Below are positions 1 through 64,000 of a DNA stretch of 64,000 nt, in pieces; within the stretch, counting starts at the first letter, position 1; every line of letters starts with the position of its first letter. The position numbers and the translations under genes are program-made. This DNA comes from Candidatus Multivoradales bacterium. Its GTDB lineage: Bacteria; Acidobacteriota; Thermoanaerobaculia; Multivoradales; J023. Below the pieces are notes generated by a model that was given only the letters and a program-made list of their open reading frames with translations, searched no databases and was not told the origin of the DNA. The DNA is taken from NCBI GenBank assembly GCA_965248925.1, contig CBDFLE010000006.1:1536001-1600000 (forward strand), given 5' to 3'.

Positions 1-719
1 CCGGTGGATGTCTTGACGAAATCGGCGCCGGCCATCATCGCCACCAGGCTGGCGCGGTAGACATTGCGCAGGGTGCCGAGTTCGCCGGTGGCGATAATCG
101 CTTTCAGATGCGCTTCGCCGCAGGCCTGGCGGAAGCTCTTGACCTCGTCGTAGAGTTCTTGCCACTGGCCGGTGAGCACTAACTGACGGGTGACGACGAT
201 GTCGATCTCACTCGCGCCGTCGGCGACCGATGCGCGGATTTCCTCGATGCGTTGCTGACGCGGCGACAAGCCGGCCGGGAAACCGGTCGACACCGCCGCC
301 ACCGGGATGCCGCTGCCGGCGAGCGCTTCGACCGCGGTGGCCACGTAGCGATGGTAGACGCACACCGCGCCGACCTTCAGATCCAGCTCGCCAACACCTA
401 TCTGGCGCAGCAAATCGCGGCGCACCGGCCGCCGCGCCTTGGCGCACAAGCGGCGCACGCGTCCCGGAGTATCGTCCCCCGACAGGGTGGTCAGATCGAT
501 GCACGAAACCGCTTTCAGCAACCAGCCGGCCTGGTGATCTTTCTTGACGCTTCGCCGGCCGCCGAGAGTGGCGGCGCGACGTTCGACGGCGCTCTTGTTG
601 ACTCGTACGTCACGCAGCCAGTCGGCCTGGAAGGCGATGCCAGGGTTGCGCACCAGGGTGTGCTCGGACGAATCCTCGGGGGCGCGGACTTGCGCCAGAC
701 GAACGGGTTCGGGAGACAT
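1..719 (-). CDS. deoC: Deoxyribose-phosphate aldolase (long DERA type), 3' end runs off the window
   Basis: Not in the ORF track. Manual translation gives MSPEPVRL...RNPGIAFQADWLRDVRVNKSAVERRAATLGGRRSVKKDHQAGWLLKAVSCIDLTTLSGDDT...MMAGADFVKTSTG. GAGG RBS upstream; alternative ATG at 725. Confidence 0.93.
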   Translation of the reverse strand, partial: MSPEPVRLAQVRAPEDSSEHTLVRNPGIAFQADWLRDVRVNKSAVERRAATLGGRRSVKKDHQAGWLLKAVSCIDLTTLSGDDTPGRVRRLCAKARRPVRRDLLRQIGVGELDLKVGAVCVYHRYVATAVEALAGSGIPVAAVSTGFPAGLSPRQQRIEEIRASVADGASEIDIVVTRQLVLTGQWQELYDEVKSFRQACGEAHLKAIIATGELGTLRNVYRASLVAMMAGADFVKTST

Positions 720-824
720 TTCCATTTCCTCTCGGCCAACTTCAGCGTTTGCGTCGGATAGCAGCGGCCAACCATTCTAGCGCAGTCCCAAGCACTGCAC
801 CCGCCGGTGGTACTCTGCCCGCCA

Positions 825-1886
825 ATGCGCCCCGATTTCTCAAAGCTACGGCACTTCTGGCTGCTCTGGGCCTTGTACTCGCTGGTGGTGGCGATCCTCT
901 TGTTCGCCATCTTCGAACTGGGTATCTTCGCCCTCTCCCGACAGCCGCAGTGGCTTCGCTCCTGGGGACCCAAGCGAGCCCTGCGATCGGTCTATCTGCA
1001 GCGCCGCGAGGTGATTCAAGCCAGTGCGCAGTGCGCCCGCTGGGATGAGGAGCTGAGCTACACCCTGCGCCCCGGCCAATGCCGGTTTAGCAATGTCGAG
1101 TTCTCGACCGAATACCGGATCAACCAGACAGGATTGCGCGACGATCGCAGCTCGCTGGTAGGGCCGCAGGTAATTGTCCTGGGCGACTCCCACGCTATGG
1201 GCTGGGGGGTCGAGCAAGAGGAGACCTTCGCCCAGTTACTGGAACGCTCGACCGACCTGCGGGTACTCAACGCGGCCATCTCCTCCTACGGTACCGCCCG
1301 AGAGATGCTCATGCTGCGCCGCCTCGATACCAGCCAGCTGCGGCTGCTGGTGGTGCAGTATGGCCAGAACGACTTCCACGAGAATGGCTCGTTCCTCGGA
1401 ACCGATGGTGAGTCTAAACGGCAGCCACCGAAGCGCTTCAAGCGTAGTGTCGACCAGCACCTCAAGAACCGACGCTACCGACTCGGCCAATATCTACTCA
1501 GCTGCCTGCGCCTCGAGGACAGGCCGGTCAGCCTGCTGCCGGCACCGCACCGAGACGGTGAGGAAGCAAAACGATTTCTCGATGTGCTGCTAGGCGCCAC
1601 CGCCCTACCGCCAAAGGTCCCAGTGCTGGTTTTTGAGATCAACGGCTATGCCCGCAACGACCGCGGTTTCGGCAACGCTCTGCGCCGGCTTCTAGCCGAA
1701 CGCCAGATCGAACGCCAGATCGAGGTGATGAACGTCGCCGACTTTCTCACCACCGAGCACTACCATGTGCTCGACGATCATCTCGCCGCCGCCGGCCACC
1801 GCCAACTGGCCACCGCCATCGAAGGGCGCCTCGGTTCTCTGCTGGCGAGTGCCGATTCTGAGCCCGGTGGTCAGCAGCCCGACTGA
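825..1886 (+). CDS. SGNH/GDSL hydrolase family protein with N-terminal TM anchor
   Basis: LGDSHAMG, VLNAAISSYGT, YGQNDF and DDHL blocks. ATG at 825 preferred over GTG at 807. Confidence 0.8.
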   Translation: MRPDFSKLRHFWLLWALYSLVVAILLFAIFELGIFALSRQPQWLRSWGPKRALRSVYLQRREVIQASAQCARWDEELSYTLRPGQCRFSNVEFSTEYRINQTGLRDDRSSLVGPQVIVLGDSHAMGWGVEQEETFAQLLERSTDLRVLNAAISSYGTAREMLMLRRLDTSQLRLLVVQYGQNDFHENGSFLGTDGESKRQPPKRFKRSVDQHLKNRRYRLGQYLLSCLRLEDRPVSLLPAPHRDGEEAKRFLDVLLGATALPPKVPVLVFEINGYARNDRGFGNALRRLLAERQIERQIEVMNVADFLTTEHYHVLDDHLAAAGHRQLATAIEGRLGSLLASADSEPGGQQPD

Positions 1887-2062
1887 CACCAGCGCGGCCC
1901 GCCCCGATCCAGGTCGGCCGCCTCCACGGCTCTCCTGAACGGTCGTTCGGACGGTGTTGAGGCGTTGCCAACCAGGTCGAGCGTCGATATCATCCAGCGG
2001 TTTCCGCTGCCTTGGGCCGCCTTCTCCGGCCACCTGAAAGACACAACTCAAAGGACATCGCC

Positions 2063-3211
2063 GTGGATTTTTCGCTCACCGAAGACCAACTCGCCGTCCA
2101 AGAAGCGGCGCGAGAATTCGCCATTGGCGTGATCGATCCGATCGTCGATGAAACTGACGAAAACCAGCGCTTCCCTCTTAAGGAGATCCTCCAGGCAGGC
2201 GAGCTGGGCTTTCTCGGGGTGATCTTCCCCGAGGAGTACGGCGGCGCCGGACTTGGTTACGTCGAGTATGTGCTGGTGATCACCGAGTTATCGATCGTCG
2301 ACCCTTCGGTTGGCATCTCGATCGCCGCCCACAACTCGCTGTGCTCCAACCACATCTACAAGTTCGGCAGCGAAGCGCAGCGCCAGCGCTGGTTGGTGCC
2401 GCTGGCCAAGGGAGAGAAGATCGGCGCCTGGAGCCTGACCGAACCCGACGCCGGCAGCGACGCCGCCGGCACCCGCAGCCGTGCAGAGAAAGTGGACGGC
2501 GGCTGGATCCTCAACGGCTCGAAGACCTTCACTACCCACGGCTCGGTGGGGGATGTCTGCGTGGTCTTCGCGGTCACCGACCCGGACGGCCCCCGGCACC
2601 ACAACATCTCGGCCTTCGCCATCGACAAGGGTACCGCGGGCTTCCGTCCCGGCAAGAAGGAAAACAAGCTCGGCATTCGCGCTTCCGACACCGCCGAGGT
2701 GGTGATGGAGAACTGCTTCGTCAGTGACGACAGCTTGCTCGGCGAGCGCGGCGACGGATTTATTCAAGCCCTAGAAATTCTCGACGGCGGGCGGATCTCG
2801 ATCGCCGCCCTCGGCCTGGGCACCGCCAAGGGGGCTTTCCAAGCGGCCCGCGACTATGCCAAGCAACGGCAGCAGTTCGGCAAGCCCATCGCCCAATTTC
2901 AAGCGGTGCAGTTCATCCTCGCCGAGATGGCCAACCGGATCGCCGCCGCTGAGATTCTGGTGCTGGCAGCCGCCCACGCCATGGACCGTGGCCAGTCGGT
3001 CAGTCGCTTGGCCGCCCAAGCCAAGCTCTACGCTGGCGAAGCGGCGGTGTTCTGCGGCGACCAAGGGGTGCAGATTCACGGCGGCTACGGCTTCATCAAG
3101 GACTACCGGGCCGAGAAGTTCTACCGCGACTCCAAGATCTGCACCATCGGCGAAGGGACCAGCGAGATCCAACGCCTGGTGATCGCTCGCCAGCTACTGC
3201 GAGGCCAATAA
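2063..3211 (+). CDS. Acyl-CoA dehydrogenase (short/branched-chain type)
   Basis: LTEPDAGSD, LNGSKTFTT, GRISIAA, QIHGGYG and IGEGTSEIQR motifs. GTG start after AAGGA. Confidence 0.95.
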   Translation: MDFSLTEDQLAVQEAAREFAIGVIDPIVDETDENQRFPLKEILQAGELGFLGVIFPEEYGGAGLGYVEYVLVITELSIVDPSVGISIAAHNSLCSNHIYKFGSEAQRQRWLVPLAKGEKIGAWSLTEPDAGSDAAGTRSRAEKVDGGWILNGSKTFTTHGSVGDVCVVFAVTDPDGPRHHNISAFAIDKGTAGFRPGKKENKLGIRASDTAEVVMENCFVSDDSLLGERGDGFIQALEILDGGRISIAALGLGTAKGAFQAARDYAKQRQQFGKPIAQFQAVQFILAEMANRIAAAEILVLAAAHAMDRGQSVSRLAAQAKLYAGEAAVFCGDQGVQIHGGYGFIKDYRAEKFYRDSKICTIGEGTSEIQRLVIARQLLRGQ

Positions 3212-3631
3212 ATGATCGGCAAAATCGACCATATCGGCATCGCGGTGCGCTCGATCGATGAAGCCAGGGGGCTCTATGAAGCCCTCGGCCTGGAGATCGA
3301 GCGGATCGAAGAAGTTCCCCAAGAAGAGGTCCGGGTGGCAATGATCGCATGCGGCGACAGCCATATCGAGCTGCTCGAACCCACCGCGCCCAGTTCGCCG
3401 ATCGCCCGCTTTCTCGAGCAACGGGGCCCCGGCATGCACCACCTCTGCCTGGCCAGCGACGACATCCAGACCGACGACAGCCGCCTCCGCGATGCCGGCC
3501 TGCGGGTGTTACGCCCTGAACCAACCCGCGGCGCCGGTGGCTGCTGGGTGCAATTCGTCCATCCCAAGAGTGCCGGTGGCGTGCTGCTTGAACTCTCGCA
3601 ACCAGCGACCGACCCAGACCCCGTCGACTGA
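3212..3631 (+). CDS. mce: Methylmalonyl-CoA epimerase
   Basis: IDHIGIAV, IELLEP, GPGMHHLC and FVHPKSAGGVLLEL (VOC fold). Confidence 0.92.
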   Translation: MIGKIDHIGIAVRSIDEARGLYEALGLEIERIEEVPQEEVRVAMIACGDSHIELLEPTAPSSPIARFLEQRGPGMHHLCLASDDIQTDDSRLRDAGLRVLRPEPTRGAGGCWVQFVHPKSAGGVLLELSQPATDPDPVD

Positions 3632-3993
3632 TGCAGCCCGGTAGCGTAGTAGTGGCTCACCTGCAGAGCCCCAGCGAGAAATACTGGGGCCGCCTACTCG
3701 CCATCTCCGGTGCCGGAGTCACCCTGCGCGGCATCCACCTGGGGAGCTTCGAAGACTGGCTGACCGCCATCGCCCAAAAGGGCCAACCCGACCTCGGACT
3801 GGTGACCGTGTTCTTCCCCCTGCACCGGGTCGAGCGGCTGTTCCTCGACGAGCAGGTCGGCGAGGTGGAATCCTACGCCCAGCAACTCGAACGCCGTACC
3901 GGGCGGGAGCTGGACGATCTCCTGCTAACATGCCGCCCAACCAACGACCTTCCCTTGCCACCCGCGATGTCACCCAAAGCCCCGGCAATATGA
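3631..3993 (+). CDS. Hypothetical protein, translationally coupled to mce
   Basis: TGATG overlap with mce; globular-looking sequence EKYWGRL...GVTLRGIHLGSFEDW...FFPLHRVER. Confidence 0.75.
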   Translation: MQPGSVVVAHLQSPSEKYWGRLLAISGAGVTLRGIHLGSFEDWLTAIAQKGQPDLGLVTVFFPLHRVERLFLDEQVGEVESYAQQLERRTGRELDDLLLTCRPTNDLPLPPAMSPKAPAI

Positions 3994-4091
3994 TGAGAGA
4001 TCTCTGCCCGGCAGCAGAGAAAATGGCCGAGGTTGGCCGGTCGCTGGCCAGCGCCACCGGTTGCGACGCGGCTACCAGAATCCCCTTTCGC

Positions 4092-4928
4092 TCAGAATTC
4101 GACGTAACGCAAGAAGAACGCCTCGGGCTTGAGGGTGCCGCTGAGCAGCACGTTGGCTAGCTCGGGGGTGAGGGTAAACTGGCCACCGCGGGCACCGTTG
4201 CTGGCGGTCATCAAAATCTCGAGCCCGGCCAATGAGCTGGCCGTGCCTTCGCGCAGCTGCACTAGCGCGTTGGCACAGTCGCGCATCGCCTTGAAGACCG
4301 TCGCTTCGGTATCGGTGCCGATGTCGACCAGCATGAAATTCGGGCGACTACCCTGGTAGATGCCAAGCCTTTCTAGATCTTGATCGCGCAGGTAGCTGAG
4401 CAACTCAGTGGCCAGCTGCTCTTGGGGATAGGGCTCGCGCCGCAGCTTGCGGAAATCGACAAAACCGGCCACCGTGGCGGCAAAATCAGCCGGGTCACCG
4501 GCGACTCGGACCAAGGTCGCTGGCGGCTTGTTTGACGGTAGGGCCAGCTTGCCTCCGGTCCGCTGAACCAACTGGCCCAGGGTCTCTCGCTCAGCGGCCG
4601 CCTTGTTGGTTTTCAACTCTATGACTTGCCGCGTCTCGATCAATCTGGCACGGCCATAGTTGTCTCTATTGACCTCTTCGGTCTTGGCAATGTCGATTTC
4701 CGCCAGGTCGAGCACCGCTTCAACTCCGTTAAGCAAGGTCACATGGGCCTTGTCGCCGTCGACGCGGTACTCACCCTCAGTACTCAGCTGAGTACCGTCT
4801 TTCAAGAAGATCAGATAGCCCCATGCCGGACTGGTCACCCAAAAGGCACCCAGCAAGACGGCAAATAATGCCGTGAGCAACACTCTCACACCCTGATTCT
4901 TCATCGCCTGGCGAGTTTCTTCGGCCAT
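4092..4928 (-). CDS. Exported hypothetical protein
   Basis: AGGAG RBS, hydrophobic signal-like N-terminus, YLIFLKDG beta motif. Confidence 0.75.
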   Translation of the reverse strand: MAEETRQAMKNQGVRVLLTALFAVLLGAFWVTSPAWGYLIFLKDGTQLSTEGEYRVDGDKAHVTLLNGVEAVLDLAEIDIAKTEEVNRDNYGRARLIETRQVIELKTNKAAAERETLGQLVQRTGGKLALPSNKPPATLVRVAGDPADFAATVAGFVDFRKLRREPYPQEQLATELLSYLRDQDLERLGIYQGSRPNFMLVDIGTDTEATVFKAMRDCANALVQLREGTASSLAGLEILMTASNGARGGQFTLTPELANVLLSGTLKPEAFFLRYVEF

Positions 4929-5059
4929 CTTGTACTCTCCTGCTTGAGGCAGCGTTCGGGATCCGGAGCCTATGATAACCTGCCGCGCGCTCGGGGGTCG
5001 CCGACGATGATGCGCAAGCGCTGCTCTTCAGCCACCGAACCGTCCCGGAATTTTTCCAG

Positions 5060-6178
5060 ATGACCTACGATACTTCCCGAGAAGGTCTGCTTCTACTAGA
5101 GGATGGCACCGTTTTCACCGGCTTTGCCAGGGTGCCGGGCACCGCTTTCGGCGAAGCGGTGTTCAATACCTCGATGACCGGCTACCAGGAGATCCTCACC
5201 GATCCTTCCTACCGCCGGCAAATCGTCGTCATGACCTTGCCCCATATCGGCAACTACGGCACTAGCCGCCGCGCCAGCGAGTCGCGGCGCCCCTGGGTTG
5301 AAGCCTTCGTCTGCCGCCGCTTCACCCGGCGCGCCTCCGGTTGGGGCAGTGAGCAGGACTTGCTGGACTACCTCGAGAGCCACGGTATTCCAGCCCTCGA
5401 TGGCCTCGACAGCCGCGCGGTGGTGCGCCACTTGCGGACCCACGGGGCGATGCGCGCGGTGGTCTCCAGCGCCGTCGACGAACTCGATCGACTACGCGCC
5501 GAACTCGCCGCACAACCAGCGATGGCCGGCTTGGCATTGGTCGACGAGGTCACCAGCGAGCGGCCGGTCGTGGTGGAGCCGAGCAGCGGCGTAGCCCGCT
5601 TCCACGTCGCGCTCTACGACTTCGGCGCCAAAGCGTCGATCGCTGAGCAACTGGTCGAATACGGTGCCCGAGTCACTATCGTTCCAGCCCGCACCACGGC
5701 GAAGACGATCCTGGAATTGGGGGTCGATGGGGTCATGCTCTCGAACGGCCCCGGCGACCCCCAGCCACTCACCGAGATCATCGCCGAAGTGCGCCAGCTG
5801 GTCGACTCCGGCTTGCCTCTGTTCGGCATCTGTCTCGGTCACCAACTGCTCGCTCTGGCCCTCGGCGGGAGCACTTACAAACTCAAGTTCGGCCACCATG
5901 GCGGCAACCAGCCAGTGCGCGATCTCGACAGCGGCAAGATCGCCATCACCAGCCAGAACCACGGCTTCGCCGTGGAGTCCGACAGCCTGCCGACAAGTTG
6001 CCGGGTGACCCACCTGAATCTCAACGACAACACGGTAGAAGGTCTGGCCTTGGAGGGCCGGCCGGTGTTCTCAGTGCAGTACCACCCTGAAGCTGCTCCC
6101 GGCCCACACGATTCTCGCGACCTCTTCGGCCGCTTCCTCGGAAGCCTGCGCCCAGCGGCGGCAAAGAGCGCCAGTTGA
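5060..6178 (+). CDS. carA: Carbamoyl-phosphate synthase small subunit
   Basis: [54 protein letters not shown]. Confidence 0.97.
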
Positions 6179-7428
6179 GCCACCGAGCACTGCTGCGCGG
6201 CCGCCTACCGCTGCCTTGGGCTTTGGCCTGGCGCTACATGCGCGGCCAACGCAGCCAACTGCTGGGCTCGACCGCCCGCGCTGCCTTGCTAGCCACTACT
6301 TTGGGAGTCATGGCGATGGTCGTGGCGATGGCACTGATGACCGGCTACACCGGCGAGTTGCGACGCAAACTGATCGGCTTGCAAGCTGAGATCGTCGCTC
6401 AACCTCTGGCCGCCGACGCTTTCAGCCGGCAGCGGCAGAAGATTGAGCAAGTGACGGCCCTGGCCGGAGTGGCACGGGTCAGCCGCGCAGCCTATGGCGA
6501 GGGCTCGGTCTCAGCCGGTGGTGAAGATCTGGCGGTGACTCTCAAGGGTATTGAGCCGCGAGTCGACCGAAGCTTCGGCGACTCGGCGGCGCTGCTCGGG
6601 GGCAATGGCGAGGAACCCGCAAACGCTGGCGACGGCCTGGCAAAGGCATTGATCGGCGCCGAACTGGCCCAGCGCCTGGGCGCCAAAGCGGGCGATCCGC
6701 TGCGTTTGGTGGTGCTCGGCATGGGTGGCCAGAGGGCCCGTTTCCGCTATCGCTCGATGCGGGTAGTGGATACCTTCAGCACCGGCTTCGCCGAGTTCGA
6801 CAACAGCTGGATGGTGCTCGACCGCAGGGTGCTCGAACAGCTGCGGGGGGATACCGGAATCAACGTACTCGAGGTCAAGCTGGTAGACCCTGCCACCACC
6901 GACGCCACAGCCGCCAAGATCGAACAGTTGCTCGGCGCCGACTTCGTGATCTCGAACTGGCAGCGCCTCAATCGTGAGCTTTTTACCGCTCTGGCGTTGC
7001 AGGAGTTCGCCCTATTTCTGGTCCTGGGCCTGATCGTGGTGGTTTCGACCTTCAACATCGCCTCGACCTTGGTGATTCTGGTGCGCGAGCGCATGCGCGA
7101 CATTGGCGTGCTCGGTGCCCTTGGCCTCGAAGGCCGCAAACTGTGGTGGATCTTCGTCACCTATGGGGCGATGCTCGGCACGCTTGGCATCGCTCTCGGA
7201 GTGGGCCTGGGCACCGCCATTTGCTGGGCGGTGACTTACTTCGAGATCGTTAGTTTTCCGCCAGAAATCGCCGCTATCTATTTCATCGACGCGGTACCCT
7301 TCCGGGTCGAGGCGGCGGATCTGATGGCTATTGTCGGCTTTGCCCTGGCAGTGACCTTCGCCGCCTCCACCCTGCCAGCCCTTGGCGCGGCGCGAGTGCG
7401 GCCAGCCACCGCATTACGCTATGAGTAG
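6175..7428 (+). CDS. lolE: LolC/E-type lipoprotein-release ABC transporter permease
   Basis: Four-TM MacB/FtsX layout; FNIASTLVILVRERMRDIGVL; C-terminal PALGAARVRPATALRYE. Confidence 0.85.
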   Translation: MSHRALLRGRLPLPWALAWRYMRGQRSQLLGSTARAALLATTLGVMAMVVAMALMTGYTGELRRKLIGLQAEIVAQPLAADAFSRQRQKIEQVTALAGVARVSRAAYGEGSVSAGGEDLAVTLKGIEPRVDRSFGDSAALLGGNGEEPANAGDGLAKALIGAELAQRLGAKAGDPLRLVVLGMGGQRARFRYRSMRVVDTFSTGFAEFDNSWMVLDRRVLEQLRGDTGINVLEVKLVDPATTDATAAKIEQLLGADFVISNWQRLNRELFTALALQEFALFLVLGLIVVVSTFNIASTLVILVRERMRDIGVLGALGLEGRKLWWIFVTYGAMLGTLGIALGVGLGTAICWAVTYFEIVSFPPEIAAIYFIDAVPFRVEAADLMAIVGFALAVTFAASTLPALGAARVRPATALRYE

Positions 7429-7455
7429 GCACCGCTTGGTTGCCAAAGCAGTGGC

Positions 7456-7576
7456 GGCAGAGCGGTGCTAGTTGGCAGAGCAGTGCTAGTTGGCAGAGCA
7501 GTGCTAGTTGGCAGAGCGGTGCTAGTGGCAGAACGGTGCTAGTGGCGGAGCAGTGTTGGCGGTAGAGCAGTGTTGC
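7456..7576. repeat. Intergenic tandem repeat, ~7 copies of a 17-18 bp unit GGCAGAGCRGTGCTAGT(T)
   Basis: Visible directly; no spacers; copies degenerate towards the ends. Confidence 0.9.
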
Positions 7577-7601
7577 GAGTAAACCGCCACACGATACGAA
7601 C

Positions 7602-8003
7602 TCAGCTCTGACGTTTGAGCTTGATGGTGCCGGTATCGAAGGGCTTGCCGTCGTCGAGTTCAGCATGGGTACCGCTGAACTCACCCCCGGTGACCTGACC
7701 CTCGAAGACGAACTTGCGCCGCTTGTACGAGTTGAAGACCTCCCCCTGCAGCGGACCGTCGATCAGGCTGCCCTCAGCGGTGCCTTCCCAGACCTTCGGC
7801 TTACCTTGCCAGTCGAAATAGAAGCTGACCGCCCAAGTATCCTCGCCAGTAGCCTTGAATCGCGCTTCGATGGGTCCCTTGACTCCCTGCGAGGTCCAGT
7901 TGAACTCGCCGGCAAGGATGGTGGCTTCGTCGGCCGCCAAACTCGAGAACGGAGCAATGGTCAGGAACAGAACAGCTGCTACCAAAAGGATACGGGTCTT
8001 CAT
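7602..8003 (-). CDS. Small secreted beta-rich hypothetical protein
   Basis: GGAG RBS; signal peptide MKTRILLVAAVLFLTIAPFSSLA. Confidence 0.8.
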   Translation of the reverse strand: MKTRILLVAAVLFLTIAPFSSLAADEATILAGEFNWTSQGVKGPIEARFKATGEDTWAVSFYFDWQGKPKVWEGTAEGSLIDGPLQGEVFNSYKRRKFVFEGQVTGGEFSGTHAELDDGKPFDTGTIKLKRQS

Positions 8004-8073
8004 AGGGCTCTCCAAGAATCTGCAATGGCTCTTCGCGCGTCTTCTTTGATACGACTGACAACGACCAGGGTTA

Positions 8074-9705
8074 TCAGCCGCCATCGACCCAAGCGCTAAA
8101 CCCGGCAAAGGCGGCACGACGAGCCGCGCCGGGTTTCACTTGGTCGGCCAGCGCCAAGCGTTGATGAGCCAAGCTGAGGAAGGTGCGCAGCGCTTTCAGC
8201 CGACGTTCGACCAGGCTTGGCGGGAACTTCAGCAACAGGTCGGAGAAGGCTTCCAGCGAGGCCAGTTGGCGCTCGGCGTTGCGGCGCTCTTGATTGAGCC
8301 GCCCGCTACTCGACGAGGCGATGTGGGCGCGGATAGCCCGCTCACCAGCAACCCCCGCATCGGCGGCGCTGATCTCGTCGCGGAGCGAGGGATCGGCCGC
8401 CAAGCGTTGGCGCACTTCCACCCCGTGCAAGCGCTCGCTACGCTCCAGAGCTCGTTGACGACCGAGCACCTGACTGGCGTAGAGAAAAACCACTTCCTGA
8501 GCCAACCGCACGGCCGAGCGTGGAAAGGCGCCACGGGTCGACGATTGCCGTCCCAGGGCCTCACCCACCAACGCCTTGCCGACATGGGCTTCGAGTTGCG
8601 CAGCGCTCGCTGGACGGCGGTCGCTATCGCCACGGACATAGGCTTCGATCTCGCTAACATCACCGAGGCCCGCCGAAACCGCCAGGCCAGCGTGGGCGCT
8701 GAGTAGGCTCAGGGCTTGGGGATAGTAGATGGCGAAGATCCTCAGCGGCTTCGCATCGTCCACCAACGCCGTCAACAGCGCACCCGGATCGGCACCGGCC
8801 AAGGCGGCAAGAAAGAGCCGCGGTGGATTGTCGACTACTTGCTGAGCACTCTCGCGGAGAGTCCGCGACAACGGCAGCAGCGGCAGCAGATCCTCTAGTT
8901 CGCCATGGCCGGCCAGCAGGGCCATCTCGTCGAGCCCTTCGTTGATCACTCGGCGCAGGCGACGAGTATCGCCGAAGAGCAACCGCCAGCCAGCCTCACC
9001 AAAAGCCAGCACCTGACGCAGGCTCGCACCGCCGGAAGCGCCGGCCAAGGCCAGTAGGCTCTGCCGTAGATCTTCTGTGTCGAGTTGGCTGGCCGCCTGC
9101 CCAGGCAAGGTGTCGAGGGCCCGGTGTGCCACTTTCGAAGTAGTTTCGCTAGCCAACCGACCGGGGCGACTCGCGGCAGCGACACGTAGAGCGTCGAGGC
9201 CAAAAGCGGCGGGCAACAACGCCAAACGACCCCAGGAATCTACCGCCGTATCGGCCGCCAACTGGCGCCAGCCATAGCCCGACGGCAGCCCTTTGGCGAG
9301 CCACTGCTCACCGGTTAGAGGGTTGCGCGGCGAGCTACCCTCGCCGTCAGCCGGCTCGGGTGCAGCCAGCTCGACACCGTGGGTGGCCAGTTGCGCGGCT
9401 TCCGCGCCGACCCGCGCCGCCTGCTGGTCGAGCTGCTGCGCCAAGCGGCTGGCGAGGCCGGCACCGGGCACCCACCCCTGCAGCGCCCCCGCCGTCACTC
9501 TCGCCGTCTTGGCCCCTACCTGCACTCCAACACACACCGCGCGCGCGGCGACGTTGGAAGACAGGGCCACTGAGCCGGCCAGCGACCGGCCGGCCTGGCC
9601 GAGCTGTCCCAGGCTACTGCTGAGCACCCCTTGGCCAAGCACCACGTCGTCGAGAGAAAGAAAGCTCTGGGCCGCCTTGGTAGCCACTTCTTTGAACAGG
9701 CTCAT
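8074..9705 (-). CDS. Ala/Leu-rich helical hypothetical protein (543 aa)
   Basis: Long ORF with GGAGG RBS, 73 bp downstream of the co-oriented 9779-13018 gene. Confidence 0.75.
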   Translation of the reverse strand: MSLFKEVATKAAQSFLSLDDVVLGQGVLSSSLGQLGQAGRSLAGSVALSSNVAARAVCVGVQVGAKTARVTAGALQGWVPGAGLASRLAQQLDQQAARVGAEAAQLATHGVELAAPEPADGEGSSPRNPLTGEQWLAKGLPSGYGWRQLAADTAVDSWGRLALLPAAFGLDALRVAAASRPGRLASETTSKVAHRALDTLPGQAASQLDTEDLRQSLLALAGASGGASLRQVLAFGEAGWRLLFGDTRRLRRVINEGLDEMALLAGHGELEDLLPLLPLSRTLRESAQQVVDNPPRLFLAALAGADPGALLTALVDDAKPLRIFAIYYPQALSLLSAHAGLAVSAGLGDVSEIEAYVRGDSDRRPASAAQLEAHVGKALVGEALGRQSSTRGAFPRSAVRLAQEVVFLYASQVLGRQRALERSERLHGVEVRQRLAADPSLRDEISAADAGVAGERAIRAHIASSSSGRLNQERRNAERQLASLEAFSDLLLKFPPSLVERRLKALRTFLSLAHQRLALADQVKPGAARRAAFAGFSAWVDGG

Positions 9706-9778
9706 CGTCGTCCTCCACAGATCCTGGCGCGGGCCGCGTCCAGCGCTCCCCCGGCCTGCCGCAAGCTAGTGTCCCACA

Positions 9779-12700
9779 CTAGCTTTCACCACCGAAGGGA
9801 AGGGTAGTATCGATGTCGACCGGCTTGGTATTGACGTTGGAAGTGGTGCCACCGTCGACTTGGATACCGATGAAGGGTGCTTCGGCCGAGGTTGAAATCT
9901 GCACCGAGACTTGGTGCAATTCAGCATCTTCACTCCATTTACCAAAGCCACCGAAAGTCACCGTGTCGGCCTCCCCTGATGCAGCGGTCGAGGTTCGCGA
10001 GTTGGTCGCTCGCAACCAGCTCAAGCGGCTGAGCTTGAATTCGCCGCCAGCGCTATGGTTGACGTACTCGAAAAAGGCCCGCTCCGCCGTCGCCGGATCG
10101 CAGGGGATCGAAAAGCGGTAGGAGAACTTCTCGCCGATCGACGAGGTCTTCTGGATCCAGGCTCGCTCGCCCCCGCCCTTTTTGCCGGTGGGACTGCACA
10201 GCACATTGCGAGCAGTGCCACCGACCATCGCTTCCAAACGCAAGAAGGGGTCGAGACGCGACTCCTCCACCACCACGAAGGGGGGAGTGCCATCGGCCGA
10301 GGGCGAGGGAAAGCGGAAGCCTTGCGGATAGGGAATGAAGACCTCGCCAGCAAAGCCAAACACCGTCTCACCCCCGGGACCGCGGGCAAAGCGCGCCGGC
10401 CCCTGATAGAGGAACGAATCGGCCGGTGTGCAAGGCTCGACCTTACCCAGGTTAACAAAGAGCTGCTGCACCACGAACGAGCGACACAGCAACTCGCCCA
10501 AGATGCGTCCGCTGCGTAGATCTATAGCTCCGATCGCCAGATTGTTGGGATCCAGCGACGACGACAGCTTGGTCTGGTTATAGGTCACGCCGCTAGGAAA
10601 AACCAGCTGCTCGTTGAAACCCACCATGCCGCGAGCGGTGCCCGGAGGCAGATAGGGCAGGGGCTCCGGATCGGGGCTTAACAAGCCGCCAGGCGGCAGG
10701 AAGCTCAGCGCTAGCGGCACGGTGTCCCCTGAACGCGGCCCAAACTGCATCCGCAACCGCCCCATCAAGTGCGAGCGCCCCGTGCCCTCGCCGCCCAACT
10801 CGTCGATATTGAGACCGAAAACGTCGCCAAAACTAGTGTTATGCACCCCGGGCGAAAGCTCCATCACCGTGTTGACCGGAATCTCCGGCAGCTCCGCCGC
10901 GGGCAGCTGCGGCCCGAGATCCTCCTTGGTGGTCAGCACCAGGTGCGGATGCAGCGTCGTTCCACGAGCGACAATCGAGGCACACTGCAGCCGCGGATTG
11001 CCAAAAGGCAAGGGAAAACGGATCGGATCGCCGCCAAATTCCTTGCCCAGGGGCAAGAACAGGTGGCCGGCGAAGCTGAAATCGAGCCGCCCGTCCGAGC
11101 GCTGTTCGAAACGCGCCCAGGTCGAACCGGCATTGGGCGGCCCAGGAAAAATCAACGGCGCCGCCGGCAAATTGGGATTGACCCCAAACAATGTCAGCGT
11201 CGGAGTGTTGAGGAATAAGGTAGCAAAGCGCAGGTTGGTGACCACGCCGGTGTCGAGATTCAGCTCCCCCGAGGACACCAACCCCGGCACGTCCTGAACA
11301 AAATTTAGCTGCGATGGCAGCTTGAACATCTTCGGTGCCGCCAAGGTGCCGTCGTCACCCGCGAGTCCACCCGGCAGAGTGATTTCGAAGCGACTGATAT
11401 GGCTGCTATCGGGCTCGGCAAAGCGAATTCTCACCTCTCCCTGCAAATGGCTGTCGGTCATCGCCAAGCCACCGAAGAAAGTGTTGCCACTGGCGCCAAA
11501 GGTCGGCAGACCTTCCAAGAATGGTTTTTCTTCAGGAAAGTCCACCGCCCGCAAGGCGTCGCCAAAATAGCTGCCGACCTTGTTCAACGACAGCGTCTGC
11601 TCCAACCCCTCGGGCAGCACCAGGGAAACCTCCAGGTGGGGATCGGACAAGCCACCGGCGGGAATACCCACCGCCGGCTCACAGCAGTTGGCCTGCTTCA
11701 CTCCGCCGATATCGAAGGGGGGATCCAGATAAGTGGTCTGGATGGGAAAGATATTCAGCTTGTCCGGCTCGAAAGGCGGATAGAGGTTGATCAGCGACGG
11801 ATCCGGCGGCGGCAGCGGCGGCAGCTCGGCGGCGGTGCGCGGCTGTAGGTATTCGTCGGTGAAAGTCGGCCCGTCGGCGACCTTCGACAGAGTGTTGGCA
11901 TCCGCGGCGGCGATCGCCTCGACATCGACCTCGGCAAACGACTGGTCGTAAGTCTGGTTGAGGAAGCGCAGCAAGTCGTTGGCGATCAACGCGTGGCCGG
12001 TACGACCCGGATAGACCCCGTTGAGCAAGTACAGCCCCCCCAAGTAGGAGGTGCTGAGTTGCCTGCCTCCCACCTCGACGCCGGACTCTGCCAGGTCGGC
12101 CAGGAAGCCGCCCAGATCCCAAACCACCGCGCCATGGGCCTGCGCCTGGCGGCGGATTGCTTGGTTGAGCTTGGCCACTCCGCGCCGCACGCGCTCGGCA
12201 TCGGCGGCGGACAGCACCGAGCCAGAGTTTAGCTGCTCGCCCAGCTGCCGAGCGGTGAACTGGTACCCGAGTTCGATCAAAGCCGGCAGATTGATCAAGT
12301 CTCCTTCGGCCAGGGCGAAGCGACCGCGCAAGAAGGAAGCTTCGGTGCGTATAATATGCGCCGCGCTCTCGAGATCAGAGAAGTAGGCGGTAGCCAAAGG
12401 GTCAGGAATCGTGGCCACTACCAAGCTGCGTTTCTTGGTCGCCAAGGCCGCCAGCAGCCGGCCGTAGTGGTCTTCAAAGCCAGCCAAATCCGCCGCCTTG
12501 GGATCTTGCAGAAAGCCATCCGCTAGAGGTTCGAGAACCTCCTGATAGCCCAACGCCACCAAGGCCAGGGTCGGACGCCGGCTACGGGCATACTCCAATT
12601 GGGTAGGCAGCTTGGCGCCCGCGCGAGTCAGGCTCGGAAGCCCGAGAATCAGGTTGAGAAGGGTTTGTTTGGCGTCTCCACTCTGTACCAGCGGCGCGCT

Positions 12701-13018
12701 TGGACGGCGCCCCAAAGCCTCAGCGAGCCGCAGCCCCGGCACCGACAGATTCGATAGATCGGCCGCATCGCGAGGAAAATCACAGAGTACGGAGGTCTGC
12801 AACAAGTCGGGCACGATCGCCGGCTGCTGGCGGAAACCCACATCGCCCACGCCGGGTGGTTGCAGCAGCGGTTGGGCAAAGGAAAGGCCGAGACGTTCGG
12901 CGACCAGCGCCGGGTAGCTGTAGGCCTGAATGTCCTCGCTGAGGCTGAAATGACCCACTCCGGCGGCCATGCCTTCGCCAAGGACGACGAAGGTTCTGGT
13001 ATCGAGCACCCGTTTCAT
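9779..13018 (-). CDS. SGNH/GDSL-like domain lacking catalytic residues, fused to two repeated beta-rich domains
   Basis: N-terminal ~370 aa align by eye with the lipase at 48437-50047 (SYPAL, QP..PG, NL.VPG, L.T...GGL). GGAGGAG RBS before ATG 13018. Confidence 0.8.
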   Translation of the reverse strand: MKRVLDTRTFVVLGEGMAAGVGHFSLSEDIQAYSYPALVAERLGLSFAQPLLQPPGVGDVGFRQQPAIVPDLLQTSVLCDFPRDAADLSNLSVPGLRLAEALGRRPSAPLVQSGDAKQTLLNLILGLPSLTRAGAKLPTQLEYARSRRPTLALVALGYQEVLEPLADGFLQDPKAADLAGFEDHYGRLLAALATKKRSLVVATIPDPLATAYFSDLESAAHIIRTEASFLRGRFALAEGDLINLPALIELGYQFTARQLGEQLNSGSVLSAADAERVRRGVAKLNQAIRRQAQAHGAVVWDLGGFLADLAESGVEVGGRQLSTSYLGGLYLLNGVYPGRTGHALIANDLLRFLNQTYDQSFAEVDVEAIAAADANTLSKVADGPTFTDEYLQPRTAAELPPLPPPDPSLINLYPPFEPDKLNIFPIQTTYLDPPFDIGGVKQANCCEPAVGIPAGGLSDPHLEVSLVLPEGLEQTLSLNKVGSYFGDALRAVDFPEEKPFLEGLPTFGASGNTFFGGLAMTDSHLQGEVRIRFAEPDSSHISRFEITLPGGLAGDDGTLAAPKMFKLPSQLNFVQDVPGLVSSGELNLDTGVVTNLRFATLFLNTPTLTLFGVNPNLPAAPLIFPGPPNAGSTWARFEQRSDGRLDFSFAGHLFLPLGKEFGGDPIRFPLPFGNPRLQCASIVARGTTLHPHLVLTTKEDLGPQLPAAELPEIPVNTVMELSPGVHNTSFGDVFGLNIDELGGEGTGRSHLMGRLRMQFGPRSGDTVPLALSFLPPGGLLSPDPEPLPYLPPGTARGMVGFNEQLVFPSGVTYNQTKLSSSLDPNNLAIGAIDLRSGRILGELLCRSFVVQQLFVNLGKVEPCTPADSFLYQGPARFARGPGGETVFGFAGEVFIPYPQGFRFPSPSADGTPPFVVVEESRLDPFLRLEAMVGGTARNVLCSPTGKKGGGERAWIQKTSSIGEKFSYRFSIPCDPATAERAFFEYVNHSAGGEFKLSRLSWLRATNSRTSTAASGEADTVTFGGFGKWSEDAELHQVSVQISTSAEAPFIGIQVDGGTTSNVNTKPVDIDTTLPFGGES

Positions 13019-13411
13019 CGGTCTCCTCCCCACGGGTCACGGCAAGGACAGTCGCCCAGCCGACACCTGTCGGATGATCTGAGTGAAGCGAAGCCGCCGC
13101 GCCCGAACCGCGCCACGAATTCGCTCAGCGCCCTGGATACGACTCCAGAACAACCTTACTTCCCGCTGAACCGCGAATAGGAATGACCCGGTTGCGGGAT
13201 CGCGCACCGGAATCACCGGAACCGCCTAGCTTGGGCGGCGATGGGAGAACCAGAAACAACAGAGCAATAGTCAGATAAATCCTATCACGAGCAGGGTGCT
13301 CGAAGAGTCCTAGCACCAAAGTCTGTGCCGCTGGCGGATCTATGGGCGCGCCTGCGGATAGAATTGAGCAAAGATCATCGATCAGCGACCGACTCTCGAG
13401 GACCCTCGACC

Positions 13412-14005
13412 ATGACACTCCATTTGATTCTACTTCTCGCTGCCCTGGCCGCGGCCTCGTCGGCAACCGACACCCCCCACCAACCCGCAGTTCCCGCCGA
13501 CTACGGCCAGCCGCACCCCGAAGCACCTGCCGAGCTACGTCAATTCGCCTTCTTGGTCGGCGCCTGGGATTGCAGCGGCGTGGTCTTGGCCGAAGACGGC
13601 GTTTTCGAGCCCTTTCGCGCCACCATGGTGGGCCGCTACATCCTCGATGGCCTGGCGATTGAGGACGTCTACCGACAGTACGACAGCGGCGGCGAACTCC
13701 AGCACTTCGGCGCCACCTACCGCTCCTACGACACCGACGGCAAGCGCTGGGTAATGAAATTCCACGATGCCCTGGCCTCGACCTGGCTCGACCTCGGCCC
13801 GGTGGACCTCGGTGGGGTCGAGGTCAGCAAAGAGAAGATCAGCTTTCAACACCGCCTCGAACCCGGTGGCCTGATCCGGGTTACTTTCTCGCAGATTTCG
13901 GCCACGGGCTTCGCCTGGCAGGCCGAACTGTCGGGGGACGGTGGCGCCAACTGGCGGCAGGTGATGACTCTGCGAGCGCGGCCAGCCGGATCCGGCGGCG
14001 GCTGA
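13412..14005 (+). CDS. Secreted hypothetical protein (DUF1579-like beta barrel)
   Basis: Signal peptide; LRQFAFLVGAW, RYILDG and SGDGGANW patterns. Confidence 0.7.
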   Translation: MTLHLILLLAALAAASSATDTPHQPAVPADYGQPHPEAPAELRQFAFLVGAWDCSGVVLAEDGVFEPFRATMVGRYILDGLAIEDVYRQYDSGGELQHFGATYRSYDTDGKRWVMKFHDALASTWLDLGPVDLGGVEVSKEKISFQHRLEPGGLIRVTFSQISATGFAWQAELSGDGGANWRQVMTLRARPAGSGGG

Positions 14006-14018
14006 GACGAGGCGCAGG

Positions 14019-15164
14019 TCAACCGCCGAGGGAGACTCGAAACGCTAAGGCAAGTGGCTCGCCCGGGGCGCCAAGCGAGCCCTTGCTCGGCGCGTCAAAT
14101 AGCCGCCGAGGGCTGTTGCCGGCGAGATCTTCAAGCGCCGGGTCAATGCGCACTGCATAGTCACCCGCCGACCAGGGAGAGGAGGGAAGAAACCGCCACC
14201 CGCTTTCGCCGGGCTCGATCTGGACCTCGCCAACCAGCCGTTGGCCAGCAGCGTTCTCGACCCACACCATGCGACTGAGCAACGCATGATCGAGTGGCTC
14301 AGCGAAGTTCAGCACTAGTTCTGCCGCGGAACCGGCTGGCGCTAGCAGCCGCCAATCTTGCGGCCGTGGCGATTGCCGATCGGCCACGACCACCTGAAAG
14401 ACCTTCTCGAAAGGCTCGGTAAGGGCTTGAGACCGGCCGTCCAGCCAGCCCGCCGCTATCACCAGGCGATAGCTCTGGCCGGCTTGCAAGGTGGGGCCAA
14501 GCTCCTCGTGCGGGCCCACCCCACGTTTGATGCGTCCGGGATCGAAGACCAGCGTCAAGCGATCGGTGGCCGGATTCCACAACTCCTGCTGCGGCACCAC
14601 GAAGGGGTTGGTCACTTCCGTACCGGTGGCGTCGAACAACTTGATCTGCCGAGCTGCTTCGCCACGCGACATCGAGGCCGAGAATTGGACATAGAACCTC
14701 AGCTGGTTCTGAGGCAGCCGATCGGTGCTGGGATAGACCGCTACAACCCTCGCCGGTGGACCCGCGAAGGGCGCCGGAAATGCAAAACTGGCCTCGGCCA
14801 AGACCGTGTCGCCGTTCTTCCAGGCCGCGACGTAGGGCTGCTCGGGAACCAGTGGGAAGCGGGGATCGAAACCCACTATTCCGTCGACGACTCGCCAGTC
14901 GCCCAACAACATGGGTTGGTCAGTCGCGGCAGCCGGCAGCACACTGCCGGTGTAAACCGGAAAACGGGCCGCCCAGCCACCTGCATCGGCTCGCCGGGCA
15001 AACTGCCGAACGAGTGCTGGATCGAGGCCGTGCACTTCGATCTGACCGGCACCCGCCGCATCGATCACGAATACCACTTGTGGTGGCGCCGATGGCTGCT
15101 CGGCGGCAACACAGCCGAGGACGCCGATCAACATCACCCACCAGCGATGGCGCAGAATTCTCAT
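14019..15164 (-). CDS. Putative lipoprotein with Ig-like domains
   Basis: Lipobox-like VLGC; YPSTDRLPQNQLRFYVQFSASM; LEDLAGN Ig-like C-terminal motif. Confidence 0.75.
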   Translation of the reverse strand: MRILRHRWWVMLIGVLGCVAAEQPSAPPQVVFVIDAAGAGQIEVHGLDPALVRQFARRADAGGWAARFPVYTGSVLPAAATDQPMLLGDWRVVDGIVGFDPRFPLVPEQPYVAAWKNGDTVLAEASFAFPAPFAGPPARVVAVYPSTDRLPQNQLRFYVQFSASMSRGEAARQIKLFDATGTEVTNPFVVPQQELWNPATDRLTLVFDPGRIKRGVGPHEELGPTLQAGQSYRLVIAAGWLDGRSQALTEPFEKVFQVVVADRQSPRPQDWRLLAPAGSAAELVLNFAEPLDHALLSRMVWVENAAGQRLVGEVQIEPGESGWRFLPSSPWSAGDYAVRIDPALEDLAGNSPRRLFDAPSKGSLGAPGEPLALAFRVSLGG

Positions 15165-15180
15165 ATCGATCGGCCGTCGC

Positions 15181-16302
15181 TTAGAACTTCCGAGTGGTCG
15201 CTAGCCGCAGGGCACCGTTGTCCAAAGAACGTCCTAGCATCAGCAAGTTGTCCGCATCGTAGTCGGCAACCTGAGCAACTGCGCCCAGCGGTACCTGCAT
15301 GATCTCGACACCGTCCCCAGGATTGGCCCGCGCAGTGATCCCGTCCGTGGCCGCAGCGGCCTCGATGTCGGCCTGCTTCAGGCGCATTACCCCGCGCGAG
15401 GAATTGTTGATCAAGACATTTCGCTGACCTCCTTTCTCGTAGACCACGATGTCGGTGGGGATATTGCCAAAGCCCAACTCGGCGATAGTCTTGCCGCGCA
15501 TTCGATCACTGGCGCGCAACTCGTCGAGAGGGAAAGTCACCAACGGAGTGCAGAGATAGCCTGCCAACAGATGGGTCTTACCAGCGATCTCGTAGGGAGC
15601 GAACGAGAAAATCGGCGCGAAGGTCTCCCACTGACCGTGGGCGCCATGGAAGATCTCCAAGCCAGTGGCAACGGTCTTGGCACTGAAGGGATAGGGCACC
15701 CGGCGGAGTACGGAAGCGAATTCCTCGTTCGACAGACCGGCGATAAACAGCTCGCTGTCGATGAATTCTAAGTCGGTGACCGTCAGGCTGCGCGATTCCC
15801 ATTTGTACACTTTGGCGTCGGCCTTGGGTAGGTCATTGAGCACCAGCCGCGAGTGGCGCACCTGGTCGAGCACCAACTCGGCTATCTTGCCGCCGCGGCC
15901 GATGGTCAGGATCACCGGCCGGGCATCGTCGCCCCGTCCCCTCATGACCGAGATAAAGGCTCGGCCGCTGCCCTTTTGCACCGCGAGATCCTGGATGCTG
16001 ATATCGCGTGCGCCAGTACCCAGCATGGCACCAATCTTCTGATCAAGATCCTCGACGGCCTGAAACTCAGCCGTGCTGGTCGGCGGATCGCCGACATCGA
16101 TCGCCCACACCGCGCCGCCTTGGGAATCGGCCACGAACAACACCCCGGCGGGCCCGAACGCCAATGCGCCAACCGACTTCAGCTCGACTTTGCCGAGCCG
16201 CATCGAATCAGCTTCTTTGCCAGTCAGTGTCAATGTCACTGCCAGAGCAAGACCGAGTAGACCTAGTAGAATCCGGGCTGGGGTCATTTTCTGCACTTGC
16301 AT
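15181..16302 (-). CDS. Secreted hypothetical protein, probable beta-propeller
   Basis: AAGGAGG RBS before ATG 16302; signal peptide; LAFGPAGVLFVADS blade-like motif; GLSNEEFAS, EIFHGAHG, YLCTPLV. Confidence 0.8.
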   Translation of the reverse strand: MQVQKMTPARILLGLLGLALAVTLTLTGKEADSMRLGKVELKSVGALAFGPAGVLFVADSQGGAVWAIDVGDPPTSTAEFQAVEDLDQKIGAMLGTGARDISIQDLAVQKGSGRAFISVMRGRGDDARPVILTIGRGGKIAELVLDQVRHSRLVLNDLPKADAKVYKWESRSLTVTDLEFIDSELFIAGLSNEEFASVLRRVPYPFSAKTVATGLEIFHGAHGQWETFAPIFSFAPYEIAGKTHLLAGYLCTPLVTFPLDELRASDRMRGKTIAELGFGNIPTDIVVYEKGGQRNVLINNSSRGVMRLKQADIEAAAATDGITARANPGDGVEIMQVPLGAVAQVADYDADNLLMLGRSLDNGALRLATTRKF

Positions 16303-16768
16303 GGAAGCTCCTCCTTGGACCAGAACCGAGGTAAGAAAGAATAGGGATTCGCTCTCCCATACGGAGCCCGCGCCAAGATTGTTCACCCGCGATGCGAAAA
16401 GCAACCCTGAACGGCCGAAGGGGACCGGAAAACCGGTCCCCTTGGGATGGAGCCGGTTGCCCGTTGAGTGAGGGGCGTCCGGCAGAGGCAGGTTATGGGA
16501 CAAGAACGGAGCTACTCGTTCAAAGCTACTTGCTCCGCCGTTGGGGCTCTTTTTGTTGATGCCGAAATCACGAGTGCAACTCGGTGAGCCCCGGCGAGAA
16601 ATCTGGTCGGAAAGTCCCGACCTCGTTTCCATAGATACATACGAACGTGCGCGCCAATCTGTTTCTTTTACTCGATCTTCTTTACACTTCGGTGACGAAT
16701 CCACAACTCCGCGGGATTGCCCGCTAGCTCGGCGTGATGGCGACCGGGCCAATTCCAAGCCCCACCAC

Positions 16769-16999
16769 ATGAGCCTGCAAATTCCACCGACCACCGCTGG
16801 CGACCGCGCCGCCACCACCACCAGCGGCCTGTGCGCCGATTGCGTCTACTTGCAAGTGCTGCGTTCGCGGCGTAGCACCTTCATCCGCTGCGCCCGCCAC
16901 GACGACGACAGCAGCTGGCCCAGGTACCCACGGCTACCAGTGCTGCGCTGCCACGGCTTTGAACGGGCCGAGGAGGACTCGCTCGCTACCGGAGAATGA
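16769..16999 (+). CDS. Small Cys-rich, probably Zn-binding protein
   Basis: GLCADC...FIRC...PRYPRLPVLRCHGF, four Cys. Confidence 0.65.
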   Translation: MSLQIPPTTAGDRAATTTSGLCADCVYLQVLRSRRSTFIRCARHDDDSSWPRYPRLPVLRCHGFERAEEDSLATGE

Positions 17000-17025
17000 G
17001 CCGCCTGTAGTGACGTCCGATCTTC

Positions 17026-17054
17026 TTGTAAATATCTGAATTTTTGATTATCAT
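17026..17054 (+). promoter_or_regulatory. sigma70-type promoter of vapBC
   Basis: TTGTAA-N17-TATCAT ending 6 nt before ATG 17061. Confidence 0.65.
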
Positions 17055-17060
17055 AGAACC

Positions 17061-17378
17061 ATGACTCACTCCATCACCGCGACCGTGGCTGCTCGCCAAT
17101 TCTCCGACTTACTGAATCGAGTGCGCTACCGCGACGAGACCTTCGTCATCGTGCGCAACGGCGAAGAAGTTGCTCAACTCAGCAAGGTGATTTCGCCCAC
17201 CCCGCCGCTCGGTAACGGCCCCGACCTCTCTACAGCGCCGAGAAAACAGCCCAGCACCTTCCGCCAGTTGCTCTACCGCCTGGAGGCGCTGGGCTCTACC
17301 GATCCAGAATTTGCCTCCCACCTCGACGAGATTCAGACCCAGCAACCTGCAATAGACGGAGATCCATGGACCTCCTAA
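17061..17378 (+). CDS. vapB: Phd/YefM-family antitoxin
   Basis: ITATVAARQFSDLLNRV...FVIVRNGEEVA; overlaps the PIN toxin. Confidence 0.85.
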   Translation: MTHSITATVAARQFSDLLNRVRYRDETFVIVRNGEEVAQLSKVISPTPPLGNGPDLSTAPRKQPSTFRQLLYRLEALGSTDPEFASHLDEIQTQQPAIDGDPWTS

Positions 17379-17776
17379 TCGATACCAGCGTCATCATTCA
17401 GATCGAGCGGGCGAGTGCCAACTTGGAGAACCTCCCTGAGGCTCTGGGGGACGGCGCTTCCTACCTGGCCGCAATCACCGCTTCGGAGCTGTTGCACGGT
17501 GTCTACCGGGCTAACAGTGAAACCCGGCGGGCTGGCCGCCAGCGATTCGTCACGGCTGTCCTGGATTCGATTCCGCTACTTGCCTTCGGACTCGATGCCG
17601 CGATTCGGCACGCTCAACTCTGGTCTGATCTGCGTCAGCGCGGCGAGATGATCGGCGCCCACGACTTGCTCATCGCCGCCACCGCCCTCAATCACAATCT
17701 CGCGGTGCTGACCGCCAACCGGCGAGACTTCGAGCGGGTCGAGGAGCTCGAGGTGAAAGTCTGGCCGACTCTCTAG
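17366..17776 (+). CDS. vapC: PIN-domain toxin
   Basis: LIDTSVII, ITASELLHG, IGAHDLLIAATA, TANRRDF. Confidence 0.92.
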   Translation: MDLLIDTSVIIQIERASANLENLPEALGDGASYLAAITASELLHGVYRANSETRRAGRQRFVTAVLDSIPLLAFGLDAAIRHAQLWSDLRQRGEMIGAHDLLIAATALNHNLAVLTANRRDFERVEELEVKVWPTL

Positions 17777-17800
17777 GCGGGTTGCTATAGTCCCGCCGCC

Positions 17801-21022
<3,222 letters not shown>

Positions 21023-21228
21023 TGCTCTAGACCCGCCAGCTTACCGACCGGGAAGGATGGTTCGCCGCCACCACGACCCGCGCCCGCCGTCGCGGTTAGC
21101 GTTGACAGAGCAGCGAGCCTGGCGTAGCTTGGGCCGGTCTATTCGCGGAGCCCTGGTCGAACCTCGCTATCGTGAGCCCGCGGAGCGTGCTGCCATGGAG
21201 CTAGACTTGGCCCGCTCTCGGAGCTGCC

Positions 21229-23028
21229 GTGCCGGAACCATCTCTCGACGATCTCATCGCTCAGATCCAACAGGGCATTGAAGACCACCAATTCGCTGGG
21301 GCGAGAGAGATCTTCAACGCCACCGTCAAGCGCTGGGGCGCCTCCCCCACCCTGACCCGACTACGCCGTGGACTCGAACGGGCCGAGCAAGAAGCCCACC
21401 GGCCACGAGTCGCACAATTCGAACAAGAGGCGCAGCAGCAGCTCACCCGCGGCAACTACGGCTCGGCGGTCGATGCCTTGCGCCAAGCCTGCGCGCTCTT
21501 GCCCCATGATGGCGACCTGCGACTGGCCCTGACACAGGCCGAGCGCGCGCTCAACCGCCACCAAGCGGCTCTGGCCCGCGAGCGCGAAGTCGGCCAGCAA
21601 GCGCAGCAAATCGAAGCCCTGATCGAAGCGGAGAGGCTCGAGGAGGCCCGTGCGGCATTGCGCGAAGCCCACCTATCCAGCGGCCGCCACCGAGCCTTTG
21701 AACGGCTCGAAGACCGCTTGCGCAAGCTCGAACGCCAACGCTTACGCCAGCGCGCGACCCGGCGCCTCGGCCGTGCTCGCGAGCTGCTCGCGGATAGCGA
21801 CTGGCACGGCGCGATGGCGGAACTCGACCGAGCTCTGGCAGAAGATCCGCAGCTCAGCGAAGCCGCGCAATTACGCCAACAAGCTCGATCTAGTTTGGAA
21901 CTTGAGCAGGGTCGCCATTTTACTGCCCAAGCGATCGATGAAGCTCGGCGAGATGTCGAGCGCTTACTCGCTGGCCGCGAGTTACGCAGCGCCGACCAGC
22001 GGCTCAGCGAAGCGGTTAGTTTGCTCGGTAGGCACCAGGTATTCAGCCAGCTCGGGCGGCGGATCGACGAGGTCAAAGCCGGCGTCCAGGCGGTCCGCCG
22101 CCGCGAATGGGCCGAGCGACGCCAGCGTGAGGCCGCCGCCAAGATTGGCGAAGCCGACCGCCTGCTGCGCGGCAGCCGCTATCAGGAAGCCCTGCAATGC
22201 CTGCAAACAGCCGAGAGCATCGAACCCGAGCTCGCCGGCCTGAAAGCAAAGCTGAGCACCGTGAGCGCAGCCCTTGAGCGCCAGCTGCAATCCCAGCAGC
22301 AGGTGCAGCCGGTGCCGGCGACACCACCGCGGCCGCAGCCAGCTAGCGTGCGGCAGCAGCTGCCAGGCTTCGGTAGACGCGGTCTACAGGCTCTTTCGGC
22401 CCTCGCCGGGGCCTTGGTCGCAAGCGAGCTGCTCGGCTGGATCGAGCAGCTTGAACCGCTAGCCAAGGCTCTTCGTTTCGGGCTGCTACTCATCGCCCTG
22501 GCCGCGCAGTTGGCCATCGCGCGGCACAGCGCGGAAGTTGTCGATGACCTGCCGGAGTGGCGCTCGCTGACAAGGCTACGGCCTCGCCTCTTGGACCTCG
22601 CCACTGTTCTCGGTTTGGCCGCGGTCTGCCTGGCGCCGCTGGGGCTGTTTGTCTGGTGGCGCGGCGCGGCGGGTCTGTTGGGAAATTCGGCCAGCCTGAT
22701 CAGTTGGTTGCTGGTGGTGTTGCTGGCTTGGCTCGGCCTCGCTGCGGGGGTCGTTGCCGGCACCGCCGCCGCTGGTTATGGCCGCTCGCGAGCTACATAC
22801 TTTCACCGCCATGCTAGAGCCTGGGTGCTGGCGGAGGTTGATAGCCACCAGCTGGTCACCGGACTGGCTGGCACCTTGACTATTGCCCTGCTGGCTCGTG
22901 CTCTGCTGGGTCTGCCGGGACAGCTTCTCGCCGCGATCCTAGAAGCCGGAATGCTGCTTGGGGTACCGCTTCTGGCCGGCCGAATGCTGCGCCACTGGCG
23001 CTCCCGAGAGCCGGCGCTCTACGGCTGA
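21229..23028 (+). CDS. TPR/helical-repeat protein with C-terminal multi-TM domain
   Basis: TPR-like helices over about aa 1-350, a Pro/Gln linker, then ~6 hydrophobic segments. Confidence 0.7.
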   Translation: MPEPSLDDLIAQIQQGIEDHQFAGAREIFNATVKRWGASPTLTRLRRGLERAEQEAHRPRVAQFEQEAQQQLTRGNYGSAVDALRQACALLPHDGDLRLALTQAERALNRHQAALAREREVGQQAQQIEALIEAERLEEARAALREAHLSSGRHRAFERLEDRLRKLERQRLRQRATRRLGRARELLADSDWHGAMAELDRALAEDPQLSEAAQLRQQARSSLELEQGRHFTAQAIDEARRDVERLLAGRELRSADQRLSEAVSLLGRHQVFSQLGRRIDEVKAGVQAVRRREWAERRQREAAAKIGEADRLLRGSRYQEALQCLQTAESIEPELAGLKAKLSTVSAALERQLQSQQQVQPVPATPPRPQPASVRQQLPGFGRRGLQALSALAGALVASELLGWIEQLEPLAKALRFGLLLIALAAQLAIARHSAEVVDDLPEWRSLTRLRPRLLDLATVLGLAAVCLAPLGLFVWWRGAAGLLGNSASLISWLLVVLLAWLGLAAGVVAGTAAAGYGRSRATYFHRHARAWVLAEVDSHQLVTGLAGTLTIALLARALLGLPGQLLAAILEAGMLLGVPLLAGRMLRHWRSREPALYG

Positions 23029-23708
23029 GCCTCGACCACCGCTTGATCCTCGGCGCTCGACTCACCTGGCAGCAAAGTCGCCAGGGCCTCCTCCGCCAAC
23101 GTCAACAGATCCTCTGCAGCCGCCACGCTGCCAACATCTGGGACCTCGCCAAGGAGCTTGAAGGCTCTTTCGAGGGTCTGCTGGGCGGGGTGTAAGGGAG
23201 CATAGGCTAGCCAGGCTTCAGCCCTTGGTAGCTGCAGCTCGATCACCGCCAGCCGGTTGTGCCAAATCGGTCCCCAGGCATGAAACCGGTTCCACATCTG
23301 ACGCTGGCGCACCGATTCGTCGCCCTTGAGCCCGACGAAAGACGGCAGCTCGTCGCGCCCCTCCTCGATCAGAGCCTGCAGCTGCGGTGGCACCGCTAGC
23401 AGCAGCCACTCGAGCTGCTGGAAACTCGGCAAAGGCGGTAGCTTGGGAGGAGGCGGGACGGCAGCCGCTGGAAAAGGGTCCGCTAGCACCACCGGAACCT
23501 CTGTCGCAGCGCTCACAGGCGGCAAGCCAAGCCACCGCACCAAGGCTCCGCGAGAGGCGAAAAGGGCGACGCCCAGCGCCACCAAGAGCAGGGCGCTCAG
23601 CGCTCGCCAAGGCCAAGGCGACCCACCACCGGCCAGCGCTCGAGCGTCGGGGGCCATATCTGCGGTCGCCGCTTGGCGGTGGGAAGACGCGGGTGGTTGT
23701 TCACTCAT
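23019..23708 (-). CDS. Hypothetical membrane-anchored protein
   Basis: One TM segment, Pro-rich linker, helical C-terminal domain. Start uncertain (23708 or 23771). Confidence 0.6.
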   Translation of the reverse strand: MSEQPPASSHRQAATADMAPDARALAGGGSPWPWRALSALLLVALGVALFASRGALVRWLGLPPVSAATEVPVVLADPFPAAAVPPPPKLPPLPSFQQLEWLLLAVPPQLQALIEEGRDELPSFVGLKGDESVRQRQMWNRFHAWGPIWHNRLAVIELQLPRAEAWLAYAPLHPAQQTLERAFKLLGEVPDVGSVAAAEDLLTLAEEALATLLPGESSAEDQAVVEAQP

Positions 23709-23809
23709 CAGAGTTAGCTTCTCGCGGTGGGGTTCGATTGCTTGCAGCGAAACAAGGTACCACAGACCCACAGGCGGTAAAGAGGCGTAGATCAGGGTAG
23801 AATCCTCGG

Positions 23810-24892
23810 GTGAGCGAGCCCGAGCCTATCCGCCGGATCCTGCACTGCGACATGGACTGCTTCTACGCCGCGGTGCATATGCGCGACGACCCATCGCTGC
23901 GCGGCCGGCCGGTGGTGATCGGCGGCAGTCCACAAGGACGCGGCGTGGTGGCGGCGGCGAACTATGAAGCCCGCGAGTTTGGCGTTCGTTCAGCAATGCC
24001 CGCCGCCCAGGCCCTCCGGCGCTGCCCGCGACTCATCTTCATCAAGCCCGAATTCCCGCGCTATCGCCACGAATCCCAAGCCATCTTCGAGATCTTCCGC
24101 CAACTGACCCCCTTGGTACAGCCCGCCTCCCTCGACGAAGCCTATCTCGATGTCTCAGAGCACCTGGAGCCCTGGGGCAGCGCCACCGCCATCGCCCGAG
24201 AGATTCGCCGCCGGGTGGCGAGCGAGCGCCAGCTGACCGTGTCGGTAGGTGTTGGGCCCAACAAGCTGATCGCCAAGATCGCCTCAGACTTCGACAAACC
24301 AGACGGCCTAACGGTGGTCAAACCAGACCAGATCGATACTTTCCTCGAACCGTTGTCGGTCCGCCGCCTGCACGGCGTCGGGCCAGCCACCGAGCGCTCC
24401 CTCGGCGAACTCGGGATTCGCACCATCGCCGAGTTACGGCGGCTGGAGGTCGAGGTGCTCGAACGCCGCTTCGGCCGCCATGGCCGCGGGCTCTACGACT
24501 TTAGCCGCGGTATCGACCGCCGCCCGGTGCGCACCCACCACGAGCGAAAGAGCCTCGGCCACGAGCGCACTTACGCCCACGATCTGCGCCAAATCCAGCA
24601 GATGGACGAGGAACTTGAGCGCCTCGCCGCCCAGGTGGCCGCCGGCTTAGAGCTTCGCGACTTGTCGGCTCGGACAGTGACCGTCAAAGTGCGCTATCCG
24701 GACTTCACCACCCTCACTCGCTCGCGCACTCTGCCGTTGCCAACCGCTTCGGCCAGCCGTCTCACCGCCTTGGCCCACGAATTACTGCGCGCTACCGACG
24801 CCGGCCAGCGCGGTGTTCGCTTGTTGGGGGTCACCGGCTCGGGGCTCGAGAGTGGAGCCCCGGAGCAGCTCTGGTTATTTGCCGCTCCTTGA
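23810..24892 (+). CDS. dinB: DNA polymerase IV
   Basis: ILHCDMDCFYAAV, NYEAREFGVRSAMP, SLDEAYLD, AKIASDFDKPDG. Confidence 0.97.
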   Translation: MSEPEPIRRILHCDMDCFYAAVHMRDDPSLRGRPVVIGGSPQGRGVVAAANYEAREFGVRSAMPAAQALRRCPRLIFIKPEFPRYRHESQAIFEIFRQLTPLVQPASLDEAYLDVSEHLEPWGSATAIAREIRRRVASERQLTVSVGVGPNKLIAKIASDFDKPDGLTVVKPDQIDTFLEPLSVRRLHGVGPATERSLGELGIRTIAELRRLEVEVLERRFGRHGRGLYDFSRGIDRRPVRTHHERKSLGHERTYAHDLRQIQQMDEELERLAAQVAAGLELRDLSARTVTVKVRYPDFTTLTRSRTLPLPTASASRLTALAHELLRATDAGQRGVRLLGVTGSGLESGAPEQLWLFAAP

Positions 24893-24899
24893 GCTGAGA

Positions 24900-26333
24900 T
24901 CAGAGCCGGAAGGATCTCTCCAAGGCGCCCCGGGTCGCCAGCAAGAGCAGCGCTACCAGCACGGTCACCACCACCAGGGGGCTCACCGCGAGCTGCAAAC
25001 CTAGACTCTCAGCCCCCAGGCGAGCGAGCTTGCCAAAAGCACCCAGGGCAAGCCACACCGCGATCATCCGACCGGCCTGTCGCCGACCGGCCAGACTGCT
25101 GACCGCGTCGAGCCCAGCTGGCACCAGCAGCGCATCACCGCAGGCGGCGAGCAGCGACATCACCAGCAGCCAACCAACACCCGGCGCCTGGTGTTGCGAA
25201 AGCAGCATGCCGACCGCCACTAGCCACCAGCCAGCAGCCGCCAGCAGCAATCCCACCGCCAAACGAGTGAAGAGGGCCGGCAGCCGCCGTCCCAGGCGAC
25301 GCCAAAGCACTAGTAGGGCCAGCGAGAGGGCGGCCAAGGAGAGAAAATCTTTGATCACCAGCCAGCGGGCCGGAAATTTCCAGCCCAACAACCAACGATC
25401 AAGATGCAGCTTATGCAGGTCGGTGATCGGTACGGCGGTCAGCTCTAGGCCCACGGCGTAGATCAACGCCACCCCCAGAACGACCCCCAAGACTCGCCGG
25501 GCGGGCAAGGTCGGAGGCTCATCTCGACGCAACTGGCGAACTAGCCAGAAGACCGCCACGGCCGCGGTCAGCAAGAGCAGTCCCAGCGTCGAGTGTTGGA
25601 CCTCCAGGACTGAGACCACTCGGCCACTGCTCAGCCAGGCGGCCAAACCGGCAAAGCTCAAGCAGACCACCGCCACCCAGCTAGCCGGCCGACCACCGCG
25701 CGGCCGCCAGGCGGGCAGGTGGCGAGCCGCCGCCCACAAGTGCATCAGCCCCGCGGCCATCGCCAGAGCGGCAGCAACAAAGCCCAAGGGCCAGCCAAAC
25801 CACCCCCCCACCAAGGCCGGCAGCGGATAGCCGAGCAGAGCCCCCAGGTTGATACCCAGGTAAACCACGGTAAAACCCACCGCTCGCCGCAGCCCGAGCC
25901 AGCTCGAGTCATCCCTACCGTAGAGTTCACTCAAGGTGACGATCAAGGCAGGTCGGAAGAGGCCAATGCCACAGGCATTTAGCAGCAGTCCGGCGGTCAG
26001 AGCGACGGTGTTGGCGCCGGCCGCGAGCAACAGGCCGGCGACGATCAACAAACCGCCGAGGACCAGTGACCAGCGACAGCCGAGCCAACGATCAACTACC
26101 CAGCCACCAGCCAGCATGGCCACCAACACGGTCGCTGAGTAGAGGCCGTAGAAAGCTGGAATCAGTCCGAGACCGACCCCCAGGCCGGCCTGAGGATCGA
26201 CCCAGAAAAGAACCAGCAGCACTAGCAGACCGTAATAGGCCAGCCGCTCCCAGAGCTGAGCGAAGAAAATCGCCGTCAGGCCCGGCGGCTGACCAGCGCC
26301 CCACCTGCTACGTGAACCGCCGCTGGCCTGCAT
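24900..26333 (-). CDS. Divergent POT/PTR-family peptide transporter paralog
   Basis: QLWERLAYYG and YLGINLGA; ~14 TM segments; tandem with the canonical copy. Confidence 0.8.
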   Translation of the reverse strand: MQASGGSRSRWGAGQPPGLTAIFFAQLWERLAYYGLLVLLVLFWVDPQAGLGVGLGLIPAFYGLYSATVLVAMLAGGWVVDRWLGCRWSLVLGGLLIVAGLLLAAGANTVALTAGLLLNACGIGLFRPALIVTLSELYGRDDSSWLGLRRAVGFTVVYLGINLGALLGYPLPALVGGWFGWPLGFVAAALAMAAGLMHLWAAARHLPAWRPRGGRPASWVAVVCLSFAGLAAWLSSGRVVSVLEVQHSTLGLLLLTAAVAVFWLVRQLRRDEPPTLPARRVLGVVLGVALIYAVGLELTAVPITDLHKLHLDRWLLGWKFPARWLVIKDFLSLAALSLALLVLWRRLGRRLPALFTRLAVGLLLAAAGWWLVAVGMLLSQHQAPGVGWLLVMSLLAACGDALLVPAGLDAVSSLAGRRQAGRMIAVWLALGAFGKLARLGAESLGLQLAVSPLVVVTVLVALLLLATRGALERSFRL

Positions 26334-26356
26334 GGTCGGTTACATCAACAATCGGG

Positions 26357-27922
26357 TCAATGAACGCCGCCCATCAGTCGACGGACGGGTTTGACGATCG
26401 CCGCCATCGCTAGAGCAACTACCACCGAGGTCACGAAGACCGCGCCAAAGAGTTGCGGCAGCGGGAATTTGTCGAACAGCCCAGCGACTTGCCCACCGAC
26501 ATAGTTGCCGACCGCCGCGGCCATGAACCAGACCCCCATCATCTGCCCGGAGATCCGCGCCGGGGCCAACTTGGTCATCGTCGACAGACCGACCGGGCTG
26601 AGACAGAGTTCGCCAACCGTGTGCAAGAAGTACACCGCCAACAACCACAGCGGACTCACCCGACCGCCTTCAGGCCCTGAGAACATGGCTCCGAAGGCCA
26701 ACACCAGGAATCCGATACCGACCAAGAACAGGCCGCCGGAGAATTTGGCCGGACTTGAGGGCTCGCGCTCACCGAGGCGAGTCCAGAGCAAGGCGAAAGG
26801 CGCCGCCAAGAGAACGATGAAAAGAGCATTCGCCGACTGCCACCATGAAGAAGGGAAGCTCAGTCCAGCCACTGAGTTGTCGGTAAACTGCTCGGCAAAC
26901 AGCGTCATCGTCGAACCGGCTTGCTCAAAGGCCGACCAGAACAACGCCGCGGCGAAGAAAAAGACCGGAATGGCGTAGATGCGCTTGCGCTCGACTTCCG
27001 ACCAGCCCTTCTGGGTGAGGAGGAAGATGAAATAGCCGATCGGGAAGGCGATGACCAAATAGCCCATCCAGCGCACCAAAGCAGGCTGCTTCTCTTCCGC
27101 TCCCTCAAGCGCCACCGCTTGGTCTACGGAGCCTGAGTTGAACAGTGAGTCCGCATTGAAGACTAGCCCGCCAATTATCACGATCGCGAGTACCGCACAG
27201 CTGGTCAAAAAGAGCTTCTTGTTGCGCGCGAATTGAGCGTCATCACCGCGACCCGGCGCCACCAGGCCGGCATTACCGAGGTTCTTGCCAGTCAGCACGT
27301 ACTGCAAGAGGCCAAAGGTCATGCCCACTGCGGCGGCGCCAAATGCCCAATGCCAGCTACTCTCAGGCGACCACCCTCTGTTTTCCAGAAAGCCTTTGAA
27401 CCACGGATGCTGGGCCAGGAACCCACAAGCGAGTGGGGCGCCAAATGCGCCGAGGTTGATACCCATGTAAAAAATCGAAAAGCCAGCATCCCGGCGAGCA
27501 TCCTGGTCTTTGTAGAGCTGACCGACCTGGCTGCTGATGTTCGGCTTGAGTAACCCAGTGCCGAGCACGATGAGGAACAGGCCGAGGTAGAAGGGGGGGA
27601 TACCGTGGAACATCAGGCTGATATGCCCGAGAGTGATAATCACGCCGCCGATAAAGACCGCCCGCCGTTGACCGATCAATCGGTCCGCAATCCAGCCTCC
27701 TGGCACCGCGGTCATATAGACCATAGCGGTGTAGAGACCGTAGATGGGCCCCGCTTTCGCTGCTGACCAGCCGAAACCACCAGCGATTACCGGCGTGGTC
27801 ATGAAGAGGATCAGGATTGCGCGCATGCCGTAGTAGCTGAAGCGTTCCCACATTTCGGTGAAGAACAGGGTCATCAGCCCTCGGGGATGCCCAAACCACT
27901 GTCTATCGGTAGCCTCACTCAT
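26357..27922 (-). CDS. Proton-dependent oligopeptide transporter (POT/PTR family)
   Basis: FGHPRGL, EMWERFSYYG, GLLKPN, FYMGINLG, GELCLSP; GGAGG RBS before ATG 27922. Confidence 0.95.
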   Translation of the reverse strand: MSEATDRQWFGHPRGLMTLFFTEMWERFSYYGMRAILILFMTTPVIAGGFGWSAAKAGPIYGLYTAMVYMTAVPGGWIADRLIGQRRAVFIGGVIITLGHISLMFHGIPPFYLGLFLIVLGTGLLKPNISSQVGQLYKDQDARRDAGFSIFYMGINLGAFGAPLACGFLAQHPWFKGFLENRGWSPESSWHWAFGAAAVGMTFGLLQYVLTGKNLGNAGLVAPGRGDDAQFARNKKLFLTSCAVLAIVIIGGLVFNADSLFNSGSVDQAVALEGAEEKQPALVRWMGYLVIAFPIGYFIFLLTQKGWSEVERKRIYAIPVFFFAAALFWSAFEQAGSTMTLFAEQFTDNSVAGLSFPSSWWQSANALFIVLLAAPFALLWTRLGEREPSSPAKFSGGLFLVGIGFLVLAFGAMFSGPEGGRVSPLWLLAVYFLHTVGELCLSPVGLSTMTKLAPARISGQMMGVWFMAAAVGNYVGGQVAGLFDKFPLPQLFGAVFVTSVVVALAMAAIVKPVRRLMGGVH

Positions 27923-28183
27923 TCTGATTCCTCCGGTTGGTCGACATCGGTGAGCCACATCCAACGCGGACGGCCCTTGCCCCATGCACAGCAAGATCCA
28001 TTCCCCGCTTGTCGCGGTCGGTCGACGACCCACCGACCGCAGCGGAGATGTCTCGCACTGCTGGGGAAGGTTAAGAGCTGGACACGAGCGTCGGCGGAAG
28101 AATACGGGGAACCCGCGGCAACCGCAAGCCGCCAGCGAAGGGGGGACCAGGGGTCTGTTGACTGGGATCTGAGTGCGGGAAGA

Positions 28184-28260
28184 TGGTCGGGGCGAGAGGA
28201 TTCGAACCTCCGGCCTCACGGTCCCGAACCGTGCGCTCTACCAGGCTGAGCTACGCCCCG
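28184..28260 (-). tRNA. tRNA-Pro (anticodon CGG)
   Basis: CGGGGCGTAGCTCAGCCTGGTAGAGCGCACGGTTCGGGACCGTGAGGCCGGAGGTTCGAATCCTCTCGCCCCGACCA: 77-nt cloverleaf with encoded CCA. Confidence 0.97.
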
Positions 28261-28556
28261 TGCATACTGAAGAACCGAGCGGCGAAGACAATCGCCGCCG
28301 CGGGCCGTGAAGGATACCTCCGGCAATCGTTCGTGGTCAAGTCTGGAAATGCAGCAAATCCCGTCGCGCCGAAGCGATGTACCGTCCTCCCCCGGTGACA
28401 GGCGGCGCACCTACCAAGGGACACTCGCCGTCCCCCCTTGGCCCGCTCGCGGCGCGCTGCGACTTGGCTCGAGCTTTGCTACTCTGAACCACAGCACCAC
28501 CCTGGCGGATATGCTCTCTATGCCATTGGCCACCGCCCTCGACTCTGGAGATTGCC

Positions 28557-29663
28557 ATGACCCGACTCACAGCCCCATACCTCGTCATCCCAATGCTCGC
28601 GGCCATGCTACTTGCTGTTTCCGGCGCTCACGCCCAGGACTCACCGGCCGCCACCTACCAAGACTTGGTTGAGGTTTCAGAGGTGCTACTCGATGTCCTG
28701 GTCACTGACCGCCAGGGCAATGTGGTTCTCGGCCTGGATACCGAAGACTTCGTGATTGAAGAAGAGGGGCAGCCGGTCAAAGTGACCGGGGTGTCGTTCT
28801 ACAGCAATCGCTTTCTACTGCAGGACACCGCCGAACAGCGCATCCAGCATCCCAACGAGGTGCTCGCGGACCGCTATTTCATCCTCTTCATCCACGATCA
28901 GAGACGTGCCGACACCGCCGGTACGCGATTGATTCGCCAGCAGCTCGACGCCGCCCGCCAGTCTAAACGCTGGGTGCTTGAGGAGATGCTGCAGGGCGAT
29001 TGGGTGGCGGTGGTGAGCTATGACGTCAAACTCAAGATCCATAACGACTTCACCCAAGACCGCGAGGCATTGCTGAGCGCTCTGGACCGGGCGGCCCGCG
29101 GCAAGGAATCCACCAACCAATGGCGCTCGCGCCGCGCCGATATTCCCGAAGGCCGCCCCTCACTGCTAAGTAGCCTGCCGGAAGGCAAGGATCTCCGCAA
29201 ACAGACCGTCCGCCTGTACGACGGCCTGCGCCTCACCGCCGAGGCCACCCGCGGCATCCTCGGGCGCAAGAATCTGCTGCTCTTCACGATCGGTTTCGGC
29301 CAGCTGGACGGCGTCCGTCCCTTCGCCACTCCTGACCGCCGCTACTATCCGCAGATGATGCACGCGCTCAACGACAACAACGTGGCGATCTATCCGATCG
29401 ATCTGACACCGCCGGAGTTCGAGCACTCACAGAGTGACTTTCTCAACCAACTGGCCAACGACACCGGCGGCTTCTATCACCAGACTTTCATCAACTTCCT
29501 GACCCCGATGCGAGAGATCGCCGACGAGGCCAACGGCTACTACCTGCTGAGCTTCCGCGCCCAGCACCCAGCGGGCGAGAGCGGCTATCGCTCGGTAAAA
29601 GTGAGGCCGCGCAATAGAGACTTCAAGGTTCGCTATCGTCAAGGCTATCGCTTCGGCAGCTGA
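28557..29663 (+). CDS. Secreted VWA-domain protein (Acidobacteria VWFA type)
   Basis: Signal peptide; VLLDVLVTDRQG..V.GL..EDF.IEEEG; LANDTGG; YYLLSF; RQGY end. Confidence 0.85.
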   Translation: MTRLTAPYLVIPMLAAMLLAVSGAHAQDSPAATYQDLVEVSEVLLDVLVTDRQGNVVLGLDTEDFVIEEEGQPVKVTGVSFYSNRFLLQDTAEQRIQHPNEVLADRYFILFIHDQRRADTAGTRLIRQQLDAARQSKRWVLEEMLQGDWVAVVSYDVKLKIHNDFTQDREALLSALDRAARGKESTNQWRSRRADIPEGRPSLLSSLPEGKDLRKQTVRLYDGLRLTAEATRGILGRKNLLLFTIGFGQLDGVRPFATPDRRYYPQMMHALNDNNVAIYPIDLTPPEFEHSQSDFLNQLANDTGGFYHQTFINFLTPMREIADEANGYYLLSFRAQHPAGESGYRSVKVRPRNRDFKVRYRQGYRFGS

Positions 29664-29705
29664 GGCCGTAGCAGGTGGCTTGTGAGGAAAGCTGGGCGGG
29701 CTCGT

Positions 29706-30503
29706 TCAACCGCCGACGGCGGTCATGTCGTCATCGGCGGAGTCATCGGCGGCGCCATCCACCTCGAGCATTACCACGGTGACGTTGTCGAATCCACCGC
29801 GAGCATTGGCGTCGGTGATCAACCGCTGGCAGACCGCCTCGATCGACTCCCCGGCCACCACCCGCTGATGAATCTCGAGATCGCTGAGCATGGTGGTCAA
29901 GCCGTCCGAGCAGAGCAGAAAGAGGTCGCCCTGGCGCAAGCGGGTTTCGAGAACGTCGACCACCACCTCGCTATCGCCCCCAAGGGCGCGGGTGACGACA
30001 TTCTTCAAAGGATGGTTCTTGGCCTGCTCCTCGGAAAGATAGCCCGCCACCACCTGCTCGTTGACCCAAGTGTGGTCCTGGGTCAGCAACTCCATGCGAC
30101 CGTCGCGGATGCGGTATGCCCGGCTGTCGCCGACGTGGGCAACCGCGGCCACCTCGTCTTGCATGCTGACTCCCACCACCGTGGTACCCATGCCCAACAA
30201 CGAGCCGTCCTGACGAATGGCTTGCAGCACATGATCGTGAGCCAGGTGGATCGAACCTTGAAGGCGCTTGGAGTGATCGCGGAGAGAGTCGTCGTGATCG
30301 GCCGGTAGCCCACTGTCGACGTCGGCAATCACCTGAGTCATCGCTTCGACAGCGATCCGCGAAGCGACTTCGCCGTGATTGTGCCCACCCATACCGTCGG
30401 CAACAACATAGAGAGACCGAGCGTCGTCGACTCGAAAGCAGTCTTCGTTGTGGGTGCGCAACAACCCGGTGTCGGTCTGACCTGAAGACTTGACGCGCAA
30501 CAT
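29706..30503 (-). CDS. PP2C/PPM family Ser/Thr phosphatase (Stp1-like)
   Basis: RTHNED, VADGMGG, AHVGDSRAY, LLCSDGL, GGFDNVT. Confidence 0.95.
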   Translation of the reverse strand: MLRVKSSGQTDTGLLRTHNEDCFRVDDARSLYVVADGMGGHNHGEVASRIAVEAMTQVIADVDSGLPADHDDSLRDHSKRLQGSIHLAHDHVLQAIRQDGSLLGMGTTVVGVSMQDEVAAVAHVGDSRAYRIRDGRMELLTQDHTWVNEQVVAGYLSEEQAKNHPLKNVVTRALGGDSEVVVDVLETRLRQGDLFLLCSDGLTTMLSDLEIHQRVVAGESIEAVCQRLITDANARGGFDNVTVVMLEVDGAADDSADDDMTAVGG

Positions 30504-30543
30504 GTGAGGACTTCCCGGAGAAATAAGCAGTCGAATCGCTAGT

Positions 30544-31167
30544 TTACCGGCCGCCGCCAGCAGCGTCTTCCTTGAGCCTTGCCAGAGCCTTGCGGATCGA
30601 CGGATCCTGCCCAGCTATTCGAATTGCCCGATTGTAATACTGTTTGGCTTTGCTCGTCATCCCACTGCGGGAATAGATCTTGCCGGCCAGCTTCAAGTAG
30701 GAGACATCCCGCGGTCGCAGACCGCACGCTTGCTCGATAGCCTCGCGCGCTTTTCCGAGCCAGCGCTCGTTCTGCAGCGAGGTCAGGGCCAAATGATGCC
30801 AAGCTTGAGCGCTGTCGGCCTTGGTGTGGACGGCGCGGTTGAAGTTGTCCGCCGCTTCGATGAAATTCTGCTCGCGATAGGCACGGATGCCCCTATTCAT
30901 ATATACCCGCAAGAGATACTCAGGAGTCTGCGTTTCGAGTTCCTGGGGCCGGTCGAGGTCGCGGATATGCTGACGCCGCCGGATCGGGTCGATCAGCACA
31001 TTGAAGGCCGCCGTGATCTCTTGGAAATCATGTTCGGCCTGCTGCTTCTCAACCCCCTGAAAAAGGTCAGGGTGGCGCTCCCGAGCCAGCTCGCGGAATC
31101 GCTGCTTGATCTGTGCCCGGTCCGCGCTGCGCGAAACCGCCAGCACAGAGAAAAGGTCGGTGCTCAT
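30544..31167 (-). CDS. J-domain (HPD) plus TPR protein
   Basis: LARERHPD J-domain followed by TPRs; alternative start at 31239. Confidence 0.85.
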   Translation of the reverse strand: MSTDLFSVLAVSRSADRAQIKQRFRELARERHPDLFQGVEKQQAEHDFQEITAAFNVLIDPIRRRQHIRDLDRPQELETQTPEYLLRVYMNRGIRAYREQNFIEAADNFNRAVHTKADSAQAWHHLALTSLQNERWLGKAREAIEQACGLRPRDVSYLKLAGKIYSRSGMTSKAKQYYNRAIRIAGQDPSIRKALARLKEDAAGGGR

Positions 31168-31429
31168 TTGCGGGTCATTCCTCTGCTCACCTGATCGTCG
31201 GCGGCCCAACCGCGGCTGAGCCTTCTCGGTGACAGCCATTAGCTCCTAGTCTTCAGCTCCTTGCCGTCGCTCACGATCAACTCCCACCCTACTTCAGGTT
31301 GGAGGTTGGAACCTGAGACAGCCATTTTACCTACATCGACAACAGTTGGAGGAATATGCGTCGATTTGCTGGTTCTTGCCACCGCTGCCTCAGCTGCCAC
31401 CACTGCCTCAGCTGCCTCAGCTGAGCCGC

Positions 31430-32452
31430 TCAGCGCTTTTTCTGATAGAGCCGCAAAGCCTGACTGCGCACCGCCTGGGAGACATTCTTGTCCCGCGCCA
31501 TGCTGCGCAGATCCGCGGTCGTCAAACGTGGAACCAAGCGCATCGCCTGCGGCAAGAGGGTTTTCGGGTTGCGGGCCAATGCGCGCACGATGTTGTACTT
31601 GCGAATCCACTCCCGCTTCTTGGGAATCTCGGCCAGTACTTCGCTAACCACCGATCGGCTGTTGGCGATGCGCTCGAGTTCCTGGTCGCTGAGCTGGCTG
31701 CTACGCAAGACGGTCAAAGCCACTTGCACGTTCTGATCGCGCACCAAGACTGTCCGCAGCTGACGGTTGGCGTTGCGGGCCAAGCGCATCCGCACCGGCA
31801 CCGGCAACGACCGCACATGTCCCTCCGACAGTCCCTTGCTCTCATCCACCACCTCCCCTTCGCCAGCCTGTTCACGCACCTCGTCGATGGCCTCTTGAAT
31901 ATCTTGGGCACTTAGGCTGTCGGCCTCGGCTTCGATCTCCTCGGGCTTCTTCAGCGGTACCTTGTCGCGGGGCAGCAGGTGCTCGCGATACTCCCAGATC
32001 CGCCGTCGAGTGTAGGCAGCCAACCGAGAGTTGGATTCCAAGGCCACCAAGATCTGTGGATCGGCGAGAATCGCTTCCTGCCGCAGCACCAACATTTCTT
32101 GCAGCTCGGCGTCGAGCACCGGCGCCAGCTCACGCAGCAGATCAGGGGCTACGTCGCGACGCTGCAGTACAGCGCGCAGCACCTCGGGATGGGGTACGCG
32201 GGTGGCGAAATAGCGTAGCTCAGCGGCTCCCGCCGGACCCTCGAGAAAGGCCACCGCAACGCCAGGATCGATCGCCGACAGCGCCTGGCGCGCATGACCG
32301 GCGACTTCTGGATCTGGACTCCGGGTCAGGCCAACTTGAATCGGCAGCAACACCTCAGGTTCCAGCGGCACCAATCCAGAGGCTGCCAAGACCTGCAGCT
32401 GGCGGCTGCGGCCCGAGAGAATCTGCTCGAGCAGAATGTCGCTTTCGCTCAT
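31430..32452 (-). CDS. Helical-repeat (HEAT/LRV-like) hypothetical protein
   Basis: ALARNPKT...L...DLRSMARDKNV...VRSQA repeat pattern; coupled to rodZ. Confidence 0.75.
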   Translation of the reverse strand: MSESDILLEQILSGRSRQLQVLAASGLVPLEPEVLLPIQVGLTRSPDPEVAGHARQALSAIDPGVAVAFLEGPAGAAELRYFATRVPHPEVLRAVLQRRDVAPDLLRELAPVLDAELQEMLVLRQEAILADPQILVALESNSRLAAYTRRRIWEYREHLLPRDKVPLKKPEEIEAEADSLSAQDIQEAIDEVREQAGEGEVVDESKGLSEGHVRSLPVPVRMRLARNANRQLRTVLVRDQNVQVALTVLRSSQLSDQELERIANSRSVVSEVLAEIPKKREWIRKYNIVRALARNPKTLLPQAMRLVPRLTTADLRSMARDKNVSQAVRSQALRLYQKKR

Positions 32453-32459
32453 GGCTCGA

Positions 32460-33347
32460 TCACGGTTCAGCAGCCATGAGAGAGGCCACCGTGTCGAGAT
32501 CGATCTTCAAATTTTTCAGCACTTTGCCACGGCTGATCGGCAGCGAGAAAGTGCGTTCATTGACCTCGACCCCGGCCACTCCAGCATCACCAAAGGTCAA
32601 CTGCACCTCACGTTCGGCGTTGAGTTGTAGCGACTCGCCCTGCACCCGAATTTCGCTCAGTGCCCGGACGCCATCGATCCACGCTTCGACCCAACATTGA
32701 CCAGTGAAATCGACCGTCACTCGCAGCGGCGCGAGCACAGGCGCCACACCCTCAGCCATCGGCCGAGCACCGGCAGCATCGACTTTCGGCGACGCCCCCA
32801 ACGCGGCCGGGGTCGACGTTGCCGCCACCTCACCCGCAGCTGCTGCTGCCGAAACGGGTGGCACCACCGAACTCGGTACCGCCACCGGCGAAGAGGCGGG
32901 CTCTTCACCTTGGCGACGATCGTTGTACCAACTGAGCAAGTAGACCACCAGCAGCAGCAGGGCGACCGCCGCGATCGCCATCAAATAGGCCCATATAGGG
33001 GTGCGGCGAACCGATCTGCGCGGCTCTACCTGCGTCTCCTCGCTGTCGCCAGCGCGGCGGGCAAGGTCGAAGAAATTGACCGCCTCCTCCGGCTCCAAAC
33101 CAATATAGCGAGCGTATTGGCCCAAGAATCCCCGAGCAAATACCAACGACGGTAGAACCTCGAATTTCTCTTCCTCGAAGGCCTGCAGGTAGCGCAAGCT
33201 GATCTTGGTGGAATCGGCGATCTCTCGCAGGGTAATCTCTCGGCCTTCGCGCTGACAGCGCAGCCAAGTACCAAAGCCTTGCCCCTCGGGGTCAAGGGCC
33301 GCGGAAGTTTCGTCGCTCTGGTTTCCAGTTGGTCGGCTTTCGGTCAT
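32460..33347 (-). CDS. rodZ: RodZ-like cytoskeleton protein (HTH, TM, DUF4115)
   Basis: FGTWLRCQRE...TKISLRYLQAFE...FARGFLGQYARYIGL; TM; CWVEAWIDG...FGDAG. Confidence 0.85.
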   Translation of the reverse strand: MTESRPTGNQSDETSAALDPEGQGFGTWLRCQREGREITLREIADSTKISLRYLQAFEEEKFEVLPSLVFARGFLGQYARYIGLEPEEAVNFFDLARRAGDSEETQVEPRRSVRRTPIWAYLMAIAAVALLLLVVYLLSWYNDRRQGEEPASSPVAVPSSVVPPVSAAAAAGEVAATSTPAALGASPKVDAAGARPMAEGVAPVLAPLRVTVDFTGQCWVEAWIDGVRALSEIRVQGESLQLNAEREVQLTFGDAGVAGVEVNERTFSLPISRGKVLKNLKIDLDTVASLMAAEP

Positions 33348-33752
33348 CCATCCACGCCTCTTCACAAGCTCTCGACCGGTGATCGACTCAGTCGTTCTCT
33401 ACCGACGGTTCGCCATCTTCGCGCCTTGCTTCTAGCGGTTGATTCTACTCAGTTTAGCAGAACGTCTCCAGCCCGAAAGTGAGTCCGCCGGGTAACCCCC
33501 GAGGACCTCTGCCGTCGAGCACATAGTTGCCTCCCCGACAAGCCACTCAAGAAGGCCAGAATCCTCCAGCAAAAGGGCGGGCCGAGCCCTCCATCACCTG
33601 CCAGTATCCGCTGCGAGCCAACATCCTGCCCCGTCCGGCTTGCCTTTCGACCTCAATTGCCTTTACCTTAACGGGAAATCCCGACATCTGGCGGCAATGC
33701 GCGAGCACACCGTAGAAAGTAACCAGCCTCGATCTGATACTTTGGGAGAGTC

Positions 33753-35837
33753 ATGAGCATTCCAAGCGAAATCAAAGAACTCCTCAACGCCGCTAACTTC
33801 GACGCGGTCGAGGAAGCATGGCTCAACCGCCTCAACGATCGGCTGTTCGATTTGCGCTGGTTCTCCAGTGTCGCCCGCGCCTTGGCTCGCGCTGGCGACC
33901 ATGAACGCACCCAGCTGCTGGTCGGCCTGCTCGATGAGCATCTGGCCGACGATGAAAAATGGAGCACCCGGCTGGAGATGTTGCGCAGCGATGGTCAGCT
34001 GATGCAGCCCCAGACCGGCAAGCTGCACGAGATCATTCTCGAGACCCTGGAGAAACTCTACGGCGAAAAAAGCAGCTATCAGCAGATGGTCGACAAAGTG
34101 GGTCTAAGCAAAGCCATCGACGACATTCCCAAGACCTGGAAGAAAGTCGACCGACTGGTAACCCTTCTGACCTACGACATCGGCTCGATCGTGCTGATGG
34201 AAGGCAAGGGCGCCGGCCAGGTCATCGACATCAACATGGCGCTGGAGAGCTTTAAGATCGACTTCGAGAGCCATCCCGGCCTGCTAGTGGGCTTCCGTGC
34301 CGCCGGTAAGATGCTTCAGCCCCTCGATCCTGGCCACTTGCTGCGGCGCAAATTCGAACAGCCCGAGGCCCTCGCCAAACTGCGCGACGAGTCGCCGGCA
34401 GAACTACTGCGCGCCTTGCTAGGCAGCTACGACGGACCCCGCACCGGCGCCGAGATTCGCCGCGATCTGGCCGGCATCGTCGCCGACAACAAATGGAATA
34501 GCTGGTGGTCCGCGGCGCGCAAGCATCCGCAAGTGATGATCGAAGCCAAGGGCCGCCGTGCTTACCGCTGGGCGGAGTCCACCGAGGACGCCGAAGACGC
34601 TGTATGGCTGAGCTTCGAGGCCGCTAAACCACGCGCCCAGATCGACTTGCTGCGGCGCGAAGGAAGTCGCGAACGACACCTGAAGGAACGCATGTCACAG
34701 CGACTGGCAGCGACCGCCGCCAAGGTCTTGGCCGAAGAACCAGGCCTGGCAGCAGAGATCTGGTTTGCCCTCGATCGCCACGGCAAGCTACCCGCCACCG
34801 AGCCTTCGTGGTCACCCCACGCATCGATTCCCGCATCCAGCGACGCCAACCAGCTGATTCGTGGCATGCAAGATCGGGCGCGGCGCGAGAGCGGGTACGA
34901 GATCGCCCGTCGAACCCGTCAAGACTGGGGCGAGATCTTCGCCTCCGCGCTGTGGCACGAAAGCGAGTCGCGCTCCTTGGACTACTTGTCGAGCCAGCTG
35001 GTCGAAGGAGCGCCGCAGCTCTTCGACAGCTTCTTCGATCAAGCTCTGAGCCAACCCCGCAAAGGCCCAGCAGCTTTCGCTTGGCTCGCCGAACGCTCAG
35101 CAGAGAAAGAAGCTTGGCAACAGCGCAACTCACTACGTTTGCTGCAGCAGATCCTATGGGCTCTCGACAGTCCTGATTTTGCCCCCTATCGCACCCGCCT
35201 GGTCAATCTTTGCGAGTCCGGCGGCACTTTGCCGCGGCTGCTCAACCACCTCAGCGAAGACCAAGCTGAGCGCGCCCTCGAGTCGATCGACAAGGCAGGC
35301 GGTCTGGCCGAATACCAGCGCGAACCGCTGGTCAGTGCCATCGAGCTACGCTTCTCCAGCCTGCGGAAAGAAGACCAGGCACCGCTCTACGCTACCGCTG
35401 AAGCGATCGAGAACAAGCGGGCCGAGCTCAAGAACCTGGCGGAGGTGGAGATCCCCACCAATCGGCAGGCGATCGAAGAAGCCCGCGCCATGGGCGACTT
35501 GCGCGAGAACTTCGAGTACAAAGCAGCTCGCCAACGCCATGAATACCTGTCGGCGCGGGCCGCCGCGCTGAGCGGTGATCTCACTCGTGTACGGCCGATC
35601 GATGTCTCCGTGGTGTCCGGCAAGGAGGTGGTGATCGGCAGCCGAACGACCCTCGAGACCGAGGGTGGGGGCCGGATCGTCACCATCCTGGGCCCGTGGA
35701 ATAGCGAGCCCGAGAAAGACATCCTGTCGAACGAGTCAGATCTCGCCAAAGCAATGCTCGGCGCCAAGCCGGGCGACAAGGTCGAGCTACCGGACGGTGT
35801 GACTTACAAGATCGCCAGCATCGAGCCCTACATCTGA
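33753..35837 (+). CDS. greA: GreA/GreB-family elongation factor with ~540-aa N-terminal extension
   Basis: C-terminal IEEARAMGDLRENFEYKAAR and ILGPWNSEPEKDILSNESDLAKAMLG. Confidence 0.88.
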   Translation: MSIPSEIKELLNAANFDAVEEAWLNRLNDRLFDLRWFSSVARALARAGDHERTQLLVGLLDEHLADDEKWSTRLEMLRSDGQLMQPQTGKLHEIILETLEKLYGEKSSYQQMVDKVGLSKAIDDIPKTWKKVDRLVTLLTYDIGSIVLMEGKGAGQVIDINMALESFKIDFESHPGLLVGFRAAGKMLQPLDPGHLLRRKFEQPEALAKLRDESPAELLRALLGSYDGPRTGAEIRRDLAGIVADNKWNSWWSAARKHPQVMIEAKGRRAYRWAESTEDAEDAVWLSFEAAKPRAQIDLLRREGSRERHLKERMSQRLAATAAKVLAEEPGLAAEIWFALDRHGKLPATEPSWSPHASIPASSDANQLIRGMQDRARRESGYEIARRTRQDWGEIFASALWHESESRSLDYLSSQLVEGAPQLFDSFFDQALSQPRKGPAAFAWLAERSAEKEAWQQRNSLRLLQQILWALDSPDFAPYRTRLVNLCESGGTLPRLLNHLSEDQAERALESIDKAGGLAEYQREPLVSAIELRFSSLRKEDQAPLYATAEAIENKRAELKNLAEVEIPTNRQAIEEARAMGDLRENFEYKAARQRHEYLSARAAALSGDLTRVRPIDVSVVSGKEVVIGSRTTLETEGGGRIVTILGPWNSEPEKDILSNESDLAKAMLGAKPGDKVELPDGVTYKIASIEPYI

Positions 35838-35849
35838 GCCACCGGCCGC

Positions 35850-38687
35850 TCAGGCGGTGGTTGCCCGACCGGCACGCTTGAGCAGCCGGCCGAGGTAGCG
35901 GCCGGTATGACTGCCAACGACTTCGGCCACCTGCTCAGGGGTGCCTTGAGCCACAAGCTCCCCCCCTCCCGCGCCACCTTCCGGACCGAGGTCGAGGAGC
36001 CAGTCGGCAGTCTTGATGACCTCCAGATTGTGCTCCACTACGATCACCGTATTGCCCTTGTCAACCAGCTGTTGCAGCACCTCGAGTAGCTTGCGAATAT
36101 CCTCGAAATGCAGCCCGGTGGTCGGCTCATCAAGCAAATAAAGAGTGCGCCCGGAAGCCCGTTTCGACAACTCCGTGGCCAACTTGACTCGTTGCGCCTC
36201 GCCGCCCGACAGGGTGGTCGCCGGCTGGCCGAGGCGGATATAACCCAGGCCAACAGCGTTGAGGGTGCCGAGAATCCGCGCCACCGGCGGAATGTTCTCG
36301 AACACCTCGAGCGCCTGCTCGACCGACAGGGCCAGAATCTCGGCAATATTCAACCCGCGATAGCGTACCGCCAGAGTCTCGCGGTCGTAGCGCTTGCCGC
36401 CACAGACCTCGCAGGTGACATAGATATCGGGCAAAAAGTGCATCTCGATCTTGTTCTGACCGTCGCCGCTGCAGGCCTCGCAGCGCCCCCCCTTGACGTT
36501 GAATGAGAAACGCCCCGGCAGGTAGCCGCGGGTCCGCGCCTCCTGAGTCTTGGCCATCAGACTGCGAATATGGCCGAAGACCTGGGTGTAAGTCGCCGGG
36601 TTGGAACGCGGAGTGCGACCAATCGGACTCTGATCGATCGAAATCACCTTGTCGAGATACTTGAGCCCGAGCAGCTCATCATGGGCCCCGGAACGTTCGC
36701 GAGAACGGTAGAAATGCTGCGCCAGAGCACGGTGCAAGATATCGCTCACCAGGCTGCTCTTGCCCGAGCCCGACACCCCGGTCACCACCGTCAAGCGACC
36801 GATCGGAAAAGCCGCGTCAATACCCTGCAAGTTGTTGTGCCGTGCCCCCTTGACGATCAGCCGCTTCTCCAACTCTGGCGGCCGCCGTTGGGGAATCGGT
36901 ATCGCCAACTCACCGCTGAGGTACTTGCCCGTCAGACCCAAAGATCCTGCTTCGAGATCCTCTGGGGTGCCCTCGGCAACCACCTCGCCACCGTGAATGC
37001 CAGCCCCCGGACCGAGGTCAAGCACCCAATCGGCAGCACGAATAGTGTCCTCATCGTGCTCGACCACCAGCACCGAATTGCCCAGGTCGCGCATTTCGCG
37101 CAAAGTGCTGATCAAGCGCTCGTTATCGCGTTGGTGCAGGCCGATGGAGGGCTCGTCGAGGACATAGAGCACCCCCATCAACTTGGAACCGATCTGGGTC
37201 GCCAAGCGAATACGCTGGCTCTCGCCCCCCGACAAAGTAGCCGAAGAGCGGTCCAGGGTGAGGTAGCCGACCCCCACATCACGCAAAAAACCGAGCCGAT
37301 CGCGGATCTCCTGCAACACCTTGGTGACAATTACCACCTGCCGTTCAGTGAGCTGAAAATCACCCACCACCTCGAGCAACTCCCACACCGGCAGGGCCAA
37401 CAAATGATCGATCGAATGCCCCGACACAGTGACCGCCAGAGCCTCCGGACGCAACCGCCGCCCAGCGCAAGCCGGGCACGAATGCACCGACATGTACTTC
37501 TCAATTTCACTCCGCACCGACGCCGACTCGGTCTCCCGGTAGCGGCGATCGAGCCGCGTCACCAGACCTTCAAACGAACCCTTCCACTGGTAGCGAGAGC
37601 GCTTGCCTACGAAACTGAACTCCAGTTCCCGATCACCGCTGCCGTAGAGCAACACCTGACGCACCTTCTTGGTCAGTTTGCACCACGGCTTGTGCAGCGA
37701 AAAGCGCAGCTGCTTAGCCAGCGTCTCGACCATCCGCATCTGGTGCGACGACGAGCCTGCCCGCCATGGTCCCACCGCGCCGGCGGCAATCGAACGCTGC
37801 GGATCTACCACCACCTTGTCCTCATCGACCCCCATCAGCGTGCCCAAGCCAGAGCAAGTCGTACAGGCCCCATACGGGCTGTTGAAGGAGAACAACCGCG
37901 GCGTGATCTCGGTCAGGCCGGTGCCGCAGTCAGCACAGGCATAGCTCTCAGACAGCGTCTCCTCGGGCTGCCCATGGGCGGCGACCAGCACCAGCCCACC
38001 GCCCACCTTGAGCGCTGTTTCGATCGACGACGCCAGTCGTTTCTCGATTCCCGGCTTCACCACCAGCCGGTCGATGACGATGTCGATACTGTGCTTCTTC
38101 TGCTTGTCGAGGGTCGGCGGCTGGCTGGCAAGATCCACCACTTCGCCATCGATACGCGCGCGGATGAAGCCCTCTCGCGCCATCTGCCGCAGCTGCTTGC
38201 GATATTCGCCCTTCTTGCCCCGAATGTAGGGAGCGTAGAGGATCACCCGCGTCTTCTGCTTCAGATTCGCCACCCGATCGACCATCTGTTGGACGGTCTG
38301 AGGCCGGATGACTTGGCCACATTGCGGGCAGTGCGGCTCACCCACCGAAGCGTAGAGCAGGCGCAGGTAGTCTTGAATCTCGGTCACCGTGCCGACCGTC
38401 GAGCGCGGGTTCTTCGACACCGATTTCTGCTCAATAGAAATCGCCGGCGACAACCCCTCGATAGCGTCGACATCTGGCTTCTCCATCTGCTGCAAGAACT
38501 GCCGGGCGTAGGTCGAGAGGGATTCGACATAGCGCCGCTGGCCCTCTGCAAAGAGCGTGTCGAAGGCTAGCGAGGACTTGCCAGAGCCCGAGACCCCGGT
38601 CACCACCACCAGGCGATTGCGCGGGATCTCGACATCGATGTTGCGTAGGTTGTGCTCGCGGGCACCGCGTACTGTGATCTTGTCCAT
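35850..38687 (-). CDS. uvrA: Excinuclease ABC subunit A
   Basis: [14 protein letters not shown]; two [10 protein letters not shown] Walker A motifs; Zn fingers; LSGGE. Confidence 0.98.
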
Positions 38688-38734
38688 CGGGACGACAGAC
38701 TCTAGCCGATTCATCGGCAGCTGGCCAGATACGA

Positions 38735-38774
38735 CAAAGGTCCGGAGCCCGCCTTGCGGCATCCCTCCGGACCT
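38735..38774 (-). terminator. Terminator-like hairpin
   Basis: AGGTCCGGAG...CTCCGGACCT 10-bp stem followed by TTGT on the minus strand. Confidence 0.45.
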
Positions 38775-38811
38775 CGATTGTCTTGAGCAAGCGACAATTG
38801 ACTCCTCGGAC

Positions 38812-39290
38812 TTAGCCCACCGGACCGCCCGGGTCGTCCTCGTCACACTCGATGTTCTGAGCGTCAATAGCATCTAACAGCAAATTGCTGCAAACGTCGA
38901 GCTGCGCCTCGGTGATCTCAAGATGGAGATCGATGTCGTCACTGAACACACCACATTGCGGTGGCGTGCCGAGGTGGATAGCACCGACCAGATCACCACT
39001 AATGACTTCGATAGAGTCGGTGCTGATCTCACAGCTATAGATCTAGGTAGATAGATCTGGGTTCTCCTGAAGACACTGCCAGCTAGTGAATTACAGGAGA
39101 CCCCACCCTCCAGAGAGCCCGAGTGGTCTTCAACTACAACGCCAGAGTTCCCTCCCCCGGACTTCCATGTGCAGTGCCTGCCACGACTCGTGGTGGGGAT
39201 CGAGTCCGCAAGCAACCACCCTCCCACGCTCGTCGGTCTACTCAACGGCGATACGGGGAAGAGATTCAGATCAGCTTTGAATCTGATCAT
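38812..39290 (-). pseudogene. Possible frameshifted Cys-containing protein
   Basis: AGGAGAA-ATG at 39290. Removing 14 bp between two ATAGATCT direct repeats (39037-39044 and 39051-39058) joins it to a protein-like frame ending at TAA 38812. Confidence 0.35.
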
Positions 39291-39631
39291 TTCTCCTGCC
39301 TAAAATCCCTGACCTTGGCCATCACTCCAACGTCGCGAGCCGCGCGAAAAAATTCTATTTCTTGCATCGAGAATGAGGGAATCCAACCTACTAATCCGCC
39401 TCTTTAAGCAGAGGAACCGCGGTCCCGAGCTTGCCGTCCTCGGACGGGAGGCTTTCGGCGGCCAGCCAGCTGCTCCGCGAGCACTGGCAGCTGCCGAAGC
39501 AGGGACACAAATCCTCGACCCCAGTTTGCCTCCGCGGTAGGAGAGACAACGGCCACGTCGGCCGGCCGCGGAGGTCATTTTTTGCCCTCAAACCTCCCCT
39601 TGCCTCCCCTCTCACCCCACCAGACTCTGCC

Positions 39632-39963
39632 GGCGACTTGCGCACCGCCAGCGGTGAATAACTGCACCTGGACGACTTTGGTACCGGCTACGCTTCGCTC
39701 AGCTATCTGCGGCAATTTCCCTGCCGAGCGATCAAGATCGACCGCAGCTTCCTCACTCAAGACGGCAACAGATCCTCAACAGCATGGTCAGTTTGGCGCG
39801 AGTTCTGGGACTCGGAGTGACCGCCGAAGGAGTTGAAACTGAGGCCCAGCTCGACCGCGTCCGCCAGCTCGGCTGCGACCACGCCCAAGGCTATCTACTA
39901 GCCCGGCCCCTCGACGCCACCGCGATCTAGACATTGATCGAGGGCGATCTGCCGCTGTGCTAA
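39632..39963 (+). pseudogene. EAL (c-di-GMP phosphodiesterase) domain remnant
   Basis: [30 protein letters not shown], frameshift, then [31 protein letters not shown]; in-frame stops; no N-terminal half. Confidence 0.85.
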
Positions 39964-40016
39964 GAAGGTGTCTTGGCAGATTGTGCGTGGGACCTGCCCA
40001 GCATCGTTGGCACAGC

Positions 40017-41912
40017 TCACCGGCGAACGATCTGTCGCTGATCGCCCAACCGACGGGTGGCGCCGATCGAATCTAGGTGCTCGAGCAGCGGGATTGCCCA
40101 CTTGCGGCTGAGGCCGAAGCGCTCCTTGAACTGTGCGACGGTGATCTGATCGAGTCCGCTTTGCTCAAGCTCGTCGCGCAGTCGATCGACCGATCTGGCC
40201 GCCAGCATCAACCCTGAGGAAAGGCGCACCAGCTGACCGCCGTCAAGCAAGTATTTGACCAATCCGGCGACAATTTGTCGCTTGGCGCCAAGTTCTGCGT
40301 CGAGTTGATCGGGGTGGGGTGGGGTCAGTCCAGCAGCTTCGACCCGGGCGAGCAAGTCTTCGGCCAGCCTGGATTCTTCACCGCTCAGCTGAGCCTCGCG
40401 CCCTGGAAGATTGACCCGACCACCGGCGCTCTCGAGCACTTTCTGGGCCGCCAACCAACGGAGGTAGAAGTCGGCGAGTTCGTGGGCTTTCTTGGGCAGC
40501 AGACGCGACAGTAGCTCGGCTTTGGGCATGCTACGCGCCAGACGATCGGCGGCAAAGTAGTCGCTCAGCACCTGCCGAGCCTGTTCGGCAACCCGCTGCA
40601 CGACACGCGGCTCAAGCCAGCGGCGACCACGACCGGAGTCGAGACTCAACAATCGGCCTTCTTTGACCTGCTCGTCGAGGGCAGCACTGGCGCGAGCGGT
40701 CGGCCACCCTAGACGACGGGCGACAACGCTGGCCTCGATCCCCCGCTCAGCACCTTCTGCAACCCACAAACACAATGCCTTGCCGGGCTCACCGAGGGCC
40801 TTGAGCGCCGCCGTCAACTGGCGACCGCGACGGCGGCGCCAACGGGGATCGAGGATCTCCCCACCACCGAGAGTGGTCGCCGGAGAAGGCCGACGCACCA
40901 CGAAGCGATCGCCGCGCACGGCGGTGATGGCCTCTGCCAGGCGAATTTCCACCCAGCCTTCGTCTCCGGGCTCCAGCACCTGGCCACCCAGCGGCCTCAG
41001 CTTGCCGATTACTTCCGAGGAATAGAGGTGGAGGCGCACCGGCACGAAGGACTTCAGTGCTTCCGGAGCGTCTTCGAGCAACGTAAATCTGGCGCAGAGG
41101 CCTTTGCTGGCTTCGAAAGCCCCGGGCGTAGTCAGTTGCACGCCGCGAGCAACCCGCTGCAGATCGATACCGCCCAGTTGGACGGCGGTGCGTTCCCCCG
41201 CCTCGGCCTTGTCGCGGGCGCTACCGTGGACTTCCAAACCACGCACCTTGGCGCTCTCACCGGCTGGCAACACCGCCACCGCCCGCCCGCTCTCTAGAGA
41301 GCCGCTGATCAGCGTGCCGGTGGCGACCACGCCGAGACCTCGGAGGTGGAATGCCCGGTCTATCGGCAGGCGTAAGGGCAGCTCCGGATCGGCCTCCACC
41401 GCAGCTTCTCGTGCCCTGACGAGTAAGGCCCGGCGCAACTCCTCCAGCCCTTCACCCGTGGTGCTCGACACTGGCATCACCGGCGCTCCAGCAAAGGCGG
41501 TGTCGGTGAGCAGCTCTTCGACTTCGAGCTGCGCCAGCTCCAGGAGATCGTCGTCCACCAAATCGCGCTTGGTCAGCGCCACCACGCCACCCTGAATGCC
41601 CAGCAGGCGGCAGATCGCCAAATGTTCGCGGGTTTGTGGCTTGACTCCCTCGTCGGCGGCGACCACCAGCAGCATCAAACGAATGCCGCCGAGACCGGCC
41701 AGAGCATTGTGCAAGAAACGCTCGTGACCAGGTACATCGATAAAACCGACCTGCAAATCGCCGTCTTCGAGATGGGCAAAACCGAGGTCGATGGTGATGC
41801 CCCGCGCCTTCTCCTCGGCCCAACGGTCGCAGTCGGTGCCGGTGAGGGCTTCGAGCAGGCGGGTCTTGCCGTGGTCGATGTGACCCGCGGTACCGATGAT
41901 GACGCGCTGCAT
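40017..41912 (-). CDS. selB: Selenocysteine-specific elongation factor
   Basis: [31 protein letters not shown]; C-terminal winged helix [15 protein letters not shown]. Confidence 0.97.
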
Positions 41913-41963
41913 GGCAAGCAAAAGGCGACGATTAGAGGTTTGGAAGGTAGCAGTGCTGGCGAG

Positions 41964-42413
41964 CTAGCCCGCCAGCACCTCGCGGGCGATGCGGCTGATG
42001 GTCGAGCCACTAGCGGTGGCACCGAAGCGCGACAACATCGCCTTCATGATCGCGCCCATCGCTTGCAAGCCGGTCATCCCTTCGCTCTGGACCAGCTCGG
42101 TGATGGCTTGCCGGATCTCGTCTTCGCCGACCTGCTGTGGCAAATACTCGGACAAGATCTCGGCTTCGCGCTCTTCCTTCTCGGCCAGCTCGACGCGATC
42201 GCCCTTGCGGAATTGTTCGGCGGCCTCCTTGCGCTGCTTGACACTGCGTTGCAGCAAGCGGATGAAGCCGTCGGAATCGACCTCTTCCCGGCGCTGGATC
42301 TGGTCGTTCTTGATCGCTGTCAGCAGCATTCTCAAAGTCGCCAAGCGCTCTGGCTGACGCGCTTTCATGGCTGTCTTGAGATCGGCTTGGATACGTTCTT
42401 GGGGGGTGCTCAT
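41964..42413 (-). CDS. GatB/YqeY domain protein
   Basis: DLKTAMKA...LRML...KQRKEAAEQF..G.R.ELAEKE...YLP...MGAIM. Confidence 0.92.
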   Translation of the reverse strand: MSTPQERIQADLKTAMKARQPERLATLRMLLTAIKNDQIQRREEVDSDGFIRLLQRSVKQRKEAAEQFRKGDRVELAEKEEREAEILSEYLPQQVGEDEIRQAITELVQSEGMTGLQAMGAIMKAMLSRFGATASGSTISRIAREVLAG

Positions 42414-42642
42414 GAGATGCCGATTATAACCATGCTGGAGGACTGTGCTACCTTGGGACCGTCCGTTACAGAATTCTCCATGGCGCTCCCACCCGCGGGC
42501 GGGGTGCCAGCGGTAAGTGTACCGTTCCTGCACGGGGAAGGCAGGCTTGGAATTTGCCTGCCGCTGGTTTCGGATTCGTTCCCGACGCATGGCTCACCGT
42601 GGATCCGTGCGCGGGCCTCTACCCATAGTCGAAGGAGACCCA

Positions 42643-42813
42643 ATGAACCTGAACGCACCAAAACAGATCACTTGGCTGATCGCTGTCATTCTTGGAGTGG
42701 TGGGTATCGTCGGACACTACGCGGCCCTTGGAGCGATATCTGGCTACTCGTTCGTACTAGTTTGCCTAGGCTTCGTATTGCTCGCCTTGGGAACCCTCCT
42801 GAAGGGACTGTAG
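42643..42813 (+). CDS. Small two-TM membrane protein (56 aa)
   Basis: GAAGGAG RBS; MNLNAPKQITWLIAVILG...LLKGL; hairpin downstream. Confidence 0.8.
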   Translation: MNLNAPKQITWLIAVILGVVGIVGHYAALGAISGYSFVLVCLGFVLLALGTLLKGL

Positions 42814-42823
42814 CCAGATTGTA

Positions 42824-42845
42824 CCGGGTCTTCTCGAAGACCCGG
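42824..42845. terminator. Hairpin between convergent genes
   Basis: CCGGGTCTT-CTCG-AAGACCCGG. Confidence 0.55.
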
Positions 42846-42861
42846 CCAAGCCGCCTCGGCG

Positions 42862-45096
42862 TCATTGCACCGGCACTTCGAGAATGAATACCGTGCCACG
42901 CGGCTTGTTGTCCTCGACCCGGATGGTCGCCTGATGGTCGTCGACCACCCGATGGACGATGGCCAGACCCAGACCGGTACCTCGGCCTTTGGTGGAGTAG
43001 TACGGCAAGAACACTTTGTCCGTATCCTGTCGTGGGATACCGCGGCCGGTGTCGGCTACTGCAATTTCCAGCACGGCACCGCGCAGCTCTGAACTCAAGG
43101 TCACCTGGCCGGACGCCTCGGTGGCTTCCAGGGCGTTGTCCAGCAGGTTGATCAAAACACCCCGCAGCTGCCCGAGGTCGAACTGCACCGTGGCCGCGTC
43201 GGCGGCTACCGCCAGCTCCACTGCGACTCCCGGCTTGAGTCCGCGGTATAGCCGCAAGAGATCGTCGAAGAGCACCCGGAGATCGATCTTCGTCGGCTGT
43301 GGCCGCGGCATCCGGGCGTAGCTCGAAAACTCATCGACCATCGCCTTCATGCTCGCCACCTCACGGGTTATCACTTCGACACCAGCTTCCAGGGCCTGGG
43401 GGAAGTCCGCCGCCCGCGCCTGGTGTTTGCGCAGCAAGCGCTCGGCGGTGAGCTTGATCGGGGTCAGCGGGTTCTTGATCTCATGGGCGATACGCCGCGC
43501 GACTTCGGTCCAGGTGGCCATTTTCTGCGCCCGGATCAGCTCGGTCCGATCCTCCAGGACCACCACCCGGCCGCCTGCCTGAATACCGCCGGGAAGCTCC
43601 TTGACCTTGACATCGAGGGTCTTCCACACCCCGCCGATGGTCAACTTCAGCTCGCCACCAGCGGTCGTGCCATCGAGATCGCCCGCCACTACCGCCGCCA
43701 GCTTGGCGCGTTCTGAGTCACCCCAGGCAACCGCCAGGGGCTGGCCGATGACCTCCTCCTCGCGCTGGCTGAGAATGCCCAACGCCGCGCCGTTGCAAGT
43801 CAGGATGCGCTGCTCGCCATCGAGGGAAACCACTCCGGCGGCGACATTCTCGAGTACCGCCGCCAAACGCTCGTTGGCGCTCAGCAGCCGATGATTGGCG
43901 CGGTCGACCAGTTGGCGGTTGCGCTGCAACTCGCTAGCCATGTGATTGAAATCGTCCACCAGCACCCGCAACTCGTCGTCGACCGCTACCTCAACGCGAT
44001 GATCCAGGTCGCCCGAGGAGATCCTCCGGGTGGCGTCGGCGAGCAGCTGAATTGGCTCCGTCACCCGCCGCGCCAATCGCAGACCGATGGAAGAGAAAGC
44101 CAGAATCACTAGCAAGGTGACCATCAGCAAGATCGACAAATAGGCACCGCGGACCGCTTCCTTCTCCAACGACAATTGCTGGTAGGCCTGATACGCCGCC
44201 CGCAGGCGCTCGCTCTTGCCAGCCAGTTCGGGCGGTAGCAGGGTGCCGACCACGACCACCGGTGTTGACCCAAACTGCGGGGACCCCGTCGGCTCTTCCC
44301 CCCCGGCGGCCACCGGGTCGGCATCTGGCGACTTCGGAACCGCCCGTGCCGCCAACACCAGATGGCCGTCGATGCCGAGCTCCCGCACCACCCGCGTCTG
44401 CTCACCTTGGGCCATGGCCTCGCCCAAGAAACGGTTGAACCGCCGCACATCCGGCAGCCGGCCAATGCCCTTTCCAGGATCCGCGGTACCCTGCACAAAC
44501 TCGGTGCCGTCGTGGACCAGCAAGTAGTGCAAGCCCAATTCCTCGCGCAGCGCGCGGAGCCGGCGCTGCAGCTCGGCTTGCTGCGACAAGTCGCGCAGAT
44601 CGATGTCGCCGATCTCGCGCAGCACCCGCCCGGCATCCCGTAACCCTCGCCACTCGAGCTCGCCGATCAGCGCCAAGGCCACCTCGTCGCCCTCGGTCAC
44701 CACCTGTTCGATCGGCAGGCTGAGCCAGAGTTCGAACGAATCGACCACCAGGCGGGTGGCGAAGGGGAACAAGATCAACACCGGCACCAGCGACAGGGCA
44801 ATCGCCGACAGCACCAGCTTGGTCTTGAACTTCGAGCCCAGGATACGATGGCGACGCTCCAGCAGCAGCCGGAAAAGGCTGCGCACCAGGAAATAGAGAA
44901 TCGCCAAGATCAGAATGACGTTGATGTACCAGAGGGCGAAGAGCAAGACCTTGTTGTTGAGCAGCGCGGGCGGCAAGCCGCTACTTCGCAGCAAGAGGTA
45001 GTAAACCCCGGCGACCACCACGAAAAGGGCGGTCAGCACGGTCACCAAGCGCCGTGAACCTCGCCCCAAGACCCGCCGTTCCGAGTCGCCAGCCAT
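42862..45096 (-). CDS. NtrY-like sensor histidine kinase (HAMP, PAS, HisKA, HATPase)
   Basis: WTEVARRIAHEIKNPLTPI, NLLDNA, DTGRG, GTGLGL. Confidence 0.92.
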   Translation of the reverse strand: MAGDSERRVLGRGSRRLVTVLTALFVVVAGVYYLLLRSSGLPPALLNNKVLLFALWYINVILILAILYFLVRSLFRLLLERRHRILGSKFKTKLVLSAIALSLVPVLILFPFATRLVVDSFELWLSLPIEQVVTEGDEVALALIGELEWRGLRDAGRVLREIGDIDLRDLSQQAELQRRLRALREELGLHYLLVHDGTEFVQGTADPGKGIGRLPDVRRFNRFLGEAMAQGEQTRVVRELGIDGHLVLAARAVPKSPDADPVAAGGEEPTGSPQFGSTPVVVVGTLLPPELAGKSERLRAAYQAYQQLSLEKEAVRGAYLSILLMVTLLVILAFSSIGLRLARRVTEPIQLLADATRRISSGDLDHRVEVAVDDELRVLVDDFNHMASELQRNRQLVDRANHRLLSANERLAAVLENVAAGVVSLDGEQRILTCNGAALGILSQREEEVIGQPLAVAWGDSERAKLAAVVAGDLDGTTAGGELKLTIGGVWKTLDVKVKELPGGIQAGGRVVVLEDRTELIRAQKMATWTEVARRIAHEIKNPLTPIKLTAERLLRKHQARAADFPQALEAGVEVITREVASMKAMVDEFSSYARMPRPQPTKIDLRVLFDDLLRLYRGLKPGVAVELAVAADAATVQFDLGQLRGVLINLLDNALEATEASGQVTLSSELRGAVLEIAVADTGRGIPRQDTDKVFLPYYSTKGRGTGLGLAIVHRVVDDHQATIRVEDNKPRGTVFILEVPVQ

Positions 45097-45099
45097 TGC

Positions 45100-45690
45100 T
45101 CAGCGAACCGCGGCCGGCAGGTGAAATTTGGCCGACTCGCGCCAGCCGGTGGTCTGGGTAAAGGGAATAATAAACAGCAGCTGGCGGGTGCCAAGCTCGG
45201 CCCGCACCCGCACCAGGGCGCGCTTGTGACCGGTCAAACCGGCAACGCTGAACACCGGCAGGCGGACGATCTCGGTCATCGCCCGGCGCAGTTCATCGCG
45301 ATCTCGCACCACCCGGCTTTCGATCAGGTCGCCGTCGTGCTTGAGATTGATCAGATACTCACGACTGATGGCGTTGTACAGCGCTACCACCTGTAGCCGG
45401 CTGGACCCGATCCGCTTGTCGGCCCAACGCAGACGGTCGCGCATGAGCTGCAACTGGAAGGTGTAGCCGGTGGCCAAGCCGCTTTCGACCCGCCGCACCA
45501 CCTCGTCGTCAAACGCCTGGTCAAGGCGAAAGGACAACAGCACCCGATCGCCCTCAAGCTCCACCACCACGTCTTCCACGGTGGCCGCCGTGGCGACACT
45601 GCCCCAGCCCGCCAGCAAGCTAGCGAGAAGCAGCACCACAACCCTTCGCAGGCCGTGGCAACCACAGCAGGGCTCAACTGTTAATCTCAT
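45100..45690 (-). CDS. DUF4390-like exported protein
   Basis: VESGLATGYTFQLQL...YNAISREY pattern; usual position upstream of NtrY-like kinases; start uncertain. Confidence 0.75.
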   Translation of the reverse strand: MRLTVEPCCGCHGLRRVVVLLLASLLAGWGSVATAATVEDVVVELEGDRVLLSFRLDQAFDDEVVRRVESGLATGYTFQLQLMRDRLRWADKRIGSSRLQVVALYNAISREYLINLKHDGDLIESRVVRDRDELRRAMTEIVRLPVFSVAGLTGHKRALVRVRAELGTRQLLFIIPFTQTTGWRESAKFHLPAAVR

Positions 45691-45815
45691 CGTTAGTCGC
45701 ACTCTAGCAGGAGCTGATTGGAGCAGCAGCCTCGACACAGACAAGCCGATCGGCGCTATCATCCAGCCGTCAACAACCCGGCGCCCCCGCCGCGCCGCTA
45801 CCCGATTCGAGCACC

Positions 45816-46298
45816 ATGGCCAGCGAAAAACATCCCAACATCCAGCAACTCGCCGCCAACCGCCGCGCGCGCCACGAGTACCACCTGCTAGATAGCCTGG
45901 AAGCCGGCTTGGTGCTGACCGGCACCGAGGTCAAATCGGCCCGCCTGGGCAATGTGCAGTTGAAAGAGAGCCACGTTGAGTTCCGCAATGGCCAAGCCTG
46001 GCTGGTCGGCGCCCACTTCAGCCCCTACAGCCACGGCAACTACAACAATCACGACCCGGAACGGCAGCGCAAGCTACTGCTGAAAAAACGCGAGATCGAG
46101 CGTTTGGATGGCAAATCGCAAAGCAGCGGCATGACCGTGGTGCCGCTCAAGCTGTATCGCAAGGGCAATCGAATCAAGCTCGAAATCGCCCTGGCGCAGG
46201 GCAAGAAGCTGTACGACAAAAGAGAAACTGAACGCCTGCGAGTACTCGACCGTGAGGCGCACGAAGCGATGAAAGACGCCGGCCGCGGCGGCGGTTGA
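45816..46298 (+). CDS. smpB: SsrA-binding protein
   Basis: NRRARHEY...EAGLVLTGTEVKS...RKLLL...GKKLYDKRE. Confidence 0.97.
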   Translation: MASEKHPNIQQLAANRRARHEYHLLDSLEAGLVLTGTEVKSARLGNVQLKESHVEFRNGQAWLVGAHFSPYSHGNYNNHDPERQRKLLLKKREIERLDGKSQSSGMTVVPLKLYRKGNRIKLEIALAQGKKLYDKRETERLRVLDREAHEAMKDAGRGGG

Positions 46299-46340
46299 GC
46301 AGCCGGAATACTAGATCACTGAGCCGGCAATTGCCCGGTG

Positions 46341-46820
46341 TCAATTACGCATTGCTTGTCGCCGACGTTCACGACCGCCGGTGTCGCGAATCCTGTCCAG
46401 CGCCCGCTGGCCACCGTATTTGGCGACGATGCGGTCGTCCCATTCGTCAGAAATCTCCGCCACCGCCGCCACCGCACCCAGCACATTGCTGCGCTCGACC
46501 GCGCGGCCAAACAGCGAGTAGGCGAAGAAAATATCGCTGCCGACCAGCGAGAAGGCGCCGAATGGCAGGCTGTGGTTCAGTTCCAGCAGGCCGCGTAGCA
46601 GCTTGTCGTCGACCTTGACCCCTTGGACGCAGTAGGCCATCACTTGCATCGCCACATCCTCGGCGCCATAGGGGTCGACAGAAACCTCCAACACGGTGCT
46701 GCCATAGCGGACATAGAAGTGGCCGGTTTCTTCTTCGTGATGGATATCGTCGAATAGCTCGCCCAGGTAGGTCTGCACCCGCTCGTAAGCTTGGCGATGG
46801 CGATCGTTGTTGAATTCCAT
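46341..46820 (-). CDS. YbjN / T3SS-chaperone-fold protein
   Basis: YGSTVLEV...LLELNHSLPFGAFSL...SDEWDDRIVAKYGG; AAGGAG RBS. Confidence 0.8.
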   Translation of the reverse strand: MEFNNDRHRQAYERVQTYLGELFDDIHHEEETGHFYVRYGSTVLEVSVDPYGAEDVAMQVMAYCVQGVKVDDKLLRGLLELNHSLPFGAFSLVGSDIFFAYSLFGRAVERSNVLGAVAAVAEISDEWDDRIVAKYGGQRALDRIRDTGGRERRRQAMRN

Positions 46821-46878
46821 TCTTATCTTCTCTCCTTCGAGCCGTCGCTAGCGCTGGGAACGGCACCGAGCGAGCATT

Positions 46879-46948
46879 GCCGGCGGCTCGTTGCGCGGCG
46901 CTCGCTGCCGGTGACTCGTTGCCGGTGGCTCGTTGCCGGTGACTCGTT
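46879..46948. repeat. Intergenic tandem repeat, 5 x 14 bp (GCCGGTGRCTCGTT)
   Basis: Visible directly; the last three copies are near-identical. Confidence 0.85.
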
Positions 46949-47138
46949 GACAGCGGCGGCGGCATGAATTAAGTTGCCGACTATTCGAATCGGCTCTAGC
47001 TTACGACAACTGGAGCACCTAGAACCATCTCCAACCCTCGGCTCGTACCGAGGCTGTTGCGGTGGACGCTGAGCCCGCCCCCGCCCTGCGAGAGGAGCTA
47101 TGGGACACCTACCCAACAATTCTGAGGAGGAATTCTGC

Positions 47139-48422
47139 ATGCATCGGCGAGCGCAGCTAATCAGCCGCATCGTAATTTTGGTCAGCCTCGTTCTGATCGC
47201 CAGCTGGCCGGCCTTCGGCGCCGGCTTCTCGATCTATGAGCAAGGAGCCAAGGCCATGGGTATGGCCGGCGCCTTCACCGGCCAGGCCGACGACGGTTCG
47301 GCGATGTTCCACAACATCGCTGGTATCGGTTTCATCAAAGAGCGCCAGCTGCAAGGCGGCGTGACCTTCATCACCATCGAATCGAGTGAGTTCACCGGTC
47401 TCGACCCGTTCCCTGGCAGCGGCGTCCGAGAAGAGCAAGAAGACCTCATCTTCTTCCCCGTACAAGCCTACTTCGTGCAGCCGGTCAATGATCGAATGAC
47501 CTTCGGCCTCAGCCTCAACAGCCCCTTTGGCCTGACCACCGAGTGGGCCAACGAGGACACCTTCACCGGCCGCTTCATCAGCACCCGGGCAGAGCTGCGG
47601 GTGATCGATCTCACCGCCGGCCTGGGCTGGCAGGTGACGGACAACCTGAGCCTCGGATTGGGCCTCGGCCTGCGGGTTTCCGATGTCGAGCTAACGCGCC
47701 GCGTACCGTTGATCAATCCCTTCACCCTGAGCACGTTCGACGCCGCCAACGCGGTACTCGGAAGTGATGTCGAAACCGGCCTGACCTACCACTTCAGCTG
47801 GCTGCACCGGGTCGGTCAGCAGTTCTCCTGGGGCTTCACTTACCACGGCAAGACCGAGATCGACTACGGCGGCTCGGGCCGTTTCACCCAGCTTTCTTCC
47901 GGCAACCCGGTGCTCGATGCGATCGTCGCCGGCCGCATCCCCTTCGACCAGGATCTGCCGATCTCCACCTCGATCGAGTTCCCCGATCAGGCAGTGCTGG
48001 GCTTCTCGCTCGGACTGACCCAGCGATTGCGAATGAATGTCGATCTCGGCTGGACCGGCTGGACCACTTTTGATCAGGTTGTGCTCGAATTCCCCGACAA
48101 CCCTCAGTTCAGCTCAGTGATCCCCGAGGACTACGAAGACGCCTACTTCTATCGCGTTGGTTTCAATTGGCAGGTCCATCAAGATCTGGCCTGGCGCTTT
48201 GGCTATGTTCTCGACGAGACACCGCAACCCGATAGAACGGTTGGCCCTCTGCTGCCCGACTCCGATCGCGGCGGCATCACCCTCGGCCTGGGGTGGAAGC
48301 GCTACGACCTGGCGCTGATGTATCTGCAGTTTGACGAACGGACGACGACCACCAACGATAACGACTTCAACGGCACCTACGAGACCACCAGCTGGCTGCT
48401 CGGTCTCACCATAACCCTGTGA
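47139..48422 (+). CDS. fadL: FadL/OmpP1/TodX outer-membrane transporter
   Basis: Signal peptide then AGFSIYEQGAKAMGMAGA; PFGLTTEW; LLPDSDR. Confidence 0.9.
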   Translation: MHRRAQLISRIVILVSLVLIASWPAFGAGFSIYEQGAKAMGMAGAFTGQADDGSAMFHNIAGIGFIKERQLQGGVTFITIESSEFTGLDPFPGSGVREEQEDLIFFPVQAYFVQPVNDRMTFGLSLNSPFGLTTEWANEDTFTGRFISTRAELRVIDLTAGLGWQVTDNLSLGLGLGLRVSDVELTRRVPLINPFTLSTFDAANAVLGSDVETGLTYHFSWLHRVGQQFSWGFTYHGKTEIDYGGSGRFTQLSSGNPVLDAIVAGRIPFDQDLPISTSIEFPDQAVLGFSLGLTQRLRMNVDLGWTGWTTFDQVVLEFPDNPQFSSVIPEDYEDAYFYRVGFNWQVHQDLAWRFGYVLDETPQPDRTVGPLLPDSDRGGITLGLGWKRYDLALMYLQFDERTTTTNDNDFNGTYETTSWLLGLTITL

Positions 48423-48436
48423 TAGGGAGGAGCACG

Positions 48437-50047
48437 ATGATGAAATCTCGACAAGTCATTCGCACCCACCTCAGTCGTGCCTTGGCCCTGGCCACTCTCA
48501 GCAGCCTACTGCTGGTCGCCCAGGCACCGGCACAGGATACTGGCAGCGCCGACTTCACCCGCTACGTCTCGATCGGCGACAGTCTGACCGCGGGCTTCAT
48601 GAGCGGCGGCTTGGTTGCTGAAGTGCAGGCCCTGTCCTACCCTGCCTTGATCTCCCGCCAAGCTCAGGGCAGCAACCAGGGATTCGAGCAGCCGACGGTG
48701 TCGGCGCCGGGTATCCCACCGCTGCTCAGATTGCGCAATCTGGCACCGCTGACCATCACTCCCAGTGGCACAGGTCTCGGCTCGCCCACCAATCTGACTC
48801 TGCCGCGGCCATACAGCAACCTGGCGGTGCCGGGTGCCAATATCAACGATCTGATCAACACGGTCAGCGATGGCGGCGGTCTGCACGACCTGATCCTGCG
48901 CGGCCTGGGTACCCAACTGCAGCAGGCAGCGGTCCAGCAACCGACCTTCGTCACCGTGTGGATCGGCAACAACGACGCCCTCGGCGCGGCCACCTCCGGT
49001 CTGGTGATCGAAGACGTTACTTTGACCAGCCTGAGCAACTTCGAGAGCAAGTTCCGCACCGCCATCGCTACTTTGCAGGCGGTCGGCGCACAGCTGGCGA
49101 TGGCCACCATTGCCGACGTGACGGCGATTCCCTTCGTCACCGCGGTGCCACCGGTGCTGGTCAACCCGGCGACCAACCTGCCGGTGCTGGTCAACGGTCA
49201 GCTGGTGCCACTGATCGGCCCTGACGGACCGCTCACCCCCGGTGTCGACTTCCTCACCCTAAACGCTCCCGGCCAGCTGGCCCAGGGACGCGGTATCCCG
49301 CTAGCGTTCGGCGGCAGCGGCTTGGCGCTGACCGACGACGTGGTGCTCTCAGGCGCTGAGGTAGCGACCATCAATGACCGCATCAACGGCTTCAACTCGG
49401 TCATCCGGACCGTCGCCGGGGAGGTCGGAGCGGCGGTGGTCGACATGAATGTGGTGTTCAACCGCATCGCCAGAAACGGCCTCAGCATCGGCGGTGTCAC
49501 GCTGACCACCGAGTTCCTCACCGGTGGCCTGTTCAGCTACGACGGCGTCCACGCTTCGGCGACCGGTTATGCGGTGGTTGCCAACGAGTTCATCAAGGCG
49601 ATCAACGCTCAATTCGGCGGCGCCATCCCGCAGGTGGCGTTGGCGCCGTTTTTCTTCGGCCCCGACGGTAGGGTCGGCACTAACGTCGAGACCGGCGCCA
49701 ACTTAAACGCCGGCTTTCTCTTCACCCGCCGCGGCGACAACAACCTACGCTTTGCTCTCGGCGTGCCCGATCGCGCCACTCTGCGGCGCATCAAAGCCGA
49801 GCGCGAGGGCCAGATCTCGACCGGCGATGGCGACGGCGATTCTCCTGGCGGCGATGGCGGCGACTCGACACCGATCGACAACCGCGGATTCCCGGTCGGC
49901 CACGGCCACTATTGCAGCGACGAGTTCAAGTGCGGCTTCGGCCTCGGCGACTGCGATGTCGACAGTCACTGCGAAGCTGGACTGCGCTGCATCGACAATC
50001 GGGGCGCCGACTTCGGCTTCCGGCCAAAGGTCGACATCTGCCTCTAG
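48437..50047 (+). CDS. Secreted SGNH/GDSL lipase with C-terminal Cys-rich domain
   Basis: IGDSLTAG, NLAVPGA, WIGNND, FSYDGVH; six-Cys tail. Confidence 0.88.
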   Translation: MMKSRQVIRTHLSRALALATLSSLLLVAQAPAQDTGSADFTRYVSIGDSLTAGFMSGGLVAEVQALSYPALISRQAQGSNQGFEQPTVSAPGIPPLLRLRNLAPLTITPSGTGLGSPTNLTLPRPYSNLAVPGANINDLINTVSDGGGLHDLILRGLGTQLQQAAVQQPTFVTVWIGNNDALGAATSGLVIEDVTLTSLSNFESKFRTAIATLQAVGAQLAMATIADVTAIPFVTAVPPVLVNPATNLPVLVNGQLVPLIGPDGPLTPGVDFLTLNAPGQLAQGRGIPLAFGGSGLALTDDVVLSGAEVATINDRINGFNSVIRTVAGEVGAAVVDMNVVFNRIARNGLSIGGVTLTTEFLTGGLFSYDGVHASATGYAVVANEFIKAINAQFGGAIPQVALAPFFFGPDGRVGTNVETGANLNAGFLFTRRGDNNLRFALGVPDRATLRRIKAEREGQISTGDGDGDSPGGDGGDSTPIDNRGFPVGHGHYCSDEFKCGFGLGDCDVDSHCEAGLRCIDNRGADFGFRPKVDICL

Positions 50048-50082
50048 CCGAGGCGAGATAGTCGGTCACTCAAGACCGATAC

Positions 50083-50115
50083 GGGGCGGCGAGTAAAGAA
50101 CTCGCCGCCTCTTTT
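50083..50115 (+). terminator. Rho-independent terminator
   Basis: GGCGGCGAGT-AAAGA-ACTCGCCGCC followed by TCTTTT. Confidence 0.8.
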
Positions 50116-50135
50116 AATTTTACTATCCGTTCTAC

Positions 50136-50918
50136 CTAATCGCTGCCCGCGGCGGCGCGGATTGCTTGCACCCAGGCCCACAGCAGGTCGAGTTCTTCTT
50201 CACTCAGATCGGCACCGTAGGCCGGCATCGAGATAGCCTGACGGCGCCAGAAAAAGCGCGCTACAGGATTGCGCTGTAGGCGGCGGCTGGTGCCGGTGCG
50301 CACCCAATCGCGAAACTCCTCTTGATCGCGCACCAGATGGTCAAAATTACCACCGGCAAAGCCCGGCACAAAGCCACCTAGGGAACCCGGATTGGCCACT
50401 CCGCCAGCGCCGTCGAAGCCATGACAGTCGAAGCAGCCTTGCTGCCGAGCCAATTTGCGGCCAGCGGCTGCTGCCTCACCAGCAGTCTGATCCACCCGCT
50501 CGACAACCGCGACGTAGGCCACCAAATCGGCGATCTGCTGATCATTGAGGCGCTCATCGTAGGCCGGCATGCGCAGGCGCTGGGTCGCCAAGCGCAAGCG
50601 GATCGCTTCGTCGTCCAGCCATTTTCGTGGCGCGCCGAAGCGAATGAACTCTTCGATACCCTGCCGAGTGGGCTGGTACATCATCGCGTTACCACTACCA
50701 AAGCGGGGCACGGTCCCCCAGCGGCTGCCGGGATTGGGGATCTCCGACCTCTTGGTCTGAGAATGACAGGCAAGACAGCCCACTTGCGCGGCTAGCTGAC
50801 GACCTCGCAACACCGGCGTGGACTCCAAGCTGTGAAGCACGCGCCGTACACCAACAGGCAACACGGCGATCACTGCCACCATCAGCAGCAGCCCAACAAC
50901 AGTTCGTCTACGTAGCAT
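50136..50918 (-). CDS. Diheme c-type cytochrome
   Basis: CLACH and CFDCH, each followed later by MPAY; N-terminal anchor. Confidence 0.88.
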   Translation of the reverse strand: MLRRRTVVGLLLMVAVIAVLPVGVRRVLHSLESTPVLRGRQLAAQVGCLACHSQTKRSEIPNPGSRWGTVPRFGSGNAMMYQPTRQGIEEFIRFGAPRKWLDDEAIRLRLATQRLRMPAYDERLNDQQIADLVAYVAVVERVDQTAGEAAAAGRKLARQQGCFDCHGFDGAGGVANPGSLGGFVPGFAGGNFDHLVRDQEEFRDWVRTGTSRRLQRNPVARFFWRRQAISMPAYGADLSEEELDLLWAWVQAIRAAAGSD

Positions 50919-50961
50919 GGCGGCAGGACTCTCTGGCAGGAATGAGGGAGGGTAGCTGCAG

Positions 50962-51002
50962 AAAAGAGAACGGCCGCAGAGCCATGGCGACTCCGCGGCC
51001 GT
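50962..51002 (-). terminator. Rho-independent terminator
   Basis: ACGGCCGCGGAG...CTCTGCGGCCGT followed by TCTCTTTT on the minus strand. Confidence 0.7.
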
Positions 51003-51017
51003 AGGTCGGGCAGGCTA

Positions 51018-51383
51018 CTAGCTCGCCGCTTTGGCGCCGCTGACGGTCAGGACTTTCACCCCGCCCTTGTCGGCCAGGTCACCGGTGACCTCGGCGTTAC
51101 CACCGGCCATGTCCTTGAGCGCCGCGAACGAGTCGCCGTTGTCATGACTGGCGGCGAGGATCACCACCGTGCCATCTTCGAGCAACAGGCCCATCGGCTG
51201 GCCACCCTTGACGCAAGCCGTGGCACAGCCGGCGTGATCAGCGCCCGCGGCACCTTTGGGTACGTAGCAGGCAACATCGATCACCTCGCCAGTCCAGGAA
51301 CCTTCCTCGGCACTGACGGTGAACACCGCGCCCAAGGCAACCATCGAAACCACAAGCATCAAAACCAAAATGCGCTTTTGCAT
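51018..51383 (-). CDS. Small secreted protein with DxxC...HxxCAxxC motif
   Basis: GGAGG RBS; signal peptide; GEVIDVACY...HAGCATACVKGGQPMGL. Confidence 0.85.
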   Translation of the reverse strand: MQKRILVLMLVVSMVALGAVFTVSAEEGSWTGEVIDVACYVPKGAAGADHAGCATACVKGGQPMGLLLEDGTVVILAASHDNGDSFAALKDMAGGNAEVTGDLADKGGVKVLTVSGAKAAS

Positions 51384-51565
51384 TACCTAAGACCTCCATT
51401 AGTGAACAAGGCGTTAATTATACACGGAGAAACCTGTTTATATCCAGACACGGGTCTTGTTGGGTTCGGACAGAGTTCAACTACGGAAGCACCAGTTTAC
51501 CGGATGGGAGGAATACCGTTATGCTCCCCTCTGTTATCAGATATGAGGGCTGGCGACTCAGGTTT

Positions 51566-51592
51566 CTTGAAGTCCAAGGCGCTCACCCAACT
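51566..51592 (+). promoter_or_regulatory. Candidate sigma32-like heat-shock promoter
   Basis: CTTGAA-N14-CCCAACT upstream of cbpA-clpB. Confidence 0.35.
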
Positions 51593-51654
51593 AAGGAAAA
51601 TCGGGCGACTGCCCGGGCGGCGCGCCGCCCGGGACCGCTGACGGAGGGCTGGTC

Positions 51655-52617
51655 TTGGACTACAAGGACTACTACGACACGCTGGGAATCTCCAAAGGGG
51701 CACCCGCCGAGGAGATCCAAAAGGCGTATCGCAAGCTGGCCCGCAAGCATCATCCGGACGTCAATCAGGGCAAGGCGGCCTCCGAGGAGAAATTCAAAGA
51801 GATCAGCGAGGCCTATGAGGTGTTGAAAGACCCGCAGAAACGCGCCACCTACGATCGCTTCGGCTCGAATTGGAAAGGCCAGAGCGGTCGCGGCGGGCCG
51901 CCACCAGGATTTGGCGGCTTCGACTTCGGCGGTATGGGCGGCGGCGCCAGGGGCGCTGGGGACGACAGTGGTTTCAGCTCCTTCTTCGACATGCTGTTTA
52001 GCGGCGGTCGCGGACGCGGCGGCAGTCCTTTCGCTGGCGCCGAGGGATTCGGCGGCTTCGAGGGTGGCAACCGCCCGCGGGGCCAAGGTGCGGATCAAGA
52101 GGCAGAGTTGAAGCTCAGCTTGGAACAAGCCGCCGGGGGCGGCGCTCGCGAACTCACTCTGACCGACTCGGCCAGCGGTCGCCCACGGACCGTTTCAGTG
52201 AAGCTGCCCCAGGGGGTACGGGCCGGACAGAGAATCCGCCTCGCCGGCCGTGGCGGCCAGGGTTTCGGCAACGCCCCCGCTGGCGACCTGTTCTTGAAAG
52301 TCGAATTGCTGCCCCACGATCACTTTCGCCTCGAGGGCCTCGATCTGCACGCCCCCCTGCCCATCACCCCCTGGTTGGCGGCTCTCGGCGGTCCAGCGAA
52401 AGTGCGTACCCTCGGCGGCTCGGTGACGGTGAAGATCCCCGGCGGCTCCTCCAGCGGTCGCAAGATCCGCTTACGGGGCCAGGGCTTCCCCAATCCCAAG
52501 GGCCAGCCGGGCGACCTCTACACCGAGATCAAAGTGATGGTGCCGAGTCAGCTAACGGCCACAGAGCGTGAGCTGCTAGAGGAGCTTTCCCAGGTGTCGA
52601 GCTTCGCCCCCGAATAG
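51655..52617 (+). CDS. cbpA: Class II DnaJ / CbpA-like chaperone
   Basis: KDYYDTLG, HPD, G/F region, no Zn finger, C-terminal DnaJ domains; TTG start after GGAGG. Confidence 0.88.
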   Translation: MDYKDYYDTLGISKGAPAEEIQKAYRKLARKHHPDVNQGKAASEEKFKEISEAYEVLKDPQKRATYDRFGSNWKGQSGRGGPPPGFGGFDFGGMGGGARGAGDDSGFSSFFDMLFSGGRGRGGSPFAGAEGFGGFEGGNRPRGQGADQEAELKLSLEQAAGGGARELTLTDSASGRPRTVSVKLPQGVRAGQRIRLAGRGGQGFGNAPAGDLFLKVELLPHDHFRLEGLDLHAPLPITPWLAALGGPAKVRTLGGSVTVKIPGGSSSGRKIRLRGQGFPNPKGQPGDLYTEIKVMVPSQLTATERELLEELSQVSSFAPE

Positions 52618-52685
52618 GGCGAGCGGCACTCTAGAGTACTTACAACGGTCCACGCCAACCGGCAGCGACCGCGGGAGATAAGACT

Positions 52686-55328
<2,643 letters not shown>

Positions 55329-55344
55329 GGAGGGCCGTTTTCCT

Positions 55345-55391
55345 CGTCCCCTGGGGACGTCATCGCATAGCGAGGGGTTTCAACCCCTCGC
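55345..55391. repeat. REP-like pair of palindromes
   Basis: CGTCCCC-T-GGGGACG and GCGAGGGG-TTTCAA-CCCCTCGC. Confidence 0.55.
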
Positions 55392-55487
55392 GTCGGGCGG
55401 CTGCTGGGGGCTGTACCCTGCGGCCTGGCCCTACTGAAGACCGGAGCTGATCTGCCAGCAAATGCTAAGATTCCCTAGAGTTTCGTC

Positions 55488-55808
55488 ATGAAGAGCCAAC
55501 CGATCCAGACCAAGCGACAGCTGACTCAGCGCCTGCACCACCTGGAAAGCCAGCTGCGGGAGCTGGGCGTAAGACGCCTGGCGCTCTTCGGTTCCTTTAT
55601 ACGCGATCAGCAGAACGCCAGCAGTGACGTGGACCTGCTGGTGGAATTCGAACCCTCAGCCAAGAGCTTCGACAATTTCATGGCCATCGCCGAGTTACTC
55701 GAAAACACCCTCCATCGGCGAGTCGAGCTAGTCACCAGGGAGGCCCTCAGTCCGTACCTTGGCCCCCGGATCCTCAGCGAGAGTCAAGATGTCCTACTCG
55801 CCGCGTGA
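55488..55808 (+). CDS. mntA: Minimal nucleotidyltransferase (MNT) antitoxin
   Basis: FGSFIRDQQNASSDVDLLV (GSx10DxD). Confidence 0.88.
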   Translation: MKSQPIQTKRQLTQRLHHLESQLRELGVRRLALFGSFIRDQQNASSDVDLLVEFEPSAKSFDNFMAIAELLENTLHRRVELVTREALSPYLGPRILSESQDVLLAA

Positions 55809-56127
55809 CTACCTGCGACACATGCTCGACGAAGCCGACTACCTCTGCGCACACTCCGCAAACCTCAGTCGCGCAGATTTCCTGACCGATGAGACACTGC
55901 GCCGGGCCTTCGTCCGTTGCCTCGAGATCATCGGCGAGGCGGCGAAGAAGATGCCCTCAGAGTTCGTCAAGACCCATCCAGACGTCGAGTGGCGCGCCAT
56001 GGCAGGAACGCGCGACCGATTGATCCACGGCTACTTCGGAGTTGACTATGAGCTGGTCTGGGACGTGGTGTTGAACAAGATTCCCAAACTCCGAGAGAGA
56101 ATCCGGGAGCTGCTGCAAGCCCGCTAG
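55789..56127 (+). CDS. hepT: HEPN (DUF86) RNase toxin
   Basis: LEIIGEA, RDRLIHGY (Rx4HxY); overlaps the MNT gene. Confidence 0.9.
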   Translation: MSYSPRDYLRHMLDEADYLCAHSANLSRADFLTDETLRRAFVRCLEIIGEAAKKMPSEFVKTHPDVEWRAMAGTRDRLIHGYFGVDYELVWDVVLNKIPKLRERIRELLQAR

Positions 56128-56154
56128 CATCCGCCTCCCGGGAGGTGACTGGCT

Positions 56155-56196
56155 CTTCTTTGGCCGGCACTTCTTTGGCCGGCACTTCTTTGGCCG
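56155..56196. repeat. Tandem repeat, ~2.8 x 15 bp (CTTCTTTGGCCGGCA)
   Basis: Visible directly, at the junction with the clpB duplicate. Confidence 0.85.
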
Positions 56197-56633
56197 AGAA
56201 CGCCTCCGCCAACAGCTTGCTGCGCGAAGAGGTCACCGCCAACGAGATCGCCGACATCGTCTGCAAATGGACCGGCATTCCGGCCACCCGCCTGGTCGAA
56301 GGCGAGCGCGACAAGCTGCTGCACCTCGACGAATTGCAGCAGATCGTCGAGCTGCTGATCCAAGACCTGCGCGGCCGCCTCGCCGAGCGCCACATCGGCC
56401 TCGAGCTCAGCGTCGCGGCCCGCGAGCACATCGCCCGCGAAGCCTACGACCCGGTCTACGGCGCCCGGCCCCTCAAGCGCTTCCTCCAGCACCAGCTGGA
56501 GACCAAGATCGGCCGCGCCCTGATCGCCGGCGAGATCGGCGAAAGAGGCACCATCGAAGTCGGGCTGGCAGACGGCCAGCTGGCGGTCACCCTGCGCAGC
56601 GCTGAAGTCGAAGCAGAGGCAGTCACCGCTTGA
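56192..56633 (+). pseudogene. clpB: Partial, internally deleted duplicate of the clpB 3' region
   Basis: Matches clpB ~54263-54403 joined to 55020-55328; most of NBD2 is missing. An ORF could start at GTG 56145. Confidence 0.85.
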
Positions 56634-56697
56634 TAGGCGGTGGAAATGGGAAGCCCTGCTCTGCAGATCTAGAACAAACACTACCTACGAAACGTCT

Positions 56698-57864
56698 TTA
56701 CCCAGCGATGCTCCCCACCGGCGTCGCGACGACGCCGAAGACCAGCACATGGCCCGGTGGCGATTTTATGAAGATCTTGAATACGTCTTCTTGCTTGATG
56801 ATCGACAGACTCAATGTCGGCCGACGACTCTTGCCTGGCGCTGGCGGAATGGCAAAGAGGGGGGCGATGCCTTCTGCCGCCGCTTGCTGCAGGGCTTTCT
56901 GCTCCTGGTCGCTGAAATCGGCGTGGGACTCCAGCTCGATATCGACCCCGTCTACCAACACGACTCTGGTGACCAGCCGCTGCAGGCTGCCCGAGGGCCC
57001 GAAGGTCTGCTCCCAAGTGGGCTTGATGCCGGCCGGCCACACCGGTTCCCCGTGGGTCTGGAATGCCAGATCCAGGGCCGCTGAGCTGTACCAGGCCGGG
57101 TAGAGCTTGTCGCCCACCTGCTGACGGCTTTGCAGGGGCTGGGCAGCGACTCCGGTTTGATGGTCGAAGACCGCGCTGCCGGTGACCCGCTGGGCAGCCA
57201 GCTTGAGCAGCGCGGACTTGGTGTGGCGATGGGTCTGGGCATCGGAGATGCTGGCCAGACTGCCGGCCAGCCAGGCGGGAAAAACGGGCTTCGCGGTGCC
57301 GAGCCGTGGCGTGCTATCGATCGAGAAACGATAGCTCGGCGCCTGGCTCACCGCGGCGCGGGCGTCGGTGATCGACTTGCTGAAAGCGTAGCTGCCGTGG
57401 GCCTCGATGAACCGGGCTTGCGCTACCGGCACCGTGCTGAAGAGGATCCCACTGTAGGCACTGATCGCTCGCTCGGCCCGCGTCGGATCGGCAATCGTGC
57501 TCCTCGCCCAGCCGCTGAATAGCTCGAGCATGCCACCGGCTGGAATCTCGGGGCCGGACTCGAGGAAGCTCACCCAGCGCGGGTAGTCGTCGCCGACCGC
57601 TTGGCGCCACTCTGTGCCAAACTGCGGAATAATCAGATTGACCACCGCACCATAGCAGTCTGAGAAGCGGCTGAAGGTGGGCTCGTAGTAGTGGCCGCCG
57701 GTGTCGGCGGGGATCACGTCGTAGAAGCTCCACAACTCCCGCGAGCTCACCCCCGGCGGTGTCATCGAGCCAGCGATCAAGAAGCTCAGCGGCGACAGGC
57801 CGAAGGCCTTCACCACCGCGTCAAACCAGACTTGCTGCAGATCCTCGCCCGAACTCAGAGCCAT
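56698..57864 (-). CDS. Paralog of 57973-59187; putative pore-former-fold protein with degenerate hairpins
   Basis: Shared blocks LW..YD.IP, SRFSD.Y..V, YP.WV, GGML.LF..WA, PAW.SSAAL..AFQ, VWP...W..TFG.SG.L.R, SP.G..LV.G; GAGG before ATG 57864. Confidence 0.75.
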   Translation of the reverse strand: MALSSGEDLQQVWFDAVVKAFGLSPLSFLIAGSMTPPGVSSRELWSFYDVIPADTGGHYYEPTFSRFSDCYGAVVNLIIPQFGTEWRQAVGDDYPRWVSFLESGPEIPAGGMLELFSGWARSTIADPTRAERAISAYSGILFSTVPVAQARFIEAHGSYAFSKSITDARAAVSQAPSYRFSIDSTPRLGTAKPVFPAWLAGSLASISDAQTHRHTKSALLKLAAQRVTGSAVFDHQTGVAAQPLQSRQQVGDKLYPAWYSSAALDLAFQTHGEPVWPAGIKPTWEQTFGPSGSLQRLVTRVVLVDGVDIELESHADFSDQEQKALQQAAAEGIAPLFAIPPAPGKSRRPTLSLSIIKQEDVFKIFIKSPPGHVLVFGVVATPVGSIAG

Positions 57865-57972
57865 CGCCAACCTCGCCAGATAGTCCGGATATTCTACGGA
57901 GAAAAGAGCGCGAGCCCGCAATCGCTGGCAGCGATTCCGGGCTCGCCTTCACATCGGCAAAGACACAGAGAT

Positions 57973-59187
57973 TCAGCTGAAGATGTCTTCGATCGGTAGT
58001 ACGTTGGCGCCGAGCACCAGCGGGCTACCCTTGGGGCTGGTGGCGGTCACCACCATCTTGCCGCTGTCGTCGAAGGTCACGTCGTTGGTGAAGCCACCGG
58101 AGACATCGGCGCGGAAGAAGGGCCACACACCGCCACTGGCCTGGCCGGTGATCTTCTGCCGCTCCTCAGTGCTGAAAGTAGCCGTCGACGACATGGTCAT
58201 GGTCATGCCGTCGCCGACCACCAGATTGGTGGCGAAGCGCTTGAGATTGCCGCTGGCACCGAAGGTCGAGTCCCAAGAGGCCGCGCCGTCGACCGGCCAC
58301 ACATCGTTGCCCTTGTTCTGGAAGGCGAAGTTGAGCGCCGCCGAGCTGAACCAGGCGGGGAAGTCCTTGCTACCGACGAAAGTCTTGGTCTGCAGCGGCG
58401 CGGCGGCGAAGGAGATCACGTTGTCAAACTTCACGTCGATGGTGACCTCGCTGCCGCCGAAGGTCGCATTGACCTGGTCGAAGCTGCTGCTGCCACCACC
58501 CCACAGGAAGCGAAAGGCGCCGCTGATCGAGCCCTTGGCCCAGGTGTGCTGAATGCTGCTGCTGGCGGTGCTGCTGTCGAAGGAATATCCCTGGCTCGGC
58601 CCCTGCTTGACCGCCGAGCGCAGGTCGTCGATGCTCTTGTCGTACGCGTAAACTCCGGCCGCACTGATGAAGCGACCCTGGGCCGTGGGCACCACTCCGT
58701 TGAGAATCTGGCTGTAAAGGGTGATTGCTTTCTGTGCCTTGGCGGGATCCTCGATGTTCAGCTGCGCCCAGTTGGTGAACAAGGTCAGCATGCCGCCGCT
58801 GGGTAGGGGATCGCCACTCTGACGAAAACCGTCGAGGTAAGTCACCCAATCGGGGTAGGTGTCGGCCAGAACCTGCTTCCAGGCCAGCGCACCGGAGGGC
58901 AGAATGGTGTTGATCACGCCGCTGTAGTTGTCCGAGAAACGGCTGATCTGCGAAGGCTCGGCCATCTGGGTGACCGACAGGGGCGGGATCGAATCGTAGA
59001 TCGCCCACAGCGCGGTCGACAGGTTGCCCAGCTGGACATTGCTCTGATAGATCTGGAACGTTTGATCTGAGAGATTCAGACCGGTCACCATGGTGTTGTA
59101 CCACTTCTCGGTGAGGGTCTTCATCGCATCTGCGCCGGAGCTTCCGGCGGTCTTGACTTGAGGTTTGGCGTAAGTTGTCGTGCTCAT
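57973..59187 (-). CDS. Hypothetical protein with MACPF/CDC/gasdermin-like beta-pore-former patterns
   Basis: Two Gly/Ser/aromatic amphipathic segments (GSISGAFRFLWGGGSSSF; GQASGGVWPFFRADVSGGF) flanking FGASGNLKRFATNLVVGDG; no signal peptide. The ORF is solid; the fold is inferred. Confidence 0.7.
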   Translation of the reverse strand: MSTTTYAKPQVKTAGSSGADAMKTLTEKWYNTMVTGLNLSDQTFQIYQSNVQLGNLSTALWAIYDSIPPLSVTQMAEPSQISRFSDNYSGVINTILPSGALAWKQVLADTYPDWVTYLDGFRQSGDPLPSGGMLTLFTNWAQLNIEDPAKAQKAITLYSQILNGVVPTAQGRFISAAGVYAYDKSIDDLRSAVKQGPSQGYSFDSSTASSSIQHTWAKGSISGAFRFLWGGGSSSFDQVNATFGGSEVTIDVKFDNVISFAAAPLQTKTFVGSKDFPAWFSSAALNFAFQNKGNDVWPVDGAASWDSTFGASGNLKRFATNLVVGDGMTMTMSSTATFSTEERQKITGQASGGVWPFFRADVSGGFTNDVTFDDSGKMVVTATSPKGSPLVLGANVLPIEDIFS

Positions 59188-59461
59188 TGATTATCCCTTT
59201 CATTGTGACAGCGACTTGATGAAACACCCACATTTCGATCATGCCGGCCGCCGGTTTCAGTTGCGATCGCGGAGACCGTGACTACGAGCCACCATCTTCC
59301 TTGTGCTGTCGCATTAGGTTCTGCCTGGATACTGCTGCGAGATCGCGGGCTATCTCAGGTCAAGATAAGAATCTTTCGACCGACAACGAGAGAGCCCTCT
59401 GGAGCGCTCTCCAACAAGGACTCTGAGGAGCCGACAGAAGGGCAGGAAAAGGGGAGATCGG

Positions 59462-60217
59462 TCAGCGAGCGATCAGCACGCGGAAGGAGAAATGCGCTAC
59501 AGGAGTAGCATCACCGGCTTCTACCCGGACCACGTAGTCGCCAGCAGAGAGCCATGACGAGTGCAGGCTCAGGACCAGGGAATCGAGATAGTTGGGTTCT
59601 AGACCCTGGCGTTGCCATGCCTGCTGCTCGCCGCGCCACAGGGTGACCTGGTAGCTGTCGTATTCGACCAGTCCAAGCTCCAGGGAAAGCACCAGCCACT
59701 CGGGAGCGGCAGACAAGCGCACGATGTGGCTGGGTTCAAGATCACCCAGGGCAGTGCCGCGCTCGGCGCTGAGTGAGAAGAGGGCAGTGTTGATCTGCGG
59801 CTCGTAGACCCGATCCGGGACCGCCGCGGCCAGCGGCTGGTGCTGGCGAAGGGCGGCCAGAGTCGAGTGCGCGTGGTCGAGCTGGCGACCGAGCTGGCGC
59901 TGGTTGCGAACCAGCAGACCTGCGGGCAGCAGGGCAACCAGGAGAAATGCCATGACCAGCAAACCAGCCCGCGGCGAGCGTAGCAGCCGGCCCAACCAGG
60001 CGAGCCGGCCCAAGTGCTGAGCAGTGGCAATGCGGGTCGCGTCTTCGGCCACCGCCCGCTTGAGTCCGCGCTGTAGCTTCTCGGCAACTTCGAGCTGACC
60101 GAGGCAATCCTGGCAATCCAGGTAGTGCTCTTCGAAGCGCCGAGCCTCCCCGGCCGGCAGCTGGTGCATCAGGTAACGATCGATCAGCTGCTGCTCTTCG
60201 ATGTAGCTATGTTCCAT
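59462..60217 (-). CDS. Membrane-spanning zinc anti-sigma factor (ZAS/zf-HC2) with Ig-like C-terminal domain
   Basis: FEEHYLDCQDC (Hx3Cx2C); TM GLLVMAFLLVALLPAGLLV; beta-rich C-terminus ending GDYVVRV. Confidence 0.88.
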   Translation of the reverse strand: MEHSYIEEQQLIDRYLMHQLPAGEARRFEEHYLDCQDCLGQLEVAEKLQRGLKRAVAEDATRIATAQHLGRLAWLGRLLRSPRAGLLVMAFLLVALLPAGLLVRNQRQLGRQLDHAHSTLAALRQHQPLAAAVPDRVYEPQINTALFSLSAERGTALGDLEPSHIVRLSAAPEWLVLSLELGLVEYDSYQVTLWRGEQQAWQRQGLEPNYLDSLVLSLHSSWLSAGDYVVRVEAGDATPVAHFSFRVLIAR

Positions 60218-60247
60218 GATTGCACCGCGCTTTGCAAAGACTACTCA

Positions 60248-60856
60248 TCAGCGTCTCTCCCTGACCAGGCGCCGCTGCTTGTCGGCCCGCTCGAGCAATG
60301 ACTTGTAGCGCTGCCGGGCACGAAACAAAACTCTGTTGAAGTGCAGGCTCGACAGCTCGAGGTCGGCACAGATCCGTTCCTTGGCCTCTTCGACAATGTA
60401 GAAGCGGTAGAGCAGCTGGCGATCACGGTCGGGCTCGAGTTGGTCGATCAGCCGCCGCACCAGGGCGGCTTCTTCATCCAGCAAGACTCGGCTGAGCTGG
60501 TTCGGCGCCGGATCGGCCGGTGGCTCGGCCTGCTCGAGGTCGTCGGTCTTGCGCCGGGTCGTCTTGCGGTAGTCAGCGATGAAGAGATTGCGCGCCGTGC
60601 GATTGAGAAACCCTGCCAGACGCTCGGGATCGGCTAAGCCGGCACCGCGCAGGCGTTCGAGCACGATGCGAAAGGCATCTTGATGGAGATCGTCGGCGAG
60701 GTCCGGATTACCGGTCATGCGGCGCAGCATGAATAGCAAGCCGCGGCTGTAGCGCGCCACCATATCGGTTTCCGCCGCCGGCTCGCCAGCAGCGATTCGA
60801 CGTACCAGAAAGGCGGCGGTCTGAGCTTCGCCCTGGGTGGCTGGATCCTCGCGCAT
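60248..60856 (-). CDS. ECF-type RNA polymerase sigma factor
   Basis: ADDLHQDAF region 2 (...TARNL); region 4 RQLLYRFY...RICADL...VLFRARQR; directly upstream of the anti-sigma. Confidence 0.9.
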   Translation of the reverse strand: MREDPATQGEAQTAAFLVRRIAAGEPAAETDMVARYSRGLLFMLRRMTGNPDLADDLHQDAFRIVLERLRGAGLADPERLAGFLNRTARNLFIADYRKTTRRKTDDLEQAEPPADPAPNQLSRVLLDEEAALVRRLIDQLEPDRDRQLLYRFYIVEEAKERICADLELSSLHFNRVLFRARQRYKSLLERADKQRRLVRERR

Positions 60857-60980
60857 CGGTTGAGGAGAGATTCTAGCCGGAATACCGCGGTGCGACAAGG
60901 ATGGCGAAGGAGCGATCGGTCGATGGCCGCGTTCCCCTGACCGACCGCAGTATTCGGTGCTCAACATAGCCCGTTGCTCT

Positions 60981-61319
60981 TCATTCCTCGTTGGCGTCCC
61001 ACTCTCCAGGTTCTTCCAGGGGATGGACTCCGCCCTTCAGTCCCTGAGCGTGGAGACTGCCATCCGACTCCAGTGAGATAGCCCAATAGGTGTCGACCTG
61101 CTTGAAGTGAAACACCAGCTTGCCAGCCACCAGCTCGAGTTCCGCTTGGCGCCAATCCTCAGCGATACGATCTCTGGACCCCCTCGCCTTGATCTTGAAG
61201 TACTTGCGCTCCGGCTCGGTGACCTCGTAGATCAAGAACTGCTGAGTCATGGGCATACCGACCTTGGGCGATGCTCTGGTGACCTTCCACTTCTTGACGA
61301 ACCCTAGTCCTCCCAACAT
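60981..61319 (-). CDS. Small hypothetical protein (112 aa) between CHAT and sigma
   Basis: GGAG before ATG 61319 (alternative start 61409); beta-rich; ends PGEWDANEE. Confidence 0.65.
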   Translation of the reverse strand: MLGGLGFVKKWKVTRASPKVGMPMTQQFLIYEVTEPERKYFKIKARGSRDRIAEDWRQAELELVAGKLVFHFKQVDTYWAISLESDGSLHAQGLKGGVHPLEEPGEWDANEE

Positions 61320-61505
61320 GCTCGCTCCATTCCTCACTAGCGCCCTCTCGCTCCAGCTCGGCTGAGAAATCGGGCGGGTCTCGGTGGATACGCTCAGTCC
61401 ATAAGTCATCGCGATTTCCTCGCAGGTCCGACGAGCTCGTCATTGAACGCCGTCTTTCACTGTCTACCTGCTGCCAATCGCGGTTCTATCTCAGTATTTC
61501 TCCGC

Positions 61506-64000
61506 TCATTGCCATTCTCCTTGCAGCACAAAGGCACCCCAGTAGTAGGGATCGGCCCAGCGCCGCTGACTGAGAATCGAGATCTGGGCCGCCCGCAGCG
61601 CCGCCGCCGGGGTCAGACCGTCGACCGACATGGAGCGGTAGAAGTGGGCCATCAGCTCTGCCGTGGCCCGATCCTCCACCCGCCACAGACTTGCCACCAC
61701 CCGCGGCACGCCGGCATACATGAAGCCGCGGGTGAGGCCGACCAAACCCTCGCCCAGAATCTCCCGTCCAAGAGCGGTTTGGCAGCCGCTTAGAACCACC
61801 AAGTCGGCAGCGAGCTGCAGGTCGTAGATATCGCGCAAACGCAGGAAGCCCTCGCGCGCCTTGCCCTGCTGATCGAACAACGACAGCACCAGGCCCGACA
61901 GCTGCGGTGTCTCGGCGTGGATCAGCCCATGGGTGGCGAAATGGACGATTCTGTAGTGGCGCAGCTCACCGCCGAGCACCAGTTGGCGATTGGCGGCGAA
62001 GTCGAGCGCCATCATCACCTCAGCGGGCGCTCCCAAGGAGGCTATCGCCGTGGCCTCGCGACGGCTAGAAGGCAGGCGATCAAAGGACAGCTGGCGAAGT
62101 CCTGCCGCTCCGGCCGGCGAGCCCGACCGGACCCGAGCGGCGCCCAGTCTGGGATCGCGCGCGTCGAAAACCGGATCGGCCAGCACCGCCGCCCAGCGCG
62201 GAGCCGGCAGGCGGCTAGCCGTGGCGGCCCGCTGGATGCTCAAGGCCGAAGCCGAAGGCAAGTGGACGACTTCATGCTCCAGCACCAGGGGCATTGGCCG
62301 GCCGGCGGATTCGGTCGCACCGCGCCGTGCGGGCGCCGGCAAGGTAGCGAAGGGTAGGTAGTGCAGCACGCCGTCGGCAACCACCACCAAACGGTGTCCC
62401 AACAAACGCTCGGCAACCGGCCCCAGGAGCAGGTCACTGAGCTTTCTGGCAGCCTGCCGTTGCTCGCCACTGGCCCGCGGATCGAAGGTAGCGAGCTGCT
62501 GTACGACCGGGCGAACCACCTGCTCTAACTCCGCGCTGCCGGGCAGCTCGTGGACTTCGAAGCTGCTAGCGGTCAGCACCCATAGAAAGCTCCGCCGGGT
62601 ACCCAAGGTGTATTCCAGCAGCAGCGTATCGTCGGTCAGAAGATCTTGGGTGGCCGCCAGATCGAGGGGTCGCGGGTAGGCCAGCGCTTCGTAGCGCGGA
62701 CTCTGCCGGCGAATCTCCGCCTCGAGAGAGTCGAGATCGGCAACCACTTCGTAGAGCTCCAGCTGGGCCTCTTCTTCTGCCCGTCCCTGACTCAGCAAGG
62801 TCAGCCGGCGACTGGCCTTGGCGTCAAGCCTCCGCTGCAGCAGTTGACGGCGACGGCGCAGGTCGGGATCCAGGGGCCGGCCCAGATTGGTGCCGGCAGC
62901 CGACAGCATGTCGAGCAGACTGCGAGCGCGAGCTTGTTCAGCCACCTGCCGCGCCAGCTGGGCGAATTCGCCTCCCGGCTGAGGCGAGTGCAACTCCATC
63001 AACAGGTCGATTTCGAGCTCGTAAGCCTGCCTTTGCGAGGCGAGAAACGTGGCCCTTAGATCGGCCGCGCTCACCCTTGTGCGCAGGGATTCGACGCGAG
63101 CCAGAGCTTGCTCCACATCGCGCCTCGCTGAGTGCAACTGACCCAGTTGACGCTGGGCTTCGGCGAGCACGGTGAGACTCTCGATTTCACCATAGGGATC
63201 GCTCATCCCCAAGCGCAGGCTGAGTGCTCGGCGGAGGCTGAATTGGGCCTGCCGCGGCTCTCCCAAGGCTAGCTGCGCCGCGCCGCGAGAGTGCAGAGCA
63301 GTGGCTGCTTCGCGGCGGTCCTCGATGCTGGCCAATACCGCCAAGACTTGATCGAACAGACCGAGTGCAGCGCGCGGATCACCCGCCGCCACCAGACTCT
63401 GGCCCATGCGATTCAGCGTGCTCGCTTCGCCGCGCCGATCACCCACCGCCCGGCGCAAAGCCAATGACTGACTGAAGAGCTGCTGCGCGTGGCGATGCTC
63501 GGCCAAACTCGACCGTACCTGGCCGAGCACACTGAGGGTGATCGACTCACCCCGCCGATCGCCCACCTGGCGCCGCAAGGCCAAAGCCTGGCCCAAGAAG
63601 GTCAAGGCCCGGCGCGGCTCACCCAGGCTGAAGTAGGCAAAGCCGATGTTGTGCAGAGCCGACCCTTGACGACCCGTGTCGCCGAGCTCGCGGCGCACTG
63701 CGAGAGCCCCCAGATAGTGATCGAGAGCCGCTTGCATCTCACCGCCCCGGCGATAGACCACGGCGATGTTGTTGAGGCTCTGGGCTTCTCCCTTCCGGTC
63801 CCCGGTCGCTTGCCGCAAGGCCAATGCCCGTTCGTGGTGTTCGAGCGCCAGCTGCGGCTCTCCCAGGTTGTTGTAGGCGCTGCCCAGATTACTGAGCACC
63901 AGAGCCTCGTGCCGAAATTCCCCCTGCTCACGGAGCAGCTGAAGTACCTCCTGATAGCACTCCAAGGCGTCACGCAAGCGGCCTTCCGAGTGAGATCGCA
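61506..64000 (-). CDS. TPR-CHAT caspase-like protease, 5' end beyond the window
   Basis: Tandem ~40-aa TPRs; ARARSLLDML; catalytic VHFATHG and VVLSGCQT; ASLWRV; PYYWGAF; frame open to the window edge. Confidence 0.95.
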   Translation of the reverse strand, partial: RSHSEGRLRDALECYQEVLQLLREQGEFRHEALVLSNLGSAYNNLGEPQLALEHHERALALRQATGDRKGEAQSLNNIAVVYRRGGEMQAALDHYLGALAVRRELGDTGRQGSALHNIGFAYFSLGEPRRALTFLGQALALRRQVGDRRGESITLSVLGQVRSSLAEHRHAQQLFSQSLALRRAVGDRRGEASTLNRMGQSLVAAGDPRAALGLFDQVLAVLASIEDRREAATALHSRGAAQLALGEPRQAQFSLRRALSLRLGMSDPYGEIESLTVLAEAQRQLGQLHSARRDVEQALARVESLRTRVSAADLRATFLASQRQAYELEIDLLMELHSPQPGGEFAQLARQVAEQARARSLLDMLSAAGTNLGRPLDPDLRRRRQLLQRRLDAKASRRLTLLSQGRAEEEAQLELYEVVADLDSLEAEIRRQSPRYEALAYPRPLDLAATQDLLTDDTLLLEYTLGTRRSFLWVLTASSFEVHELPGSAELEQVVRPVVQQLATFDPRASGEQRQAARKLSDLLLGPVAERLLGHRLVVVADGVLHYLPFATLPAPARRGATESAGRPMPLVLEHEVVHLPSASALSIQRAATASRLPAPRWAAVLADPVFDARDPRLGAARVRSGSPAGAAGLRQLSFDRLPSSRREATAIASLGAPAEVMMALDFAANRQLVLGGELRHYRIVHFATHGLIHAETPQLSGLVLSLFDQQGKAREGFLRLRDIYDLQLAADLVVLSGCQTALGREILGEGLVGLTRGFMYAGVPRVVASLWRVEDRATAELMAHFYRSMSVDGLTPAAALRAAQISILSQRRWADPYYWGAFVLQGEWQ

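Follow-up and report, generated by a model that had tools for sequence, protein, structure and literature searches.

A predicted protease-gated sigma factor switch beside a pair of genes with a gasdermin-like predicted fold in a Multivoradales bacterium

When a caspase-type protease, an ECF sigma factor and two candidate pore formers are encoded in a single run of genes, does the protease act on the pore formers, do the pore formers answer to the sigma factor, or are the two sets of genes simply neighbours? This question is raised by a locus at the end of a 64,000-nt stretch of DNA (the window) from a Candidatus Multivoradales bacterium, in which a sequence-only reading had picked out six consecutive minus-strand genes. 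All six open reading frames are real and lie where that reading placed them, and the CHAT, TPR, ECF and ZAS domains that it had named are matched. The run is organised as two units, one made up of a TPR-CHAT protease, a small protein, an ECF sigma factor and a ZAS anti-sigma factor, the other of two genes termed A and B (Table 1). The spacing needs correction: the gaps had been put at 30-275 bp, but for the full reading frames they come to 51, 274, 30, 13 and 96 nt.

Table 1. Coordinates of the locus (window positions)
Feature	Position	Strand	Details
Gene B, open reading frame	56698-57921	-	open up to TTG 57921
Gene B, probable extent	56698..57864	-	388 aa from ATG 57864; start by ortholog comparison
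Gene A	57973..59187	-	404 aa; rare unnamed family
Spacer upstream of A	59188..59461		274 nt; imperfect hairpin after anti-sigma stop codon
Anti-sigma factor	59462..60217	-	251 aa; ZAS (HxxxCxxC), one membrane helix, predicted extracytoplasmic C-terminal part
ECF sigma factor	60248..60967	-	ORF of 239 aa; probable true start near 60856
Sigma-70-like promoter match	60870..60898	-	TTGTCG, 17-nt spacer, TAGAAT; consensus match only
Small protein	60981..61409	-	142-aa ORF; conserved core of ~90 aa from 61253
TPR-CHAT, C-terminal 830 aa	61506..64000	-	gene continues beyond window end

The whole TPR-CHAT gene occupies window positions 61506-64826 (contig 1597506-1600826, G000:C6), reaching 826 nt beyond the window and encoding 1106 aa. 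Its CHAT domain is matched by Pfam (PF12770) over profile positions 2-289 of 289, with 239.5 bits (cut-off 24, E 6.9e-71), and many TPR families match the same protein; a phmmer search against PDB chains returned 49 hits, all to TPR proteins. The His/Cys dyad is intact in the translation (HFATHG and LSGC), as first read, and equivalents of these motifs are present in the CHAT homologs of a paralogous copy of the switch in the same genome (L004) and of a metagenome contig (L010). With the N terminus recovered, the domain order runs from an export-type segment through a region of about 100 aa to the TPRs and the dyad-bearing CHAT domain. The only hydrophobic segment (residues 8-32, by hydropathy) follows a group of Arg residues, and a single, N-terminal, Arg-preceded segment is found in all three CHAT homologs (window, L004 and L010). 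To judge from hydropathy alone, the protease would be exported and would work beyond the cytoplasm, with the anti-sigma factor as its most likely target.

The sigma factor contains a Sigma70_r2 domain (Pfam, 33.9 bits, cut-off 24, E 2.7e-8) and passes the NCBIfam ECF model TIGR02937 (44.4 bits, cut-off 42.9). There is no Pfam match to region 4 at E<=0.1, yet NCBIfam alignments to whole-ECF models cover residues 43-232. The protein has no hydrophobic segment by hydropathy, and its true start probably lies just behind the sigma-70-like promoter match of Table 1. The anti-sigma factor matches zf-HC2 (Pfam, 22.8 bits, cut-off 22.2), its zinc-binding motif reading HYLDCQDC within the N-terminal domain; the membrane helix spans residues 78-106 (hydropathy), and the C-terminal part of about 145 aa is the portion predicted to be extracytoplasmic. 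Against PDB chains, phmmer matches the sigma factor to SigE and, weakly, the anti-sigma factor to RsrA. An RseP-type site-2 protease is encoded in the genome, which has three Peptidase_M50 matches. The small protein has no Pfam match, and its window and L010 copies have no hydrophobic segment that could serve as an export signal (hydropathy), the L004 copy barely meeting the threshold of 1.6 over residues 21-39. All three aligned switch copies keep a C-terminal GxWxA[D/N] tail in this protein, which is conserved and is a candidate for a regulatory or ligand role.

The DdvA/DdvS system of Myxococcus had been proposed as an analogue, rightly so as regards CHAT, sigma and anti-sigma. In the published account (PMC11506125), a periplasmic TPR-CHAT gates an ECF sigma factor and RseP acts as the site-2 protease. 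Both systems have an ECF sigma factor, an anti-sigma domain of the zinc type, a single membrane helix and a TPR-CHAT that carries a His/Cys dyad and is extracytoplasmic, here by prediction. They also have their proposed logic in common, with CHAT serving as site-1 protease ahead of RseP and with neighbouring conflict genes as the output. That said, DdvA is one polypeptide, whereas here the anti-sigma factor and TPR-CHAT are two genes; a conserved small protein has been added, the GTAA-N16-CGT pattern of DdvS promoters is missing, and a gasdermin-like pair takes the place of CBASS or CRISPR as cargo. By analogy, the first unit resembles a DdvA/DdvS switch split in two, and with protease and substrate in separate proteins the proposed site-1 cleavage would be directly testable in vitro. 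A phmmer search of PDB chains found no CHAT, DdvA or DdvS chain at E<=0.001, in a copy that may lack a DdvA-DdvS entry. CHAT and ECF sigma genes are also linked in the ECF54-type group, whose genetic context includes CHAT, subtilase or carboxypeptidase genes (PMC8999054); that review describes the group as having no anti-sigma factor, whereas a ZAS anti-sigma factor is present here.

Genes A and B are paralogous, as the sequence-only reading had it (37% identity, E 4e-79). The middle segment of B is divergent and has lost a Ser/Gly/Trp-rich stretch that is conserved in A, so B may be a regulatory partner. Neither protein has any Pfam match at E<=0.1, Gasdermin (PF04598) included, or any match to PADLOC models at E<=1, and hydropathy reveals neither a hydrophobic segment nor an export signal in either. 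Their unnamed family comprises 335 representatives at 50% identity, spread over Acidobacteriota-like MAGs, Bacillus, Aeromonas, Photobacterium and Sinorhizobium, and some of these relatives carry an extra, unannotated N- or C-terminal extension of about 100 aa.

The AlphaFold model of A (pLDDT 87) has gasdermins as its top structural matches and includes an additional helical insert at about residues 97-176. For A and for its short relative alike, the best matches are bacterial gasdermins (PDB 7n51, 7n50, 7n52 and 8sl0), and gasdermins come out on top for two independent models, with and without the insert, with two aligners, in alignments that take in almost the entire chain. Next in rank are the MACPF and CDC pore formers. 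The pneumolysin match is limited to chain residues 55-340, and the models lack a CDC-type Ig-like C-terminal domain. The gasdermin alignment continues up to the final residues of both A and P0119, which leaves no separate C-terminal inhibitory piece visible in either. As a lead only, thiol-activated cytolysin and MACPF come nearest among the named language-model clusters, at 0.86. In predicted fold, the A-B pair looks like gasdermin pore formers; the initial suggestion of pore-forming paralogs gains from these matches, but the "beta-pore-former-like patterns" on which it was based are superseded by them.

How close is the pair to known gasdermin-fold proteins? Bacterial gasdermin systems are defined by a gasdermin gene paired with a caspase-type protease (bioRxiv 10.1101/2021.06.07.447441). 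The present cluster likewise holds a caspase-type protease gene, and the lack of export signals on A and B fits action from inside the cell. However, A is 404 aa long rather than about 240-270 aa, has a helical insert of about 80 aa, and lacks a Pfam Gasdermin or PADLOC match as well as a visible C-terminal inhibitory peptide; in addition, export is predicted for the protease here, proteases are lacking in relatives of A, and the partner of A is a divergent paralog. Pyroptolysins, described as mostly solitary toxin genes of environmental bacteria that join a gasdermin-like N-domain to a CDC-type Ig-like domain (bioRxiv 10.64898/2026.10.05.756811), share with the A family the gasdermin fold (predicted for A), a length of about 325-400 aa, an environmental bacterial origin and, for the most part, no adjacent protease. 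Both also have a conserved Trp-Pro motif (GGxWPFF in A), and these motifs may not be equivalent. Unlike pyroptolysins, the models here lack the Ig-like domain, and the gasdermin alignment reaches the C terminus; no pyroptolysin chain was among the fold-search matches. A gasdermin-like pair of variants also occurs in RCD-1 of Neurospora crassa (PDB 8jyz), which is fungal and consists of alleles as opposed to the tandem paralogs found here; no sequence similarity was found.

The link between the two units was followed through homologous loci. A is followed by B in all five assessable loci, and a switch lies near A in two of four loci with usable upstream sequence, namely the window and L010. On L010, the sigma factor, two copies of the anti-sigma factor, the small protein and CHAT lie within 10 kb upstream of the A ortholog, in a different order. 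The L010 CHAT is 47% identical to that of the window and 42% identical to the in-genome paralog, placing the L010 switch nearer to the window's, and the A genes of the two loci are not mutually closest relatives. The linkage recurs in one other lineage, but it is absent from a related MAG, where the A-B pair has no CHAT, sigma or anti-sigma gene within 7.4 kb upstream and eight anti-sigma matches lie elsewhere. No switch gene is present in the 879 nt upstream at L007, the distant family members found on replicons of Photobacterium and Sinorhizobium are solitary with no protease nearby, and no secretion genes lie near A-B. The warning that CHAT-sigma associations are frequent in such genomes was well placed: 16 of the 31 CHAT matches in this genome have a Sigma70_r2 match no more than 7 kb away, 14 of the 53 sigma matches take part in these pairs, and some adjacencies are therefore expected without function. 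By our own estimate, immediate adjacency through chance is improbable given 14 such sigma loci in 8 Mb.

Related switches carry other cargo. The order CHAT, small protein, sigma, anti-sigma is repeated in L004 and again in L029, a genome of the same order. There is no A or B homolog at five other switches of the type (L004, L028, L029, L030 and L031), whose neighbours include TerC, M16 peptidases, an RHS toxin, a CBM96 protein and a convergent tRNA synthetase. The RHS-type toxin (2877 aa, DUF6443 plus TIGR03696 at 62.9 bits) follows a related switch in a same-order genome, so toxin-like cargo recurs.

No promoter was found that would tie the sigma factor to A. A common bipartite motif was found in at most 5 of 11 regions, where shuffled controls give 4-6. 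The DdvS-type pattern GTAA-N15-17-CGT is missing from the coding strand of 56600-64000, from the region upstream of CHAT and from L004, L010 and L029, and the GGAAC-type pattern G[GT]AAC-N15-17-CGT occurs nowhere in the cluster, the spacer upstream of A included. A sigma-54 promoter lies 78-81 nt upstream of A in three loci that have no switch in the available upstream sequence (only 376 nt in the case of L009). It was not found in the window, in L010 or in L008, the last with only 450 nt upstream.

Taken together, the locus is tentatively read as an extracytoplasmic protease-gated sigma switch with the A-B pair as its most likely local output in this lineage, an interpretation that we favour at somewhat less than an even chance. 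A signal bound by the TPRs or the N-terminal region of the exported TPR-CHAT would activate the His/Cys site, and CHAT, as site-1 protease, would cleave the single-pass anti-sigma factor within its extracytoplasmic portion. The RseP-type site-2 protease would then finish the release of the sigma factor, which would transcribe its targets. A and B, once expressed, would act on a membrane, possibly as a heteromer. Sigma control of A-B had been part of the sequence-only reading; the rearranged linkage on L010 speaks for it, the absence of a shared, DdvS-type or GGAAC-type promoter against it.

The most serious competitor, which we consider rather unlikely, is that the two units are neighbours only, the switch controlling itself or distant genes and A-B forming an independent operon with its own promoter, its downstream position being due to common descent of a gene order. 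The hairpin-bearing spacer behind the anti-sigma gene would suit such a separation, as would the sigma-54 promoters of relatives with no switch nearby, the failure to find a sigma-type promoter and the other neighbours of the five related switches. Yet the linkage reappears on L010 in rearranged form with A genes that are not closest relatives, the sigma-54 promoter is missing from both switch-bearing loci (and from L008, with its short upstream sequence), and by our own estimate immediate adjacency is improbable as a matter of chance. Unlikely, too, is the possibility that A and B have nothing to do with pore formation and that the gasdermin resemblance reflects a common twisted-sheet-plus-helices arrangement, given that the same superfamily tops both models with both aligners, that MACPF/CDC proteins come next, and that the language-model lead points to pore formers as well.

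Other alternatives concern how the pair would be used. In classical gasdermin logic, TPR-CHAT would cleave A, B or both in the cytoplasm to yield a pore, with sigma and anti-sigma as an extra substrate, as in type III-E Csx29/Csx30. A gasdermin-like fold beside a caspase-type protease with an intact dyad is indeed the defining pairing of bacterial gasdermin systems, and cleavage of the effectors had been entertained at the outset. We nonetheless regard it as very unlikely: the export-type segment is present in all three CHAT homologs and in neither A nor B, which makes direct cleavage improbable; no inhibitory piece is visible in A or P0119; and no protease lies near the Photobacterium and Sinorhizobium members or in the related MAG locus. 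Sigma-driven expression of A-B is a plausible and better model than direct cleavage, if still unproven. It is also doubtful, if less so than cytoplasmic cleavage, that A and B are released to strike other organisms from outside in the manner of pyroptolysins, not as suicide pores, with the switch sensing competitors or prey. Pyroptolysins do place the gasdermin fold in mostly solitary environmental toxin genes, distant A/B members are solitary, the terminal extensions of some relatives could target the protein, and an RHS toxin follows a related switch. Against this stand the lack of a signal peptide on A and B and of nearby secretion genes, the missing CDC-type Ig-like domain, and the function of B, which would be left unexplained.

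If the gasdermin-like fold of this family is confirmed, the range of the bacterial gasdermin fold would be widened beyond protease-activated gasdermins and pyroptolysins, and a gasdermin-fold protein would be tied to envelope signalling instead of to a cytoplasmic protease. A bolder version, which we think improbable, is that A and B form a two-component gasdermin-fold pore system with no cytoplasmic protease, in which an exported caspase-like protease senses a signal from outside and destroys the membrane-bound anti-sigma factor, and the ECF sigma factor, once freed, transcribes the pore genes, the same kind of switch driving other toxins, RHS among them, in related bacteria. Were that true, the caspase-to-gasdermin link of pyroptosis would here have been rewired through transcription, across a membrane.

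All six minus-strand open reading frames that had been picked out from the sequence alone were confirmed, with their coordinates unchanged, while the interpretation placed upon them was supported in part. As judged by sequence and structural models, the locus is a split variant of the DdvA-type switch combined with a pair of proteins, A and B, from an unnamed family of predicted gasdermin-like fold. The window spans G000:C6:1536001-1600000, and its edge interrupts the TPR-CHAT gene; the complete gene encodes 1106 aa, with a CHAT domain (E 6.9e-71) and many TPR matches in Pfam, and both the HFATHG and the LSGC motif are found in its product. The ECF sigma is a 239-aa open reading frame with a Sigma70_r2 match in Pfam and TIGR02937 over its cut-off in NCBIfam, though the true start probably lies some 37 codons inside, downstream of a sigma-70-like promoter match. 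The anti-sigma (251 aa) scores only slightly over the zf-HC2 cut-off; besides an HxxxCxxC motif it has a single membrane helix (residues 78-106). A and B are 37% identical, and neither had a match in Pfam, NCBIfam or PADLOC.

Both flanks of the locus are ordinary genes, with dnaJ, clpB and a small toxin-antitoxin pair on one side and a short-chain dehydrogenase on the other, and the locus is present in four sequencing runs, all of one study and none listed as RNA. The arrangement after clpB suggests an insertion by which the gene's 3' end was copied or moved.

Positions and gene content of the features discussed, in the coordinates of each locus
Locus	Feature	Position	Strand
Window	clpB	52686-55328	
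Window	Nucleotidyltransferase/HepT-like toxin-antitoxin pair, directly after clpB	55488-55808 and 55759-56127	
Window	Region of the pair and the leftover clpB 3' part that follows it	55488-56633	
Window	Leftover clpB part, 92% identical to 54300-54403	56229-56332	
Window	Leftover clpB part, 90% identical to 54980-55279	56285-56584	
Window	Gene B	56698-57864/57921	minus
Window	Gene A (404 aa)	57973-59187	minus
Window	Switch; far end of TPR-CHAT gene at would-be position 64826	59462 onward	minus
L003 (~10 kb past window end)	Second ECF-type sigma, unrelated, with DUF6596 C-terminal extension	9921-11249 (G000:C6:1606921-1608249)	
L004 (paralogous switch, same genome)	16-nt unit, three copies head to tail, spanning annotated start of sigma gene	~6660-6710	
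L005 (related MAG)	Sigma-54 promoter	~7290	
L007 (A-B locus)	Sigma-54 promoter	~800	
L009 (A-B locus)	Sigma-54 promoter	~300	
L010 (metagenome contig)	Anti-sigma genes	1385-2185 and 3824-4570	
L029 (G176:C1:434001-454000; genome of the same order)	CHAT, small protein, sigma, anti-sigma, then 132-aa ORF, then 2877-aa RHS-type toxin	385-15110	minus
Second locus of G176	Sigma, anti-sigma, 271-aa protein, CBM96 protein, CHAT		
Another genome of the phylum	Sigma and anti-sigma, then two M16 peptidases		
A further genome of the phylum	CHAT, sigma, anti-sigma facing a tRNA synthetase		

The closest published system to the window switch is DdvA/DdvS. According to the accessible text of the DdvA papers, a ZAS domain, a membrane helix and a periplasmic TPR-CHAT region are joined in a single protein, for which the proposed, as yet unproven, mechanism is that CHAT cleaves itself and RseP acts next (PMC11506125; PMC6061681). 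That fusion is absent at the window, a phmmer search of PDB chains with the switch proteins returned no CHAT, DdvA or DdvS chain, and the locus lacks the DdvS promoter pattern, so it is read as a split form of the DdvA/DdvS idea and not as a member. Neither DdvS-type nor GGAAC-type patterns occurred in the cluster, the single match falling inside L029. Literature searches combining ECF sigmas, CHAT domains and anti-sigmas turned up only the papers on DdvA and the one on Csx29; they contained no publication on a separate CHAT protease and ZAS anti-sigma, and the split variant of this protease-gated switch is apparently unpublished so far. CHAT genes do occur near ECF54 sigmas, which are described in the accessible part of one review as having no anti-sigmas (PMC8999054).

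Hydropathy places the sole hydrophobic segment of the window CHAT protein at residues 8-32, with arginines in front, and the two closest CHAT homologs likewise have one such segment with preceding arginines. Because this segment is confined to the N-terminus, the protease is read as exported, facing the extracytoplasmic C-terminal part of the anti-sigma. No hydrophobic segment was detected in the sigma, in A or B, or in the window and L010 versions of the small protein; the L004 version is barely at the threshold (score 1.60, residues 21-39). L004 is the one paralogous copy in the window's genome and has the window's four-gene order (CHAT, small protein, sigma, anti-sigma), its sigma being 51% and its anti-sigma 31-34% identical to those of the window. 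A TerC membrane protein comes next after this switch, and L004 has no homolog of A or B. The small protein, which at first resembled filler, has a core and a C-terminal GxWxA[D/N] tail that are conserved across three aligned copies.

A word-indexed search with A found 25 proteins, the query among them; each is either unnamed or labelled "hypothetical", and the nearest relatives come from Thermoanaerobaculia-like metagenome bins. An exhaustive search extended this to 335 representatives at E<=0.001 (103 at E<=1e-30), with named members in Bacillus altitudinis and relatives and in Aeromonas veronii, and by tblastn copies also lie on large Photobacterium and Sinorhizobium replicons. Among 401 genomes of the phylum only the window's own matched A; searches of phage records and viral contigs gave no match, and the family profile had no match to PDB sequences at E<=10. 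Pfam Gasdermin was found nowhere in those 401 genomes, a result that is uninformative since it was also found in 0 of 14 control genomes.

The fold assignment comes from a confident AlphaFold model of A (pLDDT 87.3, pTM 0.82). The best Foldseek rows were bacterial gasdermins (E 5.5e-3 to 1.4e-2) followed by pleurotolysin B, with no match at E<=0.001, and in a second structural search gasdermins or RCD-1 filled the top six rows, with MACPF proteins next. A gasdermin-like fold is thus rather likely, without a claim to membership in the gasdermin family; the scores are middling by the tool's own scale and have no sequence-level support, so the call is limited to "gasdermin-like". The accessible text of a recent preprint describes pyroptolysins as gasdermin-fold toxins of 325-400 aa, fused to a CDC-type Ig-like domain and encoded mostly by solitary genes (bioRxiv 10.64898/2026.10.05.756811). 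That C-terminal domain is missing from models of the A/B family, which is provisionally treated as distinct. B keeps the fold-defining residues; a middle segment that is Ser/Gly/Trp-rich and conserved in A-type proteins is replaced in B by an Ala/Arg-rich one, and B could serve as either a partner or a brake. Extra extensions of about 100 aa are found at the C-terminus of some family members (P0035, P0047, P0050, P0149) and at the N-terminus of others (P0023, P0025, P0037); they have no Pfam match and could be targeting domains.

The sequence-only reading had CHAT cleave the anti-sigma and possibly the effectors as well. Its anti-sigma half agrees with the DdvA precedent as well as with the topology predicted here. 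The effector half does not fit, since A and B should be cytoplasmic and the protease should not, and a transcriptional model is the better one. Under the transcriptional model, the exported CHAT protease would remove the anti-sigma ectodomain, an RseP-type protease would complete the release, and the freed sigma would switch on A-B. For the RseP-type step, the genome has three matches to Peptidase_M50, a universal family.

How far the switch is tied to A and B is a separate question, in which its abundance matters. The window's genome as a whole contains 31 CHAT matches and 53 Sigma70_r2 matches; 16 of the former lie within 7 kb of one of the latter, involving 14 sigma matches, which bears out the earlier caveat that such groupings are frequent in these genomes. 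At 12 of these 14 sigma loci the two share a strand and the sigma precedes the CHAT domain; CHAT comes first only in the window copy and L004. Anti-sigmas of the window type are rarer than CHAT-sigma pairs, and in a sample of 301 genomes from the phylum they turned up in 4, the window's own included. No homolog of A or B is present at the four loci of this type outside the window's genome (see table), one of which leads into a toxin with DUF6443 and an RHS-associated core (TIGR03696, 62.9 bits).

Across the A-B loci, evidence falls on both sides. In favor of coupling, A precedes B in all five assessable cases (the window, the L005/L006 contig pair of a related MAG, L007, L008 and L009), and a textbook sigma-54 promoter (TGGCAY, 5 nt, YTGCA) stands 78-81 nt before the A start in L005, L007 and L009, where the sequence available upstream, no more than 376 nt at L009, contains no switch. 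This promoter is missing in the window, in L010 and in L008, whose 450 nt of upstream sequence are too short to show switch status. No activator gene for it was seen on the short contigs L005, L007 and L009. In L010 the contig end truncates an A ortholog; before it come a LuxR-type response regulator and a divergent CHAT and small protein, and farther upstream a sigma and two anti-sigma copies. The regulator is directly before A only there, with no equivalent at the window, L005, L007, L008 or L009. The anti-sigma copies, 92% identical to each other, suggest a recent duplication inside this switch; the protein between them (524 aa) has weak matches of cytochrome-c-like type. The L010 switch is closer to that of the window than to the window's in-genome paralog L004. 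The A genes of these two loci, window and L010, are not mutual closest relatives (114 comparable residues), so the linkage is either ancient or of two separate origins.

Against coupling, the 7.4 kb upstream of A in the MAG contain no switch, despite eight anti-sigma matches elsewhere, and L007 has none in 879 nt; as the window and L010 do have one, the switch is present in two of the four loci whose upstream sequence is usable. The distant Photobacterium and Sinorhizobium homologs sit among unrelated genes, with no protease nearby. Nor did a common promoter emerge when 4-mer/N16-18/3-mer pairs were sought over 11 regions upstream of the A, sigma, small-protein and CHAT genes of the window, L004, L008 and L010: the best pair occurred in 5 of the 11, and 100 shuffles reach maxima of 4-6. 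A resemblance between the sigma and A upstream regions (AAC, 16 nt, then CG; a shared GATCG) was picked by eye, post hoc, and was dropped.

All told, functional coupling of the switch and A-B is put at somewhat below even odds. The picture is one of a sensor cassette with changing cargo, and its coupling to A and B, still unproven, is the point of interest.
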